Source: Streptomyces sp.
GTDB lineage: Bacteria; Actinomycetota; Actinomycetes; Streptomycetales; Streptomycetaceae
DNA: 64,000 bases
Reading direction: 5' to 3'
NCBI RefSeq assembly: GCF_036566765.1
Contig: NZ_DATCVQ010000709.1
Location: forward strand, 7,200-71,199
Part shown: positions 1-64,000 of the stretch, one piece after another
Layout of the letters: the number at the start of each line of letters is the position of its first letter
How positions within the stretch are numbered: position 1 is the stretch's first letter
Notes under the pieces: generated by a model
What the model was told of the DNA's origin: nothing
Database searches by the model: none
What the model saw: only the letters and a program-made list of their open reading frames with translations
Translations under genes and position numbers: made by a program

Positions 1-539
1 ACCGTGATGCCCCGCGCGCCCAGCACCTTGGACAGATAGCGGGTGAACACGTCCAGCGCGCCCTTCGACATCGCGTAGGCGATCGTGTCCGGCATCATCG
101 CCGCCTTGCTCAGGCCCGTGGAGACGTTCACGATCCGGCCCCCGTCCCGCAGTCGCTCCGCGCCCAGCTGGGCCAGGAAGAACGGCGCCTTCGTATTGAC
201 CGCGAAGATCCGGTCGTACTCCTCCTCCTCGATCGTCGCGAACGGCCGCGACGCCCCGATGCCCGCGTTGTTCACCAGGATGTCCAGCCCGTCCGCCCGC
301 GCGTCGAAGGCCGCCCACAGAGCCGCCGCGTCCCCCGGCGTCCCCAGCTCCTGCCCGATCGCGAACGCCTCTCCGCCCGCGGCCTCGATCGCCGCGACCG
401 TCTCCTTCGCCGCGACCTCGTTGCCCCCGTAATGCACGGCCACCCGCGCCCCGTCCCGCCCGAGCCGCTCCGCGATCCCCCGCCCGATGCCCCGGCTGCC
501 GCCCGTGACCAGTGCCGTCTTCCCTGCGAGCACGCCCAT
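1..539 (-). CDS. SDR family oxidoreductase (3' end beyond window edge)
   Basis: Reverse translation gives [19 protein letters not shown] (TGxxxGIG), LVNNAG and YAMSK (YxxxK); not in the ORF track because it runs off the edge. Confidence 0.92.
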
Positions 540-560
540 GACGACGCCCCCCTCTTTTCC

Positions 561-608
561 TAGCGGTCGTTACAGAAAGAACCGTACCACGTTCTTTAAC
601 GACCGCTA
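561..608. promoter_or_regulatory. Probable TetR operator (inverted repeat) between divergent SDR and TetR genes
   Basis: TAGCGGTCGTTA-N24-TAACGACCGCTA, a perfect 12-bp inverted repeat with an inner AAGAAC/GTTCTT repeat. Confidence 0.7.
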
Positions 609-621
609 TAGAATTGACGCC

Positions 622-1221
622 ATGACGACGAGACAGCGCGGCCGGCCCCGCTCCTTCGACCGCCCGACGGCGCTGGAGCAGGCCACCATGGCCTTCTGGG
701 AGCACGGCTACGAGACGACGTCCGTCGCCGATCTGACCCGGGTCATGGGCATCAGCGCGCCGAGCCTCTACGCGGCGTTCGGCGACAAGAAGACGCTGTT
801 CGAGGAAGTCGTCGAGGTCTACGCGGGCTCGTACGGCGCGTTCGGCGGCCGGGCCTTCGCGGAGGAGCCGACCGCCCGGGGCGCGTTCGGCCGGCTGCTG
901 CGGGAGGCGGCGAGCGAGTACACGGGGAGCGGGCACCCGCCCGGCTGCCTGATGATCTCGGCCGCGGTGAACTGCTCGACCCCGGAGGTCGAGGAGGCGA
1001 TGCGGGCCCGCCGGAACCGCAATCTGACCGCGTTCGAGGCCCGGATCCGGCGCGGCGTCGAGGAGCGCGAGCTCCCGGCGGACACGGACGCCACGGCCCT
1101 CGCCCGCTTCGTCGGCGCGGTGATGCAGGGGATGTCCCAGCAGGCCAGGGACGGCGCGACCCGCGAGGAGCTGGAGGCGGTGGCCGAGGCGGCGATGACC
1201 GCGTGGCCGACGGACGCGTAG
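622..1221 (+). CDS. TetR/AcrR family transcriptional regulator
   Basis: RGRPRSFD...[36 protein letters not shown] helix-turn-helix; divergent from the SDR. Confidence 0.93.
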
Positions 1222-1574
1222 GCGGCGCGCCCGGGACAGCCGCAAAAAAGGCCCGGAAACACCCGCGGGCCGCGGCGCCTGACGGGACCCTCAACCCGTC
1301 CGGCACCGCAGCCCGGAGTCGCCCGGCCGGGGGTGTGCGGTCCCTCGGCCGTGTGGGAGGCCTCGGCGCAGTCAGGGCAGAGAGCGCCGGGTGCCTCGTC
1401 CATCCTCCTGTGCGGGGAGGACGGAGGCTCTGTACCTGCATTGTGGACTAGACCATTCTTGTCTGTCCATCCATGGGAGCAGGCCGGTCCCTGGCCCATC
1501 CTCCAACACGGAGGCCCGGAGATCCAGGTTCACCGGGTGTCAATTCCGCAGGTACGCTCGCAGACGTGCCCTCC

Positions 1575-3041
1575 ATGAACGACCTCGTACGCCAGCACAC
1601 CGCTCTGAGCGAGTCCGACCTCGAGTGGCTGCACCTGCTGGTCTCGGAGTGGCAGCTGCTCTCCGACCTGTCCTTCGCCGACCTGGTCCTGTGGGTGCCC
1701 ACCCTGGACGGCACCCGGTACGTGTCCGTGGCGCAGATGCGCCCCAACACCGGACCCACCTCCTATCAGGACGACATGGTCGGCCATCTCGTTCCCCGCG
1801 GCCGCCGCCCATTGCTCGACGCCGCCCTCGACGAGGGACGGATCGTGCGCGAGGGCGACCCCGAGTGGCGTGAGGAGGTCCCGGTCCGGGTCGAGTCCAT
1901 CCCTGTGCGCCGCGAGGGCCGGGTCCTCGGCGTCATCGCCCGCAACACCAACCTGCTCACCGTCCGGACCCCGTCGCGCCTGGAGCTCACGTACCTCCAG
2001 TCCGCCTCCGACCTGGCCCAGATGATCGCCGCCGGCTCCTTCCCCTTCCCCGGGGAGGCGGTCGACATGGACTCCTCGCCGCGCGCCGGCGACGGCCTGA
2101 TCCGGCTCGACGCCGACGGCATCGTCCAGTACGCCTCGCCCAACGCGCTCTCCGCGTACCACCGGCTCGGCCTCGCCGCCGACCTCGTCGGCCAGCACCT
2201 CGGCCAGATCACCGCCGAACTCGCCCCCTCCCGCGGCCCGGTCGACGAGGCCCTGGTCAAGCTGGCCTCCGGCTACGCGCCGCGCGAGGCCGAGGTCGAG
2301 GGCAACGGCTGCGTGATCCAGCTGCGGGCCATCCCGCTGAAGCCGAAGGGCAATCGGATCGGCTCGCTCGTGCTCCTCCGCGACGTCACCGAACTGCGCC
2401 GCCGCGAGCGAGAGTTGATCACCAAGGACGCCACCATCCGGGAGATCCACCACCGGGTGAAGAACAACCTCCAGACGGTCGCGGCCCTGTTGCGACTGCA
2501 GGCGCGGCGGATGGACTCCGACCGCGGACGCGAGGCGCTCAACGAGGCCGTCCGCCGGGTGGGCTCGATCGCGATCGTGCACGAGACGCTCTCCCAGAAC
2601 CTGGACGAGCGCGTGGAGTTCGACGAGATCGCCGACCGGGTCATCGCGATGGTGGCGGAGATCTCACCGGGCAAGGTGACCTGCCGGCGCAACGGCCGCT
2701 TCGGCATCCTCGACGCGGAGGTCGCCACCCCGCTCTCCATGGTGCTCACCGAGATCCTGCAGAACGCCCTGGAACACGCCTTCGCACCGGGGGAGACCGG
2801 CACGGTCGACGTCACCGCCGTCCGCGGCGAACCCCGCGCCGACGCCCGGCTGCTGATCACCGTCACCGACGACGGCCGCGGACTGCCCGAGGGCTTCGAC
2901 CCGCAGCGCGCCGGCAACCTCGGCCTGCAGATCGTCCGGACCCTGGTGGAAGGGGAGTTGGGCGGATCCTTCGACATGCTGCCGGGCGCCGAACGCGGCA
3001 CCCGCGTCGTCCTCGACATCCCCGTCCAGCCCCAGAAGTAA
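1575..3041 (+). CDS. pdtaS: PdtaS-like cytoplasmic sensor histidine kinase (GAF-PAS-HisKA_2)
   Basis: LLSDLSFADLVLW N-terminus, EIHHRVKNNLQ H-box, DDGRG G-box; adjacent to a whiB1-type gene as in other actinobacteria. Confidence 0.88.
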   Translation: MNDLVRQHTALSESDLEWLHLLVSEWQLLSDLSFADLVLWVPTLDGTRYVSVAQMRPNTGPTSYQDDMVGHLVPRGRRPLLDAALDEGRIVREGDPEWREEVPVRVESIPVRREGRVLGVIARNTNLLTVRTPSRLELTYLQSASDLAQMIAAGSFPFPGEAVDMDSSPRAGDGLIRLDADGIVQYASPNALSAYHRLGLAADLVGQHLGQITAELAPSRGPVDEALVKLASGYAPREAEVEGNGCVIQLRAIPLKPKGNRIGSLVLLRDVTELRRRERELITKDATIREIHHRVKNNLQTVAALLRLQARRMDSDRGREALNEAVRRVGSIAIVHETLSQNLDERVEFDEIADRVIAMVAEISPGKVTCRRNGRFGILDAEVATPLSMVLTEILQNALEHAFAPGETGTVDVTAVRGEPRADARLLITVTDDGRGLPEGFDPQRAGNLGLQIVRTLVEGELGGSFDMLPGAERGTRVVLDIPVQPQK

Positions 3042-3077
3042 CGACCCTTCACCCCGCTCGTCCGCGGCAGCACAGCA

Positions 3078-3113
3078 GCGAGCCCCGGGCCGAAGTGAAT
3101 CGGCCCGGGGCTC
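3078..3113. terminator. Bidirectional hairpin terminator between pdtaS and wblE
   Basis: GAGCCCCGGGCCGA-agtgaa-TCGGCCCGGGGCTC stem between convergent genes. Confidence 0.7.
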
Positions 3114-3205
3114 GAATGCTGTGGGTTACTGCTGCGCGCTGCGGCTCGGGGGCGGTGATTGCGTACGCGATGTACGCGCCGCTTGCCTCAGGCTTGTCAG
3201 GGTGT

Positions 3206-3463
3206 TCAGGCGCTCGCGTTGCGCGCCCGGTTGCGAGCGGCACGGCGCTTCATCGCGCGGCGCTCGTCCTCGCTGAGGCCACCCCAGACGCCGGAGTCCT
3301 GGCCGGACTCGAGCGCCCACTGCAGGCACTGCTCCATGACGGGGCAGCGGCGGCAGACGGCCTTGGCTTCCTCGATCTGCAGCAGCGCAGGACCGGTGTT
3401 GCCGATGGGGAAGAACAGCTCGGGGTCTTCCTCACGACAAACGGCGTTGTGACGCCAGTCCAT
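3206..3463 (-). CDS. wblE: WhiB-family Fe-S transcriptional regulator WblE (WhiB1 ortholog)
   Basis: MDWRHNAVC...LFFP...CRRCPV..C...GVWGG; four Cys; 85 aa. Confidence 0.93.
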   Translation of the reverse strand: MDWRHNAVCREEDPELFFPIGNTGPALLQIEEAKAVCRRCPVMEQCLQWALESGQDSGVWGGLSEDERRAMKRRAARNRARNASA

Positions 3464-3498
3464 GGCTGCTACCTCTCTTGGTGCGGGTTGCTTGTGAA

Positions 3499-3514
3499 TG
3501 TGAACGCTTTCACG
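3499..3514. promoter_or_regulatory. Candidate Crp-binding site upstream of wblE
   Basis: TGTGA-ACGCTT-TCACG, one mismatch to TGTGA-N6-TCACA. Confidence 0.5.
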
Positions 3515-3772
3515 AATCCCCCCGCAAGTGAAGGGCCGACTGCCAGATGAACTGGTGTGGTCCTTGAATGAGGAGGGGTTCTGGCTCTCAGTGGAGGCCG
3601 GTGTTGCGGGCCGTCCCGATCGCCATGTAGAGATTCGCAAACCTCGGCGGCGGATACAACCCCTTCCGGAAAGTTTTTTTTGATTCCTCGGTGTCGGCTA
3701 GGTCACAGCCGTACTTCTAGGGGGTGGATGGCAGCCTAAACGTTCGAGTGGAAGGACTTTCGGTCCTTCTGG

Positions 3773-4741
3773 TCACACAATCACACGCAGTGCACGGCGT
3801 ACGCCTGTGAACGTCACGCTCGTACGCAGACCGAGGTGGTCTCCGTCCATCTGGAGGGGGAGGGGAACCTTCGAATGCAAGGTGAAGTCGGTCAGATCGT
3901 GCAGAGTCAGCGCATGCTTGCCATGCGGTCCGCGCTCGGGCGTCGAAGTGAGCAGTTGAGTCGCGTACCGGGCCACCGCGGGGGCCGAGAGCCGGCTCAG
4001 TCCGAGCACGTCGAGGGCCGTCTCGAAGGACGCCTCCGGAGACGCGTACACCGGGCGATTGCCCAGGTAGGTCCAGGGGGAGGTGTTGCAGATTATCGAC
4101 AGGACCAGACCCTCGACGGGGGCCTCGCCCGGGCGCTCCACGGTGATCGTGCCGTGCCGCCGGTGCGGCTCCTCCAGGTACTGGCGGAACACCTGGCGCA
4201 GATAGAGCGCATGGGTGGATCGCTTTCCGCGTTCGCGCTGCTGTTCGACACGGCCGATCACGCTCGCGTCGAACCCCAAGCCGGCGCAGAAGGTGAACCA
4301 GCGGGCCGGCACCGCCTCGTCGTCCGTGCCCGGGGTCCCGGACGCGAGCCCGAGGCTCACTGTCCGTGTACGGCGCTCACGCACCGCGTCCAGCAGGGCC
4401 CCCGTCGCCTCGACCGCGTCGTTCGGCAGGCCGAGGGCGCGTGCGAAGACGTTCGTCGAACCGCCCGGGACCACGGCGAGGCCGGGCAGCCGTTCCGGAT
4501 CCGGCCCGTCGTGCAGGAGCCCGTTGACCACCTCGTTGACCGTGCCGTCGCCGCCGAGTGCCACGACCAGGTCGATCTCCCCGCCCTCGGCGGCCTGCCG
4601 AGCCAGGTCGCGGGCGTGCCCGCGGTACTCGGTGGTCACCGCCTCCAGCTTCATCTCGCTGGCCAGCGCGCGGCTCAGGACGTCACGGGTGCGCGCACTG
4701 GTGGTGGTGGCTGCCGGATTGACCACGAGAAGTGCGCGCAT
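3773..4741 (-). CDS. Diacylglycerol kinase-family lipid kinase
   Basis: LVVNPAA, GGDGTVNEVVNG, PGGSTNVFAR and QMDGD motifs. Confidence 0.9.
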   Translation of the reverse strand: MRALLVVNPAATTTSARTRDVLSRALASEMKLEAVTTEYRGHARDLARQAAEGGEIDLVVALGGDGTVNEVVNGLLHDGPDPERLPGLAVVPGGSTNVFARALGLPNDAVEATGALLDAVRERRTRTVSLGLASGTPGTDDEAVPARWFTFCAGLGFDASVIGRVEQQRERGKRSTHALYLRQVFRQYLEEPHRRHGTITVERPGEAPVEGLVLSIICNTSPWTYLGNRPVYASPEASFETALDVLGLSRLSAPAVARYATQLLTSTPERGPHGKHALTLHDLTDFTLHSKVPLPLQMDGDHLGLRTSVTFTGVRRALRVIV

Positions 4742-4858
4742 GGCCGCCAGGGTACCTACCGATCGGTACCCGGCCCAGTCGGGTCCGGAGGCCGGGACGC
4801 GACCGGACCGGACGCGACCGGCAGCCGCGGCCCGGACCGCCGTCGGTACCCTGCTGGG

Positions 4859-5293
4859 GTGAGCCGTACCGAACAGAACCCCGCCGCGCCCGCCGAGCCG
4901 CGCCCCGCCCGTCTGACCGCCGCGGCCGCCGTGGTCGGCCTGGAGGCCCTGGCGCTGTTCGCCGGCGGCGTGTACATGGTCGTGACCGCGCTCACGGGCG
5001 ATCCCGACGGCCTCACCCAGGCGGTGACCGGCGGCGCGACGCTGATCGCGCTCGGCCTCATCCCGCTCGCCGCCGCCCGCGGCCTGCTGCTGCGCCGCAG
5101 CTGGAGCCGGGGTCCCGCGATCATCACGCAGATCATGGCGCTGCCGGTCGCCTGGACGCTGCTCCAGGCCACCAGCGCGATGATCCCGGCGGGCATCGCG
5201 CTGGCCGCCGCCGCGGTGACCGGCCTGGTCCTGCTGGTGAACCCGGCGACCACGGCGGCCCTGGGCATCAAGCGCCCCGGCGCGGACGCGTAA
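4859..5293 (+). CDS. Conserved integral membrane protein
   Basis: Four hydrophobic segments; GTG start 6 nt after a TACCCT -10-like element. Confidence 0.7.
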   Translation: MSRTEQNPAAPAEPRPARLTAAAAVVGLEALALFAGGVYMVVTALTGDPDGLTQAVTGGATLIALGLIPLAAARGLLLRRSWSRGPAIITQIMALPVAWTLLQATSAMIPAGIALAAAAVTGLVLLVNPATTAALGIKRPGADA

Positions 5294-5333
5294 CGCTCCG
5301 GCCGGGGCCCGTACGACGTCGTACGACGTACGA

Positions 5334-6278
5334 CTACTCCTCGACGAGGAGCTTCTCCCGCAGCTGCGCCAGCGTGCGGGCCAGCAGCCGGGAGACGTGC
5401 ATCTGTGAGATGCCGACCTCCTGCGCGATCTGCGACTGGGTCATGTTCCCGAAGAACCGCAGCAGCAGGATCCGCTTCTCCCGCGGCGGCAGGTCCTCCA
5501 GGAGCGGCTTCAGGGACTCGCGGTACTCGACGCCTTCCAGCGCCTCGTCCTCCGCGCCCAGCGTGTCCGCCACCGCCGGGGACTCGTCGTCGGTGTCCGG
5601 GACGTCCAGCGAGAGCGTCGAGTACGCGTTCGCGGACTCCAGGCCCTCCAGGACCTCCTCCTCCGAGATGCCGAGCCGCTCGGCCAGCTCGTGCACCGTG
5701 GGGGAGCGGCCGTGCTGCTGGGACAGCTCCGCCGTGGCCGTCGTCAGGGAGAGCCGCAGCTCCTGGAGCCGCCGGGGCACCCGTACCGCCCAGCCCTTGT
5801 CGCGGAAGTGGCGCTTGATCTCGCCGACGACCGTGGGCGTCGCGTACGTCGAGAACTCGACGCCGCGCTCCGGGTCGAAGCGGTCCACCGACTTGATCAG
5901 ACCGATGGTGGCGACCTGCGTCAGGTCGTCCAGCGGCTCGCCGCGGTTGCGGAAGCGGCGCGCCAGGTGCTCCACCAGCGGCAGGTGCATCCGCACCAGC
6001 TGGTTGCGCAGCTCCGCCTTCTCCGCAGAGCCCTCCGGGAGATTGCGCAGCTCGACGAACATCGCCTTCGCCCCGCTCCGGTCGTGCGGATCGGGGGCCT
6101 CCTGCGGCTCAGGGGCCTCGTGCTGCTTCTCTTCCTGCTGCTTCTGTTCCTGCTGCTCGTGCTCGCTCATATGGACCGCCCTCCCCCAGGGCTCCGCCTG
6201 GGAGGTACCCCCAACCTGCGCCTGCTCCGTCGCTTGCTGTTCAGGGATGCCCGCCGTGGCGCGCAGCTCGTCGCTCAC
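5334..6278 (-). CDS. sigH: SigB/SigF-type RNA polymerase sigma factor SigH
   Basis: LPLVEHLARRF, DDLTQVATIGLIKSVDRFD, TQSQIAQEVGISQMHVSRLL; GTG start overlaps the prsH stop (GTGA); alternative ATG at 6170. Confidence 0.85.
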   Translation of the reverse strand: MSDELRATAGIPEQQATEQAQVGGTSQAEPWGRAVHMSEHEQQEQKQQEEKQHEAPEPQEAPDPHDRSGAKAMFVELRNLPEGSAEKAELRNQLVRMHLPLVEHLARRFRNRGEPLDDLTQVATIGLIKSVDRFDPERGVEFSTYATPTVVGEIKRHFRDKGWAVRVPRRLQELRLSLTTATAELSQQHGRSPTVHELAERLGISEEEVLEGLESANAYSTLSLDVPDTDDESPAVADTLGAEDEALEGVEYRESLKPLLEDLPPREKRILLLRFFGNMTQSQIAQEVGISQMHVSRLLARTLAQLREKLLVEE

Positions 6279-6688
6279 GCCGGGCCTGGTCCGGCGCCGC
6301 GCTGTTTGTACAGGTTGATGGAGACCGTACGGTCCTCCGCGACGGAGGACTCGACCTTGCCGGCCAGTGCGGAGAGCACCGTCCAGGCGAAGGTGTCCCG
6401 CTCCGGCGCCCGGCCGTCGGTGGTCGGGGCCGAGACCGTCACGTCGAGGGAGTCGTCGACGAGGCGGAACACACAGCTGAGGACGGAGCCGGGCACGGCC
6501 TGCTGGAGCAGGATCGCGCAGGCCTCGTCGACCGCGATGCGCAAATCCTCGATCTCGTCGAGGGTGAAGTCCAAGCGCGCGGCCAGACCCGCCGTGGCCG
6601 TACGCAGCACGGACAGGTAGGCACCCGCAGCGGGCAGCCGGACTTCCACGAAGTCCTGGGTCCCGGGCTCGCCTGCGATCTGGGACAC
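6275..6688 (-). CDS. prsH: Anti-sigma factor (RsbW-like) PrsH/UshX
   Basis: VEVRLPAAGAYLSVLRTATAGLAARLDFTLDEIEDLRIAVDEACA; GGAGG RBS; directly upstream of sigH. Confidence 0.85.
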   Translation of the reverse strand: MSQIAGEPGTQDFVEVRLPAAGAYLSVLRTATAGLAARLDFTLDEIEDLRIAVDEACAILLQQAVPGSVLSCVFRLVDDSLDVTVSAPTTDGRAPERDTFAWTVLSALAGKVESSVAEDRTVSINLYKQRGAGPGPA

Positions 6689-6948
6689 CCTCACCTCCAA
6701 GGTGGCACAAGCTCATTCGGGGCCCGGGGGAGCGAGATCCCCCGAACCGCGCGGTACGCAGTCGGTCACTGAGTCCGCCGTGAAACTATCGCGATCCATG
6801 GTGCCGTGTCGCCGTGGGCCCCGGTCAGACCGCTGCCGCAACGACTGTCACTCATGGTAAGTCCACGAGCACGGACAGTGGCTAGAGGTCTGCGACGCCC
6901 AATTACGAGGAAGCGGCAGTCGTTTGACCGGGGTGACGTACCCAAGGG

Positions 6949-7209
6949 TCAGACGATCGAACCGTCCACGAAGCACCACCGCCAGCTCTCGTTGGGTTCG
7001 AAGGTTCGCATCACCGCGTGTCCGCTGGTCGTGAAGTGCCCGGTCGCGTGCCGTCCGGCCGAGGAGTCGCAGCAGCCCACGTGCCCGCACTGCAGGCAGA
7101 GCCGCAGCTGTACCGGGTGGGCCCCGTCGGCCAGGCACTCCGGGCAGGTCGGGCTGAGGGGCGCCGGCTCGGGGCGCGGCAGTTCTGCAACGTGGGGGCA
7201 CTCGCTCAT
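6949..7209 (-). CDS. UBP-type zinc finger protein
   Basis: CPEC...LRLCLQCGHVGCCDSS..RHATGH...SWRWCFVD. Confidence 0.88.
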   Translation of the reverse strand: MSECPHVAELPRPEPAPLSPTCPECLADGAHPVQLRLCLQCGHVGCCDSSAGRHATGHFTTSGHAVMRTFEPNESWRWCFVDGSIV

Positions 7210-7253
7210 GATGGCCAGGTTACGTGGCACGTGGGACAGCGGGGACGGGAGAG

Positions 7254-8852
7254 ATGGACGCACTGGAGTTGGTGGCACTGGTCGCGGTGAGCGCCGCGGT
7301 GGCGGGGGCGGCGGGCAGGACGCCGGTGGCCGCACCGCTGCTCCTCGTCGCGGCGGGGCTGGCCGCCTCGTACATCCCCGGGGTGCCGGACTACACCCTG
7401 GACCCGCACATCGTGCTGCCGCTGATCCTGCCGCCGCTGCTGTACACGGCCGCGGTGGACGCCTCGTACCTCGATCTGCGGGCGAACATCAGACCGGTCG
7501 CCCTGCTGTCGGTGGGGTACGTGCTCTTCGCGACCTTCGCGGTCGGCTGGCTGGCCTACGTGCTGGTGCCGGACCTGCCGCTGACCGCGGCGCTGGTCCT
7601 GGGCGCGGTGGTCGCGCCGCCGGACGCGGTGGCGGCCACCGCCATCGCGCGCCGGCTCGGGCTGCCGAACCGGATCACCACGATCCTGCAGGGCGAGTCC
7701 CTGGTGAACGACGCCACCGCGATCACCGCGTACAAGGTCGCGCTTGCGGCGGCCGTCGGCGAGGGGGTGAGCTGGGCCGGCGGGATCGGCGAGTTCGCGC
7801 TCGCGGCGCTCGGCGGCATCGGCGTCGGGCTCGTGCTGATGGCGCCGATCCACTGGCTGCGCCGCAAGCTCCCCGACGCGCTGCTGCAGAACGTCCTCTC
7901 CCTGCTGATCCCTTTCGTCGCCTACGCGGCCGCGGAGGAGGTCGGCGCGTCCGGCGTCCTCGCGGTCGTCGTGGTCGCTCTCTATCTCGGGCACCGCGCC
8001 TGGCAGGTCGACTTCGCGACCCGGCTCCAGGAGGCGGCGGTGTGGAAGATGGTCGCCTTCGTCCTGGAGTCCACCGTCTTCGCGCTGATCGGGCTCCAGC
8101 TCCCGTACGTCGTCCAGGGCCTGGGCCCGTACGGAGTCGGCGAGGCGATCGGGTACGCGCTCGGGGTCTTCGTCGCGGTCGTGGTGGTGCGGTTCGTCTG
8201 GGTGTACCCGGCGACCTTCCTCCCGCGCCGGCTCTCGCGGCGGATCCGGGAGCGGGAGCCGGGGGTGAACTGGAAGGCGCCGCTGATCGTCGGCTGGGCC
8301 GGGATGCGCGGGGTGGTCTCGCTCGCGATCGCGTTCTCGATCCCGGTGGCCACCGACGGCGAGCCGTTCCCGGCCCGCAACCTGGTCCTCTTCCTCACCT
8401 TCACCACGGTGATCGGCACGCTGGTGGTGCAGGGGCTCACCCTGCCGCCGCTCATCCGGCTCCTGAAGCTGCCCGGCCGCGATGTGCAGGCCGAGACGCT
8501 GGCCGAGGCGCAGGCGCAGAGCGAGGCGTCGCGGGCCGCGGAGGCGCGGCTCGACGCGCTGCTGGCCGACGAGCGCAACGCGCTGCCGCAGCCCCTGGAA
8601 GACCGGCTGCGCGCGGTCCTGGAGCGGCGCAGGAACGCGGTGTGGGAGCGGCTCGGCTCGGTCAACGAGGTCACCGGGGAGAGCGTGGACGACACCTATC
8701 GGCGGCTGTCCGGGGAGGTGATCGACGCCGAGCGGGAGGTCTTCGTCCGGCTGCGGGACGAGCGCCGGATCGACGACGAGATGATGCGGACCCTGCTGCG
8801 CCGGCTGGACCTGGAGGAGGCGGCGGCCTACCGGGAGGAGTCCGCCGACTGA
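7254..8852 (+). CDS. CPA1 family Na+/H+ antiporter
   Basis: About 12 TM helices; APPDAVA, GESLVNDATA and WAGMRGVVSLA motifs. Confidence 0.92.
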   Translation: MDALELVALVAVSAAVAGAAGRTPVAAPLLLVAAGLAASYIPGVPDYTLDPHIVLPLILPPLLYTAAVDASYLDLRANIRPVALLSVGYVLFATFAVGWLAYVLVPDLPLTAALVLGAVVAPPDAVAATAIARRLGLPNRITTILQGESLVNDATAITAYKVALAAAVGEGVSWAGGIGEFALAALGGIGVGLVLMAPIHWLRRKLPDALLQNVLSLLIPFVAYAAAEEVGASGVLAVVVVALYLGHRAWQVDFATRLQEAAVWKMVAFVLESTVFALIGLQLPYVVQGLGPYGVGEAIGYALGVFVAVVVVRFVWVYPATFLPRRLSRRIREREPGVNWKAPLIVGWAGMRGVVSLAIAFSIPVATDGEPFPARNLVLFLTFTTVIGTLVVQGLTLPPLIRLLKLPGRDVQAETLAEAQAQSEASRAAEARLDALLADERNALPQPLEDRLRAVLERRRNAVWERLGSVNEVTGESVDDTYRRLSGEVIDAEREVFVRLRDERRIDDEMMRTLLRRLDLEEAAAYREESAD

Positions 8853-9778
8853 TCCGCCCCCGGGGTGGGCGTACGCAGGTTCGAGCCATCCTCTGAACCG
8901 GTGATCACGGCGGCGAGCCGGGTCCCGGACGGGAACGCGCCCTCCTCGGTGAGGGTCAGAAGTCCGTCCAACATTTTGGCGACATACAGACGCTCGATGG
9001 CGAGTCCATGCCGCGCCTCGAAGTCCTGTGCGAACGCGTCGAGGGCGGGGGTCGTACGGGCGTAGCCGCCGCCGTGGAAGCGCTCGTCCAGGCCCCAGTC
9101 GCCGGTGCGGCCGCCGAACGCCTCCTCCTGGAGCGCCGTCACGGCCTCGCCGAGGAAGCCGCCCTTGAGGACGGGTATGCCGAGCGCGCGCTGCCCGGGG
9201 CCGAGACCGGCGGCCAGGCCGGCCAGGGTGCCGCCGGTGCCGCAGGCCACGGCGACGACGTCGGCCGCCCCCGCCATCTCCCGGCCCAGCTCCACGCAGC
9301 CCCGGACGGCCGCGGCGTTGCTGCCGCCCTCGGGGACCACGTACGCGTCCGGGGGCGCGTCCCGCAGGATCTCCGCCAGTACGACGGGGTCGTCCTTGGC
9401 GCGGTACGTCGTCCGGTCCACGAAGACCAGCCGCATGCCGTCGGCCGCGCAGCGGGCGAGCGAGGGGTTCAGGGGGCGGCCGGCCAGCTCGTCGCCCCGG
9501 ACCACGCCGATCGTCGGGAAGCCGAGCAGCCGGCCGGCGGCGGCGGTCGCCCGCAGGTGGTTGGAGTACGCCCCGCCGAAGGTGAGCACCGGCCGCCCGG
9601 CGGCGGCCCGCAGATTGAGCGCGAGCTTGCGCCACTTGTTGCCCGGCAGATCCGGGTGGATCAGGTCGTCCCGTTTGAGCAGCAGCCGCACGCCGTGCCG
9701 TGCGAAGCGCTCGTCCGCCACCTCCTCGAGGGGCGAGGGGAGACGGAGTCGCAGCTGGGACGGGTCGAACAGGCTCAC
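8828..9778 (-). CDS. ACC deaminase/D-cysteine desulfhydrase family PLP enzyme
   Basis: LKRDDL...GNKWRKL, FGGAYSNHL, PEGGSN and ACGTGGTLAG motifs. Confidence 0.88.
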   Translation of the reverse strand: MSLFDPSQLRLRLPSPLEEVADERFARHGVRLLLKRDDLIHPDLPGNKWRKLALNLRAAAGRPVLTFGGAYSNHLRATAAAGRLLGFPTIGVVRGDELAGRPLNPSLARCAADGMRLVFVDRTTYRAKDDPVVLAEILRDAPPDAYVVPEGGSNAAAVRGCVELGREMAGAADVVAVACGTGGTLAGLAAGLGPGQRALGIPVLKGGFLGEAVTALQEEAFGGRTGDWGLDERFHGGGYARTTPALDAFAQDFEARHGLAIERLYVAKMLDGLLTLTEEGAFPSGTRLAAVITGSEDGSNLRTPTPGADQSADSSR

Positions 9779-9791
9779 CCGACCATTGTCG

Positions 9792-9854
9792 GGTGCGGGC
9801 CCGTCGAGCGGTGCAGGCCCGTCCAGCCGGTGCGGGCCCGTCCAGGCGGTGCGG
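9792..9854. repeat. Degenerate 18-19 bp tandem repeat, about 3.4 copies
   Basis: GGTGCGGGCCCGTCGAGC / GGTGCAGGCCCGTCCAGCC / GGTGCGGGCCCGTCCAGGC / GGTGCGG. Confidence 0.75.
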
Positions 9855-9884
9855 CCGGCCCGCAGGCCGGCCGCACCGAGCGCG

Positions 9885-10475
9885 TCAGCGCAGGCGGTCG
9901 GCGATGCGCTCCCGCATCGAGGCCATCGTGAAGCCGCGCGGGTCGATCTTGCCCGGCTGCCACTCCAGGTGGCCGATCACCGAGCGGTGGGTCCAGCCGT
10001 GGACCCGGCAGACCGCCGCCGCGGCCTTCTCGATCGCCTCCAGCTGGACCTTGGGCCAGGGGTCCTTGCCGTCGCCGAGGTTCTCGCACTCGAAGCCGTA
10101 GAAGTGCCGGTTGCCGTCCGTCGTGGCCTCGTTGTCCGGGGGCAGCCTCTGCTCGGCGATCACCGCGCGCAGGACGTCGTCGTCCCCGGAGCCCGCGTGG
10201 TTGGCGCGGCCGTAGCCGACCAGATGGACGGTGCCGTCCTTGGCGATCACGCCGTGGCACAGCGGGCCGGGCAGCGCGCTGTGGCCGTCGCGGCAGATCC
10301 GGACGGTGTTCGCGGTGCCCCGGGTGACCGTGTGGTGGATCATTACGCCGTGCACCGGGCCCCAGGGGCCCTTGTGGTTGCGGTTGTGGGTGCGCCAGTC
10401 GCCGACCTCGACGACCTTCAGGCCCTCGTCGCGCAGCGCGTCGAGGAACCTGCTCGCGGACATGGGTGGGGCCAT
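9885..10475 (-). CDS. N-acetylmuramoyl-L-alanine amidase (amidase_2)
   Basis: GVMIHHT, ANHAG, YGFECEN and VIGHLEWQPGKIDP motifs. Confidence 0.88.
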   Translation of the reverse strand: MAPPMSASRFLDALRDEGLKVVEVGDWRTHNRNHKGPWGPVHGVMIHHTVTRGTANTVRICRDGHSALPGPLCHGVIAKDGTVHLVGYGRANHAGSGDDDVLRAVIAEQRLPPDNEATTDGNRHFYGFECENLGDGKDPWPKVQLEAIEKAAAAVCRVHGWTHRSVIGHLEWQPGKIDPRGFTMASMRERIADRLR

Positions 10476-10755
10476 GGCCGACTCCTTACTCGTGGTTCGC
10501 GTACTGCCGGATGTCTTCCTGGATGTACCGGAGTACGGGAAACGGAGGCGCTGCGTTCGGACGCTGTGCGAGCCGATCCGGACACCCTCCGCGGGCGCTC
10601 CGGCGGACCCTCGCCAACGGCTGCGCCGATCGAGTGGAAACCGAGTGTCATGCCCCGTGGTGCACGGATCATGCCCACTCATTTGTGTAATGGCGGGCGT
10701 ACTCAGCGTGCTGAAAGCTTCCTCTCGCAGGTCTACATGATCGAGAGGGAGATCC

Positions 10756-12171
10756 ATGTCGGTTGGTTCGGTTGGCGACGAGGTCCGCGCGGAGCAGGCG
10801 CCCCCGCAGCAGAGTCTCGGTACCGCCGCCGCGCGGAACCTGGCGACCACCACGAAGTCGGCACCGCAGATGCAGGAGATCACCTCTCGGTGGCTGCTGC
10901 GGATGCTGCCGTGGGTGCAGGTGCAGGGCGGTACCTACCGGGTGAACCGGAGGCTCAGCTATTCCGTGGGTGACGGCCGTGTCACCTTCGTCCAGACCGG
11001 GGAGCGGGTCGCCGTCATCCCGGCCGAGCTCGGTGAGCTCCCCGCGCTGCGCGGCTACGAGGACGAGGAGGCCCTCACGGAACTGGCGGCCCGCTGCCGG
11101 CAGCGCGAGTTCGCGGCCGGTGAGGTGATCGCCGTCTCCGGCGAGGCCACCGACCGGGTCTACCTGCTCGCGCACGGCAGGGTCGAGCAGATCGGCGAAG
11201 GCCCGTACGGCGACGAGGCGGTGCTCGGAGTCCTCGCCGACGGCGCGTACTTCGGCGACGGCGCGCTCATCGACCCCGAGGCCACCTGGGAGTGGACCGC
11301 CCGCGCGGCCACCTCCTGCACCGTCCTCGAACTCACCCGGGACGACGTGCGCAACCTGGCGGACCGGGCGGTCTCGCTCGCCGCGCACCTCGCGACCGTG
11401 GCCGCGCTGCCCCATCAGCGCACCAACAAGTACGGCGAGGCCGAGATCGACCTGTCCGCCGGCCATGTCGGCGAGGCGGTCGTCCCGCACACCTACGTCG
11501 ACTACGACGCCTCGCCCCGCGAGTACGAGCTGAGCGTCGCCCAGACCGTTCTCAAGGTGCACAGCCGGGTCGCCGACCTCTACAACCAGCCGATGAACCA
11601 GACCGAGCAGCAGTTGCGGCTCACGGTCGAGGCGCTGCGCGAGCGCCAGGAGCACGAGCTGATCAACAACAGGGAGTTCGGCCTGCTGGCCAACTGCGAC
11701 TACGGGCAGCGCCTGCAGCCGCACGACGGCGCGCCCAGCCCGGACGACATGGACGAGCTGCTGTCCCGGCGGCGTGGCTCCAAGCTCTTCCTCGCCCACC
11801 CGCGCGCCATCGCCGCCTTCGGGCGCGAGTGCAACAAGCGGGGCCTGGTGCCCGAGTCGATCGAGGTCAACGGCAACCGGATCCCGACCTGGCGCGGGGT
11901 GCCGATCTTCCCGTGCAACAAGATCCCGGTCTCGGACGCCCGGACCACGTCGATCATCTGCATGCGTACCGGCGAGTCCGACCAGGGCGTGATCGGTCTG
12001 CACCAGACCGGCCTGCCGGACGAGATCGAGCCCAGCCTCTCGGTCCGCTTCATGGGCATCGACGAGCAGGCGATCATCTCGTACCTGGTCACGGCCTACT
12101 ACTCGGCCGCCGTCCTGGTGCCGGACGCGCTCGGCGTGCTGGAGAACGTCGAGGTCAGCCGCTGGCGCTGA
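10756..12171 (+). CDS. Family 2B encapsulin shell protein with inserted cNMP-binding domain (EshA/EshB/SrpI-like)
   Basis: [28 protein letters not shown], central CBD (YFGDGAL), [30 protein letters not shown]. Confidence 0.9.
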
Positions 12172-12265
12172 CCCGGTGAGGGCGGCGGGGGCGCCGGGCC
12201 GAGTGCCCGCGCCCCCGCCGCCCGCGCCGCCGTACCGGCCCGTCGTGAAGGAAGTGACCGTGACC

Positions 12266-13309
12266 ATGACCAGCGCCCATGCCACGACCGACGGTCAGGG
12301 GGCCGTGGCACTCCTGGACCAGACCCGGACCGTCGTCAATCCCCAGCTCCGCTCCACCGTCGAGTCCCTGCCCGGATCCATACGGCGGGTCGCGATGTAC
12401 CACTTCGGCTGGGAGCAGGCCGACGGCACCCCGGCCGCCGGGCAGGCCGGCAAGGCGATCCGCCCCGCCCTCGTACTGGCCGCGACCCGGGCCCTCGGCG
12501 GCGACCCGGACCCGGCCGTGCGGGCGGCCGCGGCGGTGGAACTGGCGCACAACTTCACGCTGCTCCACGACGACATCGTCGACGAGGACCCGACGCGCCG
12601 TCACCGTCCCACCGCCTGGACGGTGTTCGGCATCCCGGACGCGTTGATCGCGGGCGACGCCATGCTGGCGCTGGCCCTGCGGCTGCTCGCGGAGGACGGC
12701 CATCCGGCGTCCGCCGCGGCCTCGGCCCGGCTCGCCGCCTGCGTCATCGAGCTGTGCGCCGGGCAGCAGGCGGACTGCGCGTTCGAGCGGCGGCCGCCGC
12801 ACGAGGTCTCGCTGGACGAGTGCCTCGCGATGGCCACCGCCAAGACGGGCGCGCTGCTGGGCTGCGCCTGCGCGCTGGGCGCGCTGTACGCGGGCGCGGG
12901 GGAGCGCGAGGTCGCGGCGATGGACGCGTTCGGCCGGGAGGCCGGGCTCGCCTTCCAGCTGATCGACGACCTGATCGGGATCTGGGGCGACCCGGACCGG
13001 ACCGGCAAGCCGGCCGGCGCGGACCTGGCCGCCCACAAGAAGTCCCTGCCGGTGGTGGCCGCGCTCACCTCGGGCACGGCCGCGGGCGCGGAGCTGGCGG
13101 GTCTGTACGGGGAGCCGGTGCTCGACCCGGCGGCGGTACGGGCGGCGGCGGACGCGGTCGAGCGGGCCGGCGGCCGGGACTGGGCGCAGGCCGAGGCGGC
13201 CGACCGGATGTCCCGGGCGGTGCACCAGCTCTCGCTGGCGGTGCCGGACCTGGCGGCGGCGGGCGACCTGCTGTCCCTCGCCGAGTTCGTAACGCGCCGG
13301 ACGAAGTGA
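12266..13309 (+). CDS. Polyprenyl transferase, predicted family 2 encapsulin cargo
   Basis: GKAIRP, HNFTLLHDDIVDED (FARM), GQQAD, KTGALL, FQLIDDLIG (SARM variant); immediately downstream of the encapsulin. Confidence 0.88.
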   Translation: MTSAHATTDGQGAVALLDQTRTVVNPQLRSTVESLPGSIRRVAMYHFGWEQADGTPAAGQAGKAIRPALVLAATRALGGDPDPAVRAAAAVELAHNFTLLHDDIVDEDPTRRHRPTAWTVFGIPDALIAGDAMLALALRLLAEDGHPASAAASARLAACVIELCAGQQADCAFERRPPHEVSLDECLAMATAKTGALLGCACALGALYAGAGEREVAAMDAFGREAGLAFQLIDDLIGIWGDPDRTGKPAGADLAAHKKSLPVVAALTSGTAAGAELAGLYGEPVLDPAAVRAAADAVERAGGRDWAQAEAADRMSRAVHQLSLAVPDLAAAGDLLSLAEFVTRRTK

Positions 13310-13331
13310 GGGGCGGCGCAGGAGCCGGGCG

Positions 13332-13907
13332 TCAGGCTTCCGGCACGATCCGGGTGACCGCGGTCTCGATGAGGGCGTCCAGGTCCCGGTCGGCGTGCAG
13401 GCCCGGGACCGTGAAGTGGTCGAGGAACAGGCCGGTGAGGGCCATGTACAGCAGCCGGACCGTTTCCGCGTCGCCCGGCAGCCCGGCGGCCAGGTGCCCC
13501 TGGATGTTCTGGTCGAGGACGGCGCGGAACACCTTGGTGAGCTGGGTGCGCAGCTCCGGGCGGCGGGTGGCCTCAAGTCGGAGTTCGAAGAGCCCCAGAT
13601 AACAGCTGCGCTCGGCCGCCATCCGCCGGGCGAGCCACTTCATCAGCTCGACGACCAGCGCCCGGCTCGGCTCGGGGCTCAGGGCGACCGCCAAGGAGTC
13701 GTCCTCGGGCGTCAGCCGTACGTAGATCCGGTCCGCGACCTGCGAGAGCAGCTGGTCGCGGTCGGTGAAGTAATTGGACGAGGTGCCCGTGGGCACACCC
13801 GCCCGGGCGTCGACGGCCCGGAACGTCAGCCCGCGGGCGCCCTCGTCCGCCAGTACCTCGATCGCCGCGTCCAGCAGCGCCGCCCTGCGCTCGGGATTCC
13901 TCGCCAC
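13332..13907 (-). CDS. TetR family transcriptional regulator
   Basis: EGARGLTFRAVDARAGVPTGTSSNYFTDRDQLL helix-turn-helix. Confidence 0.9.
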   Translation of the reverse strand: MARNPERRAALLDAAIEVLADEGARGLTFRAVDARAGVPTGTSSNYFTDRDQLLSQVADRIYVRLTPEDDSLAVALSPEPSRALVVELMKWLARRMAAERSCYLGLFELRLEATRRPELRTQLTKVFRAVLDQNIQGHLAAGLPGDAETVRLLYMALTGLFLDHFTVPGLHADRDLDALIETAVTRIVPEA

Positions 13908-13954
13908 CTGCGGACCTCCTCATTCCACTTCTTCTCGGAAAATAGCTCTTGCGT

Positions 13955-13990
13955 AACCACTACAGGTGAAGCACTATAACCGTCGTGGTT
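13955..13990. promoter_or_regulatory. Candidate TetR operator between divergent TetR and DHFR-like genes
   Basis: AACCACTAC...GTCGTGGTT imperfect inverted repeat in an AT-richer intergenic stretch. Confidence 0.45.
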
Positions 13991-14028
13991 GCGATCGCAG
14001 CCGCTTCCTGAAGAAGAAGAGGACCGGT

Positions 14029-14610
14029 TTGCGCAAGCTCACCTACTACGTGGCGTGCTCCCTCGACGGGTTCATCGGCGACCCGAAGGGCGATGCCACG
14101 TCCATGTTCAGCTTCCTGGACCCCGAGTACATCGGGTTCATGGCGACGGAGTACCCGGAGACCCTCCCCAGCCCCGGGCGCGAGCAGCTCGGTATCGACG
14201 CGCCCAACAAGCACTTCGACACCGTCATCCAGGGCCTGAGCAGCTACCGGCTCGCCCTGGACATCGGCGTCACCAGCCCGTACGGCCACCTGCGCGAGTA
14301 CGTGGCGACCCGCTCGCTCGCCGAGTCGCCGGACCCGAACGTCGAGCTGATCGCCGACGATCTGGTCGGCCGGATCCGCGAACTCAAGGCCGAGGACAGC
14401 CCGCTCGGGATCTGGCTCTGCGGCGGCTCGACCGTCGCCGGCGAGCTGATCGAGGAGATCGACGAGCTGATCATCAAGACGTACCCGCAGGTGTACGGCT
14501 CCGGAATGCCGATGTTCGGCGCGGGCTTCGAGCCCCGCGACTTCGAGCTCGGCGAGGTCCGCACCTTCGGCAACGGCGTGCTCGTCCGCACGTACACCAG
14601 GAAGCGGTGA
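14029..14610 (+). CDS. Dihydrofolate reductase-family (RibD C-terminal) protein
   Basis: LRKLTYYVACSLDGFI, IWLCGGS, LIDELIIKTYP; TTG start after an AGAGGA RBS. Confidence 0.88.
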   Translation: MRKLTYYVACSLDGFIGDPKGDATSMFSFLDPEYIGFMATEYPETLPSPGREQLGIDAPNKHFDTVIQGLSSYRLALDIGVTSPYGHLREYVATRSLAESPDPNVELIADDLVGRIRELKAEDSPLGIWLCGGSTVAGELIEEIDELIIKTYPQVYGSGMPMFGAGFEPRDFELGEVRTFGNGVLVRTYTRKR

Positions 14611-14636
14611 CCCCGGGCGCCGCCTACCCTTGAGGT

Positions 14637-14957
14637 ATGGGCAGCGAAGGACGCCGTACCGTCCGGGTCCCGCGGGCCGTGCCGGTGTGCCCGGCCTGCG
14701 GTCAGACCGTCGGCACAGTCATCGAGCGTCACAAGGTGCTGGGCGCGTGGGTCCCCGTCTGGGTGGCGCGCCCGTGCCACAACCCGAAGTGCGAGCTGTT
14801 CGAGCAGCCGCCCGAGGGACACCTGGGCGAGGCGCACGAGGACGAGGTCCAGGACGAGGTGCAGGGGGAGGCCCAGGGTGACGCCCAGGGTGAGCCCGAC
14901 ACCCCGTCGTCACCTGGCACAACGGACAAGACCGGGAGAAGTCCGGCCGACGGGTGA
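14637..14957 (+). CDS. Hypothetical protein with a CxxC/CxxxxC zinc-ribbon-like motif and acidic tail
   Basis: CPACG...CHNPKC; TACCCT 6 nt before the ATG suggests a leaderless transcript. Confidence 0.6.
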   Translation: MGSEGRRTVRVPRAVPVCPACGQTVGTVIERHKVLGAWVPVWVARPCHNPKCELFEQPPEGHLGEAHEDEVQDEVQGEAQGDAQGEPDTPSSPGTTDKTGRSPADG

Positions 14958-14999
14958 CCGGCCGAGCGGCGGAGCCGGTCATACCGCTACAGTCCGCGC

Positions 15000-15419
15000 A
15001 TGTCATCGGAGTCGACGGAAGTCTGGACCGGCTGGTACCGGGACCGACGTGGTGCGGAAGCGATCGTGATCACGGCGGGCGGGGGCCAAGTGGCCGCCCG
15101 CATCAGGGGAATCGAGTACACGGGCGCGAGCTTCGCGACCCTGCGCGCGGACGGCGGCGCCGGGGAGGCGCTGACCGGCTGCGTACTGGAGTGGGACCTG
15201 CCGCTCCCCGTCGTCAGCGAAGGAACCTCGCAACAGGCCACACTCAGCTGCCTGCTGACGCTCGGTGAGCGGACCGATCTGAGCCTCACCCTGCATTACG
15301 GCGGCGCGGCCTACGAGTCCGGCATCACCGGGGCCGACTTCGAGGAGGCCCTGGACCGCGTGCGCCGCCAGCTCCCGCCGGGCGCCGAGTTCGGCCCCCG
15401 GGTGCCGGCGGCGGCGTAA
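15000..15419 (+). CDS. DUF6304-like conserved hypothetical protein
   Basis: WTGWYRDRRG...LTGCVLEWDLPLPV...FEEALDRVRRQLPPG resembles the Streptomyces DUF6304 family (recall). Confidence 0.6.
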   Translation: MSSESTEVWTGWYRDRRGAEAIVITAGGGQVAARIRGIEYTGASFATLRADGGAGEALTGCVLEWDLPLPVVSEGTSQQATLSCLLTLGERTDLSLTLHYGGAAYESGITGADFEEALDRVRRQLPPGAEFGPRVPAAA

Positions 15420-15474
15420 CGCGGGGCCGCCCGCCGGGCCCATGGGCCCTCGGGCCCATGGGTCTCACGACACG

Positions 15475-15942
15475 TCAGGCGTGACCGCCCCAGCCCCACC
15501 GGGGGGTAGGGCCGGGGTCGCCGAGATCGGTGCCCGGCGCCGAGGCCGAGACGTCCTTGGCGATCCGGGTCCCCCACTCGAAGTACTCCAGCACCCGGCG
15601 GCGCAGCAGCGCGTCGTCCGGGAGCTCCTTCTCGACCGCCGCGGTCATCAGCTCCATCCAGCGCTGCCGCTGCTCCTCGGTGATCCCGAGACCGAGATGC
15701 GCGCGCAACAGGGCCTGATGGCCGCCCAGTTTCGCGGTGAACTCCGCCGGTCCCGAGAACACCTCGGCCAGCCATACGGCGACGTGCTGCACGTGCGTCG
15801 CGGTGAAGTTCACGAAGACCGGGGCGAGTAACGGGTCGGCGAGCACCGCCTCGTAGAAGGTGTCGGACAGCCGGCGCAGGGCGTCGGCCCCGCCCACGGC
15901 TTCGTAGAGCGTCGTGTCGTGTCCGGTGGATTCGGTGGACAT
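15475..15942 (-). CDS. Group II truncated hemoglobin
   Basis: TLYEAVGG..ALRRL...FYEAVLADPLLAPVF, FSGP..F, HLGLGITEEQRQRW. Confidence 0.88.
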   Translation of the reverse strand: MSTESTGHDTTLYEAVGGADALRRLSDTFYEAVLADPLLAPVFVNFTATHVQHVAVWLAEVFSGPAEFTAKLGGHQALLRAHLGLGITEEQRQRWMELMTAAVEKELPDDALLRRRVLEYFEWGTRIAKDVSASAPGTDLGDPGPTPRWGWGGHA

Positions 15943-16063
15943 GGAGGCCCCCTGGACGGATCGTCGGGCGTGGTGTAGATCGGTCGGCCCCAGTCATTCA
16001 CACCACCCGCCCCGCCGCCAAGGGCCCAGGGGTGGTGTCAGTCGGACCGGTCATCATGGGTCC

Positions 16064-16537
16064 ATGACCGACCCAGCCCCCCGAGTGCGCCACGCCCGCC
16101 CCGCCGACCTGCCCCGCGTGGCCGAACTCGCCGCCGAGCACGCCGCGTACGAGAAGGCGACCCCACCGTCCCCCGGCCTCGCCGCCCGCCTCGACCGCCT
16201 GCTCTTCGGCCCCCACCCGCCCCGGCTGCGCTGCCTGGTCGCCGAACTCCCCGACGGGAGCCTCGCGGGCTACGCCACCTGCGCCCCCGAACTCTCCACC
16301 TGGGACGGCGTGGAGTACCTCCACATGGACTGCCTCTACCTCTCCGCCGCCCACCGCGGCCTGGGCCTCGGCCCCCTCCTGATGGCCGCCGTCGAGGCAG
16401 AGGCCCGCACCCTGGGCCTCGCGGAGGTCCAGTGGCAGACCCCGACGTGGAACGAGGGCGCGATCCGCTTCTACGACCGCCTGGGCGCCCACGCGAAGCA
16501 GAAGCTCCGCTACTCCCTGCCGGTGTCCCCGGCCTGA
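16064..16537 (+). CDS. GNAT family N-acetyltransferase
   Basis: YLHMDCLYLSAAHRGLGLG (motif A), NEGAIRFYDRLG. Confidence 0.9.
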   Translation: MTDPAPRVRHARPADLPRVAELAAEHAAYEKATPPSPGLAARLDRLLFGPHPPRLRCLVAELPDGSLAGYATCAPELSTWDGVEYLHMDCLYLSAAHRGLGLGPLLMAAVEAEARTLGLAEVQWQTPTWNEGAIRFYDRLGAHAKQKLRYSLPVSPA

Positions 16538-16559
16538 GGCCGAGCCCCCGGACACGACG

Positions 16560-16592
16560 AACGGCCCGCCGGTCAGGTGCCGGCGGGCCGTT
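16560..16592. terminator. Hairpin terminator: ancestral terminator between the GNAT gene and sodN, now ~5.5 kb from sodN
   Basis: AACGGCCCGCCGG-tcaggtg-CCGGCGGGCCGTT, about 20 nt from the displaced sodN 3' remnant. Confidence 0.7.
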
Positions 16593-16611
16593 CGCGAGGA
16601 GGTGAGGAAGG

Positions 16612-16630
16612 TCAGGCCTTCTTCGTCTCC
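16612..16630 (-). repeat. att site: displaced original sodN 3' end (GGAGACGAAGAAGGCCTGA, E-T-K-K-A-stop)
   Basis: Matches 22138-22156 at 18 of 19 nt; followed by the ancestral terminator. Confidence 0.88.
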
Positions 16631-16790
16631 TAGTAATGGGGCGGGTCGGTGACCTGTGGGGATCTTCCCTGCGGGTCGCTGGCCTGGCCTTTTACCGATG
16701 GTTGGAGATGGGGTGCGTCGGTCCTGATCGGATGCCCTGCGGACTGTGCGCGGACTGACCAGCCAAACAGCACCAGGCAGCAATGCTGGG

Positions 16791-16994
16791 TCAGCGCCTC
16801 GCGGCCATCAACGTCATCGTGATGTTGCAGGCAAGAGCCAGAGTCGTCCCGAACGCTGCGGCCGCCCGAAAGCCAGTCGCCGGGTGAGTGGCCTCGTCTC
16901 GACGTGCCAGAAGTGCAGCAGCAGCCGCGACGAGGCCGGCAAGCAGCACGGCCACAGCGCAACCCAGGGCAACGGTAATGGCATGGTCAGACAC
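16791..16994 (-). CDS. Small two-TM membrane protein (island cargo)
   Basis: GTG with AGGAG RBS; VSDHAITVALGCAVAVLLAGLVAAAAALLARRD...; divergent from the HTH-NTPase gene. Confidence 0.55.
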   Translation of the reverse strand: MSDHAITVALGCAVAVLLAGLVAAAAALLARRDEATHPATGFRAAAAFGTTLALACNITMTLMAARR

Positions 16995-17113
16995 GATCGT
17001 CTCCTGTCGATGGGGCAATCTGTGACGCCGAGTCTCAGGAAGCGGTCGTTCGCCGTTGTTCGTGGCGGTAGAACTGGTCGAAGACGAACGGGGCCGAGCA
17101 TCGAAGGGTAGGA

Positions 17114-19660
17114 GTGGCCTTGGAAGAGGGTGCCGTGTCCGAAGTGGCTCTTGAGGAGCTTCGCACCCTCTTGGAGTGCGGGCTGGTAGAGCAAGGTGTG
17201 ACGAAGACGGCCCTGGCACGACGTGCCGGGCTGGGACGCACGGCGGTGAGCGAAGCGTTCAATAGAGCCGCTTCGGTTCCATCCGCGAGAGTTGTCGGGG
17301 AACTGGGCCGGGCGCTCCGACTTGATGTGCCGGCACTTTTGGAACTTCGAGCTGCAGCTGCTGGAATTCGCCGTGCGGCCTTAGCGCGAGATGCCGTTAC
17401 ACCGTCACCTGGCATCGGCCTTCCTATTGCGCACTTTGACCCACACGACCTGGAAGTTCATCCCGCCATTGACGTGGCTTTCGATGGGGATTCTGGGGCC
17501 GGAGCGCAGCGCCGCCGACTACCTCAGTATGTGCGTCGTCAGCATGATCGAGAACTGGACCAAGTTGTCGAGGATGCGATCGAAGGCCATAGCGGTATGA
17601 CTGTTCTCGTCGGGCCGTCCTCGACGGGAAAGACACGCGCTTGTTGGGAGGCGATTCAGCCTTTGGCCTCCTTGGGGTGGCATCTCTGGCACCCTCTTGG
17701 ACCAACGCGAGCCGAGGCCGTGCTGAGCGATCTACAGCATGTAGGGCCACACACCGTGGTGTGGCTCAACGAAGCTCAACATTACTTTGACTTAAGCCGA
17801 GATATTGCGGAGCAGGTTGCTGCTTCCTTTCGCGCTCTCCTCGCCGACCGACAGACTCAACCTGTGCTGGTGCTGGGAACGTTGTGGAACGAATACGCTA
17901 CTACTTATACGGCTCTTCCCTCGCCAATCAGCAAGGATCTTTACCCGCAAGTTAGGGAGTTGCTTGCAGGTCGATTACTTATGGTCCCCGAGCGTTTTGA
18001 CGCGCCGGCCCTCCGAGAGGCCCGGATATTGGCAATTGAGGGTGATCGTCAGCTCTCCCATGCGCTGAAGTATTCAAAGGAAGGCCTTCTCGCTCAGTAT
18101 CTCGCGGGCGCCCCTGCCTTGCTTGAGCGGTATCGGATGGCTAGTCCCCCTGTGCGGGCGTTGATCCAATGCGTCATGGACGCGCGACGCTTTGGTGTCG
18201 GGAGCAATGTGCCCGTAGATTTTATTTCCCATGCCGTCGAGGATTACCTGACGGATGGCGAATATGCGGCACTCAGTGGGGATTGGTTAGCTGAATCATT
18301 TCGCGAAGCCGGGAGGTCGGTCCACGGGAACTTGGCGCCTCTCACTACAATCCGTCACCGTAAATCATCTCCTCCTGATGGAGGTACCCCTGAAGCCAGG
18401 GTTAGGTTGGCTGACTCGCTGGAGCAATTTGGGCGGGTTGACCGGAGTCCGTATTGCCCACCTCAATCTTTTTGGTCGGCGGCTTGCGAGCTACTGGAAT
18501 CTGCTGAGGTGCTTGCGAAGCTTGCTGAAGCTGCCATTGATCGGCACAGGCTCTATTGGGCCCGCCGCTTAACCGAGCGGGTTGTGGAGCGGCGGGTTGA
18601 TGCCTCCGTGTTGACTGAGTTGGCACACGCCTGGGTTGAGAGCGACCCAGGCGAAGCTGAACGTCTATTTCTGAAATCTACTGAACTGGGTGACGCTGGT
18701 GCTATGGGTAGCCTAGGTTACCGCTGCGAGGAGCGGGGGGAATGGGAAAGGGCGAAAGAGTGGTTCCGTAGGGGTGCAGAGTCTGGTGACGGATTTTCCG
18801 CTTGCGAATTGGGTAGAATTTATTCAGAATTGGGTGACCTGGAATCATCTGAACGGTTCTACCGTAGAGCGATAGAGCTGGGCGAAACTGAATCTCTCGG
18901 GGGGCTGGCTCGCGTGCTAGTCGAAAAGGGGGGAGATATAGATGAGGCTTTGACTCTGCTCCAGCGATCGATCTGCACGATGGTGCGCCAGACTGCGCGG
19001 GTTTCGATGGTGAGTCTGGAAGATGATGCGGGTATCCAGCGGTCCGGTGTTACCCCTTGGTCGTCAAGAGGGGAATCTGCGGGCTCGGCTCGACGGATCG
19101 ATGAGGTGGGCGATGTCGGAGACTGCGCGAAGTTTTTGGAGGCCGTTACCGCTGCCGCGAATGACGGTGATGCATACGGGATGCGATGCCTCTATTATTT
19201 GTTGAGGTCGACAGATGAAGTAGCGGCTGATGAATTTCTTGCATCCGCTGCGCGGGGCGGAAATTCTTTTGCTGTGGTTGAGCTGGCTAGAGAGCTGAAG
19301 AGTCGTGGTGATTTGACTCGGGCCGAGTCTCTCTATCGGCAATCTATTGGTTCGGGTGATAATAAATCTTTGGTCGCCCTTGCTGGCTTGATGGAGGAGG
19401 CTAAAAACTTCGAAGAAGCCGAATCGCTTTATTGGCAGGCGATCGACTCGGGGGAAATTTATGCCGCGCATCGGCTTAGTCGGCTGAAAGAAGAGCGTGG
19501 GGATCGGGACGGGGCTGAAGAAGTCGCTCTCCTGGCTGCGGATGCGGGACACGGCGCTGCCGCTCGAGCTTTGTCTGAGGTGAGGGTGAGGCGTGGAGAG
19601 GATGGGGGGTTGTGGCTTTATGGCCTGAATCCTGACGGCACCCCGTCATCCAATATTTGA
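17114..19660 (+). CDS. XRE-HTH + STAND-like P-loop NTPase + Sel1/TPR repeat protein (848 aa)
   Basis: KTALARRAGLGRTAVSEAF HTH; VLVGPSSTGKT Walker A; VVWLNE Walker B-like; repeated G(D/N)xxA..L...L...G..A...Y..A Sel1 units; at least 5 TTA codons; lower GC. Confidence 0.82.
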   Translation: MALEEGAVSEVALEELRTLLECGLVEQGVTKTALARRAGLGRTAVSEAFNRAASVPSARVVGELGRALRLDVPALLELRAAAAGIRRAALARDAVTPSPGIGLPIAHFDPHDLEVHPAIDVAFDGDSGAGAQRRRLPQYVRRQHDRELDQVVEDAIEGHSGMTVLVGPSSTGKTRACWEAIQPLASLGWHLWHPLGPTRAEAVLSDLQHVGPHTVVWLNEAQHYFDLSRDIAEQVAASFRALLADRQTQPVLVLGTLWNEYATTYTALPSPISKDLYPQVRELLAGRLLMVPERFDAPALREARILAIEGDRQLSHALKYSKEGLLAQYLAGAPALLERYRMASPPVRALIQCVMDARRFGVGSNVPVDFISHAVEDYLTDGEYAALSGDWLAESFREAGRSVHGNLAPLTTIRHRKSSPPDGGTPEARVRLADSLEQFGRVDRSPYCPPQSFWSAACELLESAEVLAKLAEAAIDRHRLYWARRLTERVVERRVDASVLTELAHAWVESDPGEAERLFLKSTELGDAGAMGSLGYRCEERGEWERAKEWFRRGAESGDGFSACELGRIYSELGDLESSERFYRRAIELGETESLGGLARVLVEKGGDIDEALTLLQRSICTMVRQTARVSMVSLEDDAGIQRSGVTPWSSRGESAGSARRIDEVGDVGDCAKFLEAVTAAANDGDAYGMRCLYYLLRSTDEVAADEFLASAARGGNSFAVVELARELKSRGDLTRAESLYRQSIGSGDNKSLVALAGLMEEAKNFEEAESLYWQAIDSGEIYAAHRLSRLKEERGDRDGAEEVALLAADAGHGAAARALSEVRVRRGEDGGLWLYGLNPDGTPSSNI

Positions 19661-19914
19661 TAGCTATCAAGAATCAGGTAATACGCCTTTGCTGGGGTGT
19701 GGATCGGGTTGGAGGGGATGTCTGTTCGGATCGAATGGGTGAGGCGTCGAGGTAGAGCTCCCGGACCGCGGTTTCGGTGATGGACTCGCGCGGCTCTCTC
19801 TTATCGACGGGGAGGGTCCGCCGGGATTCTGATTGCTGACGATGGGGCGCACGGTCTTGATCGCGTGTGCTTCGGACTGCTGCGCGGTGCTCCGCCGCTG
19901 GAGTGACGAGGGGC

Positions 19915-20535
19915 CTACTGTCGGAGCGAATTGTTGGTCCAGAAGGAGCGGGCCTTCTTCAGAAGCTTCTCGGCGGCGTCGCCGTACGATGCCGCACTGC
20001 TCAGAGCGGCGAAGGCTTTGTTGTAGAGGTCGAGTTCGCTCTGTTCCGTGATGTCCACGGAGGAGGAGACGAGTTCGACGTGGGCCCGGTCGCTGTCGCC
20101 GTAGATGTTGAACGCGTGGACGGGGAACAGGTCCACCCGTGCGGTGGAGGGAAGGATCCCGAGGGTGAGGGAGGCCAGGCCGAGCTCTCGCAGGAGGCGC
20201 TCGATCTGTTGTCGCATGACCTCGGGCCCGCCGATGTTCGTGTAGAGAGCCTGCTCTCCGAGGACGACGTCGTAGTGGTGCTCGCCGTCGTAGAGCACTT
20301 GCTGTCGCTGCATGCGCTTGGCGACGCCCGCCGGCACGTCGTTCGGGATGCCGAGGAAGTCGACGACCTGGCCGAGGATCACGGTGGCGTATGCCTCGGT
20401 CTGGAGCGTGCCCCAGACCATCGTGGGCACGTACGCCTTGCCTTCGCGCGTGCTCTGGTACCAGCGCACCACGTCGTCCTGAGTCGCTTCCGTACCGGTG
20501 GACAGACGATCCGTCCAGGGAACTGAACTGGTCAC
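19915..20535 (-). CDS. Stand-alone DUF5753-domain protein (no HTH)
   Basis: VWGTLQTEAYA, RMQRQQVL, VVLGEQALYTNIGGPEVMRQQIERL, ELDLYNKAFAAL match the DUF5753 pattern. Confidence 0.8.
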   Translation of the reverse strand: MTSSVPWTDRLSTGTEATQDDVVRWYQSTREGKAYVPTMVWGTLQTEAYATVILGQVVDFLGIPNDVPAGVAKRMQRQQVLYDGEHHYDVVLGEQALYTNIGGPEVMRQQIERLLRELGLASLTLGILPSTARVDLFPVHAFNIYGDSDRAHVELVSSSVDITEQSELDLYNKAFAALSSAASYGDAAEKLLKKARSFWTNNSLRQ

Positions 20536-20637
20536 CGCATCCCCTCCTGCGTGGTGCCGCCGGGGCGGCTTCGATGGGCGTTGCCGCTCCGGCCGAGAAT
20601 GGCTCCGAGTGTCCGATCTTGTAAGAGCGGGAATCGG

Positions 20638-20991
20638 TCAGGCCATGCGCTTCATCTCGATGGCGAGGGCTCCGAGGGCTTCCTTCTCGGGGCCGTAGAT
20701 GGTGCGGATGTTGGCGAGCTGCTGGTCGCGGGTGGCGGTCGGGTTGACGTTGGACGGGCCCTCGCTGTCGAGGAGGGCCTCGAAGTCGGGGTACTCGGTG
20801 ACTCGGAGGACTTCGACATCGCAGGTCTCGTCCGTGCCCTTGATGCGGAAGCGGATGGTGTCGCCGGCGGCGAGGTCCGCGAGGTGCGGGTACTTGACCC
20901 GCACCTCGATGGTCTTGGTGCCTGCGGCGACGAGCTCGAAGTACTGGCGGTAGAGGTTGAGCTCGCGGACGCGGGCGGTGCGGCCGGTCAT
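20638..20991 (-). CDS. ASCH domain protein
   Basis: YFELVAAGTKTIEVRV (GxKxxExR motif), GDTIRF; ATGA overlap with the upstream gene. Confidence 0.85.
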   Translation of the reverse strand: MTGRTARVRELNLYRQYFELVAAGTKTIEVRVKYPHLADLAAGDTIRFRIKGTDETCDVEVLRVTEYPDFEALLDSEGPSNVNPTATRDQQLANIRTIYGPEKEALGALAIEMKRMA

Positions 20992-21590
20992 CGGGAAGGA
21001 ACGCTCCTGGGGGACGGTGCGGTGATCAGGCGGCCGATCTCGGCAGCCGAGTACGAGCGGAAGAAGTGGCGGGGGTCGGAGAGCAGGGTCTCGGCCATGG
21101 CAAGCAGCTGGTCGGCGTACTTAGTGACGGTGCCGGGCCACTGCCGGGTGTCGAGCATCCAGGGGGCGGCTCCCTCGGGCAAGGGGGCACGGCCTTCTCG
21201 TATGAGGGATTTCGACAGCTTGGCGCCGGTGTCGGTGACGACCTGGGGGCAGAACAGGCGGGCCGGCAGCTGGGCGCGGGTGAGGCCCACGGCCTGGAGG
21301 GCCTCGTCGACGAGGTGGGAGCCGAAGACCCAGTCGCCGCCCTTGACCATGACGTGCAGGGTGCCCTGGGGGCTGGCCAGGGCGAGTTCCTTGACCAGGT
21401 TGCGGTAGAGGGTGGCCAGGTCCAGGTAGCCGCCGGCGGTGGGCGTGATGGTGGCCTCGTAGGGGCCGTGGTGGAGGCAGACGGCGGAGACCACCGCCGA
21501 CTCGGGCCCGGTGAGGCGGACCCGGGTGCGTTCGGCGTGCTTCTCCGCCCAGCCGCAGTCGGGGTGCGGGCAGGGGACTCGGACGTCGAC
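20988..21590 (-). pseudogene. 5'-truncated class I aminoacyl-tRNA synthetase-like (LysRS1-like) gene
   Basis: RVPCPHPDCG...CLHHG zinc knuckle, KGGDW, TGAKLSKS (KMSKS-like); no HIGH region or start codon; upstream sequence is antisense integrase. Confidence 0.65.
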
Positions 21591-22130
21591 TTCAAGGCCG
21601 GCGCCATCCGCGTCGAGCGGCAGCGGCTCCAGTTTGGGAAGATCGGCCCGCCGAAGACCGCCAAGTCCCGGCGTACGGTTCCGGTCGGCGATGTCGTCAC
21701 CGACGCGCTCCTCGCGCATCTTGCCGCACGTCCGTCCAGGGAGTGGCTGTTCACGATGGAGGAGGGCGAGCCGCTCAACTACCGGCGGTGGAAGACCGAA
21801 TGGAACGGGGCTCGCAAGGCGCTCCAGGCGGCCGAGAACGGGGCCGCCGAGCGGGAAGGCCGCAAGCCCGTCGAGCTGCCGCACATGGTCACCCACGACC
21901 TGCGGCACTTCTACGCCTCCGCGCTCATCGCCGGCGGAGCGAGCGTCAAGCAGGTTCAGCTGGTCCTCGGGCACGCGTCCGCCGTCATCACGCTGCGGAT
22001 CTATGCGCACTTGTGGCCCGGGGAAGAAGACCGCACCCGGGCCGTCATGGACGCCGTGCTCGGCGGCCTGCGGACCGGGTGCGGACAGCTAAACGGCCTG
22101 ACCCGCGACAGTGCAGGTCAGGCCGCCTAG
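21582..22130 (+). pseudogene. 5'-truncated tyrosine integrase (C-terminal catalytic part only)
   Basis: DVDF....IRVERQ, PKT, HDLRHFYAS, LGHAS..ITLRIYAH; lacks the first catalytic Arg box and DNA-binding domains. Confidence 0.88.
22094..22125. terminator. Element-supplied hairpin just downstream of sodN (possible replacement terminator)
   Basis: CGGCCTGACC-N12-GGTCAGGCCG, 12 nt past the sodN stop. Confidence 0.4.
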
Positions 22131-22137
22131 AGGGAGA

Positions 22138-22533
22138 TCAAGCCTTCTTCGTCTCCCAGAAGATGCGGTCGAGCTCGGCGATGAGTTCCAGCGCCTTCTC
22201 GCCCGTCTTCGGGTCGTTCGACGCCTTGGCGGCCGAGAGGGCCTTCAGGGTGTCGTTGACCAGCTGGTGGAGCTGGGGGAACTTCTCGAAGTGCGGGGGC
22301 TTGAAGTAGTCGCTCCACAGCACCGAGACGTGGTGCTTGGCGAGCTCGGCGCGCTGCTCCTTGATGATCAGGGCACGGGTGCGGAAGTCCGCGTCCTCGT
22401 TGGCCTGGTACTTCTCCTGCACGGCCTTGACCGACTCCGCCTCGATGCGGGCCTGGGCCGGGTCGTACACGCCACAGGGCAGGTCGCAGTGGGCGCTGAC
22501 CTTCACCTTGGGGGCAAACAGGCGGGAAAGCAT
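22138..22533 (-). CDS. sodN: Nickel superoxide dismutase precursor
   Basis: 14-aa leader followed by the HCDLPCGVYDPA nickel hook. Confidence 0.97.
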   Translation of the reverse strand: MLSRLFAPKVKVSAHCDLPCGVYDPAQARIEAESVKAVQEKYQANEDADFRTRALIIKEQRAELAKHHVSVLWSDYFKPPHFEKFPQLHQLVNDTLKALSAAKASNDPKTGEKALELIAELDRIFWETKKA

Positions 22534-22675
22534 GGAGCTGTCCTTCCTCGTGATCGTCTTCTCAAGTGGGAGATTACTCGGTGAGAAGGTTGTTTTCGCG
22601 AGGGGGCCCTAGTGCTTAGGACAAAAGTCCAGGGTCACCATGGGACTCGTGGACGATCGGACCGGGAGGTGCCGG

Positions 22676-23107
22676 ATGACGGATTCGGGGCGGGAATCGT
22701 TGGTGCCGTTCGGGATCGCCGAGGTGACGGGGTTGTCGATGGTGCCCACGCTGCTCCACGGCGACCAGCTGCTGGTGCACTACGGGGGGCCGCTGCGGCC
22801 CGGTGACGTGGCCGTGCTGCGTCATCCGCTGCAGCAGGATCTGCTCATCGTCAAACGGCTGATCGAGCGACAGGACGCCGGCTGGTGGGTGCTCGGCGAC
22901 AATCCGGCCGCCGAGGGGGACAGCCGGGTGTTCGGCGCCGTGCCGGTGGAGCTCGTGCTCGGGCGTGTACGGGCCCGGTACCGGCCGGTCACGCCCGGGC
23001 GTCAGCGGTCGGCGGGCGTGGTGCTCTCCTGGCTGTTCTCGGCCGTCCGGCCGGTGTTCTCGGACCGCTCGGCTTCCAGGGCCTCCTGGCGCTTGCGGGC
23101 CCGGTAG
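22676..23107 (+). CDS. sodX: NiSOD maturation peptidase (S26-like)
   Basis: VTGLSMVPTL (Ser), IVKRL (Lys), GDN...DSRVFG; divergent from sodN. Confidence 0.9.
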   Translation: MTDSGRESLVPFGIAEVTGLSMVPTLLHGDQLLVHYGGPLRPGDVAVLRHPLQQDLLIVKRLIERQDAGWWVLGDNPAAEGDSRVFGAVPVELVLGRVRARYRPVTPGRQRSAGVVLSWLFSAVRPVFSDRSASRASWRLRAR

Positions 23108-23640
23108 GCGGCCACGTTGGCGCGCGTCGCGCAGCGGTCGGAGCAGTAGCGGCGCGAGCGGTTCGTCGAGGTGTCGAGGTACGCGTTGCGGCACGGCGAG
23201 GCCTGGCAGAGGCCGAGCCGGTCGGCGCCGAACTCCGTCAGGTGGAAGGCGAGCCCCATCGCGGCGATGGCCGCGTAGCCCGCAGTCGCGTTCGAAGGGT
23301 GGTCCGCGAGATGCATGTGCCACCGCGGCCGGCCCTCCTCGTCGAGGTAGTCGTGGCCGGAGATCTGCGGGCTCACCGGGAACTCCAGGAGCAGTGAGTT
23401 CAGCAGGTCCACGGCCGTCGTCTGGTCGCCCTCGTCCGCGGCGGTGAAGACCGCGCGCAGCCGGCCGCGGACCGAGCGGAAGCGGGTGACGTCCGCGTCG
23501 GTCGCCCGGCGGGCCATCTGGGACGCCTTGCCGAAGAGTTCGCGGACCGCCTCGACCGTGGTCAGGGAGTCCTTGTTACGGGCTGGCTCCTCGGTGTTGA
23601 CCAGACGCACGGCGTAGTCCGAGTAATAGGCCAGTTCCAC
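23002..23640 (-). CDS. CGNR zinc finger (ABATE) domain protein
   Basis: RLGLCQASPCRNAYLDTSTNRSRRYCSDRCATRANVAAYRAR. Confidence 0.9.
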   Translation of the reverse strand: MELAYYSDYAVRLVNTEEPARNKDSLTTVEAVRELFGKASQMARRATDADVTRFRSVRGRLRAVFTAADEGDQTTAVDLLNSLLLEFPVSPQISGHDYLDEEGRPRWHMHLADHPSNATAGYAAIAAMGLAFHLTEFGADRLGLCQASPCRNAYLDTSTNRSRRYCSDRCATRANVAAYRARKRQEALEAERSENTGRTAENSQESTTPADR

Positions 23641-23743
23641 TTGTAGTCCTTACTGCGACGGTCTAGGGTCGGTGGAGCGAGGGGTAAGAGACGTTTGCCC
23701 TTCGAGGGTATTACGAATTGTCGAGGTTCGAGGAGCGGAAGTC

Positions 23744-24508
23744 ATGACGGATGCAACCGTGGCCGGAACCGACTGGCAGGCCTGGCAGGAGAGCTGGGAC
23801 CGCCAGCAGGAGTGGTACATGCCGGACCGCGAGGAGCGGTTCCGGGTGATGCTGGACATGGTCGAGGCCGTGGTGGGGCCGGAGCCCCGGGTCCTCGACC
23901 TCGCGTGCGGTACGGGAAGTATCACGAACCGGCTCCTGCGGAGGTTCCCGGGCGCGACCAGCGTCGGCGTCGACCTCGACCCCGCGCTGCTCGCCATCGC
24001 CCGCGGCTCCTTCGCCGGCGACGAGAGGGTCGCCTTCGTGACCGCGGACCTCAAGGACCCGGCCTGGACCGAGGCGCTGCCGCACGACTCGTACGACGCC
24101 GTGCTCACCGCCACCGCCCTGCACTGGCTGCACAGCGGACCGCTGACCGCGCTGTACGGGCAGCTCGCCGGGCTCGTCCGGGCGGGCGGCGTCTTCATGA
24201 ACGCCGACCACATGATCGACGAGACCACCCCGCGCATCAACGCCGCCGAGCGCGCCCAGCGGCACGCCCGCATGGACCAGGAGAAGGCCGCCGGCGTCCT
24301 CGACTGGGCCGACTGGTGGGCCCTCGCCGCCAAGGACCCGGTCCTCGCCGAGCCCACCGCCCGCCGCTTCGAGATCTACGGCGAGCACGCCGACGGCGAC
24401 ACGCCCTCCGCCCGCTGGCACGCCGAAACCCTTCGCACCGCCGGCTTCGCCGAATCCCGCGTCGTCTGGTCCTCGCCTTCGGACGCGCTGGTGCTGGCCG
24501 TCAAGTAG
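23744..24508 (+). CDS. Class I SAM-dependent methyltransferase
   Basis: VLDLACGTG, GVDLD, YDAVLTATALH. Confidence 0.9.
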   Translation: MTDATVAGTDWQAWQESWDRQQEWYMPDREERFRVMLDMVEAVVGPEPRVLDLACGTGSITNRLLRRFPGATSVGVDLDPALLAIARGSFAGDERVAFVTADLKDPAWTEALPHDSYDAVLTATALHWLHSGPLTALYGQLAGLVRAGGVFMNADHMIDETTPRINAAERAQRHARMDQEKAAGVLDWADWWALAAKDPVLAEPTARRFEIYGEHADGDTPSARWHAETLRTAGFAESRVVWSSPSDALVLAVK

Positions 24509-24517
24509 CCGCGGACG

Positions 24518-24556
24518 CGGAAGGGGCGGTACGGGTCGCCCGTACCGCCCCTTCCG
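24518..24556. terminator. Bidirectional hairpin terminator
   Basis: GCGGAAGGGGCGGTACGGG-tcg-CCCGTACCGCCCCTTCCGC between convergent genes. Confidence 0.75.
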
Positions 24557-24566
24557 CTGTGCGTCG

Positions 24567-25367
24567 CTACAGCACCTTCGACAGGAACGCCTTCGTCCGG
24601 TCGTGCTGCGGGTTGCCCAGGACATCGCGCGGGTGGCCGGACTCGACCACGACGCCGCCGTCCATGAACACGAGGTTGTCGCCCACCTCGCGGGCGAAGC
24701 CCATCTCGTGGGTGACGACGATCATCGTCATGCCGGACTCGGCGAGGTCGCGCATGACGTCCAGGACGTCGCCGACCAGCTCCGGGTCGAGAGCCGACGT
24801 CGGCTCGTCGAAGAGCATCAGCTTCGGCTCCATCGCCAGGGCACGGGCGATGGCGACGCGCTGCTGCTGGCCGCCGGAGAGCTCGCCGGGACGCTGGGCC
24901 GCGTGGTCGGCGAGGCCGACCAGGGCGAGCAGCAGCGCCACCCGCTCCTCGCGCTCCTTCGGGTCCGCCCTGCGCAGCCGCATCGGCACGCCCACGTTCT
25001 CCGCGGCGGAGAGGATCGGTATCAGTCCGAAGGACTGGAAGATGAAGCCGATGCGGTCCCGGCGCAGCTCCAGGAGCCCGTCCTCGCCGAGCTCCGAGAG
25101 GTCCGTCCCGCCGACCGTGATCCGGCCGCCGTCCGGCGTGTCCAGGCCGCCGACCAGGTTGAGCAGCGTGGTCTTGCCGGAGCCGGAGCGGCCCTTGAGG
25201 GCGACCAGCTCGCCGCGCGGTATCTCGAAGGAGACCCCGCGCAGGGCGTGCACGGCCGCCGCGCCCGTACCGTACGAGCGGCGCAGGCCCTCGACCCGGA
25301 CCATCGGCCCGTCGGCCCGGTCCGCCACCGCCGTCGCGCCGGACGGTGCGCCGGTGCTCTCGCTCAT
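24567..25367 (-). CDS. ABC transporter ATP-binding protein, chimeric (LolD/MacB-type N-terminus + polar amino acid-type C-terminus)
   Basis: GRSGSGKT; [14 protein letters not shown] (LolD-like) before [16 protein letters not shown]; [21 protein letters not shown]...[12 protein letters not shown] (GlnQ-like) after it. Confidence 0.85.
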
Positions 25368-25460
25368 GTCGTGTCCCCCCTTGATCCCCTTGCCCGCCAG
25401 TATGTGCGTTCGATGCCGTACGAGGCCAGGGATCGGGCCGGACTGGCGAGTGGACGGAAC

Positions 25461-25506
25461 GGCCGGTGGGCCGCCTCCCGAGTGCGGGGGGCGGCCCACC
25501 GGCCGT
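25461..25506. terminator. Hairpin terminator downstream of the DUF3710 gene
   Basis: ACGGCCGGTGGGCCGCC...GGCGGCCCACCGGCCGT. Confidence 0.65.
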
Positions 25507-25544
25507 ACAGGGCGCGAGGTCGGCGGACCTCGGTGATCCCGGGG

Positions 25545-26306
25545 TCAGCGGACCTCGGTGATCTCCGGTCCGCGCTGGAGCTGGCCCATGCCGCCGGAGA
25601 ACCGCGAGGTCTCCTGCTCCTCCTGCTGGACGCCCTCGGGCACCATCTGCGCGTCGTCGGGCAGCTTCAGGACGATCGGGTCGCGCGGGGCCATCGGCCC
25701 GTCGCCGCGCAGCACGACCGTGTCGCGGACGATCTGCTCCAGCAGGCCCGCGGCCTCGGGCTGCACCGCGCCCTGCCCGGAGATCACGCCGCGCAGGAAC
25801 CAGCGGGGCCCGTCGACGCCGACGAAGCGCACCAGCTGCACGCCGCTGTTGCCGTCCGGCAGCTGGACCGGGACCTGGGCCCGCAGCTCCCAGCCCAGGG
25901 GGCCCTCGACCTCGTCGATGACACCGCCCTGCTGGGTGATGCCGGAGGCGATCTCCTCGCGGACCTCGCCCCAGATGCCTTCCTTCTTGGGCGCGGCGAA
26001 CGCCTGCAGTTGCACGGCGCTGTCACGCAGTACGACGGTGGCCGCGACGATCGCGTCGCCCGCCACCTCCACCCGCAGCTCCATGCCCTCGACTCCGGGC
26101 ACGAAGATGCCGCCGAGGTCCACGCGGCCCTCCTCGGGCCGGGTGACCTCGGAAATGTCCCAGGGACCGTCGGGCCGGGGCGCCGGCGGAAGGTTCACCC
26201 GGCGCGGCTTGTCAGCCGCGTCGTCAGTGTCGACCTCGTCGACGACCTGCTCGGCCTCGCCCGCTGCGTCCTCAGCGGCACCGCTCTTCTTGCGACGTCC
26301 GAACAC
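25545..26306 (-). CDS. DUF3710 domain protein
   Basis: FGRRKK N-terminus, GPWD, VDLGG, GVDGPRWFLRG; directly downstream of dut. Confidence 0.85.
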   Translation of the reverse strand: MFGRRKKSGAAEDAAGEAEQVVDEVDTDDAADKPRRVNLPPAPRPDGPWDISEVTRPEEGRVDLGGIFVPGVEGMELRVEVAGDAIVAATVVLRDSAVQLQAFAAPKKEGIWGEVREEIASGITQQGGVIDEVEGPLGWELRAQVPVQLPDGNSGVQLVRFVGVDGPRWFLRGVISGQGAVQPEAAGLLEQIVRDTVVLRGDGPMAPRDPIVLKLPDDAQMVPEGVQQEEQETSRFSGGMGQLQRGPEITEVR

Positions 26307-26307
26307 G

Positions 26308-26820
26308 TCACTGTCCTTCCCGGTCGGATACGACCGAAGCGTATCGATTCCCACCCGATGTGCCGTCCACGGCGGCATGACCGCCGGTGGAACCGAAGCC
26401 CCCCTCGGCCCGCGCCGAACCGGGAAGCTCCGCCACCTCGTGGAAGCGCACCTTCTCGACCTGCTGGACGACCAGTTGGGCAATCCGGTCGAACCTTTCG
26501 AATCGCACGCTCTCGCGCGGATCCAGATTGACCACGATCACCTTGATCTCCCCACGGTACCCGGCATCCACCGTCCCCGGGGCATTCACAAGGGCCAGAC
26601 CGCAGCGGGCGGCCAGACCGGAGCGGGGGTGCACGAAGGCCGCGTAGCCGTCGGGCAGCGCGATGGAGACGCCGGTGGGCAGCACGGTCCGCTCGCCGGG
26701 GGCCAGCTCGGCGGCCTCGGTGGTGACCAGGTCGACGCCGGCGTCGCCCGGGTGCCCGTAGGCCGGGATCGGGACCTCGGGGTCCACGCGGCGGATGAGT
26801 ACGTCCACAGGGTTGCGCAT
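26308..26820 (-). CDS. dut: dUTP diphosphatase
   Basis: GDAGVDL, PRSGLA, GTVDAGYRGE, RIAQLV, RAEGGFGSTG. Confidence 0.95.
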   Translation of the reverse strand: MRNPVDVLIRRVDPEVPIPAYGHPGDAGVDLVTTEAAELAPGERTVLPTGVSIALPDGYAAFVHPRSGLAARCGLALVNAPGTVDAGYRGEIKVIVVNLDPRESVRFERFDRIAQLVVQQVEKVRFHEVAELPGSARAEGGFGSTGGHAAVDGTSGGNRYASVVSDREGQ

Positions 26821-27404
26821 CAGGGGTTCACCTCGAAGGCGCGGGCGCGCCGGACCTGGTCGGGGTCGGACATGGCGGCCTGGATCTCCTCCGGGCGGCC
26901 GTTGTCGATGAAGTGCTCCACCTTGACCTCTATGAACAGGGCGTAGCCACGGACGGCGACGGGGCCGTCGGGCCCGCCGATCCGGCCGGTGGCGGTGGAG
27001 TAGATCTTGCGGCCGCGGACGGCGGTGACCTCGGCCTGCAGGTGCAGCACGGTGCCGACCGGCACGGGGCGCACGAAGTCGGTCTCCAGGCGGCCGGTGA
27101 CGGCGATGACCCGGAGCAGCCAGTTCAGCGAGCCGAGCGTCTCGTCGAGCGCGGTGGCCAGGACGCCGCCGTGGGCGAGGCCCGGGGCTCCCTGGTGGTC
27201 CGCGGTCACGGTGAACTCGGCGGTGACGGTGACGCCCTCTCCGGCCCGTGCCTCCAGGTGCAGCCCGTGGGGCTGGCCGCCGCCGCAGCCGAAGCACTGC
27301 GCGTAGTGCGAGCCGAGCAGCTCGCCGGGCGCGGGCGCCTCGGGGTGGCGTACCGGCGGTACGGCGTCGGCCGGCGGGGTGAGTGCGGCAGATGTTCCAG
27401 TCAC
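26820..27404 (-). CDS. PaaI family thioesterase
   Basis: HQGAPGLAHGGVLATALDETLG hotdog motif. Confidence 0.88.
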   Translation of the reverse strand: MTGTSAALTPPADAVPPVRHPEAPAPGELLGSHYAQCFGCGGGQPHGLHLEARAGEGVTVTAEFTVTADHQGAPGLAHGGVLATALDETLGSLNWLLRVIAVTGRLETDFVRPVPVGTVLHLQAEVTAVRGRKIYSTATGRIGGPDGPVAVRGYALFIEVKVEHFIDNGRPEEIQAAMSDPDQVRRARAFEVNP

Positions 27405-27462
27405 AGCCGCAGACCTTACCCGCGCGGGTACCCGCAGGTCGCGCCGTGCCAAGCTTGTTCGC

Positions 27463-27927
27463 ATGCAGCCTTCCGCCCCGTCCTACGACGAACGTCTGAC
27501 CGCTCCCGGCTCCTGGTGGGTGATCGCCGCCCTGCTGGGCCTGTCCGGCGGTCTGGTGATGTTCCCGCTCGGCAATGTGCCGATGCTCGCCGGCGTGATC
27601 GTCGCGGGCGCGCTCGCGGCGATCGGCGTCTCGTCGTACGGCTCCGCGCGCATCCGCGTGGTGGCCGGCTCGCTGGTCGCGGGCGAGGCCCGGATCCCGG
27701 TGGCGGCGCTCGGGGCGCCGGAGGTGCTGGACGCCGAGGAGGCGCGCGCCTGGCGCTCGTACAAGGCCGATCCGCGCGCCTTCATGGTGATGCGCGGCTA
27801 CGTCCCGCAGGCCGTGCGGGTCGAGGTGACGGACCCGGCGGACCCGACGCCGTACGTGTACCTGTCCTCGCGCGACCCGAAGGCGCTGGCGGCGGCCCTG
27901 GAGGCGGTACGGGCCGAGGCGCAGTAG
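27463..27927 (+). CDS. DUF3093 domain membrane protein
   Basis: YDERL..P..WW, DPRAF...RGYVP.AVRV...DPADPTPY.YLSSR.P. Confidence 0.82.
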   Translation: MQPSAPSYDERLTAPGSWWVIAALLGLSGGLVMFPLGNVPMLAGVIVAGALAAIGVSSYGSARIRVVAGSLVAGEARIPVAALGAPEVLDAEEARAWRSYKADPRAFMVMRGYVPQAVRVEVTDPADPTPYVYLSSRDPKALAAALEAVRAEAQ

Positions 27928-27943
27928 CCCACGGGCGGCGGCC

Positions 27944-28909
27944 CTAGTAGCCGAGCTCCTTGGGGTTCTCCGGCTGCTCCAGCGGCGGCAGCGCGGGCAG
28001 TGCGTTCCAGGGGATCTGGCGGCGGCGGAGGTCCGCGCGAACGTGGTCGGCGAGCTTCCTGGTGTCGCGGCGGTTCATCACCGCGCCCACGGCGGCGCCG
28101 ATCATGAACGGCATCAGGTTGGGCAGGTTGCGCACCATGCGCTTCATGATCTGCTGGCGCAGCTCGCGCTTGAGCTGGCCGCCGAGCGCCGCGTTGACGG
28201 TCGTCGGCTTGGCGGGGTCGATGCCCCGCTCCTCCGTCCAGGAGGTCAGGTACGCGGTGGAGCGCTGGGCGAGCGTGCCGGGCGGCCGCAGTCCGTAGAC
28301 CTCGTGCAGCTCGGCGACGAGCTTCAGCTCGATCGCGGCGACGCCGGTGATCTCCGCGGCCAGTTCGGCCGGGAGGGCGGGGGGCACGGGCAGCATGGCG
28401 GCGGCGCCGATGCCCGCGCCGACGGTGGAGCTCGCGTTGGCAGCGCCCTGGATGAGTTTGTCGGCGATCTGCTCGGGTCCGAGGCCCGGGAACTGTCTGC
28501 GCAGCGTCGCCAGGTCCCGTACGGGGACCCGCGGCGCGATCTCGATGATCCGGTCGGCGAGGTAGCCGATGCCGGCCCGGGCGCTTGCGCCCGTCTTCTG
28601 CACGCCCCGCTTGACCGCGTCGTAGCGGACGCCGCGTTTGACCGCGTCGTAGCGGACGCCGCGCCGAAGGGCGTCAAGACGCCGGGGCCAGCGCTCCTGC
28701 TCGACGGGCACGGGGCCCGGCGACGCTGCTTCGAGCGAGGCCGGGAGGCCTCGCTCGTCGTCACGTGCACCGGTGGACGGCAGGAGAGCGGAGTGCTCGG
28801 CTTGAGGGGCCTCCATGGCGCCCTCGGCCGTGCCTGAGCCGCCCTGATGCGTGTCCGGCGTCCTGGGGAGCCGGAAACGCCGCTTCCGAGACGGGGTATC
28901 GCCTGCCAC
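27944..28909 (-). CDS. Conserved hypothetical protein (start uncertain)
   Basis: Coding-like codon bias; Streptomyces-type C-terminal domain (APRVPVRDLATLRRQFPGLGPE...). Confidence 0.65.
   Translation of the reverse strand: MAGDTPSRKRRFRLPRTPDTHQGGSGTAEGAMEAPQAEHSALLPSTGARDDERGLPASLEAASPGPVPVEQERWPRRLDALRRGVRYDAVKRGVRYDAVKRGVQKTGASARAGIGYLADRIIEIAPRVPVRDLATLRRQFPGLGPEQIADKLIQGAANASSTVGAGIGAAAMLPVPPALPAELAAEITGVAAIELKLVAELHEVYGLRPPGTLAQRSTAYLTSWTEERGIDPAKPTTVNAALGGQLKRELRQQIMKRMVRNLPNLMPFMIGAAVGAVMNRRDTRKLADHVRADLRRRQIPWNALPALPPLEQPENPKELGY
28602..28663 (-). repeat. 27-bp in-frame tandem duplication (GVRYDAVKR x2)
   Basis: Translation reads RRGVRYDAVKRGVRYDAVKRGV. Confidence 0.8.
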
Positions 28910-28922
28910 GGCCGACCGGACC

Positions 28923-29219
28923 TCAGTCGCAGTCGCGGCAGATCGGCTGACCGTTCTTCTCGCGCGCCAGCTGGCTGCGGTGGTGCACGAGGAAGCAGCT
29001 CATACAGGTGAATTCGTCGGCCTGCTTGGGCAGCACGCGGACGGCCAACTCCTCGTTCGAGAGGTCGGCGCCGGGCAGCTCCAGGCCCTCGGCGGCCTCG
29101 AACTCGTCGACGTCGACGGTCGAGGTCGACTTGTCGTTCCGGCGGGCCTTCAGTTCTTCAAGGCTGTCCGAGTCGACGTCGTCGTCGGTCTTGCGTGGGG
29201 TGTCGTAATCCGTTGCCAT
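28923..29219 (-). CDS. DUF4193 domain protein
   Basis: MATDYDTPR...LPGADLS.EEL.VRVLPKQADEFTCMSCFLVHHRSQL...CRDC. Confidence 0.9.
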   Translation of the reverse strand: MATDYDTPRKTDDDVDSDSLEELKARRNDKSTSTVDVDEFEAAEGLELPGADLSNEELAVRVLPKQADEFTCMSCFLVHHRSQLAREKNGQPICRDCD

Positions 29220-29624
29220 GTCGCTCTCCCCCTCTGGGTGGTTGCGGTGTCTCCAGCGCACGTAACGCGTGAGAGGCCGGACTTGTGCCCGACCTGAGGC
29301 GGAGATTTTGCCTCACATCAAGGTCTGTTACTCAATCGACACCCAACGGGACCCCTCACGAGTGATCGGGTTTGGGTGGCGAACGGGACCGTACACGGTC
29401 CACCTGCCGTCCTTCACGGGCGCCACCCCGTGTACTTCCCGTGATTCAGGCCCCCGGAAACCCGGACTTTTCCTGGTTTTCCGGCGGATTCGACGATCAC
29501 GGAGAGTAGATGGCCGGAGACCCGCCCCTGTGATCGATCACACACGGTCTCTTCGGGAACAGGTCCCGAAAATTCAGCGTAAAGCGAACACCAGGGCGAA
29601 CTTCCTGCCGGCTCGAGCTGCGTG

Positions 29625-30860
29625 TCAGATCGGCAGAGTGACACGCATCACGAGGCCACCGCCCTCGCGGGGCTCCGCGATGATACGGCCCCCGTGGGCC
29701 CGGGCGACGGATCGGACGATCGACAGGCCGAGTCCGACCCCCTTGTCGCTGCCCGTGCGCTCCTGACGGAGCCTGCGGAACGGCTCGAAGAGGTTGTCGA
29801 TCTCGTACGCGGGGACCACGGGCCCCGTGTTCGTGACCACGAGGACCGCCTGTCCGTGCTGGGTCTCGGTGGTGACCTCCGCCCAGCCATTCTCGGCAAT
29901 GTTGTACCGCACCGCGTTCTGGATCAGGTTCAACGCGATCCGTTCGAGCAGCACGCCGTTGCCCTGGACGAGCGCCGGGGCCTGTTCGCCGCGGAACTCC
30001 ACGCCCTTCGCGTCGGCCTCCGCCCGCACCTGGTCGATGGCCCGGGAGGCCACCTCGGCCAGGTCGACGGGCTTGCGCTCGACGATCTGGTTGTCACTGC
30101 GGGCGAGCAGCAGCAGGCCTTCGACCAACTGCTCGCTGCGCTCGTTGGTGGCGAGGAGCGTCTTCCCGAGCTGCTGGAGCTCGACCGGCGCCCCGGGGTC
30201 GGAGAGGTGCACCTCCAGGAGGGTGCGGTTGATCGCCAGCGGGGTGCGCAGCTCGTGCGAGGCGTTCGCCACGAAGCGCTGCTGGGCGGTGAAGGCCCGC
30301 TCCAGCCGCTCCAGCATCTCGTCGAAGGTGTCCGCGAGCTCCTTGAGCTCGTCGTCCGGGCCGTCCAGCTCGATGCGCCGGGCCAGGTCGGATCCGGCCA
30401 CCTGGCGGGCGGTCCGGGTGATCCGGCCGAGCGGCGACAGGACCCGGCCGGCCATCGCGTAGCCGAAGGCGAAGGCGATGATGCTGAGGCCCAGCAGGGC
30501 GAAGAGCGAGCGGCGCAGCACGTCGTCCAGGGCCAGGTCCGTCTGGTGCCGCAGACAGATCGCCATGGCGTCGTTGAGCTCTTCGGTCGTGGGGAGGGCG
30601 GGGAGCCGGCACCAGGCCGCGGTGGTCTCCACCCTGCCGCTGACGACCTTGAAGGGCAGCTGGGCGGTGCTGTCGCTCACCGCCTGGGCGGTGAACAGGT
30701 AGATGATCGCCAGCAGCAGGATGCCGGCGATCAGGAACATGCCGCCGTACAGCAGCGTGAGCCTTATCCGGATCGTCGGACGCAGCAGCGGGCGCACCGG
30801 GTCCCGGGGGTCCCAGGTGGGTTTCGGAGGCGCCTGGGGCGGCGCGGGGGTCGAGGCCAT
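29625..30860 (-). CDS. cutS: Sensor histidine kinase CutS
   Basis: Two TM helices, HAMP, FVANASHELRTPL, GVGLGLSIV; two Cys in the extracytoplasmic loop; paired with cutR. Confidence 0.85.
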   Translation of the reverse strand: MASTPAPPQAPPKPTWDPRDPVRPLLRPTIRIRLTLLYGGMFLIAGILLLAIIYLFTAQAVSDSTAQLPFKVVSGRVETTAAWCRLPALPTTEELNDAMAICLRHQTDLALDDVLRRSLFALLGLSIIAFAFGYAMAGRVLSPLGRITRTARQVAGSDLARRIELDGPDDELKELADTFDEMLERLERAFTAQQRFVANASHELRTPLAINRTLLEVHLSDPGAPVELQQLGKTLLATNERSEQLVEGLLLLARSDNQIVERKPVDLAEVASRAIDQVRAEADAKGVEFRGEQAPALVQGNGVLLERIALNLIQNAVRYNIAENGWAEVTTETQHGQAVLVVTNTGPVVPAYEIDNLFEPFRRLRQERTGSDKGVGLGLSIVRSVARAHGGRIIAEPREGGGLVMRVTLPI

Positions 30861-30863
30861 CGG

Positions 30864-31517
30864 TCAGATCCGGTAGCCGGAGCCGGGCACCGTGACGATG
30901 ACGGGGGGCTCGCCCAGCTTGCGGCGCAGAGTCATGACGGTGACGCGGACGACGTTGGTGAACGGGTCCGTGTTCTCGTCCCAGGCCTTCTCCAGGAGCT
31001 GCTCGGCGGAGACCACCGCGCCCTCGCTGCGCATCAGGACCTCCAGGACCGCGAACTCCTTGGGGGCGAGCTGGACCTCCTTGCCGTCGCGGAAGACCTC
31101 GCGGCGGTTCGGGTCGAGCTTGATGCCGGCGCGCTCCAGGACGGGCGGCAGCGGCACGGTGGTGCGGCGGCCGAGCGCCCGGACGCGGGCGGTGAGCTCG
31201 CTGAAGGCGAAGGGCTTGGGGAGGTAGTCGTCGGCGCCGAGCTCCAGGCCCTCCACGCGGTCGCTGACGTCGCCGGACGCGGTCAGCATCAGGACCCGGG
31301 TGGCCATGCCCAGCTCGACGATCTTGCGGCAGACGTCGTCGCCGTGGACCAGCGGCAGGTCCCGGTCGAGGACGACCACGTCGTAGTCGTTGACCCCGAT
31401 GCGCTCCAGCGCCGCGGCGCCGTCGTACACGACGTCGACGGCCATGGCCTCCCGGCGCAGTCCGGTGGCCACCGCATCGGCGAGCAGCTGCTCGTCCTCG
31501 ACGACGAGTACGCGCAC
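30864..31517 (-). CDS. cutR: OmpR-family response regulator CutR
   Basis: VRVLVVEDE, VLDRDLP, GADDYLPKPF, RRKLGEPPVIVTVPGSGYRI. Confidence 0.88.
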   Translation of the reverse strand: MRVLVVEDEQLLADAVATGLRREAMAVDVVYDGAAALERIGVNDYDVVVLDRDLPLVHGDDVCRKIVELGMATRVLMLTASGDVSDRVEGLELGADDYLPKPFAFSELTARVRALGRRTTVPLPPVLERAGIKLDPNRREVFRDGKEVQLAPKEFAVLEVLMRSEGAVVSAEQLLEKAWDENTDPFTNVVRVTVMTLRRKLGEPPVIVTVPGSGYRI

Positions 31518-31871
31518 GTCGTATTTCCTTCCTCCGAGCCCTGCGCACCCCTCGACGGGGACCGGGCGGTCCTGAGCACTGACTGTGCGTATCCATCCTG
31601 CCCCCAACGTGCGTAAACCGGCTGTAAGACGGAGTGCACGCGGGGTGTGCGCGGCGGCGGGCGGGCCGCCGGGCGCCGAGAATTCACCTGATTCCCGGGC
31701 CAGTTGAGGTTTCTCTGAGGAAAGGGCTGGGGAGGACGTCTGCACACCCCGTGATCACGCCCTGTATGTGGCGCGCCACCTACCGCTCTGTCCCCCAGAG
31801 GTAGCAGTGCGTGATCCACCCGGACCCTCGGCACACCCCCGTGCCACCGACCCATGACGAGGGGGCGCACG

Positions 31872-32045
31872 ATGGACGCTTTCACCGCAGGGCTGCTGCA
31901 GCGCATCAGGACCACGCAGTCCGACCTCACACGGGCTCGCGAGACGGGCGACGACTTCCTGGCGGAGGTCGAGCAGGCTGAGCTCGAAGACCTGCGTCGC
32001 CTGGCCGCCGAACACGGTGTGGAGGTCGGCGCCGCCAGCGCCTGA
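31872..32045 (+). CDS. Small conserved hypothetical protein (57 aa)
   Basis: MDAFTAGLLQRIR...; GAGGGGG RBS; followed by a hairpin. Confidence 0.65.
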   Translation: MDAFTAGLLQRIRTTQSDLTRARETGDDFLAEVEQAELEDLRRLAAEHGVEVGAASA

Positions 32046-32063
32046 CCTCGACCGGCAGCATGC

Positions 32064-32098
32064 CGAGGGCCCCGGAGTCGATCGACTCCGGGGCCCTC
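32064..32098. terminator. Hairpin terminator
   Basis: GAGGGCCCCGGAGTCG-at-CGACTCCGGGGCCCTC. Confidence 0.7.
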
Positions 32099-32129
32099 GG
32101 TCTGTCCTGGGGGCGGTCGCACGCCCTTC

Positions 32130-32966
32130 TCAGTCGTGCCAGGCCCCGTACTCCTCAAGGAGCGCCTGGAGCGGCTCGAAGACGCCCGGGGAGGCCGCAA
32201 GGGTCAGCTCGCCCGACGGCGCCCGGCCCGGCCGGCCGCCGGTCAGCGCGCCCGCCTCGCGGGCGATCAGGTCGCCCGCGGCCAGGTCCCAGGGGCTGAG
32301 CCCGCGCTCGTAGTAGCCGTCCAGGCGGCCCGCGGCGACGTCGCTGAGGTCGATGGCGGCGGAGCCGCTGCGGCGGATGTCGCGCAGCCGCGGGATCAGC
32401 CGCTGGGCCACGTCCGCCTGGTGGGCGCGCACGGTCTGGACGTAGTTGAAGCCGGTCGAGACGAGCGCCTGGTCGAGCGGCGGGGCCGGGCGGGCGGCCA
32501 GCCGCCGCCACTCGCCCTGCCCGCCGGCCCGGAGGTATGCGCCGCCGCCGCGCACGGCCCGGTACGTCTCCGAGCGCATCGGGGCCTCCACGACGCCGAC
32601 GACCGTCTCGCCGTCCCGTTCGGCGGCGATGGAGACGGCCCAGGTGGGCAGCCCGTACAGGTAGTTGACCGTGCCGTCGAGCGGGTCGACGACCCAGCGG
32701 ACGCCGCTGGTGCCGGCGCTGGACGCGCCCTCCTCGCCGAGGAAGCCGTCGTCGGGGCGGTGCTCGGCCAGGAAGCCGGTGATCAGCTTCTCGGCGGCGA
32801 TGTCCATCTCGGTGACCACGTCGATCGGGCTCGACTTGGTCCTGGCCACGGACAGGTCCTGGGGCCGCCCGTCGCGCAGCAGGACGCCCGCCCGGCGTCC
32901 GGCCTCCAGGGCGAGGTCCAGCAGCTCTGCGAGGAGCGGGTCGGTCGGGACGGTGGTGTCGGTCAT
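32130..32966 (-). CDS. suhB: Inositol monophosphatase family protein
   Basis: GEEG, WVVDPLDGTVNY, RRSGSAAIDL, WDLAAG. Confidence 0.9.
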   Translation of the reverse strand: MTDTTVPTDPLLAELLDLALEAGRRAGVLLRDGRPQDLSVARTKSSPIDVVTEMDIAAEKLITGFLAEHRPDDGFLGEEGASSAGTSGVRWVVDPLDGTVNYLYGLPTWAVSIAAERDGETVVGVVEAPMRSETYRAVRGGGAYLRAGGQGEWRRLAARPAPPLDQALVSTGFNYVQTVRAHQADVAQRLIPRLRDIRRSGSAAIDLSDVAAGRLDGYYERGLSPWDLAAGDLIAREAGALTGGRPGRAPSGELTLAASPGVFEPLQALLEEYGAWHD

Positions 32967-32975
32967 GGCGTCTCC

Positions 32976-34103
32976 CTACGCGTACGGGCTGTCGGCGCCG
33001 GCCGCCGCGGGCCGGTCGGCCCGGGCCGGGCAGCAGCCGATGGGGCAGAGGTCGTGCGAGGCGCCGAGGGTGCCCAGGGCGCACCGCTCGACGACGGCGC
33101 CGCCCTCGGTGGCCGCGCGCTCCAGGACGAGGCCGCGGACGGCCGCGGCGAACCGGGGGTCGTCGCCGACCGTCGCCGAGCGGCGCACCGGCAGGCCGAG
33201 TTCGGCGGCCTTGGCGGCAGCCTCGGTGTCGAGGTCGTACAGGACCTCCATGTGGTCCGAGACGAAGCCGATCGGCACCATGACGGCGGCCGGGACGCCG
33301 GCGCCGTGCAGCTCCTCCAGGTGGTCACAGATGTCCGGTTCCAGCCACGGGATGTGCGGGGCGCCGCTGCGGGACTGGTAGACGAGCCGCCAGGGGTACT
33401 CGACCCCGGTGGCCTCGCGGACCGCGTCGACGATCACCTGGGCCACGTCCAGGTGCTCCTTCACGTAGGCGCCGCCCGCGCCGTGCTCCTCGACCGGGCC
33501 GGAGGAGTCGGCGGCCGAGTCCGGGATGGAGTGGGTGGTGAAGGCGAGGTGGGCCCCGGCCCGGACGGACTCGTCGAGCTCGGCCAGGGAGGCGAGGACG
33601 CCGTCGACCATGGGCTCGACGAAGCCCGGGTGGTTGAAGTAGTGCCGAAGCTTGTCGACCCGGGGCAGCGGCAGCCCCTCCGCCTCCAGCGCCGAGAGCG
33701 CGTCGGCGAGGTTCTCGCGGTACTGGCGGCAGCCCGAGTAGGAGGCGTACGCGCTGGTGGTGAGGACGGCGATGTGCCGCCGGCCGTCCGTGACCATCTC
33801 CCGCAGGGCGTCGGCGAGATACGGCGCCCAGTTCCGGTTGCCCCAGTAGACCGGCAGGTCGAGCCCGGCCTGCGCGAAGTCCTCGCGCAGCGCGGCGAGC
33901 AGCGCGCGGTTCTGGTCGTTGATGGGGCTGACGCCGCCGAAGAGGAAGTAGTGCTGCCCCACTTCCTTGAGCCGCTCCGTGGGGATGCCTCGGCCGCGGG
34001 TCACGTTCTCCAGGAACGGGACCACGTCGTCCGGTCCTTCCGGACCGCCGAAGGAGAGCAGCAGCAGGGCGTCGTACGGGGCTGGATCGCGCTGATCGGA
34101 CAT
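32976..34103 (-). CDS. hemH: Ferrochelatase (coproporphyrin ferrochelatase)
   Basis: SFGGPEG, GGVSPI, FTTHSIP, YQSRSG...[21 protein letters not shown]. Confidence 0.93.
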
Positions 34104-34272
34104 GGCACCGATCCTGCCACCCGGCGCCGACAGCGCATGGTCCGGCCCGTCTGCGTGTGGGACGGGCGTCCGGAAAAGTTCGTGACCCATTCGCTTCGAA
34201 GCCGTAGGCTTTAGCTATTAATTACACGTGTTGACCAACTGACACACGCTGAGCCGACGTCCGGAGATCCAC

Positions 34273-35535
34273 TTGCCCAGTCCCTATCGCGCGATCTTCG
34301 AGGCCCCGGGCACCCGGGCCTTCTCGGTCGCCGGCTTCGTCGGCCGGATGCCGCTGTCCATGATGGGCATCGGCATCGTGACCATGATTTCCCAGGTCAC
34401 CGGACGGTACGGACTCGCCGGCGCGCTCTCTGCGGCGCTCGCGCTCTCCGCGGCGGTGCTCGGCCCCCAGGTCTCGCGGTACGTGGACCGGTACGGGCAG
34501 CGCCGGGTGCTGCGGCCCGTGACGCTCGTCGCGGTGGCGGCGGGTGCCGGACTGCTGCTCTGCGTCACGTTCGAGGCGCCGGACTGGACGCTCTTCGCCT
34601 TCACCGCCGTCATCGGCTGCGTGCCGAGCCTCGGCGCCATGACCCGCGCACGCTGGGCGTCGATCTACCGGGGCCAGGGCAGCATGCTGCACACCGCGTA
34701 CGCCTGGGAGTCGATCGTCGACGAAGTGTGCTTCATCTTCGGTCCGATCATCTCCATCGGCCTGTCGACGATCTGGTTCCCGGAGGCCGGCCCGTTGCTC
34801 GCGGGCGTCTTCCTGGCGATCGGCGTCTTCTGGCTGACCGCCCAGCGGGCCACGGAGCCGAAGGCCCACCCGCGCGAGGAGCACAGCGGCGGCTCGGCCC
34901 TGCGCTCCCCCGGTCTTCAGGTCCTCGCCCTCACCTTCGTCGCCGTGGGCTCCGTCTTCGGCGCGGTGGACGTGGTGACGGTCGCCTTCGCCGAGGAGCG
35001 CGGCTCGAAGGCGGCGGCCAGCCTGGTCCTCGCCGTGTACGCGCTGGGCTCCTGCCTGGCGGGCGCGGTCTTCGGGACGCTGCGCCTCAAGGGCGATCCG
35101 TCGCGCCGGTGGCTGCTGGGCGTGACCACGATGGCCGTGAGTATGATCCCCCTCCTACTGGCCGGGAACCTGCCGTTGCTGGCCGTGGCGCTCTTTGTCG
35201 CGGGTATGTCCATCGCGCCGACGATGGTGACCACCATGGCCCTCGTCGAAGCGCACGTACCGCGCTCCAAGCTCACCGAGGGCATGACCTGGACAGGGAC
35301 CGGGCTCGCGATCGGTGTGGCGCTCGGCTCGTCGGCCGCCGGCTGGGTGGTCGACGCCTCGGGGGCGGCCGCGGGGTACGTGGTGCCCGTCGTCTCGGGC
35401 GCGGTCGCGGTCGTGGTGGGCCTCCTGGGCTACCGCCGGCTGGGCAGGCCGGCGCCGACGCGGGAGGGGCAGCGTGAGCGAGACGCAGAAATCGCTGAGG
35501 AGCACGAGGACGGGGAGCAGCAGCCCGTGGCGTAA
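34273..35535 (+). CDS. MFS transporter
   Basis: 12 TM pattern with DRYGQRRVL loop motif; TTG start. Confidence 0.88.
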   Translation: MPSPYRAIFEAPGTRAFSVAGFVGRMPLSMMGIGIVTMISQVTGRYGLAGALSAALALSAAVLGPQVSRYVDRYGQRRVLRPVTLVAVAAGAGLLLCVTFEAPDWTLFAFTAVIGCVPSLGAMTRARWASIYRGQGSMLHTAYAWESIVDEVCFIFGPIISIGLSTIWFPEAGPLLAGVFLAIGVFWLTAQRATEPKAHPREEHSGGSALRSPGLQVLALTFVAVGSVFGAVDVVTVAFAEERGSKAAASLVLAVYALGSCLAGAVFGTLRLKGDPSRRWLLGVTTMAVSMIPLLLAGNLPLLAVALFVAGMSIAPTMVTTMALVEAHVPRSKLTEGMTWTGTGLAIGVALGSSAAGWVVDASGAAAGYVVPVVSGAVAVVVGLLGYRRLGRPAPTREGQRERDAEIAEEHEDGEQQPVA

Positions 35536-36814
35536 CTGGGCGGGCACGGTGGAGTCCCGGCCGGCCCGGGAGGCCGGCCCGGCCTCCGCCGAGGAGCTCG
35601 CCGACGAGGTGCGCCGGGCCGCCGAGGACGGGCTGCGGGTCAAGACGGTCGGCACCGGGCACTCGTTCACCTCGATCGCCGCCACGGACGGGCTGCTGAT
35701 CCGTCCGGACCTGCTCACCGGCATCCGCCGGATCGACCGCGATTCGATGACCGTCACCGTGGAGTCCGGCACCCCGCTGAAGCGGCTGAACGTGGCGCTG
35801 GCCCGGGAGGGTCTGTCGCTCACGAACATGGGCGACATCATGGAGCAGACGGTCGCCGGGGCCACCTCCACCGGCACCCACGGCACGGGACGGGACTCGG
35901 CCTCGATCGCCGCGCAGATCCGCTCCCTTGAGCTGGTGACGGCCGACGGGGAGCTGCTGACCTGCTCCGAGAAGGAGAACCCCGAGGTCTTCGCCGCGGC
36001 CCGGATCGGGCTCGGCGCACTGGGCGTCATCACGGCGATCACCTTCGCCGTGGAGCCCCTCTTCCTGCTCACCGCGCGCGAGGAGCCGATGAGCTTCGAC
36101 CGGGTCACCTCGGAGTTCGACGCGCTGCACGCGGAGAACGAGCACTTCGAGTTCTACTGGTTCCCGCACACCGACAACTGCAACACCAAGCGCAACAACC
36201 GCAGCGCTGGCCCCGAGGCGCCGCTGGGCCGGCTGAGCGCCTGGGTCGACGACGAGCTGCTCTCCAACGGCGTGTTCCAGCTGGCCTGTTCGCTCGGGCG
36301 CGCGGTGCCGCCGGTCGTCCCGTCGATCGCCAAGCTCTCCAGCCGCGCGCTGTCGGCCCGTACGTACACCGACATCCCGTACAAGGTGTTCACCTCGCCG
36401 CGGCGGGTCCGGTTCGTGGAGATGGAGTACGCGCTGCCGCGCGAGGCGGCGGTGGCCGCGCTGCGCGAGCTGAAGGCGATGATCGAGAGCTCCCCGCTGA
36501 AGATCAGCTTCCCGGTGGAGGTGCGGACCGCGCCGGCGGACGACATCGCGCTCTCCACCGCCTCGGACCGGGAGACGGCGTACATCGCCGTGCACGTCTA
36601 CAAGGGCACTCCGTACCGCGGGTACTTCAACGCGGTGGAGCGCATCATGACGGCGCACGGCGGGCGGCCGCACTGGGGCAAGGTGCACACCCGGGATGCC
36701 GCGTACCTCTCCGAGGCCTATCCACGCTTCGGCGAGTTCATCGCCCTTCGCGACCGCCTGGACCCGGACCGGCGGTTCGGCAACGACTACTTGCGCCGGG
36801 TGCTGGGCGACTGA
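35474..36814 (+). CDS. D-arabinono-1,4-lactone oxidase family FAD-linked oxidase
   Basis: WRNWAG, VGTGHSF, GATSTGTHGTG, EMEYALP, GGRPHWGK. Confidence 0.88.
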   Translation: MSETQKSLRSTRTGSSSPWRNWAGTVESRPAREAGPASAEELADEVRRAAEDGLRVKTVGTGHSFTSIAATDGLLIRPDLLTGIRRIDRDSMTVTVESGTPLKRLNVALAREGLSLTNMGDIMEQTVAGATSTGTHGTGRDSASIAAQIRSLELVTADGELLTCSEKENPEVFAAARIGLGALGVITAITFAVEPLFLLTAREEPMSFDRVTSEFDALHAENEHFEFYWFPHTDNCNTKRNNRSAGPEAPLGRLSAWVDDELLSNGVFQLACSLGRAVPPVVPSIAKLSSRALSARTYTDIPYKVFTSPRRVRFVEMEYALPREAAVAALRELKAMIESSPLKISFPVEVRTAPADDIALSTASDRETAYIAVHVYKGTPYRGYFNAVERIMTAHGGRPHWGKVHTRDAAYLSEAYPRFGEFIALRDRLDPDRRFGNDYLRRVLGD

Positions 36815-37257
36815 CGGGCCGTCCGGCGAGGCGATTGGTTGCATTTCGGCCCATTCCGTGAAGAACGCCCCGTGTCACGGGAGTTCACGCAGACTCAACT
36901 CCCGTACCGGCGCAGAACTTCGGCGGCGCGGCGGTCCACCCAGGTGGCCCGAATGGAGTACTGTGGCGAACCCGGGGCCGTGCTCCCTCGCGGGTTCACG
37001 GAACACCGGGTGGGGGCCGAAAGCGGCACTCGAACCGGCGGCGCCGCTGCACCGCACGGCGCCCTGCTGCACAGCGTGACCGACCGGTCACTCTGCGTTG
37101 CAAATAGGTAACCGTGCCATAACGGCGTTCCAGGGTCCAGGCCCGACACGCCGGGCAACTCGGCAAGGTTGTGGCAGGCTGCACCCGGGCAGGCCACACT
37201 CGACTAGCGGAAGCAGCGACGCACGTGACGTCGGCAGGCACCACCCGGGAGGTCCCC

Positions 37258-38295
37258 ATGCCCGAACTGCGTGTCGTGGCCGTCTCCAACGACGGCACAC
37301 GACTGGTGCTGAAGGCTGCTGACAGCACGGAGTACACGCTTCCGATCGACGAGCGGCTCCGCGCCGCCGTGCGCAACGACCGCGCACGCCTCGGCCAGAT
37401 CGAGATCGAGGTGGAGAGCCACCTCCGGCCCCGCGACATCCAGGCGCGCATACGCGCCGGTGCCTCCGCGGAGGAGGTCGCCCAGCTCGCCGGCATCCCC
37501 GTCGACCGCGTCCGCCGTTTCGAGGGCCCCGTGCTCGCGGAGCGGGCGTTCATGGCCGAGCGGGCCCGCAAGACGCCGGTGCGCCGGCCCGGCGAGAACA
37601 CCGGACCCCAGCTCGGCGAGGCGGTCCAGGAGCGGCTGCTGCTGCGCGGCGCGGAGAAGGACGCCGTGCAGTGGGACTCCTGGCGGCGTGACGACGGCAC
37701 CTGGGAGGTGCTGCTCGTCTACCGGGTGGCCGGCGAGGTGCACAGCGCGAGCTGGACGTACGACCCGCCGCGCCGGCTCGTGCAGGCGGTGGACGACGAG
37801 GCGCGCTCGCTGATCGGCGAGACCGACGACACGATCACGGCCCCGGAGCCGAGCTTCCCGTTCGTGCCCCGGATCGCCCGACTGCCCCGGGACCGGCCGC
37901 TGGACCGCGCCCTGGACCGCCAGATGGAGCGGCAGCAGCCTCCGGCGCCGCCCGTCGAGGAGGAGAGCGAGCGGGACTCGCTCACCAGCCTCCTGGAGGC
38001 GGTGCCGAGCTTCCGCGGCGACATGGTCGTACCGGACCGGTCCGACGAGGCTCCGGCCACGGAGCCGGACCACGAGCCCGAGGCGGAGGAGCCGCCGGCC
38101 CCGGCGGCCTCGGCCGGCGCGGGCTCGGCGTACGCCGACGTGCTCATGCCGCGCGCGGTGTCGGGCCACCGGGACCGTCTGATCGGGACCACTGACCGGC
38201 AGGCGGAGGCGGACGGCGTCCGTCCGGGCCGCCGGGCGGCGGTGCCGAGCTGGGACGAGATCGTGTTCGGCACGCGCCGGAAGAAGCAGGATTAG
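37258..38295 (+). CDS. sepH: Septation protein SepH (DUF3071)
   Basis: LRPRDIQARIRAGASAEEVA HTH, W..W...DG.W, C-terminal RRAAVPSWDEIVFG. Confidence 0.88.
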   Translation: MPELRVVAVSNDGTRLVLKAADSTEYTLPIDERLRAAVRNDRARLGQIEIEVESHLRPRDIQARIRAGASAEEVAQLAGIPVDRVRRFEGPVLAERAFMAERARKTPVRRPGENTGPQLGEAVQERLLLRGAEKDAVQWDSWRRDDGTWEVLLVYRVAGEVHSASWTYDPPRRLVQAVDDEARSLIGETDDTITAPEPSFPFVPRIARLPRDRPLDRALDRQMERQQPPAPPVEEESERDSLTSLLEAVPSFRGDMVVPDRSDEAPATEPDHEPEAEEPPAPAASAGAGSAYADVLMPRAVSGHRDRLIGTTDRQAEADGVRPGRRAAVPSWDEIVFGTRRKKQD

Positions 38296-38313
38296 CGGGA
38301 CTGAAGCGTCAAA

Positions 38314-38351
38314 GGGAGGGGCCGGTACCCGAGTCGGGTACCGGCCCTTCT
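38314..38351. terminator. Bidirectional hairpin terminator
   Basis: GGGCCGGTACCCGAG/TCGGGTACCGGCCC between convergent genes. Confidence 0.7.
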
Positions 38352-38373
38352 TGTCGTGCCGCTCCGTGTCCGA

Positions 38374-39201
38374 CTACGGGTTCGGGCCCGTGGCCACCGG
38401 CCGGTTCGGGTCGCTGACCCACTCGGACCAGGAGCCCGCGTACAGGGCCGCCGGAATGCCCGCGATCTCCAGCGCCACGAGCTGCTGGGCGGCGGAGACG
38501 CCGGAGCCGCAGTAGACGCCCACCTCCGGCGCGTCCGCCGCGCCGAGCGCCTTGAAGCGGGCGGTCAGCGTCTCGGCGGGCAGGTACCGGCCGTCCGCGT
38601 CGACGTTCTCCATGGTGGGCGCCGACACCGCGCCCGGGATGTGGCCGGCGACCGGGTCGATCGGCTCCGTCTCGCCCCGGTACCGCTCCCCCGCCCGCGC
38701 GTCCAGCAGGAGTCCGGTACGCGCAAGGGCCGCCGCCTCCTGCGCGTCCAGGAGCCGCAGCGCGCCCGGCTCGGGGGCGAAGTCGCCCTCCTGCGGGGAC
38801 GGGGCCTCGGTGGACAGCGGTCCGGTCCAGGCGGGCAGACCGCCGTCGAGGATCCGTACGTCCGGGTGGCCCGTCCAGCGCAGCATCCACCACGCGCGGG
38901 CCGCGGCCCAGCCCTGCCCGCCGTCGTACACGACCACGGGGGCGTCGGCCCGGACGCCGGCCCGGCGCATCACGGCGCCGAAGGCCGCCACGTCCGGCAG
39001 CGGGTGCCGGCCGCGGCCGCCGCCGGGCGGGTCCGCGAGCTCCGCCTCCAGGTCGACGTAGACCGCGCCGGGGAGATGCCCGGCCTCGTACGCGGGACGT
39101 CCCGGCGGGCCGCCCATCTGATAGCGGACGTCGAGCAGCACAGGCGGACGCGACCCGGCATATTCGCTCGCGAGTTCGGATGCGGAGATGATGGGTGTCA
39201 T
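38374..39201 (-). CDS. Sulfurtransferase (two rhodanese domains)
   Basis: GHLPGA, AARAWW, LDGG, GHIPGA, YCGSGVSA, YAGSWSEW. Confidence 0.92.
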   Translation of the reverse strand: MTPIISASELASEYAGSRPPVLLDVRYQMGGPPGRPAYEAGHLPGAVYVDLEAELADPPGGGRGRHPLPDVAAFGAVMRRAGVRADAPVVVYDGGQGWAAARAWWMLRWTGHPDVRILDGGLPAWTGPLSTEAPSPQEGDFAPEPGALRLLDAQEAAALARTGLLLDARAGERYRGETEPIDPVAGHIPGAVSAPTMENVDADGRYLPAETLTARFKALGAADAPEVGVYCGSGVSAAQQLVALEIAGIPAALYAGSWSEWVSDPNRPVATGPNP

Positions 39202-39477
39202 GGGAGCCATCCTCGCGCAGTCGCGGCCGGCCCTGCCGTGACCGTGTCGAGCAGGAATTCAGGCAGGGAGCGACAAACCAGACATCCTCTCGCGGGATCG
39301 CGCCGTAATCGGCGCGGTCGGGGCGCGCGACACGCCAGGTGGTGCGAGCATCGGCACGGGACACGCGACACCACGCCGCCTCGGGCCTGATCCAGGAGGA
39401 CGGGCCCGGGCCCTCGACGGCCGGTCGCGTACGCCCCTGTCCCCCCGCACGGCCACCGGCGATGGTCCGAGGAGAGA

Positions 39478-40260
39478 GTGACGATGACCGAGGCGACTCG
39501 GCGCACACCCGGTACACCCTGTTGGGTGAGCCTCATGGTGCACGGGCTCGACACCACCCAGGAGTTCTACGGCGCACTGTTCGACTGGGAGTTCCAACCG
39601 GGCCCGCAGCAGCTCGGCCCGTACTCCCGCGCCCTGCTCGACGGCAAGGAGGTGGCGGGCATCGGCCAGCTGCCCCCCGACCGTCATCTGCCGATCGCCT
39701 GGACCACCTATCTCGCCACCGACGACGCGGACGAGACCGCCGAGCTGATCCGCTGCTGCGGCGGCACGGTCGCGGTCGGGCCCCTGGACGCCGAGGACGC
39801 CGGCCGGCTGGCGATCTGCTCCGACCCGACGGGCGCGGTGTTCGGCATCTGGCAGGCCGCGGCGCACCACGGCACCGCCATGGCGGGACCGCCCGGCACG
39901 CCGGTCTGGAACGAGCTGCTGACGCACGAGACCTCGACGGTCGGCAAGTTCTACCAGACGGTCTTCGGGTACGAGATCGAGCCGGTCGTCTCGGCCGACT
40001 TCGACTATCTGACGCTGCACCTGGACGGCCGCCCGGTGGCGTCCCTGCACGGCGTCGGCAACGCGCTGCCGCGCACCCGGGGCGCGCACTGGATGACGTA
40101 CTTCGAGGTCGCCGACACCGACGGCGCGGCCCGGCTGATCACCGAGCTGGGCGGCCAGGTGCTGCGGCCGCCCCGGGAGGGCACGGCGGGCCGGCTGGCC
40201 CTGGTGACCGACCCGGAGGGCGCGGTGTTCACGATCGTCTGCTCGGCGGAGCAGGGCTGA
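39478..40260 (+). CDS. VOC/glyoxalase family protein
   Basis: Duplicated PGTPCWV.L / PGTPVWNEL and DP.GAVF.I halves. Confidence 0.88.
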   Translation: MTMTEATRRTPGTPCWVSLMVHGLDTTQEFYGALFDWEFQPGPQQLGPYSRALLDGKEVAGIGQLPPDRHLPIAWTTYLATDDADETAELIRCCGGTVAVGPLDAEDAGRLAICSDPTGAVFGIWQAAAHHGTAMAGPPGTPVWNELLTHETSTVGKFYQTVFGYEIEPVVSADFDYLTLHLDGRPVASLHGVGNALPRTRGAHWMTYFEVADTDGAARLITELGGQVLRPPREGTAGRLALVTDPEGAVFTIVCSAEQG

Positions 40261-40295
40261 GGGCCGCGCGAGCCCTGTGACCTACGCGTCAGCCC

Positions 40296-41615
40296 TCAGC
40301 GGCCCGCGCGGACGAGGCCGCGGCGCAGCCGGGACCGCTGGCGCGGCACCGTCCCGCCCTGGAGCCCCAGCTCGGTCAGCCGCTCGCGCGGGAAGCAGTG
40401 CGCGGTGCGCTCGTCGCGGGCGAGGTCGAGGAGGAGCCCGGCGACCTCGTCGCGCAGGGCGGGGTGGCTCGTCGGCCGCATGCAGTACCCGACCGCGCGG
40501 ACCAGCGGCGCCAGCGTGTCGGGAGCGGCCCCGGGCACGGCGGGCGTCTCGCCGCCCTCCAGGTCCGGGACCAGATGGTCGACGACGGTCAGCGGCACCC
40601 GGTTGCTGTTCTCGTACGGGGTGAGCCGCTCCAGGACCGTGCGGGTGCCGACCCGGGCGACCGGGACCTCGTAGTACACCGACGCGGTGAGCATGGCGGT
40701 GGAGAAGCAGCCCACGACGAGCTTGGGTCGGCAGCGCTCGTAGAAGGTCTCGGCGAGCAGCGGCCCGTCCAGGACGGTCAGCCGCACCCCGGCGGCCTCG
40801 GCCGCCTCGTTCAGGGCCAGCGAGTAGCGGGCCGGGGCGGTGGGGTGCGGCTTGAAGACCACCGAGTCGTGGCCGGCCTCGGCTGCGGAGCGCAGCATCC
40901 GGACATGCAGCTCTTCCTCCTCGTCGGCGGTGAGGATGCCGAGCGCGGCGAGGTACTGGCCGAGCAGCAGGGCGGTCGGCGCGGCCGCGACGGCGCGCTC
41001 GACCTGGGGGTCGCCCTCCGCGGCGGCGGCGATCTCGGAGAGGACCCGGCGGAAGGCCGCGTCGGGGACCAGCTCGGCCTCGACGCCGTACTCGGTCAGC
41101 AGCATCGGGCGCAGCCCGGGCACCAGGTCGAGGTGGAGGAGCCGGTGGATGCGGCAGGCGATTGACTGGGGCAGGTCGTCGCGGGTGGGGCCGTAGCTCA
41201 TGAGGCCGTCCGCGTACACCTGGATGGAGCTCTCGGCGAAGGCTGCGGCGAGCGCGCGGGCCGGGTTGACCTGGATGGACTCGACGATCAGCTCGACCGG
41301 GGCGTCGTCGAGGTCCCAGGCGGTCCGGAAGACCCGCTGCCACAGCGGGGCCTCCTCGGGGCGCGGGCTCCAGGTGCCGGGGTGGTGCGGCCGGATCGCG
41401 TCGTTCCAGTCGATCACGCCGTCGAAGCGGGCAGCGATCGCGTCGTAGCCGGTCATCTCCGCGAGACGCAGCGCGGTCTCGGGGATCTCGGCGTTGTTGG
41501 AGACGAGCAGCAGGCGGCGGGCGTGGTCGCGCGGGCCGAACTGCCCGGCGTCCAGGGCGGCGGCGAGGGTGGCCGCTCCGTAGAGCGTGGACACCTGGAA
41601 GAGCTGTGTGCGCAT
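40296..41615 (-). CDS. Polysialyltransferase-like (CMP-nonulosonate) glycosyltransferase
   Basis: VYADGLMSY and VVFKPHP resemble the D/E-D/E-G and HP motifs of bacterial sialyltransferases; GCFSTAMLTA. Confidence 0.65.
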   Translation of the reverse strand: MRTQLFQVSTLYGAATLAAALDAGQFGPRDHARRLLLVSNNAEIPETALRLAEMTGYDAIAARFDGVIDWNDAIRPHHPGTWSPRPEEAPLWQRVFRTAWDLDDAPVELIVESIQVNPARALAAAFAESSIQVYADGLMSYGPTRDDLPQSIACRIHRLLHLDLVPGLRPMLLTEYGVEAELVPDAAFRRVLSEIAAAAEGDPQVERAVAAAPTALLLGQYLAALGILTADEEEELHVRMLRSAAEAGHDSVVFKPHPTAPARYSLALNEAAEAAGVRLTVLDGPLLAETFYERCRPKLVVGCFSTAMLTASVYYEVPVARVGTRTVLERLTPYENSNRVPLTVVDHLVPDLEGGETPAVPGAAPDTLAPLVRAVGYCMRPTSHPALRDEVAGLLLDLARDERTAHCFPRERLTELGLQGGTVPRQRSRLRRGLVRAGR

Positions 41616-41657
41616 GGGGGGTTCGGGCTTCCTGCGGGGTTCGGGCGTCATGGCGGT

Positions 41658-42623
41658 TCAGGCGGCCCTTCGGGCGCCGCGCAGGCGCTGGAGCAGCGTG
41701 CTGCGGGTCGTGTCCATCGTCGCGAGCGTCTCGTCGAGGACCCCCTGCGGCATGCGGGCGAGCGCGTCGGTCACGTCGCGCCTGAGCCGCTTGGCCACGG
41801 CGGGCTCGTACTGGTCGGCCTTGGCCATGTGGAAGGCGATCATGGCGCAGTAGGTGCGGACCGCCTTGGGCAGGAAGCGGTCGGCATCCGGGTCCTGCGA
41901 GACCTCGTCCAGGAGCAGGTCGTACGACGGAATGAAGTCGAGCTGCCGGTTGTCGGTGATCTGGGTGAGCGAGGTGGTGACGCCCCGCCGGTAGAACACG
42001 CCGTGCAGCGAGAGCGCCGCGTACGTGGTGGCCTTGAGGTGCAGCCGCCAGACCCAGAGCCGGTCCTCGGCCGTGCGCAGCTTCGTCTCGAAGCGCGACT
42101 CGCCGTCGCGGAAGAGGCGGCCGCTGTAGATCCCGAAGGGGACGAACGGGTAGTCCACCATCGTGACCATGCTGGCCGGGGCGATCCCGTCGCGCGGGTT
42201 CATCACCGTGTCGCGCGACTTGGCCGGGGCGTACCGGATCTGGCGGTTCCGGCCGTTCGACTGGACGTGGTCGGTGCGGGCGAAGTCGCAGCCGAGGGCC
42301 TCGACGCGGTCCACCATGGCGCGCAGGTGGCCCGGGGCGTACCAGTCGTCGCCGTCGAGGAACGTGATGTAGTCCCCGGTCGCCGCGTCGATGCCGGTGT
42401 TGCGGGCCTGGGCGACGCCCTGGTTGGCGGCGTGCCGGATCACGGTGGCGTTGGGGACGCGGCCGCTCCAGTGGTCGAGCACGTACGGGGTGTCGTCCGT
42501 CGAGCAGTCGTCGATCAGCAGGAACTCGAAATCCGGGTCCGCGTTGTTCGCGAGGCTGCGCATGGTGTCGGGGGCGTACGGCCCGACATTGTGGAACGGT
42601 ACGACGACGGACAGCTTCGGCAC
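41658..42623 (-). CDS. GT2 family glycosyltransferase
   Basis: LSVVVPFHN, IDDCSTD, GVAQARNTG, FLDGDD. Confidence 0.9.
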   Translation of the reverse strand: MPKLSVVVPFHNVGPYAPDTMRSLANNADPDFEFLLIDDCSTDDTPYVLDHWSGRVPNATVIRHAANQGVAQARNTGIDAATGDYITFLDGDDWYAPGHLRAMVDRVEALGCDFARTDHVQSNGRNRQIRYAPAKSRDTVMNPRDGIAPASMVTMVDYPFVPFGIYSGRLFRDGESRFETKLRTAEDRLWVWRLHLKATTYAALSLHGVFYRRGVTTSLTQITDNRQLDFIPSYDLLLDEVSQDPDADRFLPKAVRTYCAMIAFHMAKADQYEPAVAKRLRRDVTDALARMPQGVLDETLATMDTTRSTLLQRLRGARRAA

Positions 42624-42662
42624 ACGGATTCCCCACACTCGAACGGCACTCCGCGCGGCACG

Positions 42663-45350
42663 CTAGCCGTCCCCGATTCCGGCGGAACGAGCCTGAGTGG
42701 CACGGCCGGTGAACTCTTGCCGTCGTACGGAGAAACCGCGCCCGGGCGGTCGTACGGAATGACCGCGCCGACGCCGGTGCAGCAGTCCGACGGCGGCCAG
42801 GGCGAGCAGCGCCGTCGCGCCGACCGCGCCGCCGAGCCGCAGCCCCGGCGGCCGGAACACGCAGGTGACGGAGTCCGCGCCGGTGCCGAGCGGGACGGCG
42901 AGCAGGCCGAGGTGGCGGGCGGCGGGGGCGGGCTCGGCGTCGTCCGCGGCGCAGCGCCAGCCGGAGATCCGCGGCGCGGCGACGACGGCGGTCCCGGTGC
43001 TGCTGGGCGGCAGTTGGGCGGTGAGCGTGTGGCCGGTGACCCGTACGTTCGTGGCGCCGGTCGTCGTCAGCGCCCGTACGGCGCGGTCCAGGCGGTCCTG
43101 GACCAGGCAGCCGACGGGCTGCCGCGGGAGAGCGGGGTCGGCGGCCTTCGCGGCCTGGAGGGCGATCCGTACGGCGCCGGAGGACGGGACGGCGCCGAGC
43201 GACTGCATCGGGCCGCGGACGGAGGGCGGCTTGCCGGCGAAGTCGACCGGCGGCCGTCCGTCGAGGGCGGCGGTGCCGGTGTACTCGGGCGCCCAGAACC
43301 ACACCTCGGAGCCCGCGGGGCAGGTGCCGGTCAGGGTGACCGCGCCCTTGCCCGTCGCCGTACGGCGCGGGTCGCCGGGCGCGGCGTACACCTCGGAACC
43401 GAGCAGCAACTCCTGGTTCACGAAGGCGGAGTCGCCGAAGCGGGCGGGTGAGTCCACCCGACCGGTCCGGACGGTGACCAGGGGCGGGGCGGGCCGCTCG
43501 ACGGTGCTGACGGTGGCTTCGGGGAGGGTGTCCTCGTCGAGCGGGGCGGTGGGCTTCGAGCGCATCCGCGCGCCGATGGAGAAGATCGCGTCGGTGACCG
43601 GGTTGTCGAGGCTGACCGGGTGCCGTCCCTTGGCGTAGTAGCCGAAGCCGAGGGCCGACAGGGTCTCCGAGTACACCTGGGAGGTCAGGCTGCTGTAGTA
43701 GTCGGCACCCTGTCCGCCGACCACCAGGACGTCGTTGCCGCCCGGGGTCTCCCCGGGGTCCGTGCGCCGGCTCGGCCAGGCGTCCGCGCGGGCGGCCGCC
43801 CGCGCGACCTCTTCGTGCCAGGGGCCGAACCGCGGGGCCCAGGACACCTTGCTCAGCTGCTCCCGCTCGATGCGCGCCCCGGTGACGGCGGCTTCGCCGG
43901 CCTGCGCGGCGACGAGCAGGGCGACGGCGAGCACGGGCAGGGCGCGGGCCACGGAGGGCCGGGACGCGAGGGGCCCCCTAGGGCCTGTCCGACCCTGATC
44001 CGCCGGACAGGCCCTGGGCGCAAGGGCGGCGCAGCCCGCGGCGAGCACCGCGAGAGCGGCGGCCGCCCCCAGCGCGGGGAAGGTCCACCGGTCGACGTCC
44101 ACGCTGTCCCGGGCGGCGAAGGCCAGTACGGCGAGCAGCACCCCACCGCCGAGCAGCGCCGGGAGCCGCGGCAGGCCCTGGGCCGTGGAGAGCCAGGCGG
44201 CGACGAGCAAGAGACCGCACAGGACGAAGGTCTGGCGGTACGGGATCCCGTTCGGCGAGGCCCCGGCGTGCCAGAGCAGATGGGTCGGCTCCCACTGGAG
44301 GGAGAGGGCCACCAGGATGATCGCCGCCGTCCAGACGATCCGGTCCCGGCGCGACACGGCCGTGTTGAACGGCAGGGTGAGCGCCAGCGCAAGCGCCGCG
44401 GTGCCGATGTACAGGGCGGGTGTCGCCACGCTGGCCGTGGCGGGCAGCAGCCGGGCGAACACCTCGGTCCATGGGACGGCCGCGAAGGAGGTCGGGGGCG
44501 TCGGGTCGGCGACCCGGGTGGCGAAGAAGACGACGGCGACGAGCGGTGCGGCAAGCCCGAGGCCGAGCAGCACGCTCCGGGACGCCCGCAGCAGCCCGGC
44601 GAGGCGGCGGCGCGTGCCGTCGTCGGCTGTGGCCAGCCGGACGATCAGGACGACGGCCGCGCCGATGGTCGCCATGTACGCGGTGTAGAAGTTCGCGATC
44701 CAGGCCAGGGCCACGACGAGCGGCCCGAGAACCGGCCTGCGCCCGGCCCGCGCCCACTCCCCGACCAGGCACAGCAGCGGGAAGGCGACGAGGCCGTCCA
44801 GCCACATCGGCACCGTGGCCCCGTAGTTGAAGGTCCAGCCGGAGAGCGCGTACGCGGCGCCGAGCACGGCGGCCACCGGCCAGGGGCCGCGCCGCAGCGT
44901 CAGCAGCAGGCACGCCATGGCGGCGCCGGCCGCGGTGATCTTGGCGGCGGTGACGACGTAGAGGGCGAGCTCGATCCGGTCGGCCGGGAAGAGCACCACC
45001 AGGAGGTCGAACGGGCTGCTCAGATACGTGCCGAAGTCGCCGAGGAAGTTCGACCCGAAGCCGGAGCTCCAGTTCACGAACAGATCCCCGTCCGCCTCCC
45101 CGTGCAGGAACCTCCGCCAGTACGCGTGGAACGGCAGGTACTGCTGCCCCAGGTCGACGATGTTGCGCGTGGTCGGCCCGAACGGATACGTCCCGGCCAA
45201 CAGCCCCGCGAGGCACAGCACGACACAGGTCAGCCCGCCGGCCGCCGCCGCGGCCCGGAGCCGTATGCGCGCCCCCTGCCGCCGCGGCGGGCCCCCGTCG
45301 TCGGCTGCGGGGACGGTCCGGTCAAACAGGGTCTGGGCGGCAGTCGGCAC
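42663..45350 (-). CDS. YfhO family membrane protein (GT-C type glycosyltransferase)
   Basis: DLGQQYLPF, WSSGFGSNF, MWLDG, NFYTAYM, YYSS; many TM helices plus an extracellular C-terminal domain. Confidence 0.85.
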   Translation of the reverse strand: MPTAAQTLFDRTVPAADDGGPPRRQGARIRLRAAAAAGGLTCVVLCLAGLLAGTYPFGPTTRNIVDLGQQYLPFHAYWRRFLHGEADGDLFVNWSSGFGSNFLGDFGTYLSSPFDLLVVLFPADRIELALYVVTAAKITAAGAAMACLLLTLRRGPWPVAAVLGAAYALSGWTFNYGATVPMWLDGLVAFPLLCLVGEWARAGRRPVLGPLVVALAWIANFYTAYMATIGAAVVLIVRLATADDGTRRRLAGLLRASRSVLLGLGLAAPLVAVVFFATRVADPTPPTSFAAVPWTEVFARLLPATASVATPALYIGTAALALALTLPFNTAVSRRDRIVWTAAIILVALSLQWEPTHLLWHAGASPNGIPYRQTFVLCGLLLVAAWLSTAQGLPRLPALLGGGVLLAVLAFAARDSVDVDRWTFPALGAAAALAVLAAGCAALAPRACPADQGRTGPRGPLASRPSVARALPVLAVALLVAAQAGEAAVTGARIEREQLSKVSWAPRFGPWHEEVARAAARADAWPSRRTDPGETPGGNDVLVVGGQGADYYSSLTSQVYSETLSALGFGYYAKGRHPVSLDNPVTDAIFSIGARMRSKPTAPLDEDTLPEATVSTVERPAPPLVTVRTGRVDSPARFGDSAFVNQELLLGSEVYAAPGDPRRTATGKGAVTLTGTCPAGSEVWFWAPEYTGTAALDGRPPVDFAGKPPSVRGPMQSLGAVPSSGAVRIALQAAKAADPALPRQPVGCLVQDRLDRAVRALTTTGATNVRVTGHTLTAQLPPSSTGTAVVAAPRISGWRCAADDAEPAPAARHLGLLAVPLGTGADSVTCVFRPPGLRLGGAVGATALLALAAVGLLHRRRRGHSVRPPGRGFSVRRQEFTGRATQARSAGIGDG
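43979..44016. repeat. REP-like palindrome inside the yfhO CDS
   Basis: AGGGCCTGTCCG-N12-CGGACAGGCCCT; the 20-mer TGATCCGCCGGACAGGCCCT also occurs at 59881-59900. Confidence 0.75.
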
Positions 45351-45498
45351 CCGGCCATTACCCCCGGGCCGGGCGACCCGCGCCCGATCACCAGGCGAGG
45401 TCCGGGCGCACCGAAGATGAACTCCGGGTGCGTCGCAGCGGCCTCGGTGGCCTCAGCGGCCTCTGCGGTCGATGTGCTGCGCGACCGGCCGTGTCGGG

Positions 45499-46128
45499 TC
45501 AGCTTCGCCTTCTGCCGATGGCGTAGGCGAGGCCCCAGGCCGCTGCCGCGGCGACCACGAGGCCCAACAGGGAGAGCAATTCCGTACCGCTCTGGCTGCC
45601 CCACCACGCCTTGGCCGGGAAGAAGGGGTCGGCTGTCAACATGTCGCCGACGAAGGCGGGCGTTTCGCGCTCGGCGATCACGAGCGGAATCGCGTTGGTG
45701 TAGCCGAAGAAGGCGCCGAGCGGGGCGACGATCGCCGCGGCGATCCGGGCGCCGTTGCTGCTGCGGCCCACCAGGCCGACCAGGGCGCCGACAGTCACTC
45801 CGTTGAGCAGGGCATGGAGTATGTAAAGGGTGTGCGACTGGCTCTCCGACTGGTCCTTGTACGTGGCCAGGGTGATGCCGGTGTAGAGCAGAGAGACGAC
45901 GAACGAGGCGAGAAGCCCGAGAAAGACCGCCCCGACCGGGTGGCCGGGCTTCGGCCGCTGTCCGGCGGGCGCGGGGTGGGGGTACGGCTGGCCGGGTTGC
46001 TGCATCGGCCAACCCGGCTGGCCCGGCGCCTGCCCCGGCATGGGCGGCGGGGCGCCGTACCCCAAGGGCTGCTGGGATGCGGCGGGTTGGTTGTACGGGT
46101 TGTGCTGCGGCGGCTGATGCTGGCTCAT
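45499..46128 (-). CDS. Hypothetical membrane protein with Pro/Gln-rich N-terminus
   Basis: MSQHQPPQHNPYNQP... followed by four hydrophobic segments. Confidence 0.7.
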   Translation of the reverse strand: MSQHQPPQHNPYNQPAASQQPLGYGAPPPMPGQAPGQPGWPMQQPGQPYPHPAPAGQRPKPGHPVGAVFLGLLASFVVSLLYTGITLATYKDQSESQSHTLYILHALLNGVTVGALVGLVGRSSNGARIAAAIVAPLGAFFGYTNAIPLVIAERETPAFVGDMLTADPFFPAKAWWGSQSGTELLSLLGLVVAAAAAWGLAYAIGRRRS

Positions 46129-46199
46129 GATCCCTCGCTGAACGAAGAAGGCAGGGGGAAGCAAGCTATCAACCAGGTCAGCAAGGCCGAGGAGGGCGG

Positions 46200-46850
46200 T
46201 CAGGCGTGGCTGACCGGAAGGACGTCCGGCGAGAGGGCGCTCGCGTGGGCCGAGGCCGAAGTCATCCGCTTGCGGTGGTGGCGGCGGCAGAGGACCTCGT
46301 AGCCGATCTCCTCCGCCGGGCGGTTGACGTCGCCGACCACGACCTGGGCGCCTTCCACGACCATTTCGCCGCCCACCGTACGGGCGTTGTGCGTGGCGCG
46401 GGCGCCGCACCAGCACAGGGCCTCGACCTGGAGCTGTTCCAGGCGGTCCGCCAGCTCGATCAACCGCTGCGAGCCCGGGAAGAGTTTGGTGCGGAAATCC
46501 GTGGTGATGCCGAAGGCGAAGACGTCGAGGCCGAGGTCGTCCACGATCCGGGCCAGCTGGTCGATCTGGGCAGGGGCCAGGAACTGCGCCTCGTCCACGA
46601 TCACGTAGTCCGCCTTGCCGCCCTTGGACAGCTGCTCGACCAGGTACGCGTACAGGTCCATGCCCTCCGGCGCCTCGACCGCCTCCGTCACCAGGCCCAG
46701 GCGGGAGGACAGCTTGCCCTCCCCCGCCCGGTCGTCACGGGTGAAGATCACGCCCTGGAGCCCCCGCGCATCGCGGTTGTGGGCGATCTGGAGAGCCAGA
46801 GTGCTCTTTCCGCAGTCCATCGTTCCGGAGAAGAACACCAATTCGGACAT
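46200..46850 (-). CDS. tdk: Thymidine kinase
   Basis: FFSGTMDCGKST, IVDEAQFL, TDFR..LFPGS, CWCG...LCRRH. Confidence 0.92.
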   Translation of the reverse strand: MSELVFFSGTMDCGKSTLALQIAHNRDARGLQGVIFTRDDRAGEGKLSSRLGLVTEAVEAPEGMDLYAYLVEQLSKGGKADYVIVDEAQFLAPAQIDQLARIVDDLGLDVFAFGITTDFRTKLFPGSQRLIELADRLEQLQVEALCWCGARATHNARTVGGEMVVEGAQVVVGDVNRPAEEIGYEVLCRRHHRKRMTSASAHASALSPDVLPVSHA

Positions 46851-46920
46851 GGGGAGGTGACGGCCTTTCAGGTCTCGGGCAGCGCGGTGGAGGCGCTCCG
46901 CGGCGGGGTGGGGCGGACGC

Positions 46921-48132
46921 TCAGGAGCGGACTTCGAGGAGGGGGACGAGCTGCTCGGCCGGGGTCATCGAGCCGTGCATCCCGACCATGGCCGACTCGT
47001 TCGGCTCGTTGACGGAGGCGGTGATCACGACGTCGTCGTGGGCGGCCGCGACCACGTCGCCGATCCTGCCGAGCACGCGCTCGTCGCAGCTGCCGGGCGG
47101 ACCGAACCAGCCCGCGGCCAGCGCCTCCTCCCGGCTCGCCACCCAGAACTGCTCGCCGAGCACCTCGCGCCAGCAGGTCAGTACGTCGGCCTCGGCGCCC
47201 GGTACCGCGTAGACGTGGCGGGCCCGGCCCTCGCCGCCCAGCAGGGCGACTCCGGCGCGCAGCTCCCAGTCCTCGTCGAAGTCGATGCGGTGCTGCTCGT
47301 CGAAGGGGATGTCGACCATGCCGTGGTCGGCGGTGACGTACAGCGCGGAACGCGGCGGGAGCTGCTCGGCGAGCCGCTGCACGAGCCGGTCGACGAACAT
47401 CAGCTGGCCGCGCCAGGCGTCGGAGTCCACGCCGAAGCGATGCCCGGCGCCGTCGAGTTCGCTGTAGTACGTGTAGACCAGCGAGCGGTCGCCGGCGGCG
47501 AGCTGCTCGGCGGCGGTGTCCATGCGCTCCTCGCCGGAGAGCCGTCCGAAAAACGTTCCGCCGCTCAGCGCGACCTTGGTGAGCGGGGTGTCCTGGAAGG
47601 CCGGTGCGGAGACCTGCGCGGTGCGCACGCCGGCCTCGTGGGCGAGCTGGAAGACGGTCGGGTACGGCTGCCAGACACGCGGCGAGGTCCACGGCTTCCA
47701 GCGGAGCTGGTTCATCAGCTCGCCGGTCTCGGGGTTGCGGACGGTGTAGCCGGGCAGGCCGTGCGCCGCGGGGACCTGTCCGGTGCCGACCGAGGCGAGC
47801 GAGGTCGCGGTGGTCGCGGGGAAGCCGGCCGTGACCGGGCGGCCGGTGCCGCCACGCGAGCTGCCGAGCAGCGAGGTCAGGTACGGGGCCTCGTCGGGAT
47901 GCGCCTTGATCTGCTCCCAGCCGAGGCCGTCGATCAGAAAGACACAGGTGCGGTCCGCCGGGGCGAGTTCGGCGATGCGCGGCTCGAACCCGGGCACGCC
48001 CTGGCCGGCGACGAGCGTGGGCAGCAGGTCGGCGAGGGAGCCGGTGCCGTACTCGGGCACGGGTGCGGTGTCGAGCGCGAGGGGCGCGGGCTCGTCGGGC
48101 CAGCCGGAGGCGACCGTCGTCGGCTGGACCAT
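46921..48132 (-). CDS. Alkaline phosphatase superfamily (nucleotide pyrophosphatase/phosphodiesterase) protein
   Basis: FLIDGLG, FPATTATSL, LDGAGH, TADHG, GMHGS. Confidence 0.88.
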   Translation of the reverse strand: MVQPTTVASGWPDEPAPLALDTAPVPEYGTGSLADLLPTLVAGQGVPGFEPRIAELAPADRTCVFLIDGLGWEQIKAHPDEAPYLTSLLGSSRGGTGRPVTAGFPATTATSLASVGTGQVPAAHGLPGYTVRNPETGELMNQLRWKPWTSPRVWQPYPTVFQLAHEAGVRTAQVSAPAFQDTPLTKVALSGGTFFGRLSGEERMDTAAEQLAAGDRSLVYTYYSELDGAGHRFGVDSDAWRGQLMFVDRLVQRLAEQLPPRSALYVTADHGMVDIPFDEQHRIDFDEDWELRAGVALLGGEGRARHVYAVPGAEADVLTCWREVLGEQFWVASREEALAAGWFGPPGSCDERVLGRIGDVVAAAHDDVVITASVNEPNESAMVGMHGSMTPAEQLVPLLEVRS

Positions 48133-48716
48133 CAGCGGGTCGCCGCGGTGGCTTCGGACAGCGACTGCGCGAACGCGAGCGTCTGAGCCACGGTGTCCGG
48201 GCCGTCGCCGGCCTCGCTGACCCGCAGGCTCAGGTCGTCGGCGGTGGCGTTGCCGGTGTAGCCGTGGTCGGCGTCGCAGTTCGGGTCGCCGCAGGCGGCG
48301 GGCTCCAGGTCGATCCGGGAGACGGCGCCCCAGCCGATGGTCAGGACGACCTCGCGGGGCAGGCTGCCGGGCTTGTACGACTCGGGGTTCGCGACGACGC
48401 GGCTGACCACGACCGACGCGATCCGGTCCAGCTTGACGGACTCGGTGGAGGTGGTGGCGTACGGCGTCGGCGAGCTGGTGTCGGCGGCCTGCTCGTCGGT
48501 GTGGCTCACGATGAAACGGTTGGCCGTCAGGACGAGGACCGTGACATGGCGGCGGACCTCGTTCGCGTCGAAGGTGGTCTCCTGGTGCACCACGTACGAC
48601 GCGATCGCCTCGCCGCCGACGGCGGCCTCCACCGCCTCGGCCACGAGGGCCGGGTAATAGCCGCTGCGCTCGATCGCCGCGCGCAGCCCCTGGGTCGTCG
48701 TACCGGTCTTCGCCAT
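48132..48716 (-). CDS. DUF5998 family protein
   Basis: IERSGYYP, HQETTFD, GWGAVSRIDLEPAACGDPNCDADHGYTG. Confidence 0.85.
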   Translation of the reverse strand: MAKTGTTTQGLRAAIERSGYYPALVAEAVEAAVGGEAIASYVVHQETTFDANEVRRHVTVLVLTANRFIVSHTDEQAADTSSPTPYATTSTESVKLDRIASVVVSRVVANPESYKPGSLPREVVLTIGWGAVSRIDLEPAACGDPNCDADHGYTGNATADDLSLRVSEAGDGPDTVAQTLAFAQSLSEATAATR

Positions 48717-48794
48717 GGACTCCATCCTAATCCGTCGCAAGGGGCGATTCGGCGGCCTCGGAGCGGGCCGGCCGATGCGCCCGCGGGCGGGGCG

Positions 48795-51698
48795 TCAGTA
48801 GCTCGGGAGGGTGCGCGGGCCGAGGTCGGTGCGGGCGGGGGGCGGGGCGAGGCGGACGGTCGCGCCGAGGACACAGACGCCGCGCGATGCGACGACGACG
48901 GGTTCGAGGGAGACCGCGACGACCTCGGGGTGCTCGTCGACCAGCCGGGACAGGCGCAGCAGCAGCTCCTCCAGGGCCGGGGTGTCGACGGGGGCCGAGC
49001 CGCGCCAGCCGAACAGGAGCGGGGCGGTCCGGATGGACCGTACGAGCTCGGCGGCGTCGCGGTCGGTCGCCGGGACGAGCCGGTGGGAGGTGTCGCCGAG
49101 CAGTTCGGAGGCGGCGCCGGCGAGTCCGAAGGAGAGCACGGCGCCGACGGCCGGGTCGATGGCGGCGCGGACGACGGTGTCGACGCCGCGCGGCACCATC
49201 GCCTGCACGACGGGCTGCAGTTCCTCCGGCTTGCCGAGCACGTCGGTGAGCTCGGCGTACGCGGCCCTCAGCTGGTCCTCGGCAGCCAGGTCGAGCCGTA
49301 CCCCGCCGAGGTCGGGGCGGTGCCGCAGATGCGGGGCGGTCGTCTTGAGGGCGACGGGGTAGCCCAGCCGGGCCGCGGCGGCGACGGCGGCGTCCGGGGT
49401 GGGCGCGGGCAGGGTGGGCCGCACCTCGATCCCGTACCGCCCGAGCAGCTCGGTCACCTCGTCCACGCCGAGGGTCACGCCCTTCTCGTCCACGTCGTCG
49501 CCGAGCACCCGCTCGATGAGCGCGGCGGCCCCGCCCTCGTCGATGTCCTCGTACTCCGGCACCCGGCCCGGCTCCGCGGCCTGCCGCCGCCACTGCGCGT
49601 ACCGCACCGCCTCCGCCAGCGCCCGCACGGCCCGCTCGGCGGCGGGGTAGGCGGGGATGTTGCCGGGGGTGGGGGGTTCGGTGGGGGTGGGGGTGGCAGG
49701 GGGAGCGGAGGTCGGTCCGGTGGGTGGGGGGCCTGCCGGTACGGACCCGGCCCGCCCGGCTTCCGCGGCCGCACCGGCCTCCGGCTCCGCCGGGCGCGCC
49801 TGGGTACGGGACGCCGCGCCCGGGGCCGTGCTCGTCGCCGCTGACAGGGCCTCCGCCAGGGCGCCCATCTCCACGTGGACGACGACGACCGGCTTCGCCG
49901 GGGCGGCGGCCGTGGCCACGGCGGTGCGCAGGGCGGCGGCCAGGACCTCGCCCTCGCCGGACTCGGTGTCCCCGTTCTCCCCGACCCAGGGGATCGCCGT
50001 GACCACCACCGCGTCGGACAGCGGGTCCGCGAGCGCCTTGCCCAGCGCGACCCGGAAGTCGTCCGGCGTCGCCGACGTCGTCAGGTCCAGCGGCCGGAGC
50101 GGACGCAGGCCCTCCGTCAGGCACGCGTCGTACGTGAGCAGCCCGAGGGACTCGGAGTTCCCCAGGATGGCCACCCGCGGCCCGACCGGCAGCGGCTGGC
50201 CCGCGAGCAGCAGCCCCGCGTCCACCATCTCGGTCACCGTGTCGACCCGGATCACGCCGGCCTGCCGCAGCAGCGCGGAGACCGTCGCGTGCGGGATCCG
50301 GGTGGCCGGCACCCGGTGCCCGAGCGGCGCGCTTCCGGTGTGCCGCGCGCCCTTGACCACCACGACCGGCTTGACCGCCGCCGTCCGCCGGGCAAGGCGG
50401 GTGAACTTCCGCGGGTTCCCCATCGACTCCAGGTACAGCAGGACGACGTCCGTCTCGGGGTCGTCGTACCAGTGCTGGAGGAAGTCGTTGCCGGACACGT
50501 CTGCTCGGTTGCCGGCCGAGATGAACGAGGAGAGCCCCGCGCCGCGCCGGTGCAGACCGGCCAGCAGCGCGATGCCGATCGCGCCGGACTGGGTGAACAG
50601 CCCGATCCGCCCCGCCGCCGGCGGTTGCGGCGCGAGCGAGGCGTTCAGCCGGACGTCCGCCGCGGTGTTGATGATCCCGAACGCGTTCGGCCCGATGATC
50701 CGCATCCCGTACGAGCGGGCCTGCCGCACCAGTTCGCGCTGCCGCCGCCCGCCCTCCGCGTCGCCGCTCTCCGCGTACCCCGCGGAGAGCACGACGAGGC
50801 CCTGCACCCCGTGCTCGCCGCAGTCGGCGACGGCCTCCGGCACCCGCTCGGCGGGGACGGCGACGACCGCCAGGTCCACCGGCTCGCCGATGTCGCCGAC
50901 CGACCGGAACGCGGGCACGCCCTCCAGCTCGGCCCGGCCACCCTCCGGCAGCGCGTTGTTGACCGCGTACACCGGCCCGGTGAAGCCCGCGTCGAGCAGG
51001 TTCCGCAGCACCGCGCGGCCGACCCCACCGGGCGTGCGGCCCACGCCGATCACCGCGACCGAGCCGGGGGCGAGCAGCCGCTGCACGGAACGCGCCTCGG
51101 CGCGCTGCTCCCGGGCGCGCTGCACGGCGAGCGAGCGGTCGGTGGGCTCCAGGTCGAGATGGAGCCGGACCGACCCGTCCTCGAAGCTCCGCTTCTGCGT
51201 GTAGCCGGCGTCCGTGAAGACCTTGATCATCTTGTTGTTGGCCGGCAGCACTTCCGCCGCGAACCGCCGGATGTCCCGCTCCCGCGCCACCGCCGCGATG
51301 TGTTCGAGCAGTGCGGACGCGACGCCGCGCCCCTGGTGGGCGTCCTGCACCAGGAAGGCGACCTCGGCCTCGTCGGCGGGCGCGGGGGCCGGCCGCCCGT
51401 CGTCGTCGATGCGGTCGTACCGGACCGTGGCGATGAACTCCCCGCCGACGGTGGCCGCGAGCCCGACCCGGTCCACGTAGTCGTGATGGGTGAAGCGGTG
51501 GACGTCCTTGGCGGAGAGCCGCGGGTACGGCGCGAAGAAGCGGTAGTACTTCGACTCGTCCGACACCTGCTCGTAGAAGCTGACCAGCCGGTCGGCGTCG
51601 TCGACGGTGATCGGCCTGATCCGCGCGGTGCCGCCGTCGCGCAGCACGACGTCGGCCTCCCAGTGGTCGGGGTACGCGTGTTCCGACGACGTCTGCAT
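48795..51698 (-). CDS. patA: GNAT + NDP-forming acyl-CoA synthetase-like protein lysine acetyltransferase (PatA type)
   Basis: N-terminal GNAT (HQGRGVAS), CoA-binding domain (IIGPNAFG, TQSGAIG), Pro-rich linker, ATP-grasp-like C-terminus. Confidence 0.78.
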   Translation of the reverse strand: MQTSSEHAYPDHWEADVVLRDGGTARIRPITVDDADRLVSFYEQVSDESKYYRFFAPYPRLSAKDVHRFTHHDYVDRVGLAATVGGEFIATVRYDRIDDDGRPAPAPADEAEVAFLVQDAHQGRGVASALLEHIAAVARERDIRRFAAEVLPANNKMIKVFTDAGYTQKRSFEDGSVRLHLDLEPTDRSLAVQRAREQRAEARSVQRLLAPGSVAVIGVGRTPGGVGRAVLRNLLDAGFTGPVYAVNNALPEGGRAELEGVPAFRSVGDIGEPVDLAVVAVPAERVPEAVADCGEHGVQGLVVLSAGYAESGDAEGGRRQRELVRQARSYGMRIIGPNAFGIINTAADVRLNASLAPQPPAAGRIGLFTQSGAIGIALLAGLHRRGAGLSSFISAGNRADVSGNDFLQHWYDDPETDVVLLYLESMGNPRKFTRLARRTAAVKPVVVVKGARHTGSAPLGHRVPATRIPHATVSALLRQAGVIRVDTVTEMVDAGLLLAGQPLPVGPRVAILGNSESLGLLTYDACLTEGLRPLRPLDLTTSATPDDFRVALGKALADPLSDAVVVTAIPWVGENGDTESGEGEVLAAALRTAVATAAAPAKPVVVVHVEMGALAEALSAATSTAPGAASRTQARPAEPEAGAAAEAGRAGSVPAGPPPTGPTSAPPATPTPTEPPTPGNIPAYPAAERAVRALAEAVRYAQWRRQAAEPGRVPEYEDIDEGGAAALIERVLGDDVDEKGVTLGVDEVTELLGRYGIEVRPTLPAPTPDAAVAAAARLGYPVALKTTAPHLRHRPDLGGVRLDLAAEDQLRAAYAELTDVLGKPEELQPVVQAMVPRGVDTVVRAAIDPAVGAVLSFGLAGAASELLGDTSHRLVPATDRDAAELVRSIRTAPLLFGWRGSAPVDTPALEELLLRLSRLVDEHPEVVAVSLEPVVVASRGVCVLGATVRLAPPPARTDLGPRTLPSY

Positions 51699-51874
51699 GT
51701 CGCAAAGCCTACGGCCGGGACACGGCGCGAGCACCGGTCGCGCACCCGGTCGGCCGCGGGCAGGGTAGGGAGGACCGGAGGGCCCGGCGACACGGGGACG
51801 AGGGTCGGCACGAGCACCTCGCGAGCCGTGAGAGACTGGTCTAGACAACTCCCTGAGACTCGAAGGGCAACACC

Positions 51875-52156
51875 ATGGCAGAGCGCCGAGTCAACGTCGG
51901 CTGGGCCGAGGGCCTGCACGCCCGCCCCGCCTCCATCTTCGTCCGCGCCACAACGGCCTCCGGCGTTCCGGTGACGATCGCCAAGGCCGACGGCAACCCG
52001 GTCAACGCCGCCTCGATGCTCGCGGTCCTCGGCCTGGGCGCGCAGGGCGGCGAGGAGATCGTGCTCGCGTCGGACGCGGACGGCGCCGAGGTCGCCCTGG
52101 ACCGCCTGGCGAAGCTGGTCGCCGAGGGCCTCGACGAGCTGCCCGAGACCGTCTGA
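51875..52156 (+). CDS. ptsH: Phosphocarrier protein HPr
   Basis: GLHARPA (His15), NAASML (Ser46). Confidence 0.95.
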   Translation: MAERRVNVGWAEGLHARPASIFVRATTASGVPVTIAKADGNPVNAASMLAVLGLGAQGGEEIVLASDADGAEVALDRLAKLVAEGLDELPETV

Positions 52157-52278
52157 GTCACCTCGGGCCCGGCGCCCGAGACCGTCTGATTCACCTCGGG
52201 CCCGCGCCCGAGACCGTCTGATCACCTCGGGCCCGCGCCCGACACCGTCTGATCACCTCGGGCCCGCGCCCGACATCG
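52141..52278 (+). repeat. 31-33 bp tandem repeat (about 4.3 copies) starting in the ptsH 3' end
   Basis: GCCCGAGACCGTCTGA(G/T)TCACCTCGGGCCC(G)GC units of 33, 32, 31 and 31 bp plus a partial; no spacers. Confidence 0.9.
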
Positions 52279-52280
52279 AG

Positions 52281-52317
52281 AGCCGCCCCGCCGTGGAATT
52301 CCGGCGGGGCGGCTCTC
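52281..52317. terminator. Hairpin terminator after ptsH
   Basis: AGAGCCGCCCCGCCG-tggaattc-CGGCGGGGCGGCTCT. Confidence 0.75.
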
Positions 52318-52439
52318 GTATTCCGGGAAGAGCGAATTCATCCCTGCAGGCGTTCAGGCGCCACAATCGGGCAGCACGAATTCAGGCCGACGGAAATTCC
52401 GCCGTCCCGAATACCACGTCTTTGTATACAGCCCGCCTG

Positions 52440-53123
52440 TTAATGAGCGGAGCCCGCCGTGTTTACTGCATGTTGCGAAGTCCTCACACGGTCCCGATCG
52501 GGGTGCCGTAGCCGGTGCAGCGACAGGGTGCGCTCGGCGTGCAGCGCGGTGAGCGAACGGGCCCGTTCCGCGTCGCTGCGCGCCACCGCGTCCACGATCG
52601 CTCCGTGCTCCGCCCAGGTCTCCACCGGCCGGCTGGAGGTCTCCACGACGTACATCCAGGCGATCTTGTGCCGCAGCTGGGTGAGCAGCGAGGTGAGCGC
52701 GGGGCTGCCCGAGGCCTGCGCGAGGGTCTCGTGGAACCAGCCGCCGAGCGAGCGCAGGTCCTCGCCCTGGCCCCGCCGGGCCCGCTCCTGACCCAGCCGG
52801 ACCAGGCCGCGCAGCACCTTGAGGTGCGCCTCGGTGCGCCGGTGGGCGGCCCGCGCGGCGCCCAACGGCTCCAGCAGGGCGCGGACGTCCAGCAGGTCGG
52901 CGGCCTCCTGCTCGGTCGGTTCGGCGACATGCGCGCCCGCGTGCCGGCGGCTCACCACGAAACCCTCGGACTCCAGGGTGCGCAGCGCCTCGCGGACCGG
53001 GACGCGGGAGACTCCGTACCGCTGGGCGAGCTGCTCCTCGGTCAGCCGGCTGCCCCGCTCGAAGACCCCGGAGACGATGTCGTCCCGGATCGCCGTGCAC
53101 ACCGAATGCGCGGGAATGCGCAT
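52440..53123 (-). CDS. GntR (FadR/FCD) family regulator
   Basis: LTEEQLAQRYGVSRVPVREALRTL; FCD domain with FHETL and EHGAIVDAV. Confidence 0.9.
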   Translation of the reverse strand: MRIPAHSVCTAIRDDIVSGVFERGSRLTEEQLAQRYGVSRVPVREALRTLESEGFVVSRRHAGAHVAEPTEQEAADLLDVRALLEPLGAARAAHRRTEAHLKVLRGLVRLGQERARRGQGEDLRSLGGWFHETLAQASGSPALTSLLTQLRHKIAWMYVVETSSRPVETWAEHGAIVDAVARSDAERARSLTALHAERTLSLHRLRHPDRDRVRTSQHAVNTAGSAH

Positions 53124-53261
53124 GTCCGACCTCCGCCTTAATCTGCGTGAAACCCATCCGACGGGTCTTTGTTCGCCGACTCTTCGGTGACTCTATTGCA
53201 GCGGAGCGATATTTCCGACGGCTACCTGTTAACCATGGATCTCTTTTGGCCGCCAAAAAGC

Positions 53262-53290
53262 CCCGACTCCGTACGAGCCGGGGCTTTTCT
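53262..53290 (-). terminator. Intrinsic terminator of the M23 gene
   Basis: AAAAGCCCCG-actccgtacgagc-CGGGGCTTTT. Confidence 0.65.
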
Positions 53291-53313
53291 CCGTGGCGGG
53301 GAGGATCCGAGGA

Positions 53314-54084
53314 TCAGACGTTCACGCCGCGGGCGCGCAGGTACGCGACCGGGTTGATGTCGGAGCCGTAGTCGGGGCTGGTGCGGGCCTCGAAGTGGAG
53401 GTGCGGGCCGGTCGAGTTGCCGGTCGAGCCGGAGACGCCTATCTGCTGGCCCGGCATGACGGACTGGCCGACCGAGACGCTGATCGCGGACAGGTGGCCG
53501 TACTGGGTGTACGTGCCGTCGTTCATCCGGATCACGATGTTGTTGCCGTACGCGCCGCCCCAGCCGGCCTCGACGACGGTGCCGGCGCCGACGGCGACGA
53601 CCGTGCTGCCCGAGGGAGCGCGGAAGTCGATGCCGGAGTGGCTGCCGGAGGACCAGAGCGCGCCGCCGGCCTTGTAGCCGGTGGTGACGTGCGAGCCGGC
53701 GACGGGCAGCCGGAAGGAGTTGAGGCGCTTGCGCTCGGCCTCGCGGGCGGCACGCTCCCTCTCCTCGCGGATCTTCTTGGCGCGGGCCTCGGCCTTGCGC
53801 TTCGCCTCGGCCTCGGCCTTCGCCTTGGCGGCGGCCTCGAAGGCCTCCTGCTCCTGGGCGGCGGCCTGAGCGTTGATCCTGTCCGCGAGCGAGTCCACGC
53901 TGATGGCCTGGGTCAGGCCTGTGTCGTCGAGGGCGCGGGCTTCCGTGTCGGCGGCGAGCGCCGGGGAGGCGAGGGTTCCGATGACGCCGGTGGTGGCGAG
54001 GGTCGCGACGCCGGCGATGCCCGCGCTGCGGCGCGCCAGACGGCTCGGACCACGATGCTTCCCGGTGGCACGGGTGAACGCCAT
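53314..54084 (-). CDS. M23 family metallopeptidase (peptidoglycan hydrolase)
   Basis: HSGIDF, YGHL, STGPHLHFE; signal-like N-terminus. Confidence 0.92.
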   Translation of the reverse strand: MAFTRATGKHRGPSRLARRSAGIAGVATLATTGVIGTLASPALAADTEARALDDTGLTQAISVDSLADRINAQAAAQEQEAFEAAAKAKAEAEAKRKAEARAKKIREERERAAREAERKRLNSFRLPVAGSHVTTGYKAGGALWSSGSHSGIDFRAPSGSTVVAVGAGTVVEAGWGGAYGNNIVIRMNDGTYTQYGHLSAISVSVGQSVMPGQQIGVSGSTGNSTGPHLHFEARTSPDYGSDINPVAYLRARGVNV

Positions 54085-54099
54085 GTAGTGGCTGATCCT

Positions 54100-54262
54100 T
54101 TCCTTCCTTCTCGCCTACCGGGTTAGCTGACGGGTTCGGAGCAGGAAGGTCTCCTACGGGCCCCTCCGCCTGGCGGCGAAGGCGTCCGATTCACCCCAGG
54201 GACTGAGTGGGTCCCCGGCTCCCCAGGCTCGCGCCTTCGGGGACTCGGCGATGACTGTCCGT
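54100..54262 (-). ncRNA. c-di-AMP (ydaO/yuaA) riboswitch
   Basis: Minus strand CGCCGAG...GGGGACCC...GGGGTGAAT...GTAGGAGACCTT...CCGAACCCGTCAGCTAACCCGGTAGGC directly upstream of a cell-wall hydrolase. Confidence 0.92.
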
Positions 54263-54471
54263 TGCCGCGAATGCGGCGTGTGCAACCGACGAACAGCCGG
54301 ATCGACGCTAAACGGACCATCTTTCAATCGCCAAACAGACACGCCCGTTTGTAGCGCATCCCACAGGGCATAGGCTCGCGTTCTCCAATCAACCGGACAA
54401 AGGGGAGGACCCCGACGTATCGTGACGTCGGGGTCCTCGCGGGGCCTCTCGTGGCCTCTGGCTCGGTTCAA

Positions 54472-55869
54472 TCAGCCCGTCACGACGGTGACTTCGCCGA
54501 TGCCGAGCGCGCGCACCGGCTCCTCGATCTCGGCGGCGTCGCCGACGAGGACGGTCACCAGCCGGTCCACCGGGAAGGCGTTGACGACGGCCGCCGTCGC
54601 CTCGACCGTGCCCGTCTCGGCGAGACGCGCGTACAACTGCGCCTGGAAATCGTCCGGAAGGTGCTGCTCGACCTGGTCGGCGAGGGTGCCGGCGACCGAG
54701 GCCGCGGTCTCGTACTTGAGCGGCGCGACGCCCACCAGGTTCTGCACGGCCACATCGCGCTCGGCGTCCGTCAGACCGTCGGCCGCGAGGGTGCGCAGCA
54801 CCTTCCACAGGTCGTCAAGTGCCGGGCCGGTGTTGGGGGTGTCGATCGAGCCGCTGATGGCGAGCATCGACGCGCCGTGCCCCTGGCCGTCCGAGCGGAG
54901 CACCTGGCCGAAGGCCCGGACACCGTAGGTGTATCCCTTCTCCTCGCGCAGCACGCGGTCGAGCCGGGAGGTGAGGGTGCCGCCGAGGCAGTACGTGCCG
55001 AGCACCTGGGCCGGCCACACGCGGTCGTGTCGGTCGGCGCCGACGCGGCCGATCAGCAGCTGGGTCTGGACCGCACCGGGGCGGTCGACGATGACCACGC
55101 GGCCCGTGTCGTCGGCCGTGATCGGCGGGACCGGACGCGGCTCGGCCGTGTCGCCGCTCCAGTCGCCGATGGTGTCGGCCAGCACGGCGTCCAGGTCGAC
55201 GCCGGTGAGGTCGCCGACGACCACGGCGGTGGCCGTGGCGGGCCGGATGTGCGCCTCGTAGAAGGCGCGCACGGCCGCCGCGTCGATCGCGGCCACGGTC
55301 TCCTCGGTGCCCTGGCGCGGCCGCGACATGCGCGAACTGGCCGGGAACAGCTCCTTGGAGAGCTGCTTGGCCGCGCGGCGGGCCGGGTTGGCCGTCTCGT
55401 GCGGGATCTCGTCGAGCCGGTTGCGCACCAGGCGCTCGATCTCGGTGTCGACGAACGCGGGCGCGCGCAGCGCCTCGGAGAGCAGGCCCAGCGCCTTCGG
55501 CAGCCGGGAGACCGGGACCTCCAGGGAGACCCGTACGCCCGGGTGGTCGGCGTGCGCGTCCAGCGTGGCGCCGCAGCGCTCCAGCTCGGCGGCGAACTCC
55601 TCGGCGGAGTGCTTGTCGGTGCCCTCGGACAGCGCTCGCGCCATGATCGTGGCGACGCCGTCCAGGCCCGCCGGCTCGGCCTCCAGCGGGGCGTCGAGGA
55701 AGATCTCGACGGCCACCACCTGCTGGCCGGGGCGGTGACAGCGCAGCACCGTCAGCCCGTTGTCGAGCGCGCCGCGCTCGGGGGCCGGGAAGGCCCACGG
55801 GCGGGCGGCGCCCGGCTGCGGCTGCGGGTGGAACTCCATGCTCGTCAAAGACGCGGCAGCGTCGCTCAC
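54472..55869 (-). CDS. M16 family peptidase, non-catalytic partner subunit
   Basis: M16 fold features (LGGTLTSRLDRVLREEKGYTYG) without HxxEH; GTGA-coupled to the upstream gene. Confidence 0.85.
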   Translation of the reverse strand: MSDAAASLTSMEFHPQPQPGAARPWAFPAPERGALDNGLTVLRCHRPGQQVVAVEIFLDAPLEAEPAGLDGVATIMARALSEGTDKHSAEEFAAELERCGATLDAHADHPGVRVSLEVPVSRLPKALGLLSEALRAPAFVDTEIERLVRNRLDEIPHETANPARRAAKQLSKELFPASSRMSRPRQGTEETVAAIDAAAVRAFYEAHIRPATATAVVVGDLTGVDLDAVLADTIGDWSGDTAEPRPVPPITADDTGRVVIVDRPGAVQTQLLIGRVGADRHDRVWPAQVLGTYCLGGTLTSRLDRVLREEKGYTYGVRAFGQVLRSDGQGHGASMLAISGSIDTPNTGPALDDLWKVLRTLAADGLTDAERDVAVQNLVGVAPLKYETAASVAGTLADQVEQHLPDDFQAQLYARLAETGTVEATAAVVNAFPVDRLVTVLVGDAAEIEEPVRALGIGEVTVVTG

Positions 55870-57224
55870 TGGTCGGCTCCCTCTTCCTCGTCGCTGTCGC
55901 TCTGTCCGTCGCCCTGGCCGGCGGTGACCGGCTCGTACACCAGCACCGCACGGTTGTCGGGGCGCAGCTTGGCCGCGGCGACCGCCTGCACCTCCTCGGC
56001 GGTGATGTCCAGGACCCGGTTCACGGCGGTCAGCGCCAGCTGCGGGTCGCCGAACAGCACCGCGAACCGGCACAGTTCGTCGGCGCGGCCGGCGACCGTG
56101 CCGAGCCGGTCCAGCCACTCGCGCTCCAACTGCGCCTGGGCGCGCTCCATCTCCTCGGGCGTCGGGCCCTCGGCGGCGAACCGGGCCAGCTCCTCGTCGA
56201 CGGCCGACTCGATCAGCGGCACCTCGACGCCGCCGGAGGTCTTCACGTCCAGCCAGCCGAGCGAGGGCGCGCCGGCCAGCCGCAGCAGGCCGAAGCCGGC
56301 CGCGACGGCCGTGCGGTCGCGGCGGACCAGCCGGTTGTGCAGCCGGGAGGACTCGCCGCCGCCGAGGACGGTCAGGGCCAGGTCGGCCGCGTCGCACTCA
56401 CGGGTGCCGTCGTGCGGCAGGCGGTACGCGGCCATCAGCGCGCGGGCGGGCACCTCCTCCTCGACGACCTCGCGCAGCTGCTCGCCGATCGTCTCCGGGA
56501 GCGTCCCGTCGCGCGGCGGCTGCTTGCCGTCGTGCGAGGGGATGGAGCCGAAGTACTTCTCGATCCAGGCGAGGGTCTGCGCGGGGTCGATGTCGCCGAC
56601 GACCGACAGCACCGCGTTGTTCGGCGCGTAGTAGGTGCGGAAGAAGTTCCGGGCGTCCTCGAGGGTGGCGGCGTCCAGGTCGGCCATGGAGCCGATCGGG
56701 GTGTGGTGGTACGGGTGGCCCTCGGGGTAGGCGAGCGCGGTGAGCTTCTCGAAGGCGGTGCCGTACGGCACGTTGTCGTAGCGCTGGCGGCGCTCGTTCT
56801 TGACGACGTCGCGCTGGTTCTCCATGGACTCGTCGTCCAGGGCCGCCAGCAGCGAGCCCATGCGGTCGGCCTCCAGCCACAGCGCCAGCTCCAGCTGGTG
56901 CGTGGGCATGGTCTCGAAGTAGTTGGTGCGCTCGAAGCTCGTGGTGCCGTTGAGCGAGCCGCCGGCGCCCTGCACCAGCTCGAAGTGCCCGTTGCCCGAG
57001 ACCTGCTTCGAGCCCTGGAACATCAGGTGCTCGAAGAGGTGCGCGAGGCCGGTGCGGCCCGGGACCTCGTGGCGCGAGCCGACGTCGTACCAGAGGCAGA
57101 CCGCGGCGACCGGGGTCAGGTGGTCCTCGGAGAGCACCACGCGCAGGCCGTTGGCCAGCCGGTGCTCGGTTGCTGTCAGGCCGCCGGAGCCGGCCTGGGC
57201 TGTGGCCGTGTGACCCATGGGCAT
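55866..57224 (-). CDS. M16 family zinc peptidase, catalytic subunit
   Basis: WYDVGSRHE, GLAHLFEHLMFQGS (HxxEH), NGTTSFERTNY. Confidence 0.9.
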   Translation of the reverse strand: MPMGHTATAQAGSGGLTATEHRLANGLRVVLSEDHLTPVAAVCLWYDVGSRHEVPGRTGLAHLFEHLMFQGSKQVSGNGHFELVQGAGGSLNGTTSFERTNYFETMPTHQLELALWLEADRMGSLLAALDDESMENQRDVVKNERRQRYDNVPYGTAFEKLTALAYPEGHPYHHTPIGSMADLDAATLEDARNFFRTYYAPNNAVLSVVGDIDPAQTLAWIEKYFGSIPSHDGKQPPRDGTLPETIGEQLREVVEEEVPARALMAAYRLPHDGTRECDAADLALTVLGGGESSRLHNRLVRRDRTAVAAGFGLLRLAGAPSLGWLDVKTSGGVEVPLIESAVDEELARFAAEGPTPEEMERAQAQLEREWLDRLGTVAGRADELCRFAVLFGDPQLALTAVNRVLDITAEEVQAVAAAKLRPDNRAVLVYEPVTAGQGDGQSDSDEEEGADQ

Positions 57225-57404
57225 GTACGTCCCTTCGATCGCGATGTGGCAAAGTCCTGCCACTGTATGCAAGCGCACCGGCACCTCGCGAAGTTCCCGC
57301 CGCATCGGACTGTCCCTCTTCCGGGTCGCGGTCGGCACTGTCGGTGGGACGGTCCACAATGGTCCGCGTCAGATCAACCTTGTTGGTAAGGAGCCGCAGC
57401 CGCG

Positions 57405-59861
57405 ATGGCCCGCCGCAGCACGAAGACACCGCCGCCGGAAGACGCGTTCGAGGAGAGGATCCTCGACATCGACGTCGTCGACGAGATGCAGGGCTCCTTC
57501 CTCGAGTACGCGTACTCGGTGATCTACTCGCGGGCCCTGCCCGACGCACGCGACGGCATGAAGCCGGTGCAGCGCCGCATCGTCTACCAGATGTCCGAGA
57601 TGGGGCTGCGCCCCGACCGGGGGTACGTGAAGTGCGCCCGCGTCGTCGGCGAGGTCATGGGCAAGCTGCACCCACACGGCGACGCGTCGATCTACGACGC
57701 GCTGGTGCGCATGGCGCAGCCGTTCTCCATGCGACTCCCGCTGGTCGACGGTCACGGCAACTTCGGCTCGCTCGGCAACGACGACCCGCCGGCCGCGATG
57801 CGGTACACCGAGTCCAAGATGGCCGCCGCGGCGCTGATGATGACGGAGTCGATCGACGAGGACACCGTCGACTTCTCCCCGAACTACGACGGCCAGGAGC
57901 AGGAGCCGGTGACGCTGCCGGCGGCGTACCCGAACCTCCTGGTCAACGGCGCGTCCGGGATCGCCGTCGGCATGGCGACGAACATGCCGCCGCACAACCT
58001 GGGCGAGGTGATCGCCGCCGCCCGGCACCTGATCCGGTACCCGCACGCGGACCTCGAGGCGCTGATGCGCTTCGTGCCCGGCCCGGACCTGCCGACCGGC
58101 GGCCGGATCGTCGGCCTGTCCGGGATCAAGGACGCGTACGAGTCCGGCCGCGGCACCTTCAAGATCCGCGCCACGACGTCGATCGAGAACGTGACGCCGC
58201 GCCGCAAGGGCATCGTCGTCACGGAACTGCCGTTCACGGTCGGCCCGGAGAAGGTCGTCTCCAAGATCAAGGACCTGGTCGGCTCGAAGAAGCTCCAGGG
58301 CATCGCCGACGTCAAGGACCTCACCGACCGGGCCCACGGCCTGCGGCTGGTCATCGAGGTGAAGAACGGCTTCGTGCCCGAGGCGGTCCTGGAGCAGCTG
58401 TACAAGCTGACGCCCATGGAGGAGTCCTTCGGCATCAACAACGTGGCGCTGGTCGACGGCCAGCCGCTGACGCTGGGCCTGAAGGAGCTCCTGGAGGTCT
58501 ACCTGGACCACCGCTTCGACGTGGTCCGGCGCCGCTCCGAGTTCCGCCGCGGCAAGAAGCGGGACCGGCTGCACCTGGTCCTGGGTCTGCTGGTCGCCCT
58601 GCTGGACATCGACGAGGTCATCCGGCTGATCCGGGAGAGCGACAACTCGGCGCAGGCGAAGGAGCGCCTGATGGAGCGCTTCTCGCTGAGCGAGATCCAG
58701 ACGCAGTACATCCTGGACACCCCGCTGCGCCGGCTCACCAAGTTCGACCGCCTGGAGCTGGAGACCGAGCGCGACCGGCTCACCGGCGAGATCGACGAGC
58801 TGACGAAGATCCTGGAGTCGGACGCGGAGCTGCGCAAGCTGGTCTCGGCCGAACTGGCCGCGGTGGCGAAGAAGTTCGGCACCGACCGGCGCACGGTCCT
58901 CCTCGAGTCGGCTGGCGCGCCGGTCGCGGCGGTGGCCCTGCAGGTCGCGGACGACCCGTGCCGGGTGCTGCTCTCCTCCACCGGCCTGCTGGCCCGTACG
59001 GCGACGGCGGAGCTGTCGGCCGCCGAGGACGGCAAGCGGGCCAAGCACGACGTGATCGTCTCGGCGGTGCCGGCCACCCAGCGCGGCGACGTCGGCGCGG
59101 TGACCTCGGCCGGGCGGCTGCTGCGGCTGTCGGTGATCGACCTGCCGCAGCTCCCGGACACGGCGGCCGCGCCGAATCTCGCGGGCGGCGCGCCGATCGC
59201 GGAGTTCCTGTCCCTGGAGGCGGACGAGACGGTGGTCTGCCTGACCACCCTCGACGAGTCCTCGCCGGGCCTGGCGCTCGGCACGCTGCAGGGCGTGGTG
59301 AAGCGCGTCGTGCCGGACTATCCGGCCAACAAGGACGAGCTGGAGGTCATCACCCTCAAGGACGGTGACCGGATCGTCGGCGCGACCGAACTGCGCACCG
59401 GCGAGGAGGACCTGGTCTTCATCACCACCGACGCGCAGCTGCTGCGCTTCCAGGCCTCGCAGGTGCGGCCGCAGGGCCGCCCGGCGGGCGGCATGGCGGG
59501 CATCAAGCTCGCCGAGGGCGCGGAGGTCATCTCGTTCACCGCGGTGGACCCGGCGGCGGACGCGGTCGTGTTCACGGTCGCCGGCGCGACCGGCACCCTG
59601 GACGCCTCGTCCGCCACGTCGGCGAAGCTGACCCCGTTCGACCAGTACCCCCGCAAGGGCCGCGCCACCGGCGGCGTCCGCTGCCAGCGCTTCCTGAAGG
59701 GCGAGGACATCCTGCTCCTGGCCTGGGCCGGCGCAACCCCCGCCCACGCCGCCCAGCAGAACGGCACCCCGACGGACCTCCCGACCATCGACCCCCGCCG
59801 AGACGGCTCAGGCACCCCCTTGGCAAAGCCGGTGGCGGTACTGGCGGGCCCGGCGAGCTAG
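57405..59861 (+). CDS. parC: DNA topoisomerase IV subunit A (GyrA/ParC family)
   Basis: [29 protein letters not shown]-terminal pinwheel repeats without a recognisable GyrA box. Confidence 0.85.
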
Positions 59862-59902
59862 GGCCTCGCGGCCCCGGCCATGATCCGCCGGACAGGCCCT
59901 AG
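59858..59902. repeat. REP-like palindrome between parC and the cobW-like gene
   Basis: CTAGGGCCT...TGATCCGCCGGACAGGCCCTAG overlapping the parC stop. Confidence 0.7.
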
Positions 59903-59906
59903 TCGG

Positions 59907-60956
59907 TCAGGACTCGGCCGGCTCGTCCTCGGTGCGAGGTGCGTAGCGCAGGACGCCCCACATGCTCTGTTCGTCGGGGGTGTCCTGCGGGCCGTTCTGT
60001 TCGCAGGCGGCCAGGGCCTTGCGGAGGGCTGCGGCGTCGATGTCGGAGCCGATGAGGACGAGCTGGGTGAGGCGTTCCTCGCCGGGCGGCCAAGGCTCGG
60101 GGTAGAAGCGCAGGAAGCGGCCGACCGCGTGCACGGTGTAGCGGTTGGCCGGGTCGGCGGCGCCGAAGTCGACGAAGCCCTTGATCCGGTAGAGGCCCTC
60201 GGGCCGGGAGTCGAGGAACGTCATGAGGCGGCGCGGGTGCACCGGGACGTCGGAGGCGTGCGAGAGCGTCTCGTAGGCGGCGTGCGGATGCGCGTGGGCG
60301 TCCTCGTCCGCGTACAGGATGTCCTCGATGGACATCTGCCCCTCGATCTCGCCCTCGGGCGCCACTCGGTCGAAGAGCAGCTCCGGGTCGAGCCGGCCGT
60401 ACGCGGCGGTGATCACCGCCGCGCGCCCCGCGAGCCGGCCGACCGCCTCGCGCACGGCCGTCAGCTCCTCCTCGCCGACCCGGTCGGCCTTGTTGACGAC
60501 GACGAGGTCGGCGATGGCCAGATGGCGGTCGGTCTCCGGGTGCCGGTCCCGGGTGGCGTCGAACTCGGCCGCGTCCACGACCTGCACCAGGCCGCCGTAG
60601 ACGATCCGCTCGTTCTCGCTGGCCAGCACCATCCGGACCAGCTCCTGCGGCTCGGCGAGCCCGCTGGCCTCGATCACGATCACGTCGAGGCCGACCTCGG
60701 GGCGGGTGAGCACCTCCAGGTATGTATCGAGCTCGCTCGCGTCGACGGCACAGCACAGGCACCCGTTGCCGAGCGACACCGTGGAGCCGACCTGACCGGC
60801 CACGGTCATCGCGTCGATGCCGATGTCGCCGAAGTCGTTGACCATGACCCCGATGCGGGTGCCGCGGGAACTGCGCAGCAGATGGTTGAGCAGGGTGGTC
60901 TTGCCGGAGCCGAGGAATCCCGCGAGGACGATCACGGGAATCTGCTGCGTGCTCAA
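59907..60956 (-). CDS. CobW/COG0523 family GTP-binding metallochaperone
   Basis: GFLGSGKTT, VNDFG, GCLCC, EASGLAEP, NKAD, RIKG. Confidence 0.9.
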   Translation of the reverse strand: MSTQQIPVIVLAGFLGSGKTTLLNHLLRSSRGTRIGVMVNDFGDIGIDAMTVAGQVGSTVSLGNGCLCCAVDASELDTYLEVLTRPEVGLDVIVIEASGLAEPQELVRMVLASENERIVYGGLVQVVDAAEFDATRDRHPETDRHLAIADLVVVNKADRVGEEELTAVREAVGRLAGRAAVITAAYGRLDPELLFDRVAPEGEIEGQMSIEDILYADEDAHAHPHAAYETLSHASDVPVHPRRLMTFLDSRPEGLYRIKGFVDFGAADPANRYTVHAVGRFLRFYPEPWPPGEERLTQLVLIGSDIDAAALRKALAACEQNGPQDTPDEQSMWGVLRYAPRTEDEPAES

Positions 60957-61102
60957 AGAGCTGCGCCTTTCGCTGGCTGGTGCGGTTCTCTGCCTGCCGA
61001 GGGCAGGCCCTGGGCAGGCCCTCCAGGATAGGCGGGGGCTCTGAAGGGCCGATCTTGTCCGAGATTTCCGGTCGCCCTCCCCTGGCCTTTACCGTTCCTC
61101 CC

Positions 61103-62827
61103 ATGACCTCACCCGCCGCAGCTCCCCCGCCGCCCGCCGTCCGGCGGCGTCGGCTGGGCTGGCCGCGGCGGATGTTCTCGCAGGTCCTGCTCATGCAGCT
61201 GGCCATCGCCACCGGCGTCACCGTGCTGGCCACCGGGCTCTTCCTGGCCCCGCTGAGCGCCCAGCTCGACGACCAGGCCATGCGCCGCGCGCTCGCCATC
61301 GCCGAGACGACCGGGACGCCGCGCGTCGCGGCCGACGTGGTCGGCACGCCGCCCAGCGCAGCCGGGCCGGTGCAGGCCGAGGCCGAGCGGATCCGGCGGA
61401 CCACCGGGGCCGAGTACGTGGTCGTGATGGACACCCGGGGCGTGCGCTGGTCGCACACCGACCCCGCCCAGATCGGCAGGGTCGTCTCCACCGACCCCAG
61501 CGCCGCGCTCGCGGGCCACGAGGTCATGGAGATCGACAGCGGCACCCTGGGCCGCTCCGCGCGCGGCAAGGCCCCGCTGAGGGACGGCGACGGGCGCATC
61601 GTGGGCGCCGTCTCCGTGGGCATCGAGTACGACAGCGTCCGCGACCGGCTGCTGGCCGCGATCCCCGGGCTGCTCGCGTACGCCGGCGGCGCCCTGGCCG
61701 TCGGCGCGCTCGCCGCGTACCTGATCTCCCGCCGCCTCCAGCGCCAGACCCGCGACCTGGCCTTCTCCGACATCGCCGCGCTGCTCGCCGAGCGTGAGGC
61801 GATGCTGCACGGCATCCGCGAGGGCGTCGTCGCGCTCGACCGGGCCGGCCGCGTCCGGCTGATCAACGACGAGGCGCAGCGGCTCCTCGGCGTGGGCCCC
61901 GAAGCGGCCGGGCGGCCGCTGGACGAGGTGCTGGGCGCGGGCCGCACCACCGACGTGCTGGCAGGCCGGGTCACCGGCGAGGACCTGGTGACCGTGCGCG
62001 GGCATCGCGTGCTCATCGCCAACCGGATGCCCACCGACGACGGCGGCGCGGTCGCCACCCTGCGCGACCGCACCGAGCTGGAGCAGCTCGGCCGCGAGCT
62101 GGACTCCACGCGTGGCCTCATCGACGCCCTGCGCGCCCAGGACCACGAGCACGCCAACCGCCTGCACACCCTGCTCGGGCTGCTGGAGCTGGAGATGCAC
62201 GACGAGGCCGTCGAGTTCGTCACCGAGGTCGTCGGCGTGCACCGGGCCACCGCCGAGCAGGTGACCGAGAAGGTCCACGACCCGCTGGTCGCCGCTCTCC
62301 TGGTCGGCAAGGCCACCGTGGCCGCCGAGCGGGGCGTCTCGCTCCGGATCGCCCCCGGCAGCCTGCTGCCGGACCGCGTGGTCGACCCGCGCGAGCTGGT
62401 CACCGTGGTCGGCAACCTCGTCGACAACGCCCTGGATGCGGCCGCCGGCACCGCTGACGCCCGGATCGAGGTCGCGCTGCACGCGGAGGGCCGCACGGCG
62501 GTGCTGCGGGTGACCGACAGCGGCCCGGGCGTCCCGGAGGCGCGCCGGGAGCTGATCTTCACCGAGGGCTGGACGACCAAGGAGCTGCCGTCGCACGGCA
62601 AACGCGGGCTGGGACTGCCCCTGGTGCGCCGGCTCGCCGAGCGTCAGGGCGGCAGCGCCCGGGTCGGCGCGGCGGCGGACGGCGGGGCCGAGTTCACCGT
62701 CGTACTGCCGGAGGCCCTGACGGACGCGCCGGAAGACCGGCCCGGCGCCGACGAGGGCGCCGACGGGAGCGCCGCGGGCACGGGCCCGTTCCCCAGTCCC
62801 GCCGCCGCGACCGAGGAGTCCCGGTGA
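61103..62827 (+). CDS. CitA/DcuS-like sensor histidine kinase
   Basis: Cache-type sensor domain, PAS, LRAQDHEHANRLH, GNLVDNALDA, DSGPG, GLGL. Confidence 0.88.
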   Translation: MTSPAAAPPPPAVRRRRLGWPRRMFSQVLLMQLAIATGVTVLATGLFLAPLSAQLDDQAMRRALAIAETTGTPRVAADVVGTPPSAAGPVQAEAERIRRTTGAEYVVVMDTRGVRWSHTDPAQIGRVVSTDPSAALAGHEVMEIDSGTLGRSARGKAPLRDGDGRIVGAVSVGIEYDSVRDRLLAAIPGLLAYAGGALAVGALAAYLISRRLQRQTRDLAFSDIAALLAEREAMLHGIREGVVALDRAGRVRLINDEAQRLLGVGPEAAGRPLDEVLGAGRTTDVLAGRVTGEDLVTVRGHRVLIANRMPTDDGGAVATLRDRTELEQLGRELDSTRGLIDALRAQDHEHANRLHTLLGLLELEMHDEAVEFVTEVVGVHRATAEQVTEKVHDPLVAALLVGKATVAAERGVSLRIAPGSLLPDRVVDPRELVTVVGNLVDNALDAAAGTADARIEVALHAEGRTAVLRVTDSGPGVPEARRELIFTEGWTTKELPSHGKRGLGLPLVRRLAERQGGSARVGAAADGGAEFTVVLPEALTDAPEDRPGADEGADGSAAGTGPFPSPAAATEESR

Positions 62828-63504
62828 TCGAGGTCCTGGTCGTGGACGACGATGTGCGCGTCGCGCAGATCAACGCCGCGTACGTCGGCAAGGTTCCCGG
62901 CTTCCACGTCGCCGGGACCGCCCACTCCGCCGCCGAGGCCCTCGCCCGCCTCGACGACACCGCCGTGGACCTGATCCTCCTCGACCACTACCTGCCGGAC
63001 GGGAACGGCCTCGGCGTCGTCCGCGAACTGCGACGGCACGGCCGCCACACCGACGTGATCATGGTGACCGCGGCCCGCGACGTGGCGACCGTCCAGGCGG
63101 CGATGCGTCACGGCGCGCTGCAGTACCTGGTCAAGCCGTTCACCTTCGCCGGCCTGCGCGCCAAGCTGGAGGCGTACGCGGGGCTGCGCCGCACCCTCGA
63201 CGGCGGCGGCGAGGCGGAGCAGGCCGAGGTCGACCGGATCTTCGGGGCACTGTCCGCCGGGGCGACCGCCCCCGAGCTGCCCAAGGGACATTCGCCGACG
63301 ACCGCCGAACTGGTCCGGCAGGTCCTGCTGTCCGCCGACGGGGCGCTGTCCACGCAGGACATCGCGGAGCGGGCGGGTGTGAGTCGGCAGACCGCCCAGC
63401 GCTATCTCAAGCTCCTGGAACGCTCGGGCCGGGTGCGGCTGTCGCTCAAGTACGGCGAGACGGGCCGGCCCGAGCACCGGTACGTCTGGGTCTCGTCCGT
63501 CTGA
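62824..63504 (+). CDS. CitB-family response regulator
   Basis: VLVVDDD, LLDHYLPD, YLVKPF, GVSRQTAQRYL HTH; GTGA overlap with the kinase. Confidence 0.9.
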   Translation: MIEVLVVDDDVRVAQINAAYVGKVPGFHVAGTAHSAAEALARLDDTAVDLILLDHYLPDGNGLGVVRELRRHGRHTDVIMVTAARDVATVQAAMRHGALQYLVKPFTFAGLRAKLEAYAGLRRTLDGGGEAEQAEVDRIFGALSAGATAPELPKGHSPTTAELVRQVLLSADGALSTQDIAERAGVSRQTAQRYLKLLERSGRVRLSLKYGETGRPEHRYVWVSSV

Positions 63505-63554
63505 GCCTCGTCCGTCTGAGAAGCCGCCCCCAGCGACCCGCCCCCCCCCGGCCG

Positions 63555-64000
63555 TCACACCGCGCCCGCCCCCGTGAGCGCCCTGACCTCGGTCTCCGCG
63601 TGCTTCGCCGCGTCCGGGGCCTCGGTCGAGGTGACGGTGCCGATCCACCCGGCCAGGAAGCCCAGTGGGATGGAGACGACTCCGGGGTTCTGCAACGGGA
63701 AGACGTGGAAGTCCACGCCGGGGAACAGCGCCTCGGGGCTGCCGGAGACGACCGGCGAGAGCACCACGAGCAGGACGGCCGGGATCAGTCCGCCGTACAC
63801 CGACCAGACCGCGCCGCGCGTGGTGAAGTTCCGCCAGAACAGCGAGTACAGCAGCACCGGCAGGTTTGAGGACGCGGCCACCGCAAAGGCGAGGCCGACC
63901 AGGAACGCCACGTTCAGGTCGCGGGCGAGCAGGCCGAGGCCGATCGCGGCCACACCGATCCCGACGGCGGCGGCCCGGGCGACCGCGACCTCGCTGTACG
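63555..64000 (-). CDS. actP: Sodium:solute (ActP-like cation/acetate) symporter, 5' part beyond window
   Basis: NVAFLVGLAFAVAASSNLPVLLYSLFW, FPLQNPG..SIP. Confidence 0.85.
   Translation of the reverse strand, partial: YSEVAVARAAAVGIGVAAIGLGLLARDLNVAFLVGLAFAVAASSNLPVLLYSLFWRNFTTRGAVWSVYGGLIPAVLLVVLSPVVSGSPEALFPGVDFHVFPLQNPGVVSIPLGFLAGWIGTVTSTEAPDAAKHAETEVRALTGAGAV

What the first reader, a model, noticed from the sequence alone, without database searches (positions are those of the whole stretch)
16612..22156. Integrative element that uses the last codons of sodN (nickel SOD) as its attachment site
Seen: GCCTTCTTCGTCTCC occurs exactly at 16616-16630 and 22142-22156 (18/19 nt including the stop codon). 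The copy at 16612-16630 is the displaced sodN end (E-T-K-K-A-TGA), still next to the ancestral terminator. The other copy completes an intact sodN with GCT-TGA supplied by the element. A tyrosine-integrase remnant reads toward that copy. Known: actinomycete integrative elements mostly target tRNA 3' ends and regenerate them. Inference: this integrase family targets a protein-coding stress gene and preserves it; I do not recall sodN as a described attB.
Basis: partly seen in the sequence, partly recalled or inferred. Interest (0 to 1): 0.75.

Follow-up and report, generated by a model that had tools for sequence, protein, structure and literature searches.

The report
Decayed mobile element at sodN's end
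A 5.5-kb stretch of foreign DNA sits in the last codons of the nickel superoxide dismutase gene; it is a broken copy of a widespread, apparently undescribed family of Streptomyces mobile elements that always insert at this spot and rebuild the gene's end.

Summary

- **Repeat and island.** GCCTTCTTCGTCTCC occurs only at 16616-16630 and 22142-22156, with 0 matches expected by chance. It brackets a low-GC island of about 5.5 kb, and sodN stays intact.
- **Empty sites.** Relatives with an unoccupied site show sodN ending in ...GCC-TGA followed by a hairpin terminator. One of them (G254) has the same GNAT neighbour as the window.
- **Intact relatives.** Three relatives carry 14.5-16 kb elements bounded by the same 15-mer. 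Their backbone is tyrosine integrase, Xre-type HTH, Xis, RepAM (DUF3631), a weak MobC-like match and a relaxase. No TraB was found.
- **Site specificity.** Of the 80 closest integrase genes found in species genomes, 74 abut sodN, and the core always starts 15 nt after the integrase's last codon.
- **Prevalence.** 61 of 151 sampled Streptomyces species carry an integrase 3' end beside sodN, and most of these are remnants.
- **This copy is a fossil.** A deletion of about 10.5 kb removed the first 201 integrase residues, Xis, RepAM and the relaxase. The genome holds no close integrase paralogue.
- **Novelty.** I found no paper naming sodN as an attachment site. I file this as a new member of a known kind (gene-3'-end-specific integrative elements), of moderate interest.

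The parts
16064..16537 (+). GNAT acetyltransferase gene, the ancestral left neighbour of sodN
   Evidence: Pfam Acetyltransf_1, E 4e-15. The same gene lies next to sodN at the empty site of G254/L154.
16558..16594 (.). Ancestral bidirectional terminator hairpin, now separated from sodN
   Evidence: Perfect 15-nt arms (I17). The 91-nt stretch containing it folds at -53.7 kcal/mol, z -4.5. Equivalent hairpins follow the sodN stop directly at empty sites.
16612..16630 (-). attL: displaced sodN end (E-T-K-K-A-stop), with the 15-bp core at 16616-16630
   Evidence: The left flank matches the empty-site sequence ...ggtgagga(gga)aggTCAGGCCTTCTTCGTCTCC of G254.
16631..16755 (+). Conserved left end of the element (P' arm). 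It holds TGACCTG at 16650-16656, TGCGGAC at 16738-16744 and a degenerate second copy CGCGGAC at 16749-16755.
   Evidence: 85-90% identical to the left ends of the elements in G014, G024, G013 and G012, and 76.5% to that of G007.
16791..16994 (-). Small 67-aa ORF of hydrophobic composition, possibly membrane-spanning; cargo of unknown function
   Evidence: ORF and translation. No Pfam hit.
17114..19660 (+). 848-aa cargo protein, low GC. TPR repeats pass the Pfam cut-offs; the HTH_31, AAA_16 (P-loop) and Sel1 matches are below cut-off.
   Evidence: Pfam, GC 55-58%, no PADLOC hit. This segment is absent from the G014 element.
19915..20535 (-). DUF5753 protein lacking the usual N-terminal HTH
   Evidence: Pfam DUF5753, E 2e-27. 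It matches only positions 109-277 of the 280-position NCBIfam model NF058600.
20638..20991 (-). ASCH-domain protein, family cargo shared with G014 and G012
   Evidence: Pfam ASCH, E 2e-10. Window 20654-21586 is 94.6% identical to oriented positions 7984-8916 of the G014 locus L059.
20988..21578 (-). C-terminal roughly 200 aa of a 489-559-aa family cargo protein, truncated at the deletion junction. It keeps a KLSKS motif; the HIGT motif seen in G014 is lost.
   Evidence: Alignment to the G014 ORF 8318-9997. No Pfam or NCBIfam hit.
21573..21592 (.). Junction of the roughly 10.5-kb internal deletion (GGGGAC|TCGGACGT|CGACTT)
   Evidence: Oriented positions 8917-19398 of the G014 locus L059 are missing in the window. 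The two breakpoints share an imperfect 6/8 microhomology, gcggaggt against tcggacgt.
21579..22130 (+). Tyrosine integrase pseudogene. It covers residues 202-384 only, 95% identical to the intact G014 integrase. It keeps HDLRH, LGHAS and RIYAHL and lacks the box-I Arg in GLRIGE.
   Evidence: Pfam Phage_integrase, profile positions 47-168 of 172. Own-genome search and motif positions.
22069..22086 (+). Two TGCGGAC direct repeats 11 nt apart inside the integrase 3' coding sequence. These are candidate arm-type integrase-binding sites (P arm).
   Evidence: copies at -73 and -62 relative to the core mirror those at +122 and +133 in the left end, all in one orientation. The whole window has only 9 forward and 2 reverse copies.
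22089..22130 (-). Element-supplied hairpin 8 nt 3' of the sodN stop, an inferred replacement terminator. It includes GCAGGTCA at 22113-22120, the inverted partner of TGACCTG at 16650-16656.
   Evidence: Inverted repeat I19. An 18-bp stem forms in the MFE fold of the sodN-sense RNA; the 91-nt stretch folds at -44.8 kcal/mol, z -3.45.
22138..22156 (-). attR: the functional sodN end, with the core at 22142-22156. The third base of the last Ala codon and the stop (GCT-TGA) are supplied by the element.
   Evidence: TCAA occurs at occupied sites with intact elements (G014, G007), while the closest empty sites have TCAG.
22138..22533 (-). sodN, nickel superoxide dismutase, intact at 131 aa
   Evidence: Pfam Sod_Ni, E 5e-43. 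sodX (S26-type peptidase domain) follows divergently at 22640-23107.

Best explanation
The interval 16616-22156 is the decayed remnant of a site-specific integrative element. It belongs to a large Streptomyces family whose tyrosine integrase recombines the element's attP with the last five codons of sodN.

**How integration works (inferred).**
- attP carries a copy of the 15-bp core GCCTTCTT(C/G)GTCTCC.
- Strand exchange inside this core inserts the element between sodN and its terminator.
- That leaves a displaced sodN end at attL, next to the old terminator.
- It also leaves a rebuilt, fully coding sodN at attR, where the final Ala codon's third base, the stop codon and a new weaker hairpin come from the element.

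**What intact family members look like (14.5-16 kb).** They encode Int, an Xre-type regulator, an Xis-type excisionase, a RepAM/DUF3631 replication protein, a weakly MobC-like protein and a MobA/VirD2-type relaxase. No TraB translocase was found. They most likely excise, replicate briefly and are mobilised as single-stranded DNA by a helper conjugation system. Variable low-GC cargo sits next to the left end.

**What happened in this genome.** A deletion of about 10.5 kb at an imperfect microhomology fused a cargo gene to integrase codon 202. It removed the N-terminal half of Int together with Xis, RepAM, the MobC-like gene and the relaxase. With no close integrase elsewhere in the genome, the island is now fixed.

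**Shown by computation:** the repeats, the empty sites, the intact relatives, the constant Int-core spacing, the prevalence and the deletion.

**Inferred:** the crossover position, the arm-type sites, excision, replication, the transfer route and the terminator role of the hairpin.
For: - **Repeat.** The repeat is unique in the window and not expected by chance.
- **Foreign composition.** GC drops inside the interval.
- **Integrase fragment.** It matches Pfam Phage_integrase and is 95% identical to residues 201-384 of an intact 384-aa integrase.
- **Empty sites.** Several relatives have unoccupied sites, including G254, which has the same GNAT neighbour and matches the joined flanks over positions 1-475.
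- **Intact elements.** G014, G024 and G013 carry elements bounded by the same core, with Int, HTH, Xis (HTH_17), DUF3631 and a relaxase (PF03432, E 1.8e-9); the MobC match is weak, E 1.7e-3, below the Pfam cut-off.
- **Site specificity.** 74 of the 80 closest integrase loci have sodN directly downstream, with the core 15 nt after the last Int codon. Of the 80, 77 keep HTH, 75 keep Xis and 72 keep RepAM in synteny.
- **Prevalence.** The Int-end/sodN-end signature occurs in 61 of 151 species, with 0 in the reversed-pattern control.
- **Collinearity and deletion.** The window is collinear with G014 apart from the deletion and a swapped cargo segment.
- **attP anatomy.** The left end is conserved for about 140-146 nt, with paired TGCGGAC repeats in both arms.
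- **Horizontal spread.** Divergence of int and of sodN is only weakly coupled (Spearman 0.24), and int is more similar than sodN in 29% of pairs.
Against: - No excision product, circular form or transfer was observed for any family member.
- The MobC assignment is weak (E 1.7e-3, below the Pfam cut-off).
- No helper type IV secretion system was looked for.
- Only the 80 closest of 346 integrase relatives were inspected, so more distant members may use other sites. L120 and L142 already show diverged cores.
- The three intact elements were not scanned ORF by ORF for every small gene, so a divergent translocase cannot be fully excluded.
- The terminator role of the element hairpin is unproven, and that hairpin is not uniformly conserved across the family.
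Confidence: 0.9

Rival explanations
1. It is a remnant of a classic actinomycete integrative and conjugative element (AICE, pSAM2/pMEA300 type), transferred as double-stranded DNA by a TraB/FtsK-like translocase. On this view the relaxase is incidental or acts in replication.
For: - The Int-Xis-Rep module uses a RepAM/DUF3631 initiator as in pMEA300-type AICEs (Ghinet 2011, PMC3218068).
- Size is in the AICE range at 14.5-16 kb.
- The G024 element carries a NUDIX gene. From my own knowledge, not checked here, this resembles the Pif immunity factor of pSAM2.
- Tandem accretion is seen, as described for AICEs (Choufa 2022, PMC9513070).
Against: - No FtsK_SpoIIIE/TraB domain appeared in any larger ORF of the three intact elements.
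- A MobA/VirD2-type relaxase is conserved with a weakly MobC-like gene: G024 and G013 are 82-92% identical to G014 for the relaxase and 63-91% for the MobC-like gene, and L206 is 87% and 79%.
Confidence: 0.06
2. It is a remnant of a prophage or phage satellite that uses sodN as its attB.
For: - The integrase is distantly (30-35%) similar to actinobacteriophage integrases.
- One family member (L206) lies inside an IMG/VR-predicted provirus contig.
- An earlier scan note (e1-5245417) reports a tail-tip-carrying island at a superoxide dismutase gene end in another actinobacterium. I did not check that claim.
Against: - No capsid, terminase, portal or tail genes occur in the three intact Streptomyces elements, whose backbone is a plasmid-like RepAM/MobC-like/relaxase set.
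- L206 has the same plasmid-like backbone. The adjoining DNA gave only non-diagnostic PHROG hits.
- No phage record holds an integrase above 36% identity.
Confidence: 0.03
3. The repeat is incidental. The island arrived by homologous recombination or another non-site-specific route, and the sodN-end copy is a by-product.
For: The repeat is short (15 nt exact), and the element has no working integrase today.
Against: - The same core bounds intact elements in other species, at a fixed distance from the integrase stop in 74 of 80 loci.
- The conserved element left end begins exactly at the core.
- Empty sites join exactly at the core.
Confidence: 0.01

Closest known systems
Actinomycete integrative and conjugative elements (pSAM2, SLP1, pMEA300 type)
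   Same: - Tyrosine integrase plus Xis at one end, and a plasmid-type replication protein (RepAM/DUF3631, as in pMEA300-type elements; PMC3218068).
- Size of 10-20 kb.
- attP contains a copy of the 3' end of the target gene, so the target is regenerated.
- Tandem accretion and frequent decay (PMC9513070).
   Different: - The target is the last five codons of a protein-coding gene (sodN), not a tRNA.
- No TraB/FtsK translocase was found.
- A MobA/VirD2-type relaxase and a weakly MobC-like protein are conserved instead.
dusA-associated integrases and their genomic islands (Farrugia et al. 2015, PMC4482086)
   Same: - A clade of tyrosine integrases dedicated to one conserved protein-coding gene and found in hundreds of genomes.
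- Islands of variable content.
- The inserted element restores the interrupted gene end.
   Different: - Those insert in the 5' end of dusA in Proteobacteria, and the integrase is their only common gene.
- Here the site is the extreme 3' end of sodN in Streptomyces, and a whole backbone (HTH, Xis, RepAM, MobC-like gene, relaxase) travels with the integrase.
- Sequence relatedness between the two integrase clades was not tested.
Integrative mobilizable elements (IMEs) and cis-mobilizable remnants at 3' ends of housekeeping genes in streptococci (review PMC5704250; ICESt1/ICESt3 at fda is from my own knowledge)
   Same: - An integration module plus the element's own relaxase, with no mating-pore genes found here.
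- Insertion in the 3' end of a conserved gene.
- Tandem accretion, and integrase-less or decayed derivatives flanked by att repeats.
   Different: - A different phylum, and unrelated proteins as far as tested.
- The 2017 review lists only one canonical IME from Actinobacteria, so a large Streptomyces family would be new to that catalogue.
- The helper conjugation system is unknown.
Streptomyces AICEs inserted in protein-coding genes such as rlmN (Choufa et al. 2022, PMC9513070)
   Same: Streptomyces tyrosine-integrase elements with short direct repeats inside a conserved protein-coding gene.
   Different: - Those carry TraB and Rep and use other targets.
- sodN does not appear among the 51 insertion sites listed in that study.

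Membership tests
Site-specific integrative element (genomic island made by a tyrosine recombinase) | Tyrosine recombinase gene at one end of the island | tested here: met
   Pfam Phage_integrase matches the ORF ending at 22130. It is only a fragment, residues 202-384. Intact 384-aa versions sit at the same position in relatives.
Site-specific integrative element (genomic island made by a tyrosine recombinase) | Direct repeats (att core) at both ends, one within the target gene | tested here: met
   A 15-nt exact repeat is unique in the window. The same core bounds elements in G014, G024, G013, G007 and G012.
Site-specific integrative element (genomic island made by a tyrosine recombinase) | Empty target site in relatives that equals the two flanks joined at the core | tested here: met
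   G254/L154 matches the joined flanks over positions 1-475. Many other empty sites have a terminator directly after the sodN stop.
Site-specific integrative element (genomic island made by a tyrosine recombinase) | Excision to a circular form with attP, and restoration of attB | not testable with these tools
The window copy also lacks a functional integrase. Int-core-left-end junctions were seen only as internal junctions of tandem arrays.
Integrative mobilizable element (IME) | Own relaxase (with or without accessory factor) but no mating-pore or coupling-protein genes | tested here: inconclusive
   - Intact relatives carry a relaxase (PF03432, E 1.8e-9) and a weak MobC match (E 1.7e-3, below cut-off), with no FtsK/TraB or VirB4-like domain among the scanned ORFs.
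- The window copy has lost these genes.
- Not every small ORF was scanned.
Integrative mobilizable element (IME) | Mobilisation in trans by a helper conjugative element | not testable with these tools
   This needs mating experiments.
Actinomycete integrative and conjugative element (AICE) | TraB/FtsK-SpoIIIE-type dsDNA translocase | tested here: not met
   No FtsK_SpoIIIE hit appeared in the backbone or larger cargo ORFs of the G014, G024 and G013 elements.
Actinomycete integrative and conjugative element (AICE) | Int/Xis module plus plasmid-type replication initiator (RepSA, RepAM or Prim-Pol) | tested here: met
   In relatives, DUF3631 (RepAM) scores E 6e-73 and HTH_17 (Xis) E 1e-9. The equivalence of RepAM and DUF3631 is taken from PMC3218068. 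Both genes are deleted in the window.
Prophage | Structural and packaging genes (capsid, portal, terminase, tail) | tested here: not met
   None appeared among the Pfam-scanned ORFs of the intact elements. PHROG hits next to L206 were not diagnostic.

The most novel reading that the evidence does not exclude
The sodN-end elements are more than passive passengers.

- Integration swaps sodN's strong native terminator for a weaker hairpin built from the integrase's own 3' coding sequence. That sequence also holds the P-arm TGCGGAC repeats.
- Transcription of the nickel- and stress-regulated sodN could therefore read antisense into int.
- This would couple element stability or excision to the host's metal and oxidative state.
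- Together with a conserved relaxase in a TraB-less backbone, it would imply that helper-dependent single-strand conjugation is far more common in Streptomyces than the TraB paradigm suggests.
Probability: 0.15. Interest if true: 0.7.

Novelty: new member of a known kind. Interest (0 to 1): 0.5.

Why it matters
- **A major integration hot spot.** The 3' end of sodN is a main docking site for mobile DNA in Streptomyces. About 40% of sampled species carry an integrase 3' end there, intact or as a scar. None of the mobile-element surveys and reviews I consulted lists it.
- **A different kind of backbone.** These elements have a relaxase and RepAM and no detectable TraB. That differs from the AICEs that dominate thinking about Streptomyces gene transfer, and it raises the question of which helper moves them.
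- **A possible tool.** An intact integrase with its roughly 350-bp attP could give a new orthogonal integration vector. Its target is conserved in almost every Streptomyces: the sodN region was found in 397 of 401 genomes.
- **An effect on the host gene.** Insertion changes the 3' untranslated region and terminator of a stress gene, which could alter sodN expression.
- **This window.** The copy here is an ordinary fossil. Its low-GC cargo genes are now fixed chromosomal genes.

Tried and rejected
- **Conserved terminator hairpin.** RNAalifold on 71 unique sequences did not recover the window's 18-bp stem as a consensus; only a short central stem is common. I therefore keep 'replacement terminator' as an inference.
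- **Remnants retained because they became sodN's terminator.** This idea is weakened on two counts.
  - Very short remnants lacking the hairpin region exist (L180, L181, L187, L188).
  - Occupied sites fold less stably than empty ones: -42.7 against -57.9 kcal/mol over 99 nt, p = 8e-8.
- **Defence annotation of the cargo.** PADLOC gave no hits.
- **A free plasmid or phage form.** No integrase above 36% identity exists in the PLSDB or INPHARED collections.
- **Narrowing the crossover point from att polymorphisms.**
  - The A/G before the core places exchange to its right.
  - One C/G difference between attL and attR in G024 hints at the left half of the core.
  - The inverted GCAGGTCA/TGACCTGC pair is centred on core position ~7, while the sodN inverted repeat CTTCTT-N7-CAGAAG suggests SGTCTCC as the overlap region.
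  - These hints disagree, so I report only 'within the 15-bp core'.
- **Literature.** Eight full-text searches and four papers searched for sodN or superoxide, one including its supplement, found no link between sodN and an integrase or attB.
Full report
**1. The observation**

The 15-mer GCCTTCTTCGTCTCC occurs exactly twice in the 64-kb window, at 16616-16630 and 22142-22156. That holds even with one mismatch allowed, and no match is expected from shuffled sequence. Gap-free extension gives a 30-nt repeat at 87%, 16604-16633 against 22130-22159.

The right copy forms the last codons of an intact 131-aa nickel superoxide dismutase gene, sodN, at 22138-22533 on the minus strand (Pfam Sod_Ni, E 5e-43). 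The S26-type peptidase gene sodX follows divergently. The left copy reads E-T-K-K-A-stop on the minus strand. It lies 17 nt from a perfect 15-bp-stem hairpin at 16558-16594, which follows a GNAT acetyltransferase gene.

Between the copies, GC falls from about 72% to 55-58%. A tyrosine-integrase fragment ends 11 nt before the right copy.

**2. What lies between the repeats**

From left to right the island holds:
- a conserved element end of about 140 nt (16631-16755);
- a small 67-aa ORF of hydrophobic composition (16791-16994, -);
- an 848-aa TPR-repeat protein with weak, below-cut-off HTH, P-loop NTPase and Sel1 matches (17114-19660, +);
- a DUF5753 protein without its usual HTH (19915-20535, -);
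- an ASCH protein (20638-20991, -);
- the C-terminal roughly 200 aa of an unassigned protein (20988-21578, -);
- integrase residues 202-384 (21579-22130, +).

The integrase fragment keeps the HxxR, H and Y motifs but lacks the first catalytic arginine (GLRIGE) and the whole N-terminal half. The next-best integrase in this genome is only 37% identical. The island therefore has no cognate recombinase.

**3. Empty sites**

In the first 20 Streptomyces relatives, several show the sodN stop followed directly by a hairpin terminator. I joined the two window flanks at the core and searched 401 genomes of the genus.
- G254 (L154) matches the whole 475-nt query. It has the same GNAT gene, a hairpin, then ...ggtgaggaggaaggTCAGGCCTTCTTCGTCTCCcagaag.
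- This is the window's attL left flank joined to its attR right flank.
- Among the relatives closest in sodN sequence, G181, G338, G289, G371 and G143 are also unoccupied.

**4. Intact relatives and the family backbone**

In G014, G024 and G013 the same core recurs 14.5-16 kb from sodN, and in G007 and G012 at 13-16 kb. Immediately inside the distal copy, all of them share the window's left-end sequence TAGTAAYGGGSCGGGTCGGTGACCTG....

The G014 element encodes, reading back from sodN:
- a 384-aa integrase (P0001);
- a 176-aa Xre-type HTH protein;
- an HTH_17 excisionase-type protein;
- a 539-aa DUF3631 protein, the RepAM-type initiator of actinomycete elements according to Ghinet 2011 (PMC3218068);
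- a weak MobC-like protein;
- a 565-aa MobA/VirD2-type relaxase.

G024 and G013 have the same six genes. No FtsK/TraB domain was found in the backbone or in the larger cargo ORFs. The cargo holds an SMC/AAA_21-like ATPase, NUDIX, a methyltransferase, a HAD protein, an ABC ATPase and others.

The family therefore looks like an integrative mobilizable element with a plasmid-type replication gene, not a TraB-driven AICE and not a prophage.

**5. Site specificity and prevalence**

A scan of one genome per species found 346 loci encoding relatives of P0001. I inspected the 80 best, at 83-100% identity.
- In 74 of them sodN lies directly downstream, on the opposite strand. The core starts exactly 15 nt after the last integrase codon.
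- Of the six exceptions, L103 and L139 show an Int-end, core, left-end junction. That is the internal junction expected in a tandem array.
- L125 carries the core plus a few more sodN bases and then other DNA.
- L120 and L142 have diverged cores, and L084 is truncated.
- Of the 80 loci, 77 keep the HTH gene, 75 Xis and 72 RepAM in the same order.

In an even sample of the genus, an integrase 3' end abuts the sodN end in 61 of 151 species. The reversed-pattern control gave none.

A closer census of 60 species classed 5 as having a full integrase and 19 as remnants. The remnants that tblastn detected start at residues 216-351 and end at 379 or 384, and several others show only the DNA signature. 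A few very short remnants were also seen. Remnants therefore outnumber intact copies about four to one. Tandem accretion is visible in G024, G013 and G012.

**6. How the window's copy decayed**

- Window 20654-21586 is 94.6% identical to oriented positions 7984-8916 of the G014 locus L059.
- Window 21579-22171 is 94.6% identical to oriented positions 19399-19991 of the same locus.
- The roughly 10.5 kb between these positions is missing here.
- The breakpoints share an imperfect 6/8 microhomology, which points to illegitimate deletion.
- The low-GC segment 16756-20653 replaces a different low-GC segment in G014. The region next to the left end therefore behaves as a variable cargo slot.

**7. 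Inferred attP anatomy and mechanism**

I rebuilt attP as Int end, core and left end. Both arms carry pairs of TGCGGAC 11 nt apart, at -73/-62 and +122/+133, all in one orientation. An inverted pair GCAGGTCA/TGACCTGC lies at -29 and +34. The left pair of TGCGGAC repeats lies inside the integrase's C-terminal codons (LRTGCGQ). I read these as arm-type and accessory binding sites, but this is inference from sequence alone.

The element-derived A in TCAA at attR, and the end of identity after ...TCTCC, place strand exchange within the 15-bp core. Finer mapping was inconsistent, as set out under tried and rejected.

Integration leaves SodN unchanged: GCC becomes GCT, both alanine, and TGA is retained. 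It does replace the 3' flank. In the window an 18-bp hairpin made of integrase 3' coding DNA starts 8 nt after the stop. Across 53 species, the 99 nt after the stop fold less stably at occupied sites than at unoccupied ones: -42.7 ± 6.9 against -57.9 ± 7.3 kcal/mol, p = 8e-8.

**8. Evidence for mobility**

Among 74 loci, nucleotide identity of int and of the adjacent sodN is only weakly correlated (Spearman 0.24). In 29% of pairs int is more similar than sodN, for example 96.3% against 88.4%. This fits horizontal spread, though not very recent spread.

**9. Comparison with what is known**

- No integrase above 36% identity exists in the plasmid or phage collections.
- Full-text searches found no paper connecting sodN with an integrase, attB or a mobile element.
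- The detailed Streptomyces survey of Choufa 2022 lists tRNA genes, rlmN and other genes as targets, but not sodN.
- The 2017 IME review lists a single canonical IME from Actinobacteria.

Conceptually the closest parallels are these:
- AICEs share the module and its decay behaviour, but differ in target and transfer genes.
- The dusA-associated integrases (PMC4482086) are likewise a clade dedicated to one protein-coding gene.
- Streptococcal IMEs and ICEs at 3' ends of housekeeping genes are a further parallel.

Two earlier notes of this scan, both unchecked AI notes, report the same sodN-end targeting in other genomes. My results agree with them independently.

**10. Verdict**

The window holds a fossil of a large, apparently undescribed family of sodN-3'-end-specific integrative elements, probably mobilizable. 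This is a new member of a well-known kind of system. It is of moderate interest because of its prevalence, its TraB-less relaxase-bearing backbone in Streptomyces, and its potential as an integration tool.

Noticed in passing
L155 (G181), oriented positions ~300-1510: This relative is close in sodN sequence (99% over the first 270 nt, 94% over 1.8 kb). Its sodN is followed by a normal hairpin. About 1.2 kb further on lies a second, low-GC sodN-like end, TCAGGACTTCTTTGTTTCCCAGAAGATGGG, reading ...IFWETKKS-stop. It flanks a low-GC 1.2-kb segment with no integrase, and may be the scar of a different element.
   Followed up: partly
L206 7005-7040 and L125 4167-4200: After the core, about 15-18 further sodN bases (CAGAAGATCYKGTCG...) are followed by unrelated DNA containing a GGTGACCTGCA-like motif. 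A second element family with a longer sodN-derived att site seems to stack next to the relaxase-bearing elements. L206 lies in an IMG/VR-predicted provirus, but its PHROG hits were not diagnostic.
   Followed up: partly
window 16756-20653; L059 (G014) oriented 5617-7983; L053 (G024) oriented 4138-6654; L056 (G013) oriented 4870-7550: The region next to the element's left end is a variable low-GC cargo slot. Its content differs between genomes:
- here, an 848-aa TPR-repeat protein (weak HTH and P-loop matches) and a DUF5753 protein;
- in G014, a 212-aa protein and a 440-aa protein with a nuclease-like C-terminal motif (EVK...D);
- in G024, an 838-aa SMC/AAA_21-like ATPase;
- in G013, an ABC ATPase and a DUF7224 membrane protein.

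None hit PADLOC.
   Followed up: partly
window 20988-21578 (-); full version in L059 oriented 8318-9997: A family cargo protein of about 490-560 aa has HIGT and KLSKS motifs reminiscent of class I aminoacyl-tRNA synthetases, but no Pfam or NCBIfam hit. It sits next to an ASCH-domain gene. In the window only the C-terminal third survives.
   Followed up: no
L120 and L142, about 15 nt after the integrase stop: Integrase relatives at 84-89% identity are followed by diverged cores (CCCTTCTTCGTCTCGTAG and GACCTGCTTCGCCTCGTAG) with no sodN within 3 kb. They may be specificity variants or internal junctions of arrays.
   Followed up: no
L184, L186, L194, L039, L047 (40-55 nt 3' of the sodN stop): Several sites without the integrase-end signature share a CTGACCTGC/CTGACCAGC motif at a similar distance from the core. 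L186 also has an integrase-like hit (residues 28-200) upstream. These may be scars of another element lineage at the same site.
   Followed up: no
L027-L032 (other genera of the same order): In the six neighbouring-genus genomes checked, sodN ends in GCCTGCTTGGTCTCC or GCCGCCTTGGTCTCC. All six sites are unoccupied.
   Followed up: partly

Follow-up and report, generated by a model that had tools for sequence, protein, structure and literature searches.

A candidate NLR-like sensor-regulator paired with a small membrane-protein gene in a decayed Streptomyces integrative element

The 64,000-nucleotide stretch of Streptomyces sp. DNA analysed here (the window) holds, in the remnant of an integrative element inserted at the 3' end of sodN, a gene for a large HTH/STAND-like ATPase/Sel1-TPR protein (17114..19660, plus strand), and diverging from it a gene for a 67-aa protein with two predicted TM helices (16791..16994, minus strand). 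The interpretation that we prefer, with a probability of about one half, is that the two genes make up an NLR-like sensor-regulator with a membrane-peptide effector, carried as cargo of the decayed element. It starts from what was computed here: the fold of the large protein, the size and mobility of its family, the swapping of N-terminal domains, the pairing of the two genes and the conservation of an operator-like element between them.

To our knowledge, the NLR-like proteins described from bacteria are of two sorts, immune sensors with a fused effector (Avs, bNACHT) and housekeeping regulators (MalT, AfsR). The present family is intermediate between the two, as most members have an HTH, a dedicated separate membrane peptide and a conserved operator, and some have TIR, caspase or nuclease domains instead. 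The pairing of the HTH type with a two-TM mini-gene and the conserved intergenic operator are newly found; neither Pfam nor PADLOC has a model specific to the family, and the literature searched yielded no description of it. Because the system is no larger than two genes plus 125 bp of control region, in which a candidate site is evident, its logic of trigger, switch and output is readily testable, and the module may provide a ligand-gated expression switch.

The large protein

The original prediction was of an intact 848-aa reading frame retained as cargo of an island whose integrase has been destroyed, and this is what is found: the frame at 17114-19660 is open throughout, without interruptions, and a C-terminal fragment is all that is left of the integrase. 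The likelier start is TTG 17120, giving 846 aa, as an AGGAG lies at 17110-17114, 5 nt ahead of it; a database protein identical to the gene product (P0002) has a length of 846 aa. The composition, earlier judged by eye to be lower in GC than the flanks, is indeed so, with a GC of 0.578 (GC3 0.545) for the gene and 0.714 for the whole window, and the low GC is uniform across several species in the gene's clade. The gene has five TTA codons. Such codons are typical of late, bldA-dependent regulators.

An XRE-type helix-turn-helix domain occupies residues 1-85 (17114..17368), on the evidence of Pfam and AlphaFold2. In this protein by itself the domain is weak and sub-threshold (HTH_31, E 1.2e-3, 19.6 bits against a Pfam cut-off of 27); among 48 relatives, 41 match HTH_31 and 39 match HTH_3, and AlphaFold2 folds residues 5-82 as the five-helix bundle of an XRE-type HTH, so that the predicted N-terminal domain is upheld. 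A P-loop ASCE core follows at residues 141-295 (17534..17998), then a helical domain and a winged-helix domain at residues 296-460 (17999..18493).

How well do the motifs fit a STAND protein? In the STAND core the P-loop is followed by helical and winged-helix domains, the Walker B has the form hhhhD[DE] with an acidic first residue, the helical domain carries a GxP motif, and the winged helix has a conserved His that contacts the nucleotide. The STAND NTPases were reportedly defined, by Leipe, Koonin & Aravind in 2004, with a Walker A of the form GxxxxGK[ST]. Here the predicted Walker A, GPSSTGKT, is present at residues 166-173 (17609-17632), and G167, S169-G172 and K173 are invariant in 48 sequences. 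The helical domain has the GxP-like motif LAGAP, with G332 invariant and P334 in at least 90%, and in the VHG of the winged helix both H404 and G405 are invariant. The Walker B-like VVWLNE that had been proposed, at residues 215-220 (17756-17773), is a conserved family motif in which N219 is conserved and at least 90% of sequences have E220, but it is not of the canonical form, an Asn replacing the Asp. Among 262 family proteins the variants are NE (214), ND (25), DE (6) and DD (1), and the family signature can be written GxSSTGKT plus WLN[ED]. A weak hhalign alignment sets VVWLNE against VIDG, the Walker B of an nSTAND5 segment, which indicates that the Walker B is in place, with Asn instead of Asp. 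The substitution may, judging from the sequence, mean that ATP hydrolysis is slow or absent.

Beyond the winged helix are two blocks of Sel1/TPR-like helical repeats, at residues 464-637 and 656-826 (18503..19591). Sel1/TPR repeats had been predicted; the TPR part of the claim stands, as TPR_10 (35.9 against a cut-off of 27.5), TPR_7, TPR_12 and TPR_8 all score above cut-off at residues 545-592. The Sel1 Pfam model itself falls under its cut-off in this protein (17.2 against 30.7 bits), and Sel1/TPR-like is the better term. The sequence matches of the repeats in the PDB are consensus TPR and Sel1-like proteins. The repeats diverge fastest of all, with 27-34% identity where the NTPase core retains 57-62%. 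A conserved C-terminal tail, [YF]G[LI]xPDGxP..W, closes the protein at 19595..19657 and reads LWLYGLNPDGTPSSNI here.

The AlphaFold2 model of residues 1-505 (pLDDT 85.4) has the HTH, a five-stranded P-loop core, the helical domain and the winged helix, and the full-length model (pLDDT 83.4, pTM 0.72) adds about ten helical repeats. When compared by Foldseek with the PDB, the best match is SAMD9 (E 5e-6), followed by ORC/Cdc6 (3-6e-5), Apaf-1 (3-9e-5) and the ZAR1 resistosome (5e-5). Since ORC/Cdc6, FtsH, RuvB and NSF score much like Apaf-1 and ZAR1, the comparison specifies an AAA+/STAND fold and no single clade within it. On these models the P-loop region is an AAA+/STAND-type NOD-helical-WH module, in keeping with the fold that had been expected of it. 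Sequence profiles are less telling. AAA_16 reaches 21.1 bits in the large protein against a cut-off of 32.6, with E <= 0.01 in 45 of 48 relatives; the curated STAND profiles (NB-ARC, NACHT, nSTAND1-6) have no match in it; hhalign against nSTAND5 and NB-ARC segments from fusion homologues is collinear and weak, with probabilities of 13-16%; the NTPase-WH profile finds nothing meaningful among PDB sequences; and NCBIfam returns only TPR families for the large protein, all sub-threshold.

The divergent membrane gene and the operator-like element

The small gene has a GTG start and an AGGAGA Shine-Dalgarno sequence. The best-conserved part of its product is a loop, LARRDxA(T/S)YPxALTRAA, predicted to be cytoplasmic. 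The original prediction allowed that the large protein might act on this gene, and a link between the two is well borne out by their arrangement. A small-protein HMM gave 73 matches in 11,526 six-frame segments covering 80 loci, 71 of them at the stereotyped divergent position; put by locus, 72 of the 80 species loci of HTH-type members have a copy of the small gene immediately upstream, oriented divergently in 71 and co-directionally in one. Nine of the 10 HTH-type loci from related genomes or with close homologues have the mini-gene, and none of the six loci of the TIR, Mrr, caspase or TM-fused type has it.

The region between the two genes is 125 bp long and contains, at 17048..17089, an operator-like element of the form GTTCGccgttGTTCG-N16-CGAAgaCGAAC. 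The conserved intergenic consensus, GTTCR-N5-GTTCR ... YGAAC-N5-CGAAC, is palindromic and made up of four half-sites. The tandem half-site pattern is strongly concentrated in such regions: there are 85 matches across intergenic windows totalling 14.2 kb, as against 14 in the remaining ~724 kb, and 62 of 71 loci have the pattern, its distance from the small gene being fixed. The candidate operator is unique both in the window and in the 8.6-Mb genome. A simple scan for sigma-70 promoters and terminators over 16500-17300 found nothing, and the putative operator might serve either activation or repression.

The family and its possible function

The NTPase module is large in number and irregular in distribution. 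At E <= 1e-3 it is found in 2,919 representative clusters (50% identity), mostly of Streptomyces and often plasmid-borne. Of 61 related genomes, 15 have a homologue, and the module turns up in 97 plasmid records. Close homologues are found in a second island at the sodN site (L017) and beside GntR/NUDIX genes of the pSAM2-like kind (L018). By these sequence comparisons the family is horizontally mobile and patchy rather than core, contrary to what vertical inheritance would give and as the original prediction had supposed. Swapping of N-terminal effectors among homologues, which was to be surveyed as a check on the prediction, is found on a constant NTPase-repeat chassis, as in STAND/NLR-like conflict systems. 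TIR_2 occupies the N-terminal position of the same NTPase module in two cases (E 4e-23 and 2e-16), Peptidase_C14 does so in two relatives, and Mrr_cat, a PGAP1-like hydrolase, Trypsin_2 and fused TM helices occur in others. In the TM-fused variants the helices sit at the effector position and there is no other output domain. By far the commonest N-terminal domain is the HTH, with 65 of 150 representatives matching the same HTH model and many others having different HTH-like N-termini.

What would such a protein do? We propose that it is an NLR-like (STAND-type) ATPase switch, in which the variable Sel1/TPR-like solenoid would sense a ligand, the P-loop, helical and winged-helix unit would act as a nucleotide-dependent oligomerisation switch, and the XRE-type HTH would be the output domain. 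Binding of a trigger would lead to nucleotide-dependent oligomerisation, the oligomer would place several HTH domains on the four phased half-sites of the intergenic region, and the outcome would be a switch in transcription of the divergent gene and probably also of the gene for the sensor. The mini-protein would then most likely be a membrane-acting effector, the in-trans counterpart of the TIR, caspase, nuclease or fused TM domains that relatives carry in cis, and the cell would be expected to stop growing or to exclude an invading element such as a phage or plasmid. A more specific form of this proposal is a widespread actinomycete immune module in which the STAND sensor signals by transcription, with no fused enzyme, and induces the 67-aa peptide, so arresting the infected or invaded hyphal compartment; we regard it as possible and put it forward tentatively. 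If true, it would mean that NLR immunity in bacteria has a branch coupled to transcription, whose cis-element and effector are defined.

The proposed design resembles that of Avs and other bacterial NLR-like STANDs and of SAMD9, which is also the best structural match (PMC13581612, PMC12680541), in its tripartite order of effector, NTPase and TPR-like sensor; diverse N-terminal effectors, fast-diverging sensor repeats and a mobile, patchy gene are further features shared with the antiviral members. It differs from Avs in its output, a DNA-binding domain plus a separately encoded two-TM peptide rather than a fused enzyme, and in that no PADLOC Avs model matches. The PADLOC check named in the original prediction came out negative for the large protein and two neighbours, with no family at E <= 0.1, Avs models included. 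PHROGs had no match for the N-terminal half of the large protein or for the mini-protein, and tblastn against phage records did not find the module. Defence genes are sporadic among the nearest neighbours of family loci, and no conserved third gene was found, the 148 nearest neighbours being spread over 113 Pfam families.

Could the protein instead be a non-immune transcription factor of the MalT/AfsR type, its repeats binding a metabolite or host protein, its ATPase gating the HTH, and the small membrane protein serving physiology or development (stress response or transport, for example) rather than conflict? STAND regulators that combine TPRs with an N-terminal DNA-binding domain are established in Streptomyces, an example being the SARP-NOD-TPR regulator AfsR (PMC10936776), and the present protein, like AfsR and those of the MalT/GutR type, joins a DNA-binding domain, a STAND-type ATPase and helical repeats in one polypeptide, with DNA binding expected to need oligomerisation over repeated sites. 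The predominance of the HTH, the TTA codons, the lack of a PADLOC match and the sporadic defence neighbours would all suit such a role. The resemblance has its limits, however, as the DNA-binding domain here is of the XRE type and theirs are SARP or LuxR. Neither Pfam nor NCBIfam finds MalT/LAL LuxR-type or SARP/BTAD domains, or their NTPase modules, in the present protein; Pfam finds no NB-ARC module either, and the Walker B has the form WLN[ED]. The gene, moreover, is accessory and mobile, with plasmid and island carriage and a uniformly low GC in its clade, and in place of a regulon it has a mini-gene of its own, divergently placed, and one operator, the genome's sole match being the module's own. 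Finally, the repeats diverge fastest, and in relatives the place of the HTH is taken by a TIR, caspase, Mrr-like or hydrolase domain, once with EACC1. We think this reading unlikely, while deserving serious attention.

Two other readings keep the pairing and change the role of the mini-protein. It might sit in the membrane as a co-sensor or an anchor, its conserved loop serving to dock the large protein, and the output would then be mainly autoregulation or directed at unrecognised targets. The conservation of the loop would also fit docking, co-sensing or anchoring instead of toxicity, and there is a precedent in the actinobacterial EACC1-caspase system, in which a small TM partner, encoded next to a large multidomain protein, is predicted to act as a sensor (2020, PMC7159879); one caspase-type homologue of the NTPase-repeat module (P0204) even has an EACC1 gene upstream. 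The window itself has neither EACC1 nor a caspase, and here the partner belongs to a different two-TM family, is divergent rather than co-directional, and is linked to the large gene by a conserved operator. Against co-sensing are the TM-fused variants with no other output domain, the lack of a second operator in the genome, and the absence of the mini-gene from non-HTH variants, which is expected if the HTH controls the mini-gene; we consider a co-sensor or anchor quite improbable. An addiction or stabilisation module, in which a 67-aa membrane toxin is repressed by the HTH protein and released upon loss of the element, would explain why the pair is intact in an island whose integrase is truncated, and the frequency on plasmids, the autonomy of the cassette, whose operator lies between its genes and which has no third partner, and the divergent layout, suited to repressor control, are all consistent with it. 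An 850-aa ATPase with about ten sensor repeats exceeds the needs of an antitoxin or repressor, however, there is no sign of an unstable regulator, and the relatives with enzymatic effectors in cis cannot be classical toxin-antitoxin pairs. Addiction thus seems to us highly doubtful, and the sensor-regulator with a membrane-peptide effector remains the reading that we prefer.

The sodN-site island

The island is decayed and 5.5 kb long, and at either boundary it has a 30-nt copy of the 3' end of sodN. The copies, a direct repeat at 16604-16633 and 22130-22159, are identical at 26 of 30 positions and span the last six codons of sodN and its stop. The left one (attL, 16604..16633) is a pseudo-copy of the sodN 3' end (...ETKKA*), and the island's left end begins directly after GTCTCC. 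The right one (attR, 22130..22159) contains the real 3' end of sodN, which lies at 22138-22533 on the minus strand. Next to attR is the tyrosine-integrase fragment (21579..22130, plus strand), whose N-terminal half is missing; positions 47-168 of the 172-position Pfam catalytic domain are left, at ~21579-22014, and upstream of the fragment the strand is antisense to another gene. As the att repeats are present and the integrase is a C-terminal fragment, the element is taken to be a remnant.

Other cargo, on the minus strand, is a DUF5753 gene (19915..20535) with a WhiJ/Sco1979-type C-terminal domain and without the usual N-terminal HTH, and an ASCH-domain gene (20638..20991). Upstream of the latter, also on the minus strand, is a gene of ~200 aa with a KLSKS motif (20988..21600), which runs head-on against the integrase fragment.

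The site-specific insertion that duplicates the 3' end of a gene, and the tyrosine integrase beside attR, recall the pSAM2-like AICEs, as do the GntR (KorSA-like) and NUDIX (Pif-like) genes that adjoin relatives of the cargo. Unlike AICEs, the element has the 3' end of sodN and not a tRNA as its target (there are no tRNA genes in the window), and it is a remnant, with a truncated integrase and lacking genes for replication or transfer. An attachment site taken as an identity segment of 135-170 bp was rejected, as the homology upstream of attR proved on alignment to be the 3' end of the integrase, remnants of which occur in G011, G024 and L017. The shared attachment core is only ~25-30 bp, and the attL core with its downstream sequence (TAGTAATGGG..GGTGACCTG) is common to L017 and G024.

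The two-gene cassette and its spacer

On the minus strand, an ORF overlaps the start of the large gene; the true coding unit there is a 67-aa gene, 16791-16994 (-), which starts at GTG after an AGGAGA Shine-Dalgarno sequence. Its product, the mini-protein, has two hydrophobic helices and a basic loop, ARRDEATHP, which is its best-conserved part. Homologues of this mini-gene lie divergently upstream of the large gene at the loci of the 71%- and 56%-identical homologues, and tblastn placed them likewise in six relatives among the related genomes (E 1e-9 to 1e-12); one also accompanies a more distant HTH subtype (L014). How general is the pairing? We surveyed the best 80 loci from species-representative genomes, 77 of them with an HTH, and an HMM of the mini-protein found 73 matches among 11,526 six-frame segments, 71 of them divergent and stereotyped in position (median, 408 nt ahead of the NTPase match). 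At L108 (4015-4197; labelled Microbacterium) the mini-gene is co-directional instead, and L063 carries a second copy about 4.5 kb upstream (258-440). Because the nearest other neighbours have nothing in common (113 Pfam families among 148 genes), the large gene and mini-gene are an autonomous two-gene cassette. Among these neighbours, genes of mobile elements (integrase, DDE transposase, GntR) and of defence type (DndB, SduA, RmrA, a type IIG enzyme) are no more than sporadic.

Alignment of the intergenic spacers gave a single conserved block. The 64-kb window has the tandem pattern GTTCR-N5-GTTCR at one place only, 17048-17062, and the equivalent spacers of relatives have it too. For 71 loci, the pattern or its complement was matched 85 times within the intergenic windows (14.2 kb in all) and 14 times in the other ~724 kb. 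It is present at 62 of the 71 loci, and its distance from the small-gene start is 43-69 nt for forward copies and 67-102 nt for reverse copies. The consensus, GTTCG-N5-GT(T/G)CG - GGTCGAAGA - TGAAC-N5-CGAAC, comprises four half-sites in two inverted pairs, with 10 bp spacing inside each pair. The composite pattern matches nowhere else in the window's genome; as a reversed control pattern also gave one match, the uniqueness of the predicted operator shows absence of a regulon, not significance. The nearly invariant recognition-helix region of the large protein, GLGRTxVS, is in keeping with the conserved half-site.

The large protein and its relatives

The large gene, 17114-19660 (+), has 848 uninterrupted codons. 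An identical database protein has 846 aa, matching a TTG start at 17120 with AGGAG 5 nt ahead, and from these sequence features TTG 17120 is the likelier start. The lower GC and the motifs noted in the original prediction are both real: the gene's GC profile runs at 0.55-0.61 between flanks of 0.70-0.77 (whole gene 0.578, GC3 0.545; window 0.714), and Walker A GPSSTGKT (residues 166-173) and VVWLNE (215-220) are present and family-invariant. The low GC (0.56-0.58) is uniform across the window's clade in at least nine species. Pfam TPR models score above threshold at residues 545-592, with HTH_31, HTH_3, AAA_16 and Sel1 all sub-threshold; among 48 relatives, AAA_16 is found in 45, HTH_31 in 41 and HTH_3 in 39. 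Leu is encoded by TTA five times in the gene (residues 90, 227, 288, 392 and 486) and not once in the small, DUF5753 and ASCH genes. In Streptomyces, translation of TTA codons needs the bldA tRNA, so production of the large protein may be confined to late growth.

AlphaFold2, given a 55-sequence input, modelled residues 1-505 with a pLDDT of 85.4. A five-helix HTH bundle (residues 5-82) and a flexible linker are followed by a conserved DPHDLEVHPA segment, a five-stranded P-loop core (strands 161-166, 190-192, 214-218, 251-257 and 288-290), a helical domain (297-360) and a winged helix (365-432). In the full-length model (pLDDT 83.4, pTM 0.72) two-helix repeats form blocks 464-637 and 656-826, with a disordered loop between them and a short tail at the end. 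Foldseek against the PDB matched human SAMD9 best (E 5e-6 to 3e-5), then ORC/Cdc6 subunits, Apaf-1 (4-9e-5), the ZAR1 resistosome, FtsH, RuvB and NSF, so that the P-loop region is predicted to have the STAND/AAA fold first proposed for it. At the sequence level the link is weak: the module profile found no match among PDB sequences, none of the NB-ARC, NACHT or nSTAND Pfam models matched the large protein, and hhalign to one nSTAND5 and one NB-ARC segment was collinear at low probability. At the Walker B position, moreover, 239 of 262 family proteins have Asn (NE 214, ND 25) and 7 have Asp. For these two reasons we call the large protein STAND-like, and not a member of a named STAND clade.

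The module is abundant. A word-indexed search gave more than 1,800 matches, nearly all from Streptomyces, with TPR/Sel1 or ankyrin repeats at their C-termini, and exhaustive phmmer with residues 96-505 gave, at E <= 1e-3, 2,919 representative clusters, a number that falls to 2,261 at E <= 1e-10. The window's genome has one full copy. A match to the large gene is found in only 15 of 61 related genomes, and it is therefore not a vertically inherited core gene. The module is on 97 plasmid records, including 87 from Streptomyces; none was found in phage records. The 71%-identical homologue is within another sodN-site island, and beside the 56%-identical one are GntR, HD, NUDIX, DUF6284 and DUF6303 genes, a set that we take to resemble pSAM2-type integrative conjugative elements. 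Relatives are most similar to the large protein in its HTH and NTPase core and least similar in its repeats, with identities of e.g. 57-62% versus 27-34%.

Does the N-terminus vary, as in effector-swapping systems? It does in homologues of this NTPase-repeat module that are more distant: we found TIR_2 (E 4e-23 and 2e-16), Mrr_cat (E 5e-4, over the whole profile length), Peptidase_C14 (two proteins), a PGAP1-like alpha/beta hydrolase, Trypsin_2 with an nSTAND5 NTPase, a SARP and NB-ARC fusion, two fused TM helices, and other HTH types. The survey of effector swapping proposed with the original prediction is thus positive. A mini-gene was missing from the Mrr, TIR (two), caspase (two) and TM-fused loci. 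Throughout the superfamily the repeat domain closes with a tail motif, [YF]G[LI]xPDGxP..W, irrespective of N-terminal type; the motif lies at 19595-19657 in the window and recurs in homologues P0155, P0182, P0204 (caspase-type), P0225 and P0236. An EACC1 gene precedes one caspase-type homologue. At L114/L115 (2645-6369) the two are translationally coupled, and the homologue therefore belongs to the actinobacterial EACC1-caspase conflict system already published (PMC7159879).

Possible mode of action

What might the cassette do? The large protein would be a STAND-type switch with the HTH as its output, and the dedicated target of the HTH would be its own divergent spacer. On the simplest reading, the mini-protein would be an effector in trans under transcriptional control, since the TIR, caspase, nuclease and TM relatives replace the HTH and have no mini-gene. 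Four phased half-sites would suit binding by an oligomer, as in MalT and AfsR. The original prediction was that the sensor may act on the divergent small membrane gene, and the 71 divergent pairs in 80 loci and the conserved intergenic block speak for this predicted link. We give this two-gene sensor-regulator reading a probability of about 0.5. Within it, binding of the HTH to the predicted operator is likely, and a conflict function has a little less than an even chance. Mobility, effector swapping, the EACC1 link and the fast-evolving repeats suggest an anti-phage or anti-plasmid role, for which defence databases gave no support.

The module is like AfsR and MalT in logic, and like Avs/NLR proteins in architecture and evolution, but by the tests run it is a member of neither family. 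In the literature searched, no paper was found to describe the family, the WLN[ED] signature, the mini-gene or the operator; for conflict systems, HTH domains are noted in general terms only (PMC8195603). The interest of the module is that it is abundant and directly testable.

The decayed island at sodN

A 30-nt direct repeat (16604-16633 and 22130-22159, identical at 26 of 30 positions) encloses 5.5 kb. The right copy contains the final six codons and stop of the minus-strand gene 22138-22533, which is the nickel superoxide dismutase gene sodN, as judged from a homologue at the locus of the 71%-identical protein (L017) that matches Pfam Sod_Ni and whose DNA is 89.5% identical. Alignment of the junctions gave a common core, GAGATCAGGCCTTCTTSGTCTCC. 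What comes after it is the sodN body at attR and in an island-free relative, and TAGTAATGGG...GGTGACCTG at attL of the window, L017 and the related genome G024. Of a tyrosine integrase, only the C-terminal part lies beside attR (it covers positions 47-168 of the 172 in the Pfam profile), and the DNA upstream of this fragment is antisense to a minus-strand gene. As repeats bracket the 5.5 kb and the integrase is cut to its C-terminal part, the description of the large gene, with its open reading frame, as the intact cargo of a decayed element was correct.

Related genome G011 is without the 5.5 kb and keeps beside sodN a ~110 bp remnant like the integrase 3' end; G024 and G014 have islands with other cargo at the same site. 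The sodN 3' end is a recurrent integration hotspot (L029, in G024, 3440-3770; L030, in G014; L031, in G011; L017, 7478-7575). The G024, G014 and L017 islands have left-end sequence in common and differ in cargo, and integrase-3'-end-like remnants lie beside the core in G011, G024 and L017. The sequences suggest repeated rounds of insertion and decay.

As for other cargo, the pair formed by a ~200-aa KLSKS-motif gene and an ASCH gene (20638-21600) has an 84%-identical counterpart on a linear plasmid of Streptomyces (L112, NZ_CP108988.1, 7001-11623). Directly after that counterpart comes a type ISP restriction-modification enzyme, and, as in the window, the pair is faced by an integrase-like stretch. 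The ASCH protein also matches phage family phrog_19935 (E 2e-44). For the DUF5753 protein (19915-20535), the match to Sco1979/WhiJ-type regulators is confined to their C-terminal two-thirds (positions 109-277 of the 280 in the profile), and the protein is therefore without their HTH. The L017 island has a full WhiJ-like set instead: an HTH_3 protein, HATPase_c_2 and a DUF5949 protein.

Follow-up and report, generated by a model that had tools for sequence, protein, structure and literature searches.

A hybrid ABC transporter ATPase gene in a Streptomyces draft genome is very probably an assembly artefact

Introduction

Homologous recombination between inverted paralogues, such as rrn operons, IS copies or tuf genes, produces chromosomal inversions, and a gene that joins the front of one paralogue to the back of the other can be read as a trace of such an event.

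Repeats and conserved regions are also a documented source of chimeric contigs in short-read draft and metagenome assemblies, and contigs of this kind go unseen by marker-based estimates of contamination (bioRxiv 10.64898/2026.10.15.759294; metaMIC, PMC9661791).

The DNA considered here, referred to as the window, is a stretch of 64,000 nucleotides from contig C709 (positions 7200-71199). This contig is the longest of the 769 that make up an 8.65-Mb Streptomyces draft genome. Marker-based quality measures place the assembly at 98.7% completeness and 2.59% contamination. The window contains an ORF for a hybrid ABC transporter ATPase, which shares the Walker A motif, the Q-loop and the signature motif with nucleotide-binding domains (NBDs) of the MacB/LolD/DevA type, and the Walker B motif, the D-loop and the H-loop with those of the GlnQ/HisP type.

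The locus resembles inversions between inverted paralogues in that its two parent genes are mutually inverted and the junction falls within their longest identity. It differs from them in that no reciprocal product is present, the identity is only 40 bp long, no related strain has the arrangement, and the same repeat is evidently misassembled on two further contigs. The likeness to the chimeric contigs described in the two papers cited above is closer: the junction lies likewise in an exact repeat of unrelated loci, a second contig (C3) joins foreign and native DNA, the estimated contamination is low (2.59%), and intact copies of the parents occur in other assemblies. Unlike those examples, the C709 junction is intragenomic, joining two loci of one genome and not two species, and the repeat is only 40 nt long and falls within a protein-coding motif, so that the ORF stays open and is annotated as a normal protein.

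Results

The hybrid gene is a two-part chimera in the deposited sequence

The hybrid ORF occupies positions 24567-25367 on the minus strand and encodes 266 amino acids from an ATG at 25367; NCBI also holds a 245-residue version that starts at MVRV. The reading frame is unbroken and the full set of ABC motifs is present. A preliminary description of the region, made from the letters alone, had proposed that a LolD/MacB-type N-terminal part switches to the polar amino-acid type near positions 24835-24885, and had advised comparing the halves separately. Compared in this way, each half matched a different intact ATPase, and the proposed switch was borne out to the base. Nucleotides 1-524 of the hybrid gene (window 25367 down to 24844) show no mismatch to the intact gene for P0003, a MacB/LolD/DevA-like protein of 243 residues encoded on the metagenome contig L097. 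Nucleotides 485-801 (window 24883 down to 24567) show none to the intact gene for P0123, a GlnQ/EhuA/TcyN-like protein of 253 residues encoded on the metagenome contig L100.

The two zero-mismatch segments overlap by 40 nt at window 24844-24883 (minus strand). This overlap, AGCTCTCCGGCGGCCAGCAGCAGCGCGTCGCCATCGCCCG on the gene strand, contains the junction and is the longest exact identity between the two parent genes. It covers codons 162-175 and falls on the signature motif, which in the hybrid lies at window 24834-24881. The portion found only in the MacB/LolD/DevA-like parent (24884-25367, minus strand) comprises the Walker A motif, the Q-loop and the helical subdomain and agrees with the intact gene on L097 at every base, and the portion found only in the polar amino-acid (GlnQ-type) parent (24567-24843, minus strand) comprises the Walker B motif, the D-loop, the H-loop and the C-terminal tail and agrees in the same way with the intact gene on L100. 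At the base level the hybrid is a clean two-part chimera in the deposited sequence, and the 40-nt stretch is its junction or, in terms of the assembly graph, a node.

At the protein level, a search of protein clusters returned P0003, which is the same as the hybrid through the signature motif and then continues with a MacB/LolD-type C-terminus. For the second parent the expected intact protein was built and then found: P0123 consists exactly of the N-terminal half on contig C3 of the same assembly followed by the C-terminal half in the window.

Scores against NCBIfam models were consistent with this composition. The hybrid was divided about equally between polar amino-acid models (TcyN, GlnQ, EhuA) and models of the MacB/LolD/FtsE type, with all scores far under the cut-offs (243 bits against TcyN, cut-off 406; 192 bits against LolD, cut-off 308). 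P0003 scored best with the DevA, MacB and LolD models (213 bits against LolD, cut-off 308) and P0123 with GlnQ, EhuA and TcyN (318 bits against GlnQ, cut-off 379). Since the scores of both parents fall below the curated equivalog cut-offs, neither is a named orthologue, and the type names express resemblance only.

Gene order breaks at the hybrid gene and both parental loci are intact in the same population

The sequence to the left of the junction (14566-24883) carries genes for a methyltransferase (23672-24508, plus strand), a CGNR protein, sodX and sodN, and is 99.7% identical to three metagenome contigs (L100-L102); the match to L100 extends over window 14566-24947. On those contigs the same sequence runs on into permease, binding-protein and malic enzyme genes, and not into the DUF3710 and dut genes that follow in the window. 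The sequence to the right (24844-35368), which carries genes for a DUF3710 protein (25545-26483, minus strand), dut and a thioesterase, is 99.84% identical to L097 (alignment over window 24835-35368), where an intact ATPase gene stands at its end, with kdpD after it. As the preliminary description had stated, the hybrid gene has neither a permease nor a binding protein beside it. The MacB/LolD-like parent is likewise an orphan, lacking an adjoining permease in relatives too.

That description had also placed a rearrangement breakpoint at this gene, on the gene order of S. coelicolor, and comparison with a complete relative (G011) upheld the break. Window 4801-24800 is collinear with the minus strand of the G011 chromosome from 2.731 to 2.714 Mb, and the counterpart of window 24900-44899 is the plus strand from 1.973 to 1.994 Mb, so the flanks correspond to regions 740 kb apart on opposite strands. 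The parent genes themselves lie in G011 at 1,973,092-1,973,817 (minus) and 2,713,409-2,714,161 (plus), 740 kb apart and inverted relative to one another. The synteny break within contig C709 is therefore real as a property of the deposited contig.

Metagenome contigs that come from the same Streptomyces population and are 99.1-99.85% identical to the window carry intact copies of both parents. P0123 is intact on five of them (L100-L104), in the order malic enzyme, substrate-binding protein (SBP), permease, ATPase, methyltransferase, CGNR protein, sodX and sodN. The intact MacB/LolD-type gene is found on three (L097-L099), two encoding P0003 and one the near-identical P0004, in the order dut, DUF3710, ATPase and a KdpD-like gene; of the three, only the P0004 contig (L099) has this last gene complete and with a Pfam annotation. 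Two of the contigs, L097 and L100, come from one metagenome sample (ERZ27250277) and are 55 and 57 kb long. The chimeric arrangement is present in none of the eight contigs of this population (L097-L104).

Three further features of these loci were recorded. After sodN, an island of 5.5 kb (window 16634-22129) is present in L100-L102, and L103 and L104, from the same population, have an empty site; an imperfect direct repeat, TCA(G/A)GCCTTCTTCGTCTCC, is found at both ends of the island. At the other parental locus, G011 has a gene for an ECF-type sigma factor between the MacB/LolD-like ATPase gene and kdpD (L011, 8561-9955). This gene is missing at the corresponding site in the population of the window (C148, L099), and its closest copy in the assembly, on C73, has 62% identity. 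Finally, the amino-acid ATPase genes of C3 and G011 (L012, 9404-10165), which belong to two species, differ at only 3 positions over a central segment of about 450 nt that is flanked by sequence of about 86-88% identity, which may reflect either unusually strong conservation at the base level or recombination between species.

All three contigs that carry the 40-base stretch switch source there

Within the assembly, the 40-mer occurs on only three contigs, C709, C3 and C148, and each of them switches source at it.

Contig C3 (locus L105, 13460-17321) carries genes for malic enzyme, the binding protein and the permease and the N-terminal half of the ATPase gene, and shares 99.7% identity with L100 as far as the 40-mer. 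The next 120 nt or so belong to a slightly divergent variant of an amino-acid ATPase gene, after which the contig switches a second time, at a conserved stretch of about 37 nt encoding the H-loop, into Rhodococcus DNA. The tail of the contig is 99.64% identical over 3324 nt to a Rhodococcus Logan contig (L114) and 97.4% identical to a Rhodococcus genome. The glutamate dehydrogenase (GDH) encoded in the tail has 100% protein identity to that of Rhodococcus percolatus and about 52% to Streptomyces orthologues, and the assembly has a GDH orthologue of its own on C688. A convergent amino-acid ATPase gene comes after the GDH gene in the Rhodococcus genome, matching the arrangement on C3. Judged by these matches, C3 is an inter-genus chimera in which Streptomyces DNA is joined to Rhodococcus DNA inside an ABC ATPase gene. 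The remainder of the Rhodococcus locus was sought in the assembly, where only the tail of C3 matches it.

Contig C148 ends inside a LolD-like gene. From the 40-mer onwards it is near-identical to the true LolD-type C-terminal half, kdpD and the downstream genes as found on L099. The first 240 nt, at the tip of the contig (locus L106, 10420-10659), match the true gene at only 84% identity, and C148 was for this reason rejected both as the natural continuation of the locus and as a reciprocal product; the best match of the tip, at 90%, is a locus of Streptomyces poriferorum.

The preliminary description had suggested looking elsewhere in the assembly for a reciprocal hybrid, next to the orphaned permeases. 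A gene combining an amino-acid-type N-terminal half with a LolD-type C-terminal half was found on no contig of the assembly.

Two other sources of confusion in the assembly were considered and set aside. No near-identical copy that would point to a collapsed repeat was found in the assembly: identity does not rise above about 82-83% in the best of the other copies, and the sequence shared is limited to the node of 40-47 nt. A second Streptomyces strain co-assembled across the whole genome was also rejected, as an all-against-all comparison of the contigs gave only about 185 kb of paralogue-like pairs; any admixture of strains must accordingly be small.

The hybrid was not found in relatives or, its own record aside, among the best-matching protein clusters

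No full-length homologue of the hybrid was found in 30 relatives, nor among the best 80 loci of a scan of GTDB species-representative genomes. Among the best 8000 candidates from 5.8 billion protein clusters, the hybrid was found only as the window's own record. An exact search of JGI metagenome contigs gave 0 matches for the chimeric junction and also 0 for its positive control, the intact amino-acid ATPase junction.

A few other proteins that combine a LolD-type N-terminus with an amino-acid-type C-terminus are on record (P0009, P0011 and P0112), each of them a singleton from a metagenome or Logan contig of 1-4 kb. A further singleton ATPase on a short contig (1-4 kb), P0122, has an internal duplication after the Walker B motif. 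The occurrence of similar hybrids as singletons on short contigs suggests that the stretch from the ABC signature to Walker B is a recurrent point of misjoining in assemblies of high-GC actinomycetes.

Discussion

The junction in C709 is exact, both parents are intact in the same population, and partners are swapped on three of the three contigs that carry the 40-base stretch. On this evidence the hybrid gene is best read as an assembly artefact, with the assembler as its probable cause, a reading to which we assign a probability of roughly 0.9; the gene is very probably not a real genomic feature, and an inversion of the chromosome is not the reading we favour.

In the proposed course of events, the starting point is a pair of ATPase genes in a single Streptomyces genome, separated by about 0.7 Mb in the complete relative, that have 40 identical bases in common over the ABC signature motif. 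One is the orphan MacB/LolD-like ATPase gene between DUF3710 and kdpD, and the other the gene for the GlnQ-like ATPase of a polar amino-acid importer, beside the methyltransferase gene and sodN. The shared bases would form a single node of the assembly graph, crossed by several genes, those of contaminating or co-assembled organisms included. The assembler would then have left this node by wrong edges, passing from the LolD-type N-terminal half to the amino-acid-type C-terminal half in C709, from the amino-acid-type N-terminal half to a foreign variant and on to Rhodococcus in C3, and from a foreign LolD-like tip to the LolD-type C-terminal half and kdpD in C148. All three contigs would be explained by the wrong resolution of a single node of 40-47 identical bases.

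Some points weigh against a misjoin. Both sides of the C709 junction are native DNA of one population, with equal identity to it, and 40 identical bases suffice for rare RecA-mediated recombination. Many modern assemblers also finish with a k larger than 40, and a misjoin at this node would therefore call for a small k, low coverage or an assembler that iterates over k.

The principal alternative is a real and very recent inversion of about 0.7 Mb in one strain, brought about through the 40-bp identity of the two inverted ATPase genes. A point against it is that, with the loci at 1.97-2.71 Mb on the 7.7-Mb chromosome of G011, such an inversion would probably lie within one arm and so reverse the orientation of genes relative to replication. 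With the parents on opposite strands 740 kb apart in G011, recombination between them would give exactly the C709 junction, inside the longest exact identity of the two genes and between two native flanks that match the population to the same degree; the geometry of the junction does not favour an inversion over a misjoin, or the reverse. The preliminary description had accordingly held the two to be equally possible, and of that assessment the misjoin is now strongly favoured and the equality does not stand, the inversion being improbable. The considerations that weigh for the misjoin are the missing reciprocal hybrid, the misjoining of C3 and C148 at the same 40 nt, and the intact genes in several independent metagenome assemblies.

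Indeed, the inversion accounts for C709 alone. The reciprocal junction is missing, and at the same node each orphaned half meets foreign DNA, so that an error of the assembler is needed there in any case, also if the inversion took place. Given that both halves of the hybrid match the intact genes without a mismatch, the inversion would have to be extremely recent, and every other assembly of the population has the canonical order. It would have destroyed both ATPase genes, with the reciprocal hybrid present in the cell and scrambled by the assembler at the very node concerned. Taken together, we consider an inversion, and with it a scrambled reciprocal product, improbable.

A natural hybrid ATPase family or a product of gene conversion, functional and maintained in the lineage, is less credible still and would come as a considerable surprise: the unbroken frame, the presence of every ABC motif and the few other hybrids on record would agree with it, but each of those hybrids is on record only once, from a short metagenome contig, and none comes from a complete genome, close relatives and the same population hold only the two intact parents, and gene conversion leaves flanking gene order unchanged, whereas the flanks here come from two loci.

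A misjoin at a conserved motif has consequences for the use of this genome. The hybrid ORF is deposited in NCBI and UniRef as an ordinary "ABC transporter ATP-binding protein", and C709 gives the impression of a 0.7-Mb rearrangement that is probably not real. Rhodococcus genes lie on C3 within a Streptomyces genome of acceptable marker-based quality. More generally, breaks in synteny or hybrid ATPases at the stretch from the ABC signature to Walker B in draft genomes should be held suspect until confirmed by reads. The biological weight of the finding is small, and its practical weight is larger: it calls for caution with this assembly and with hybrid ABC ATPases in draft genomes.
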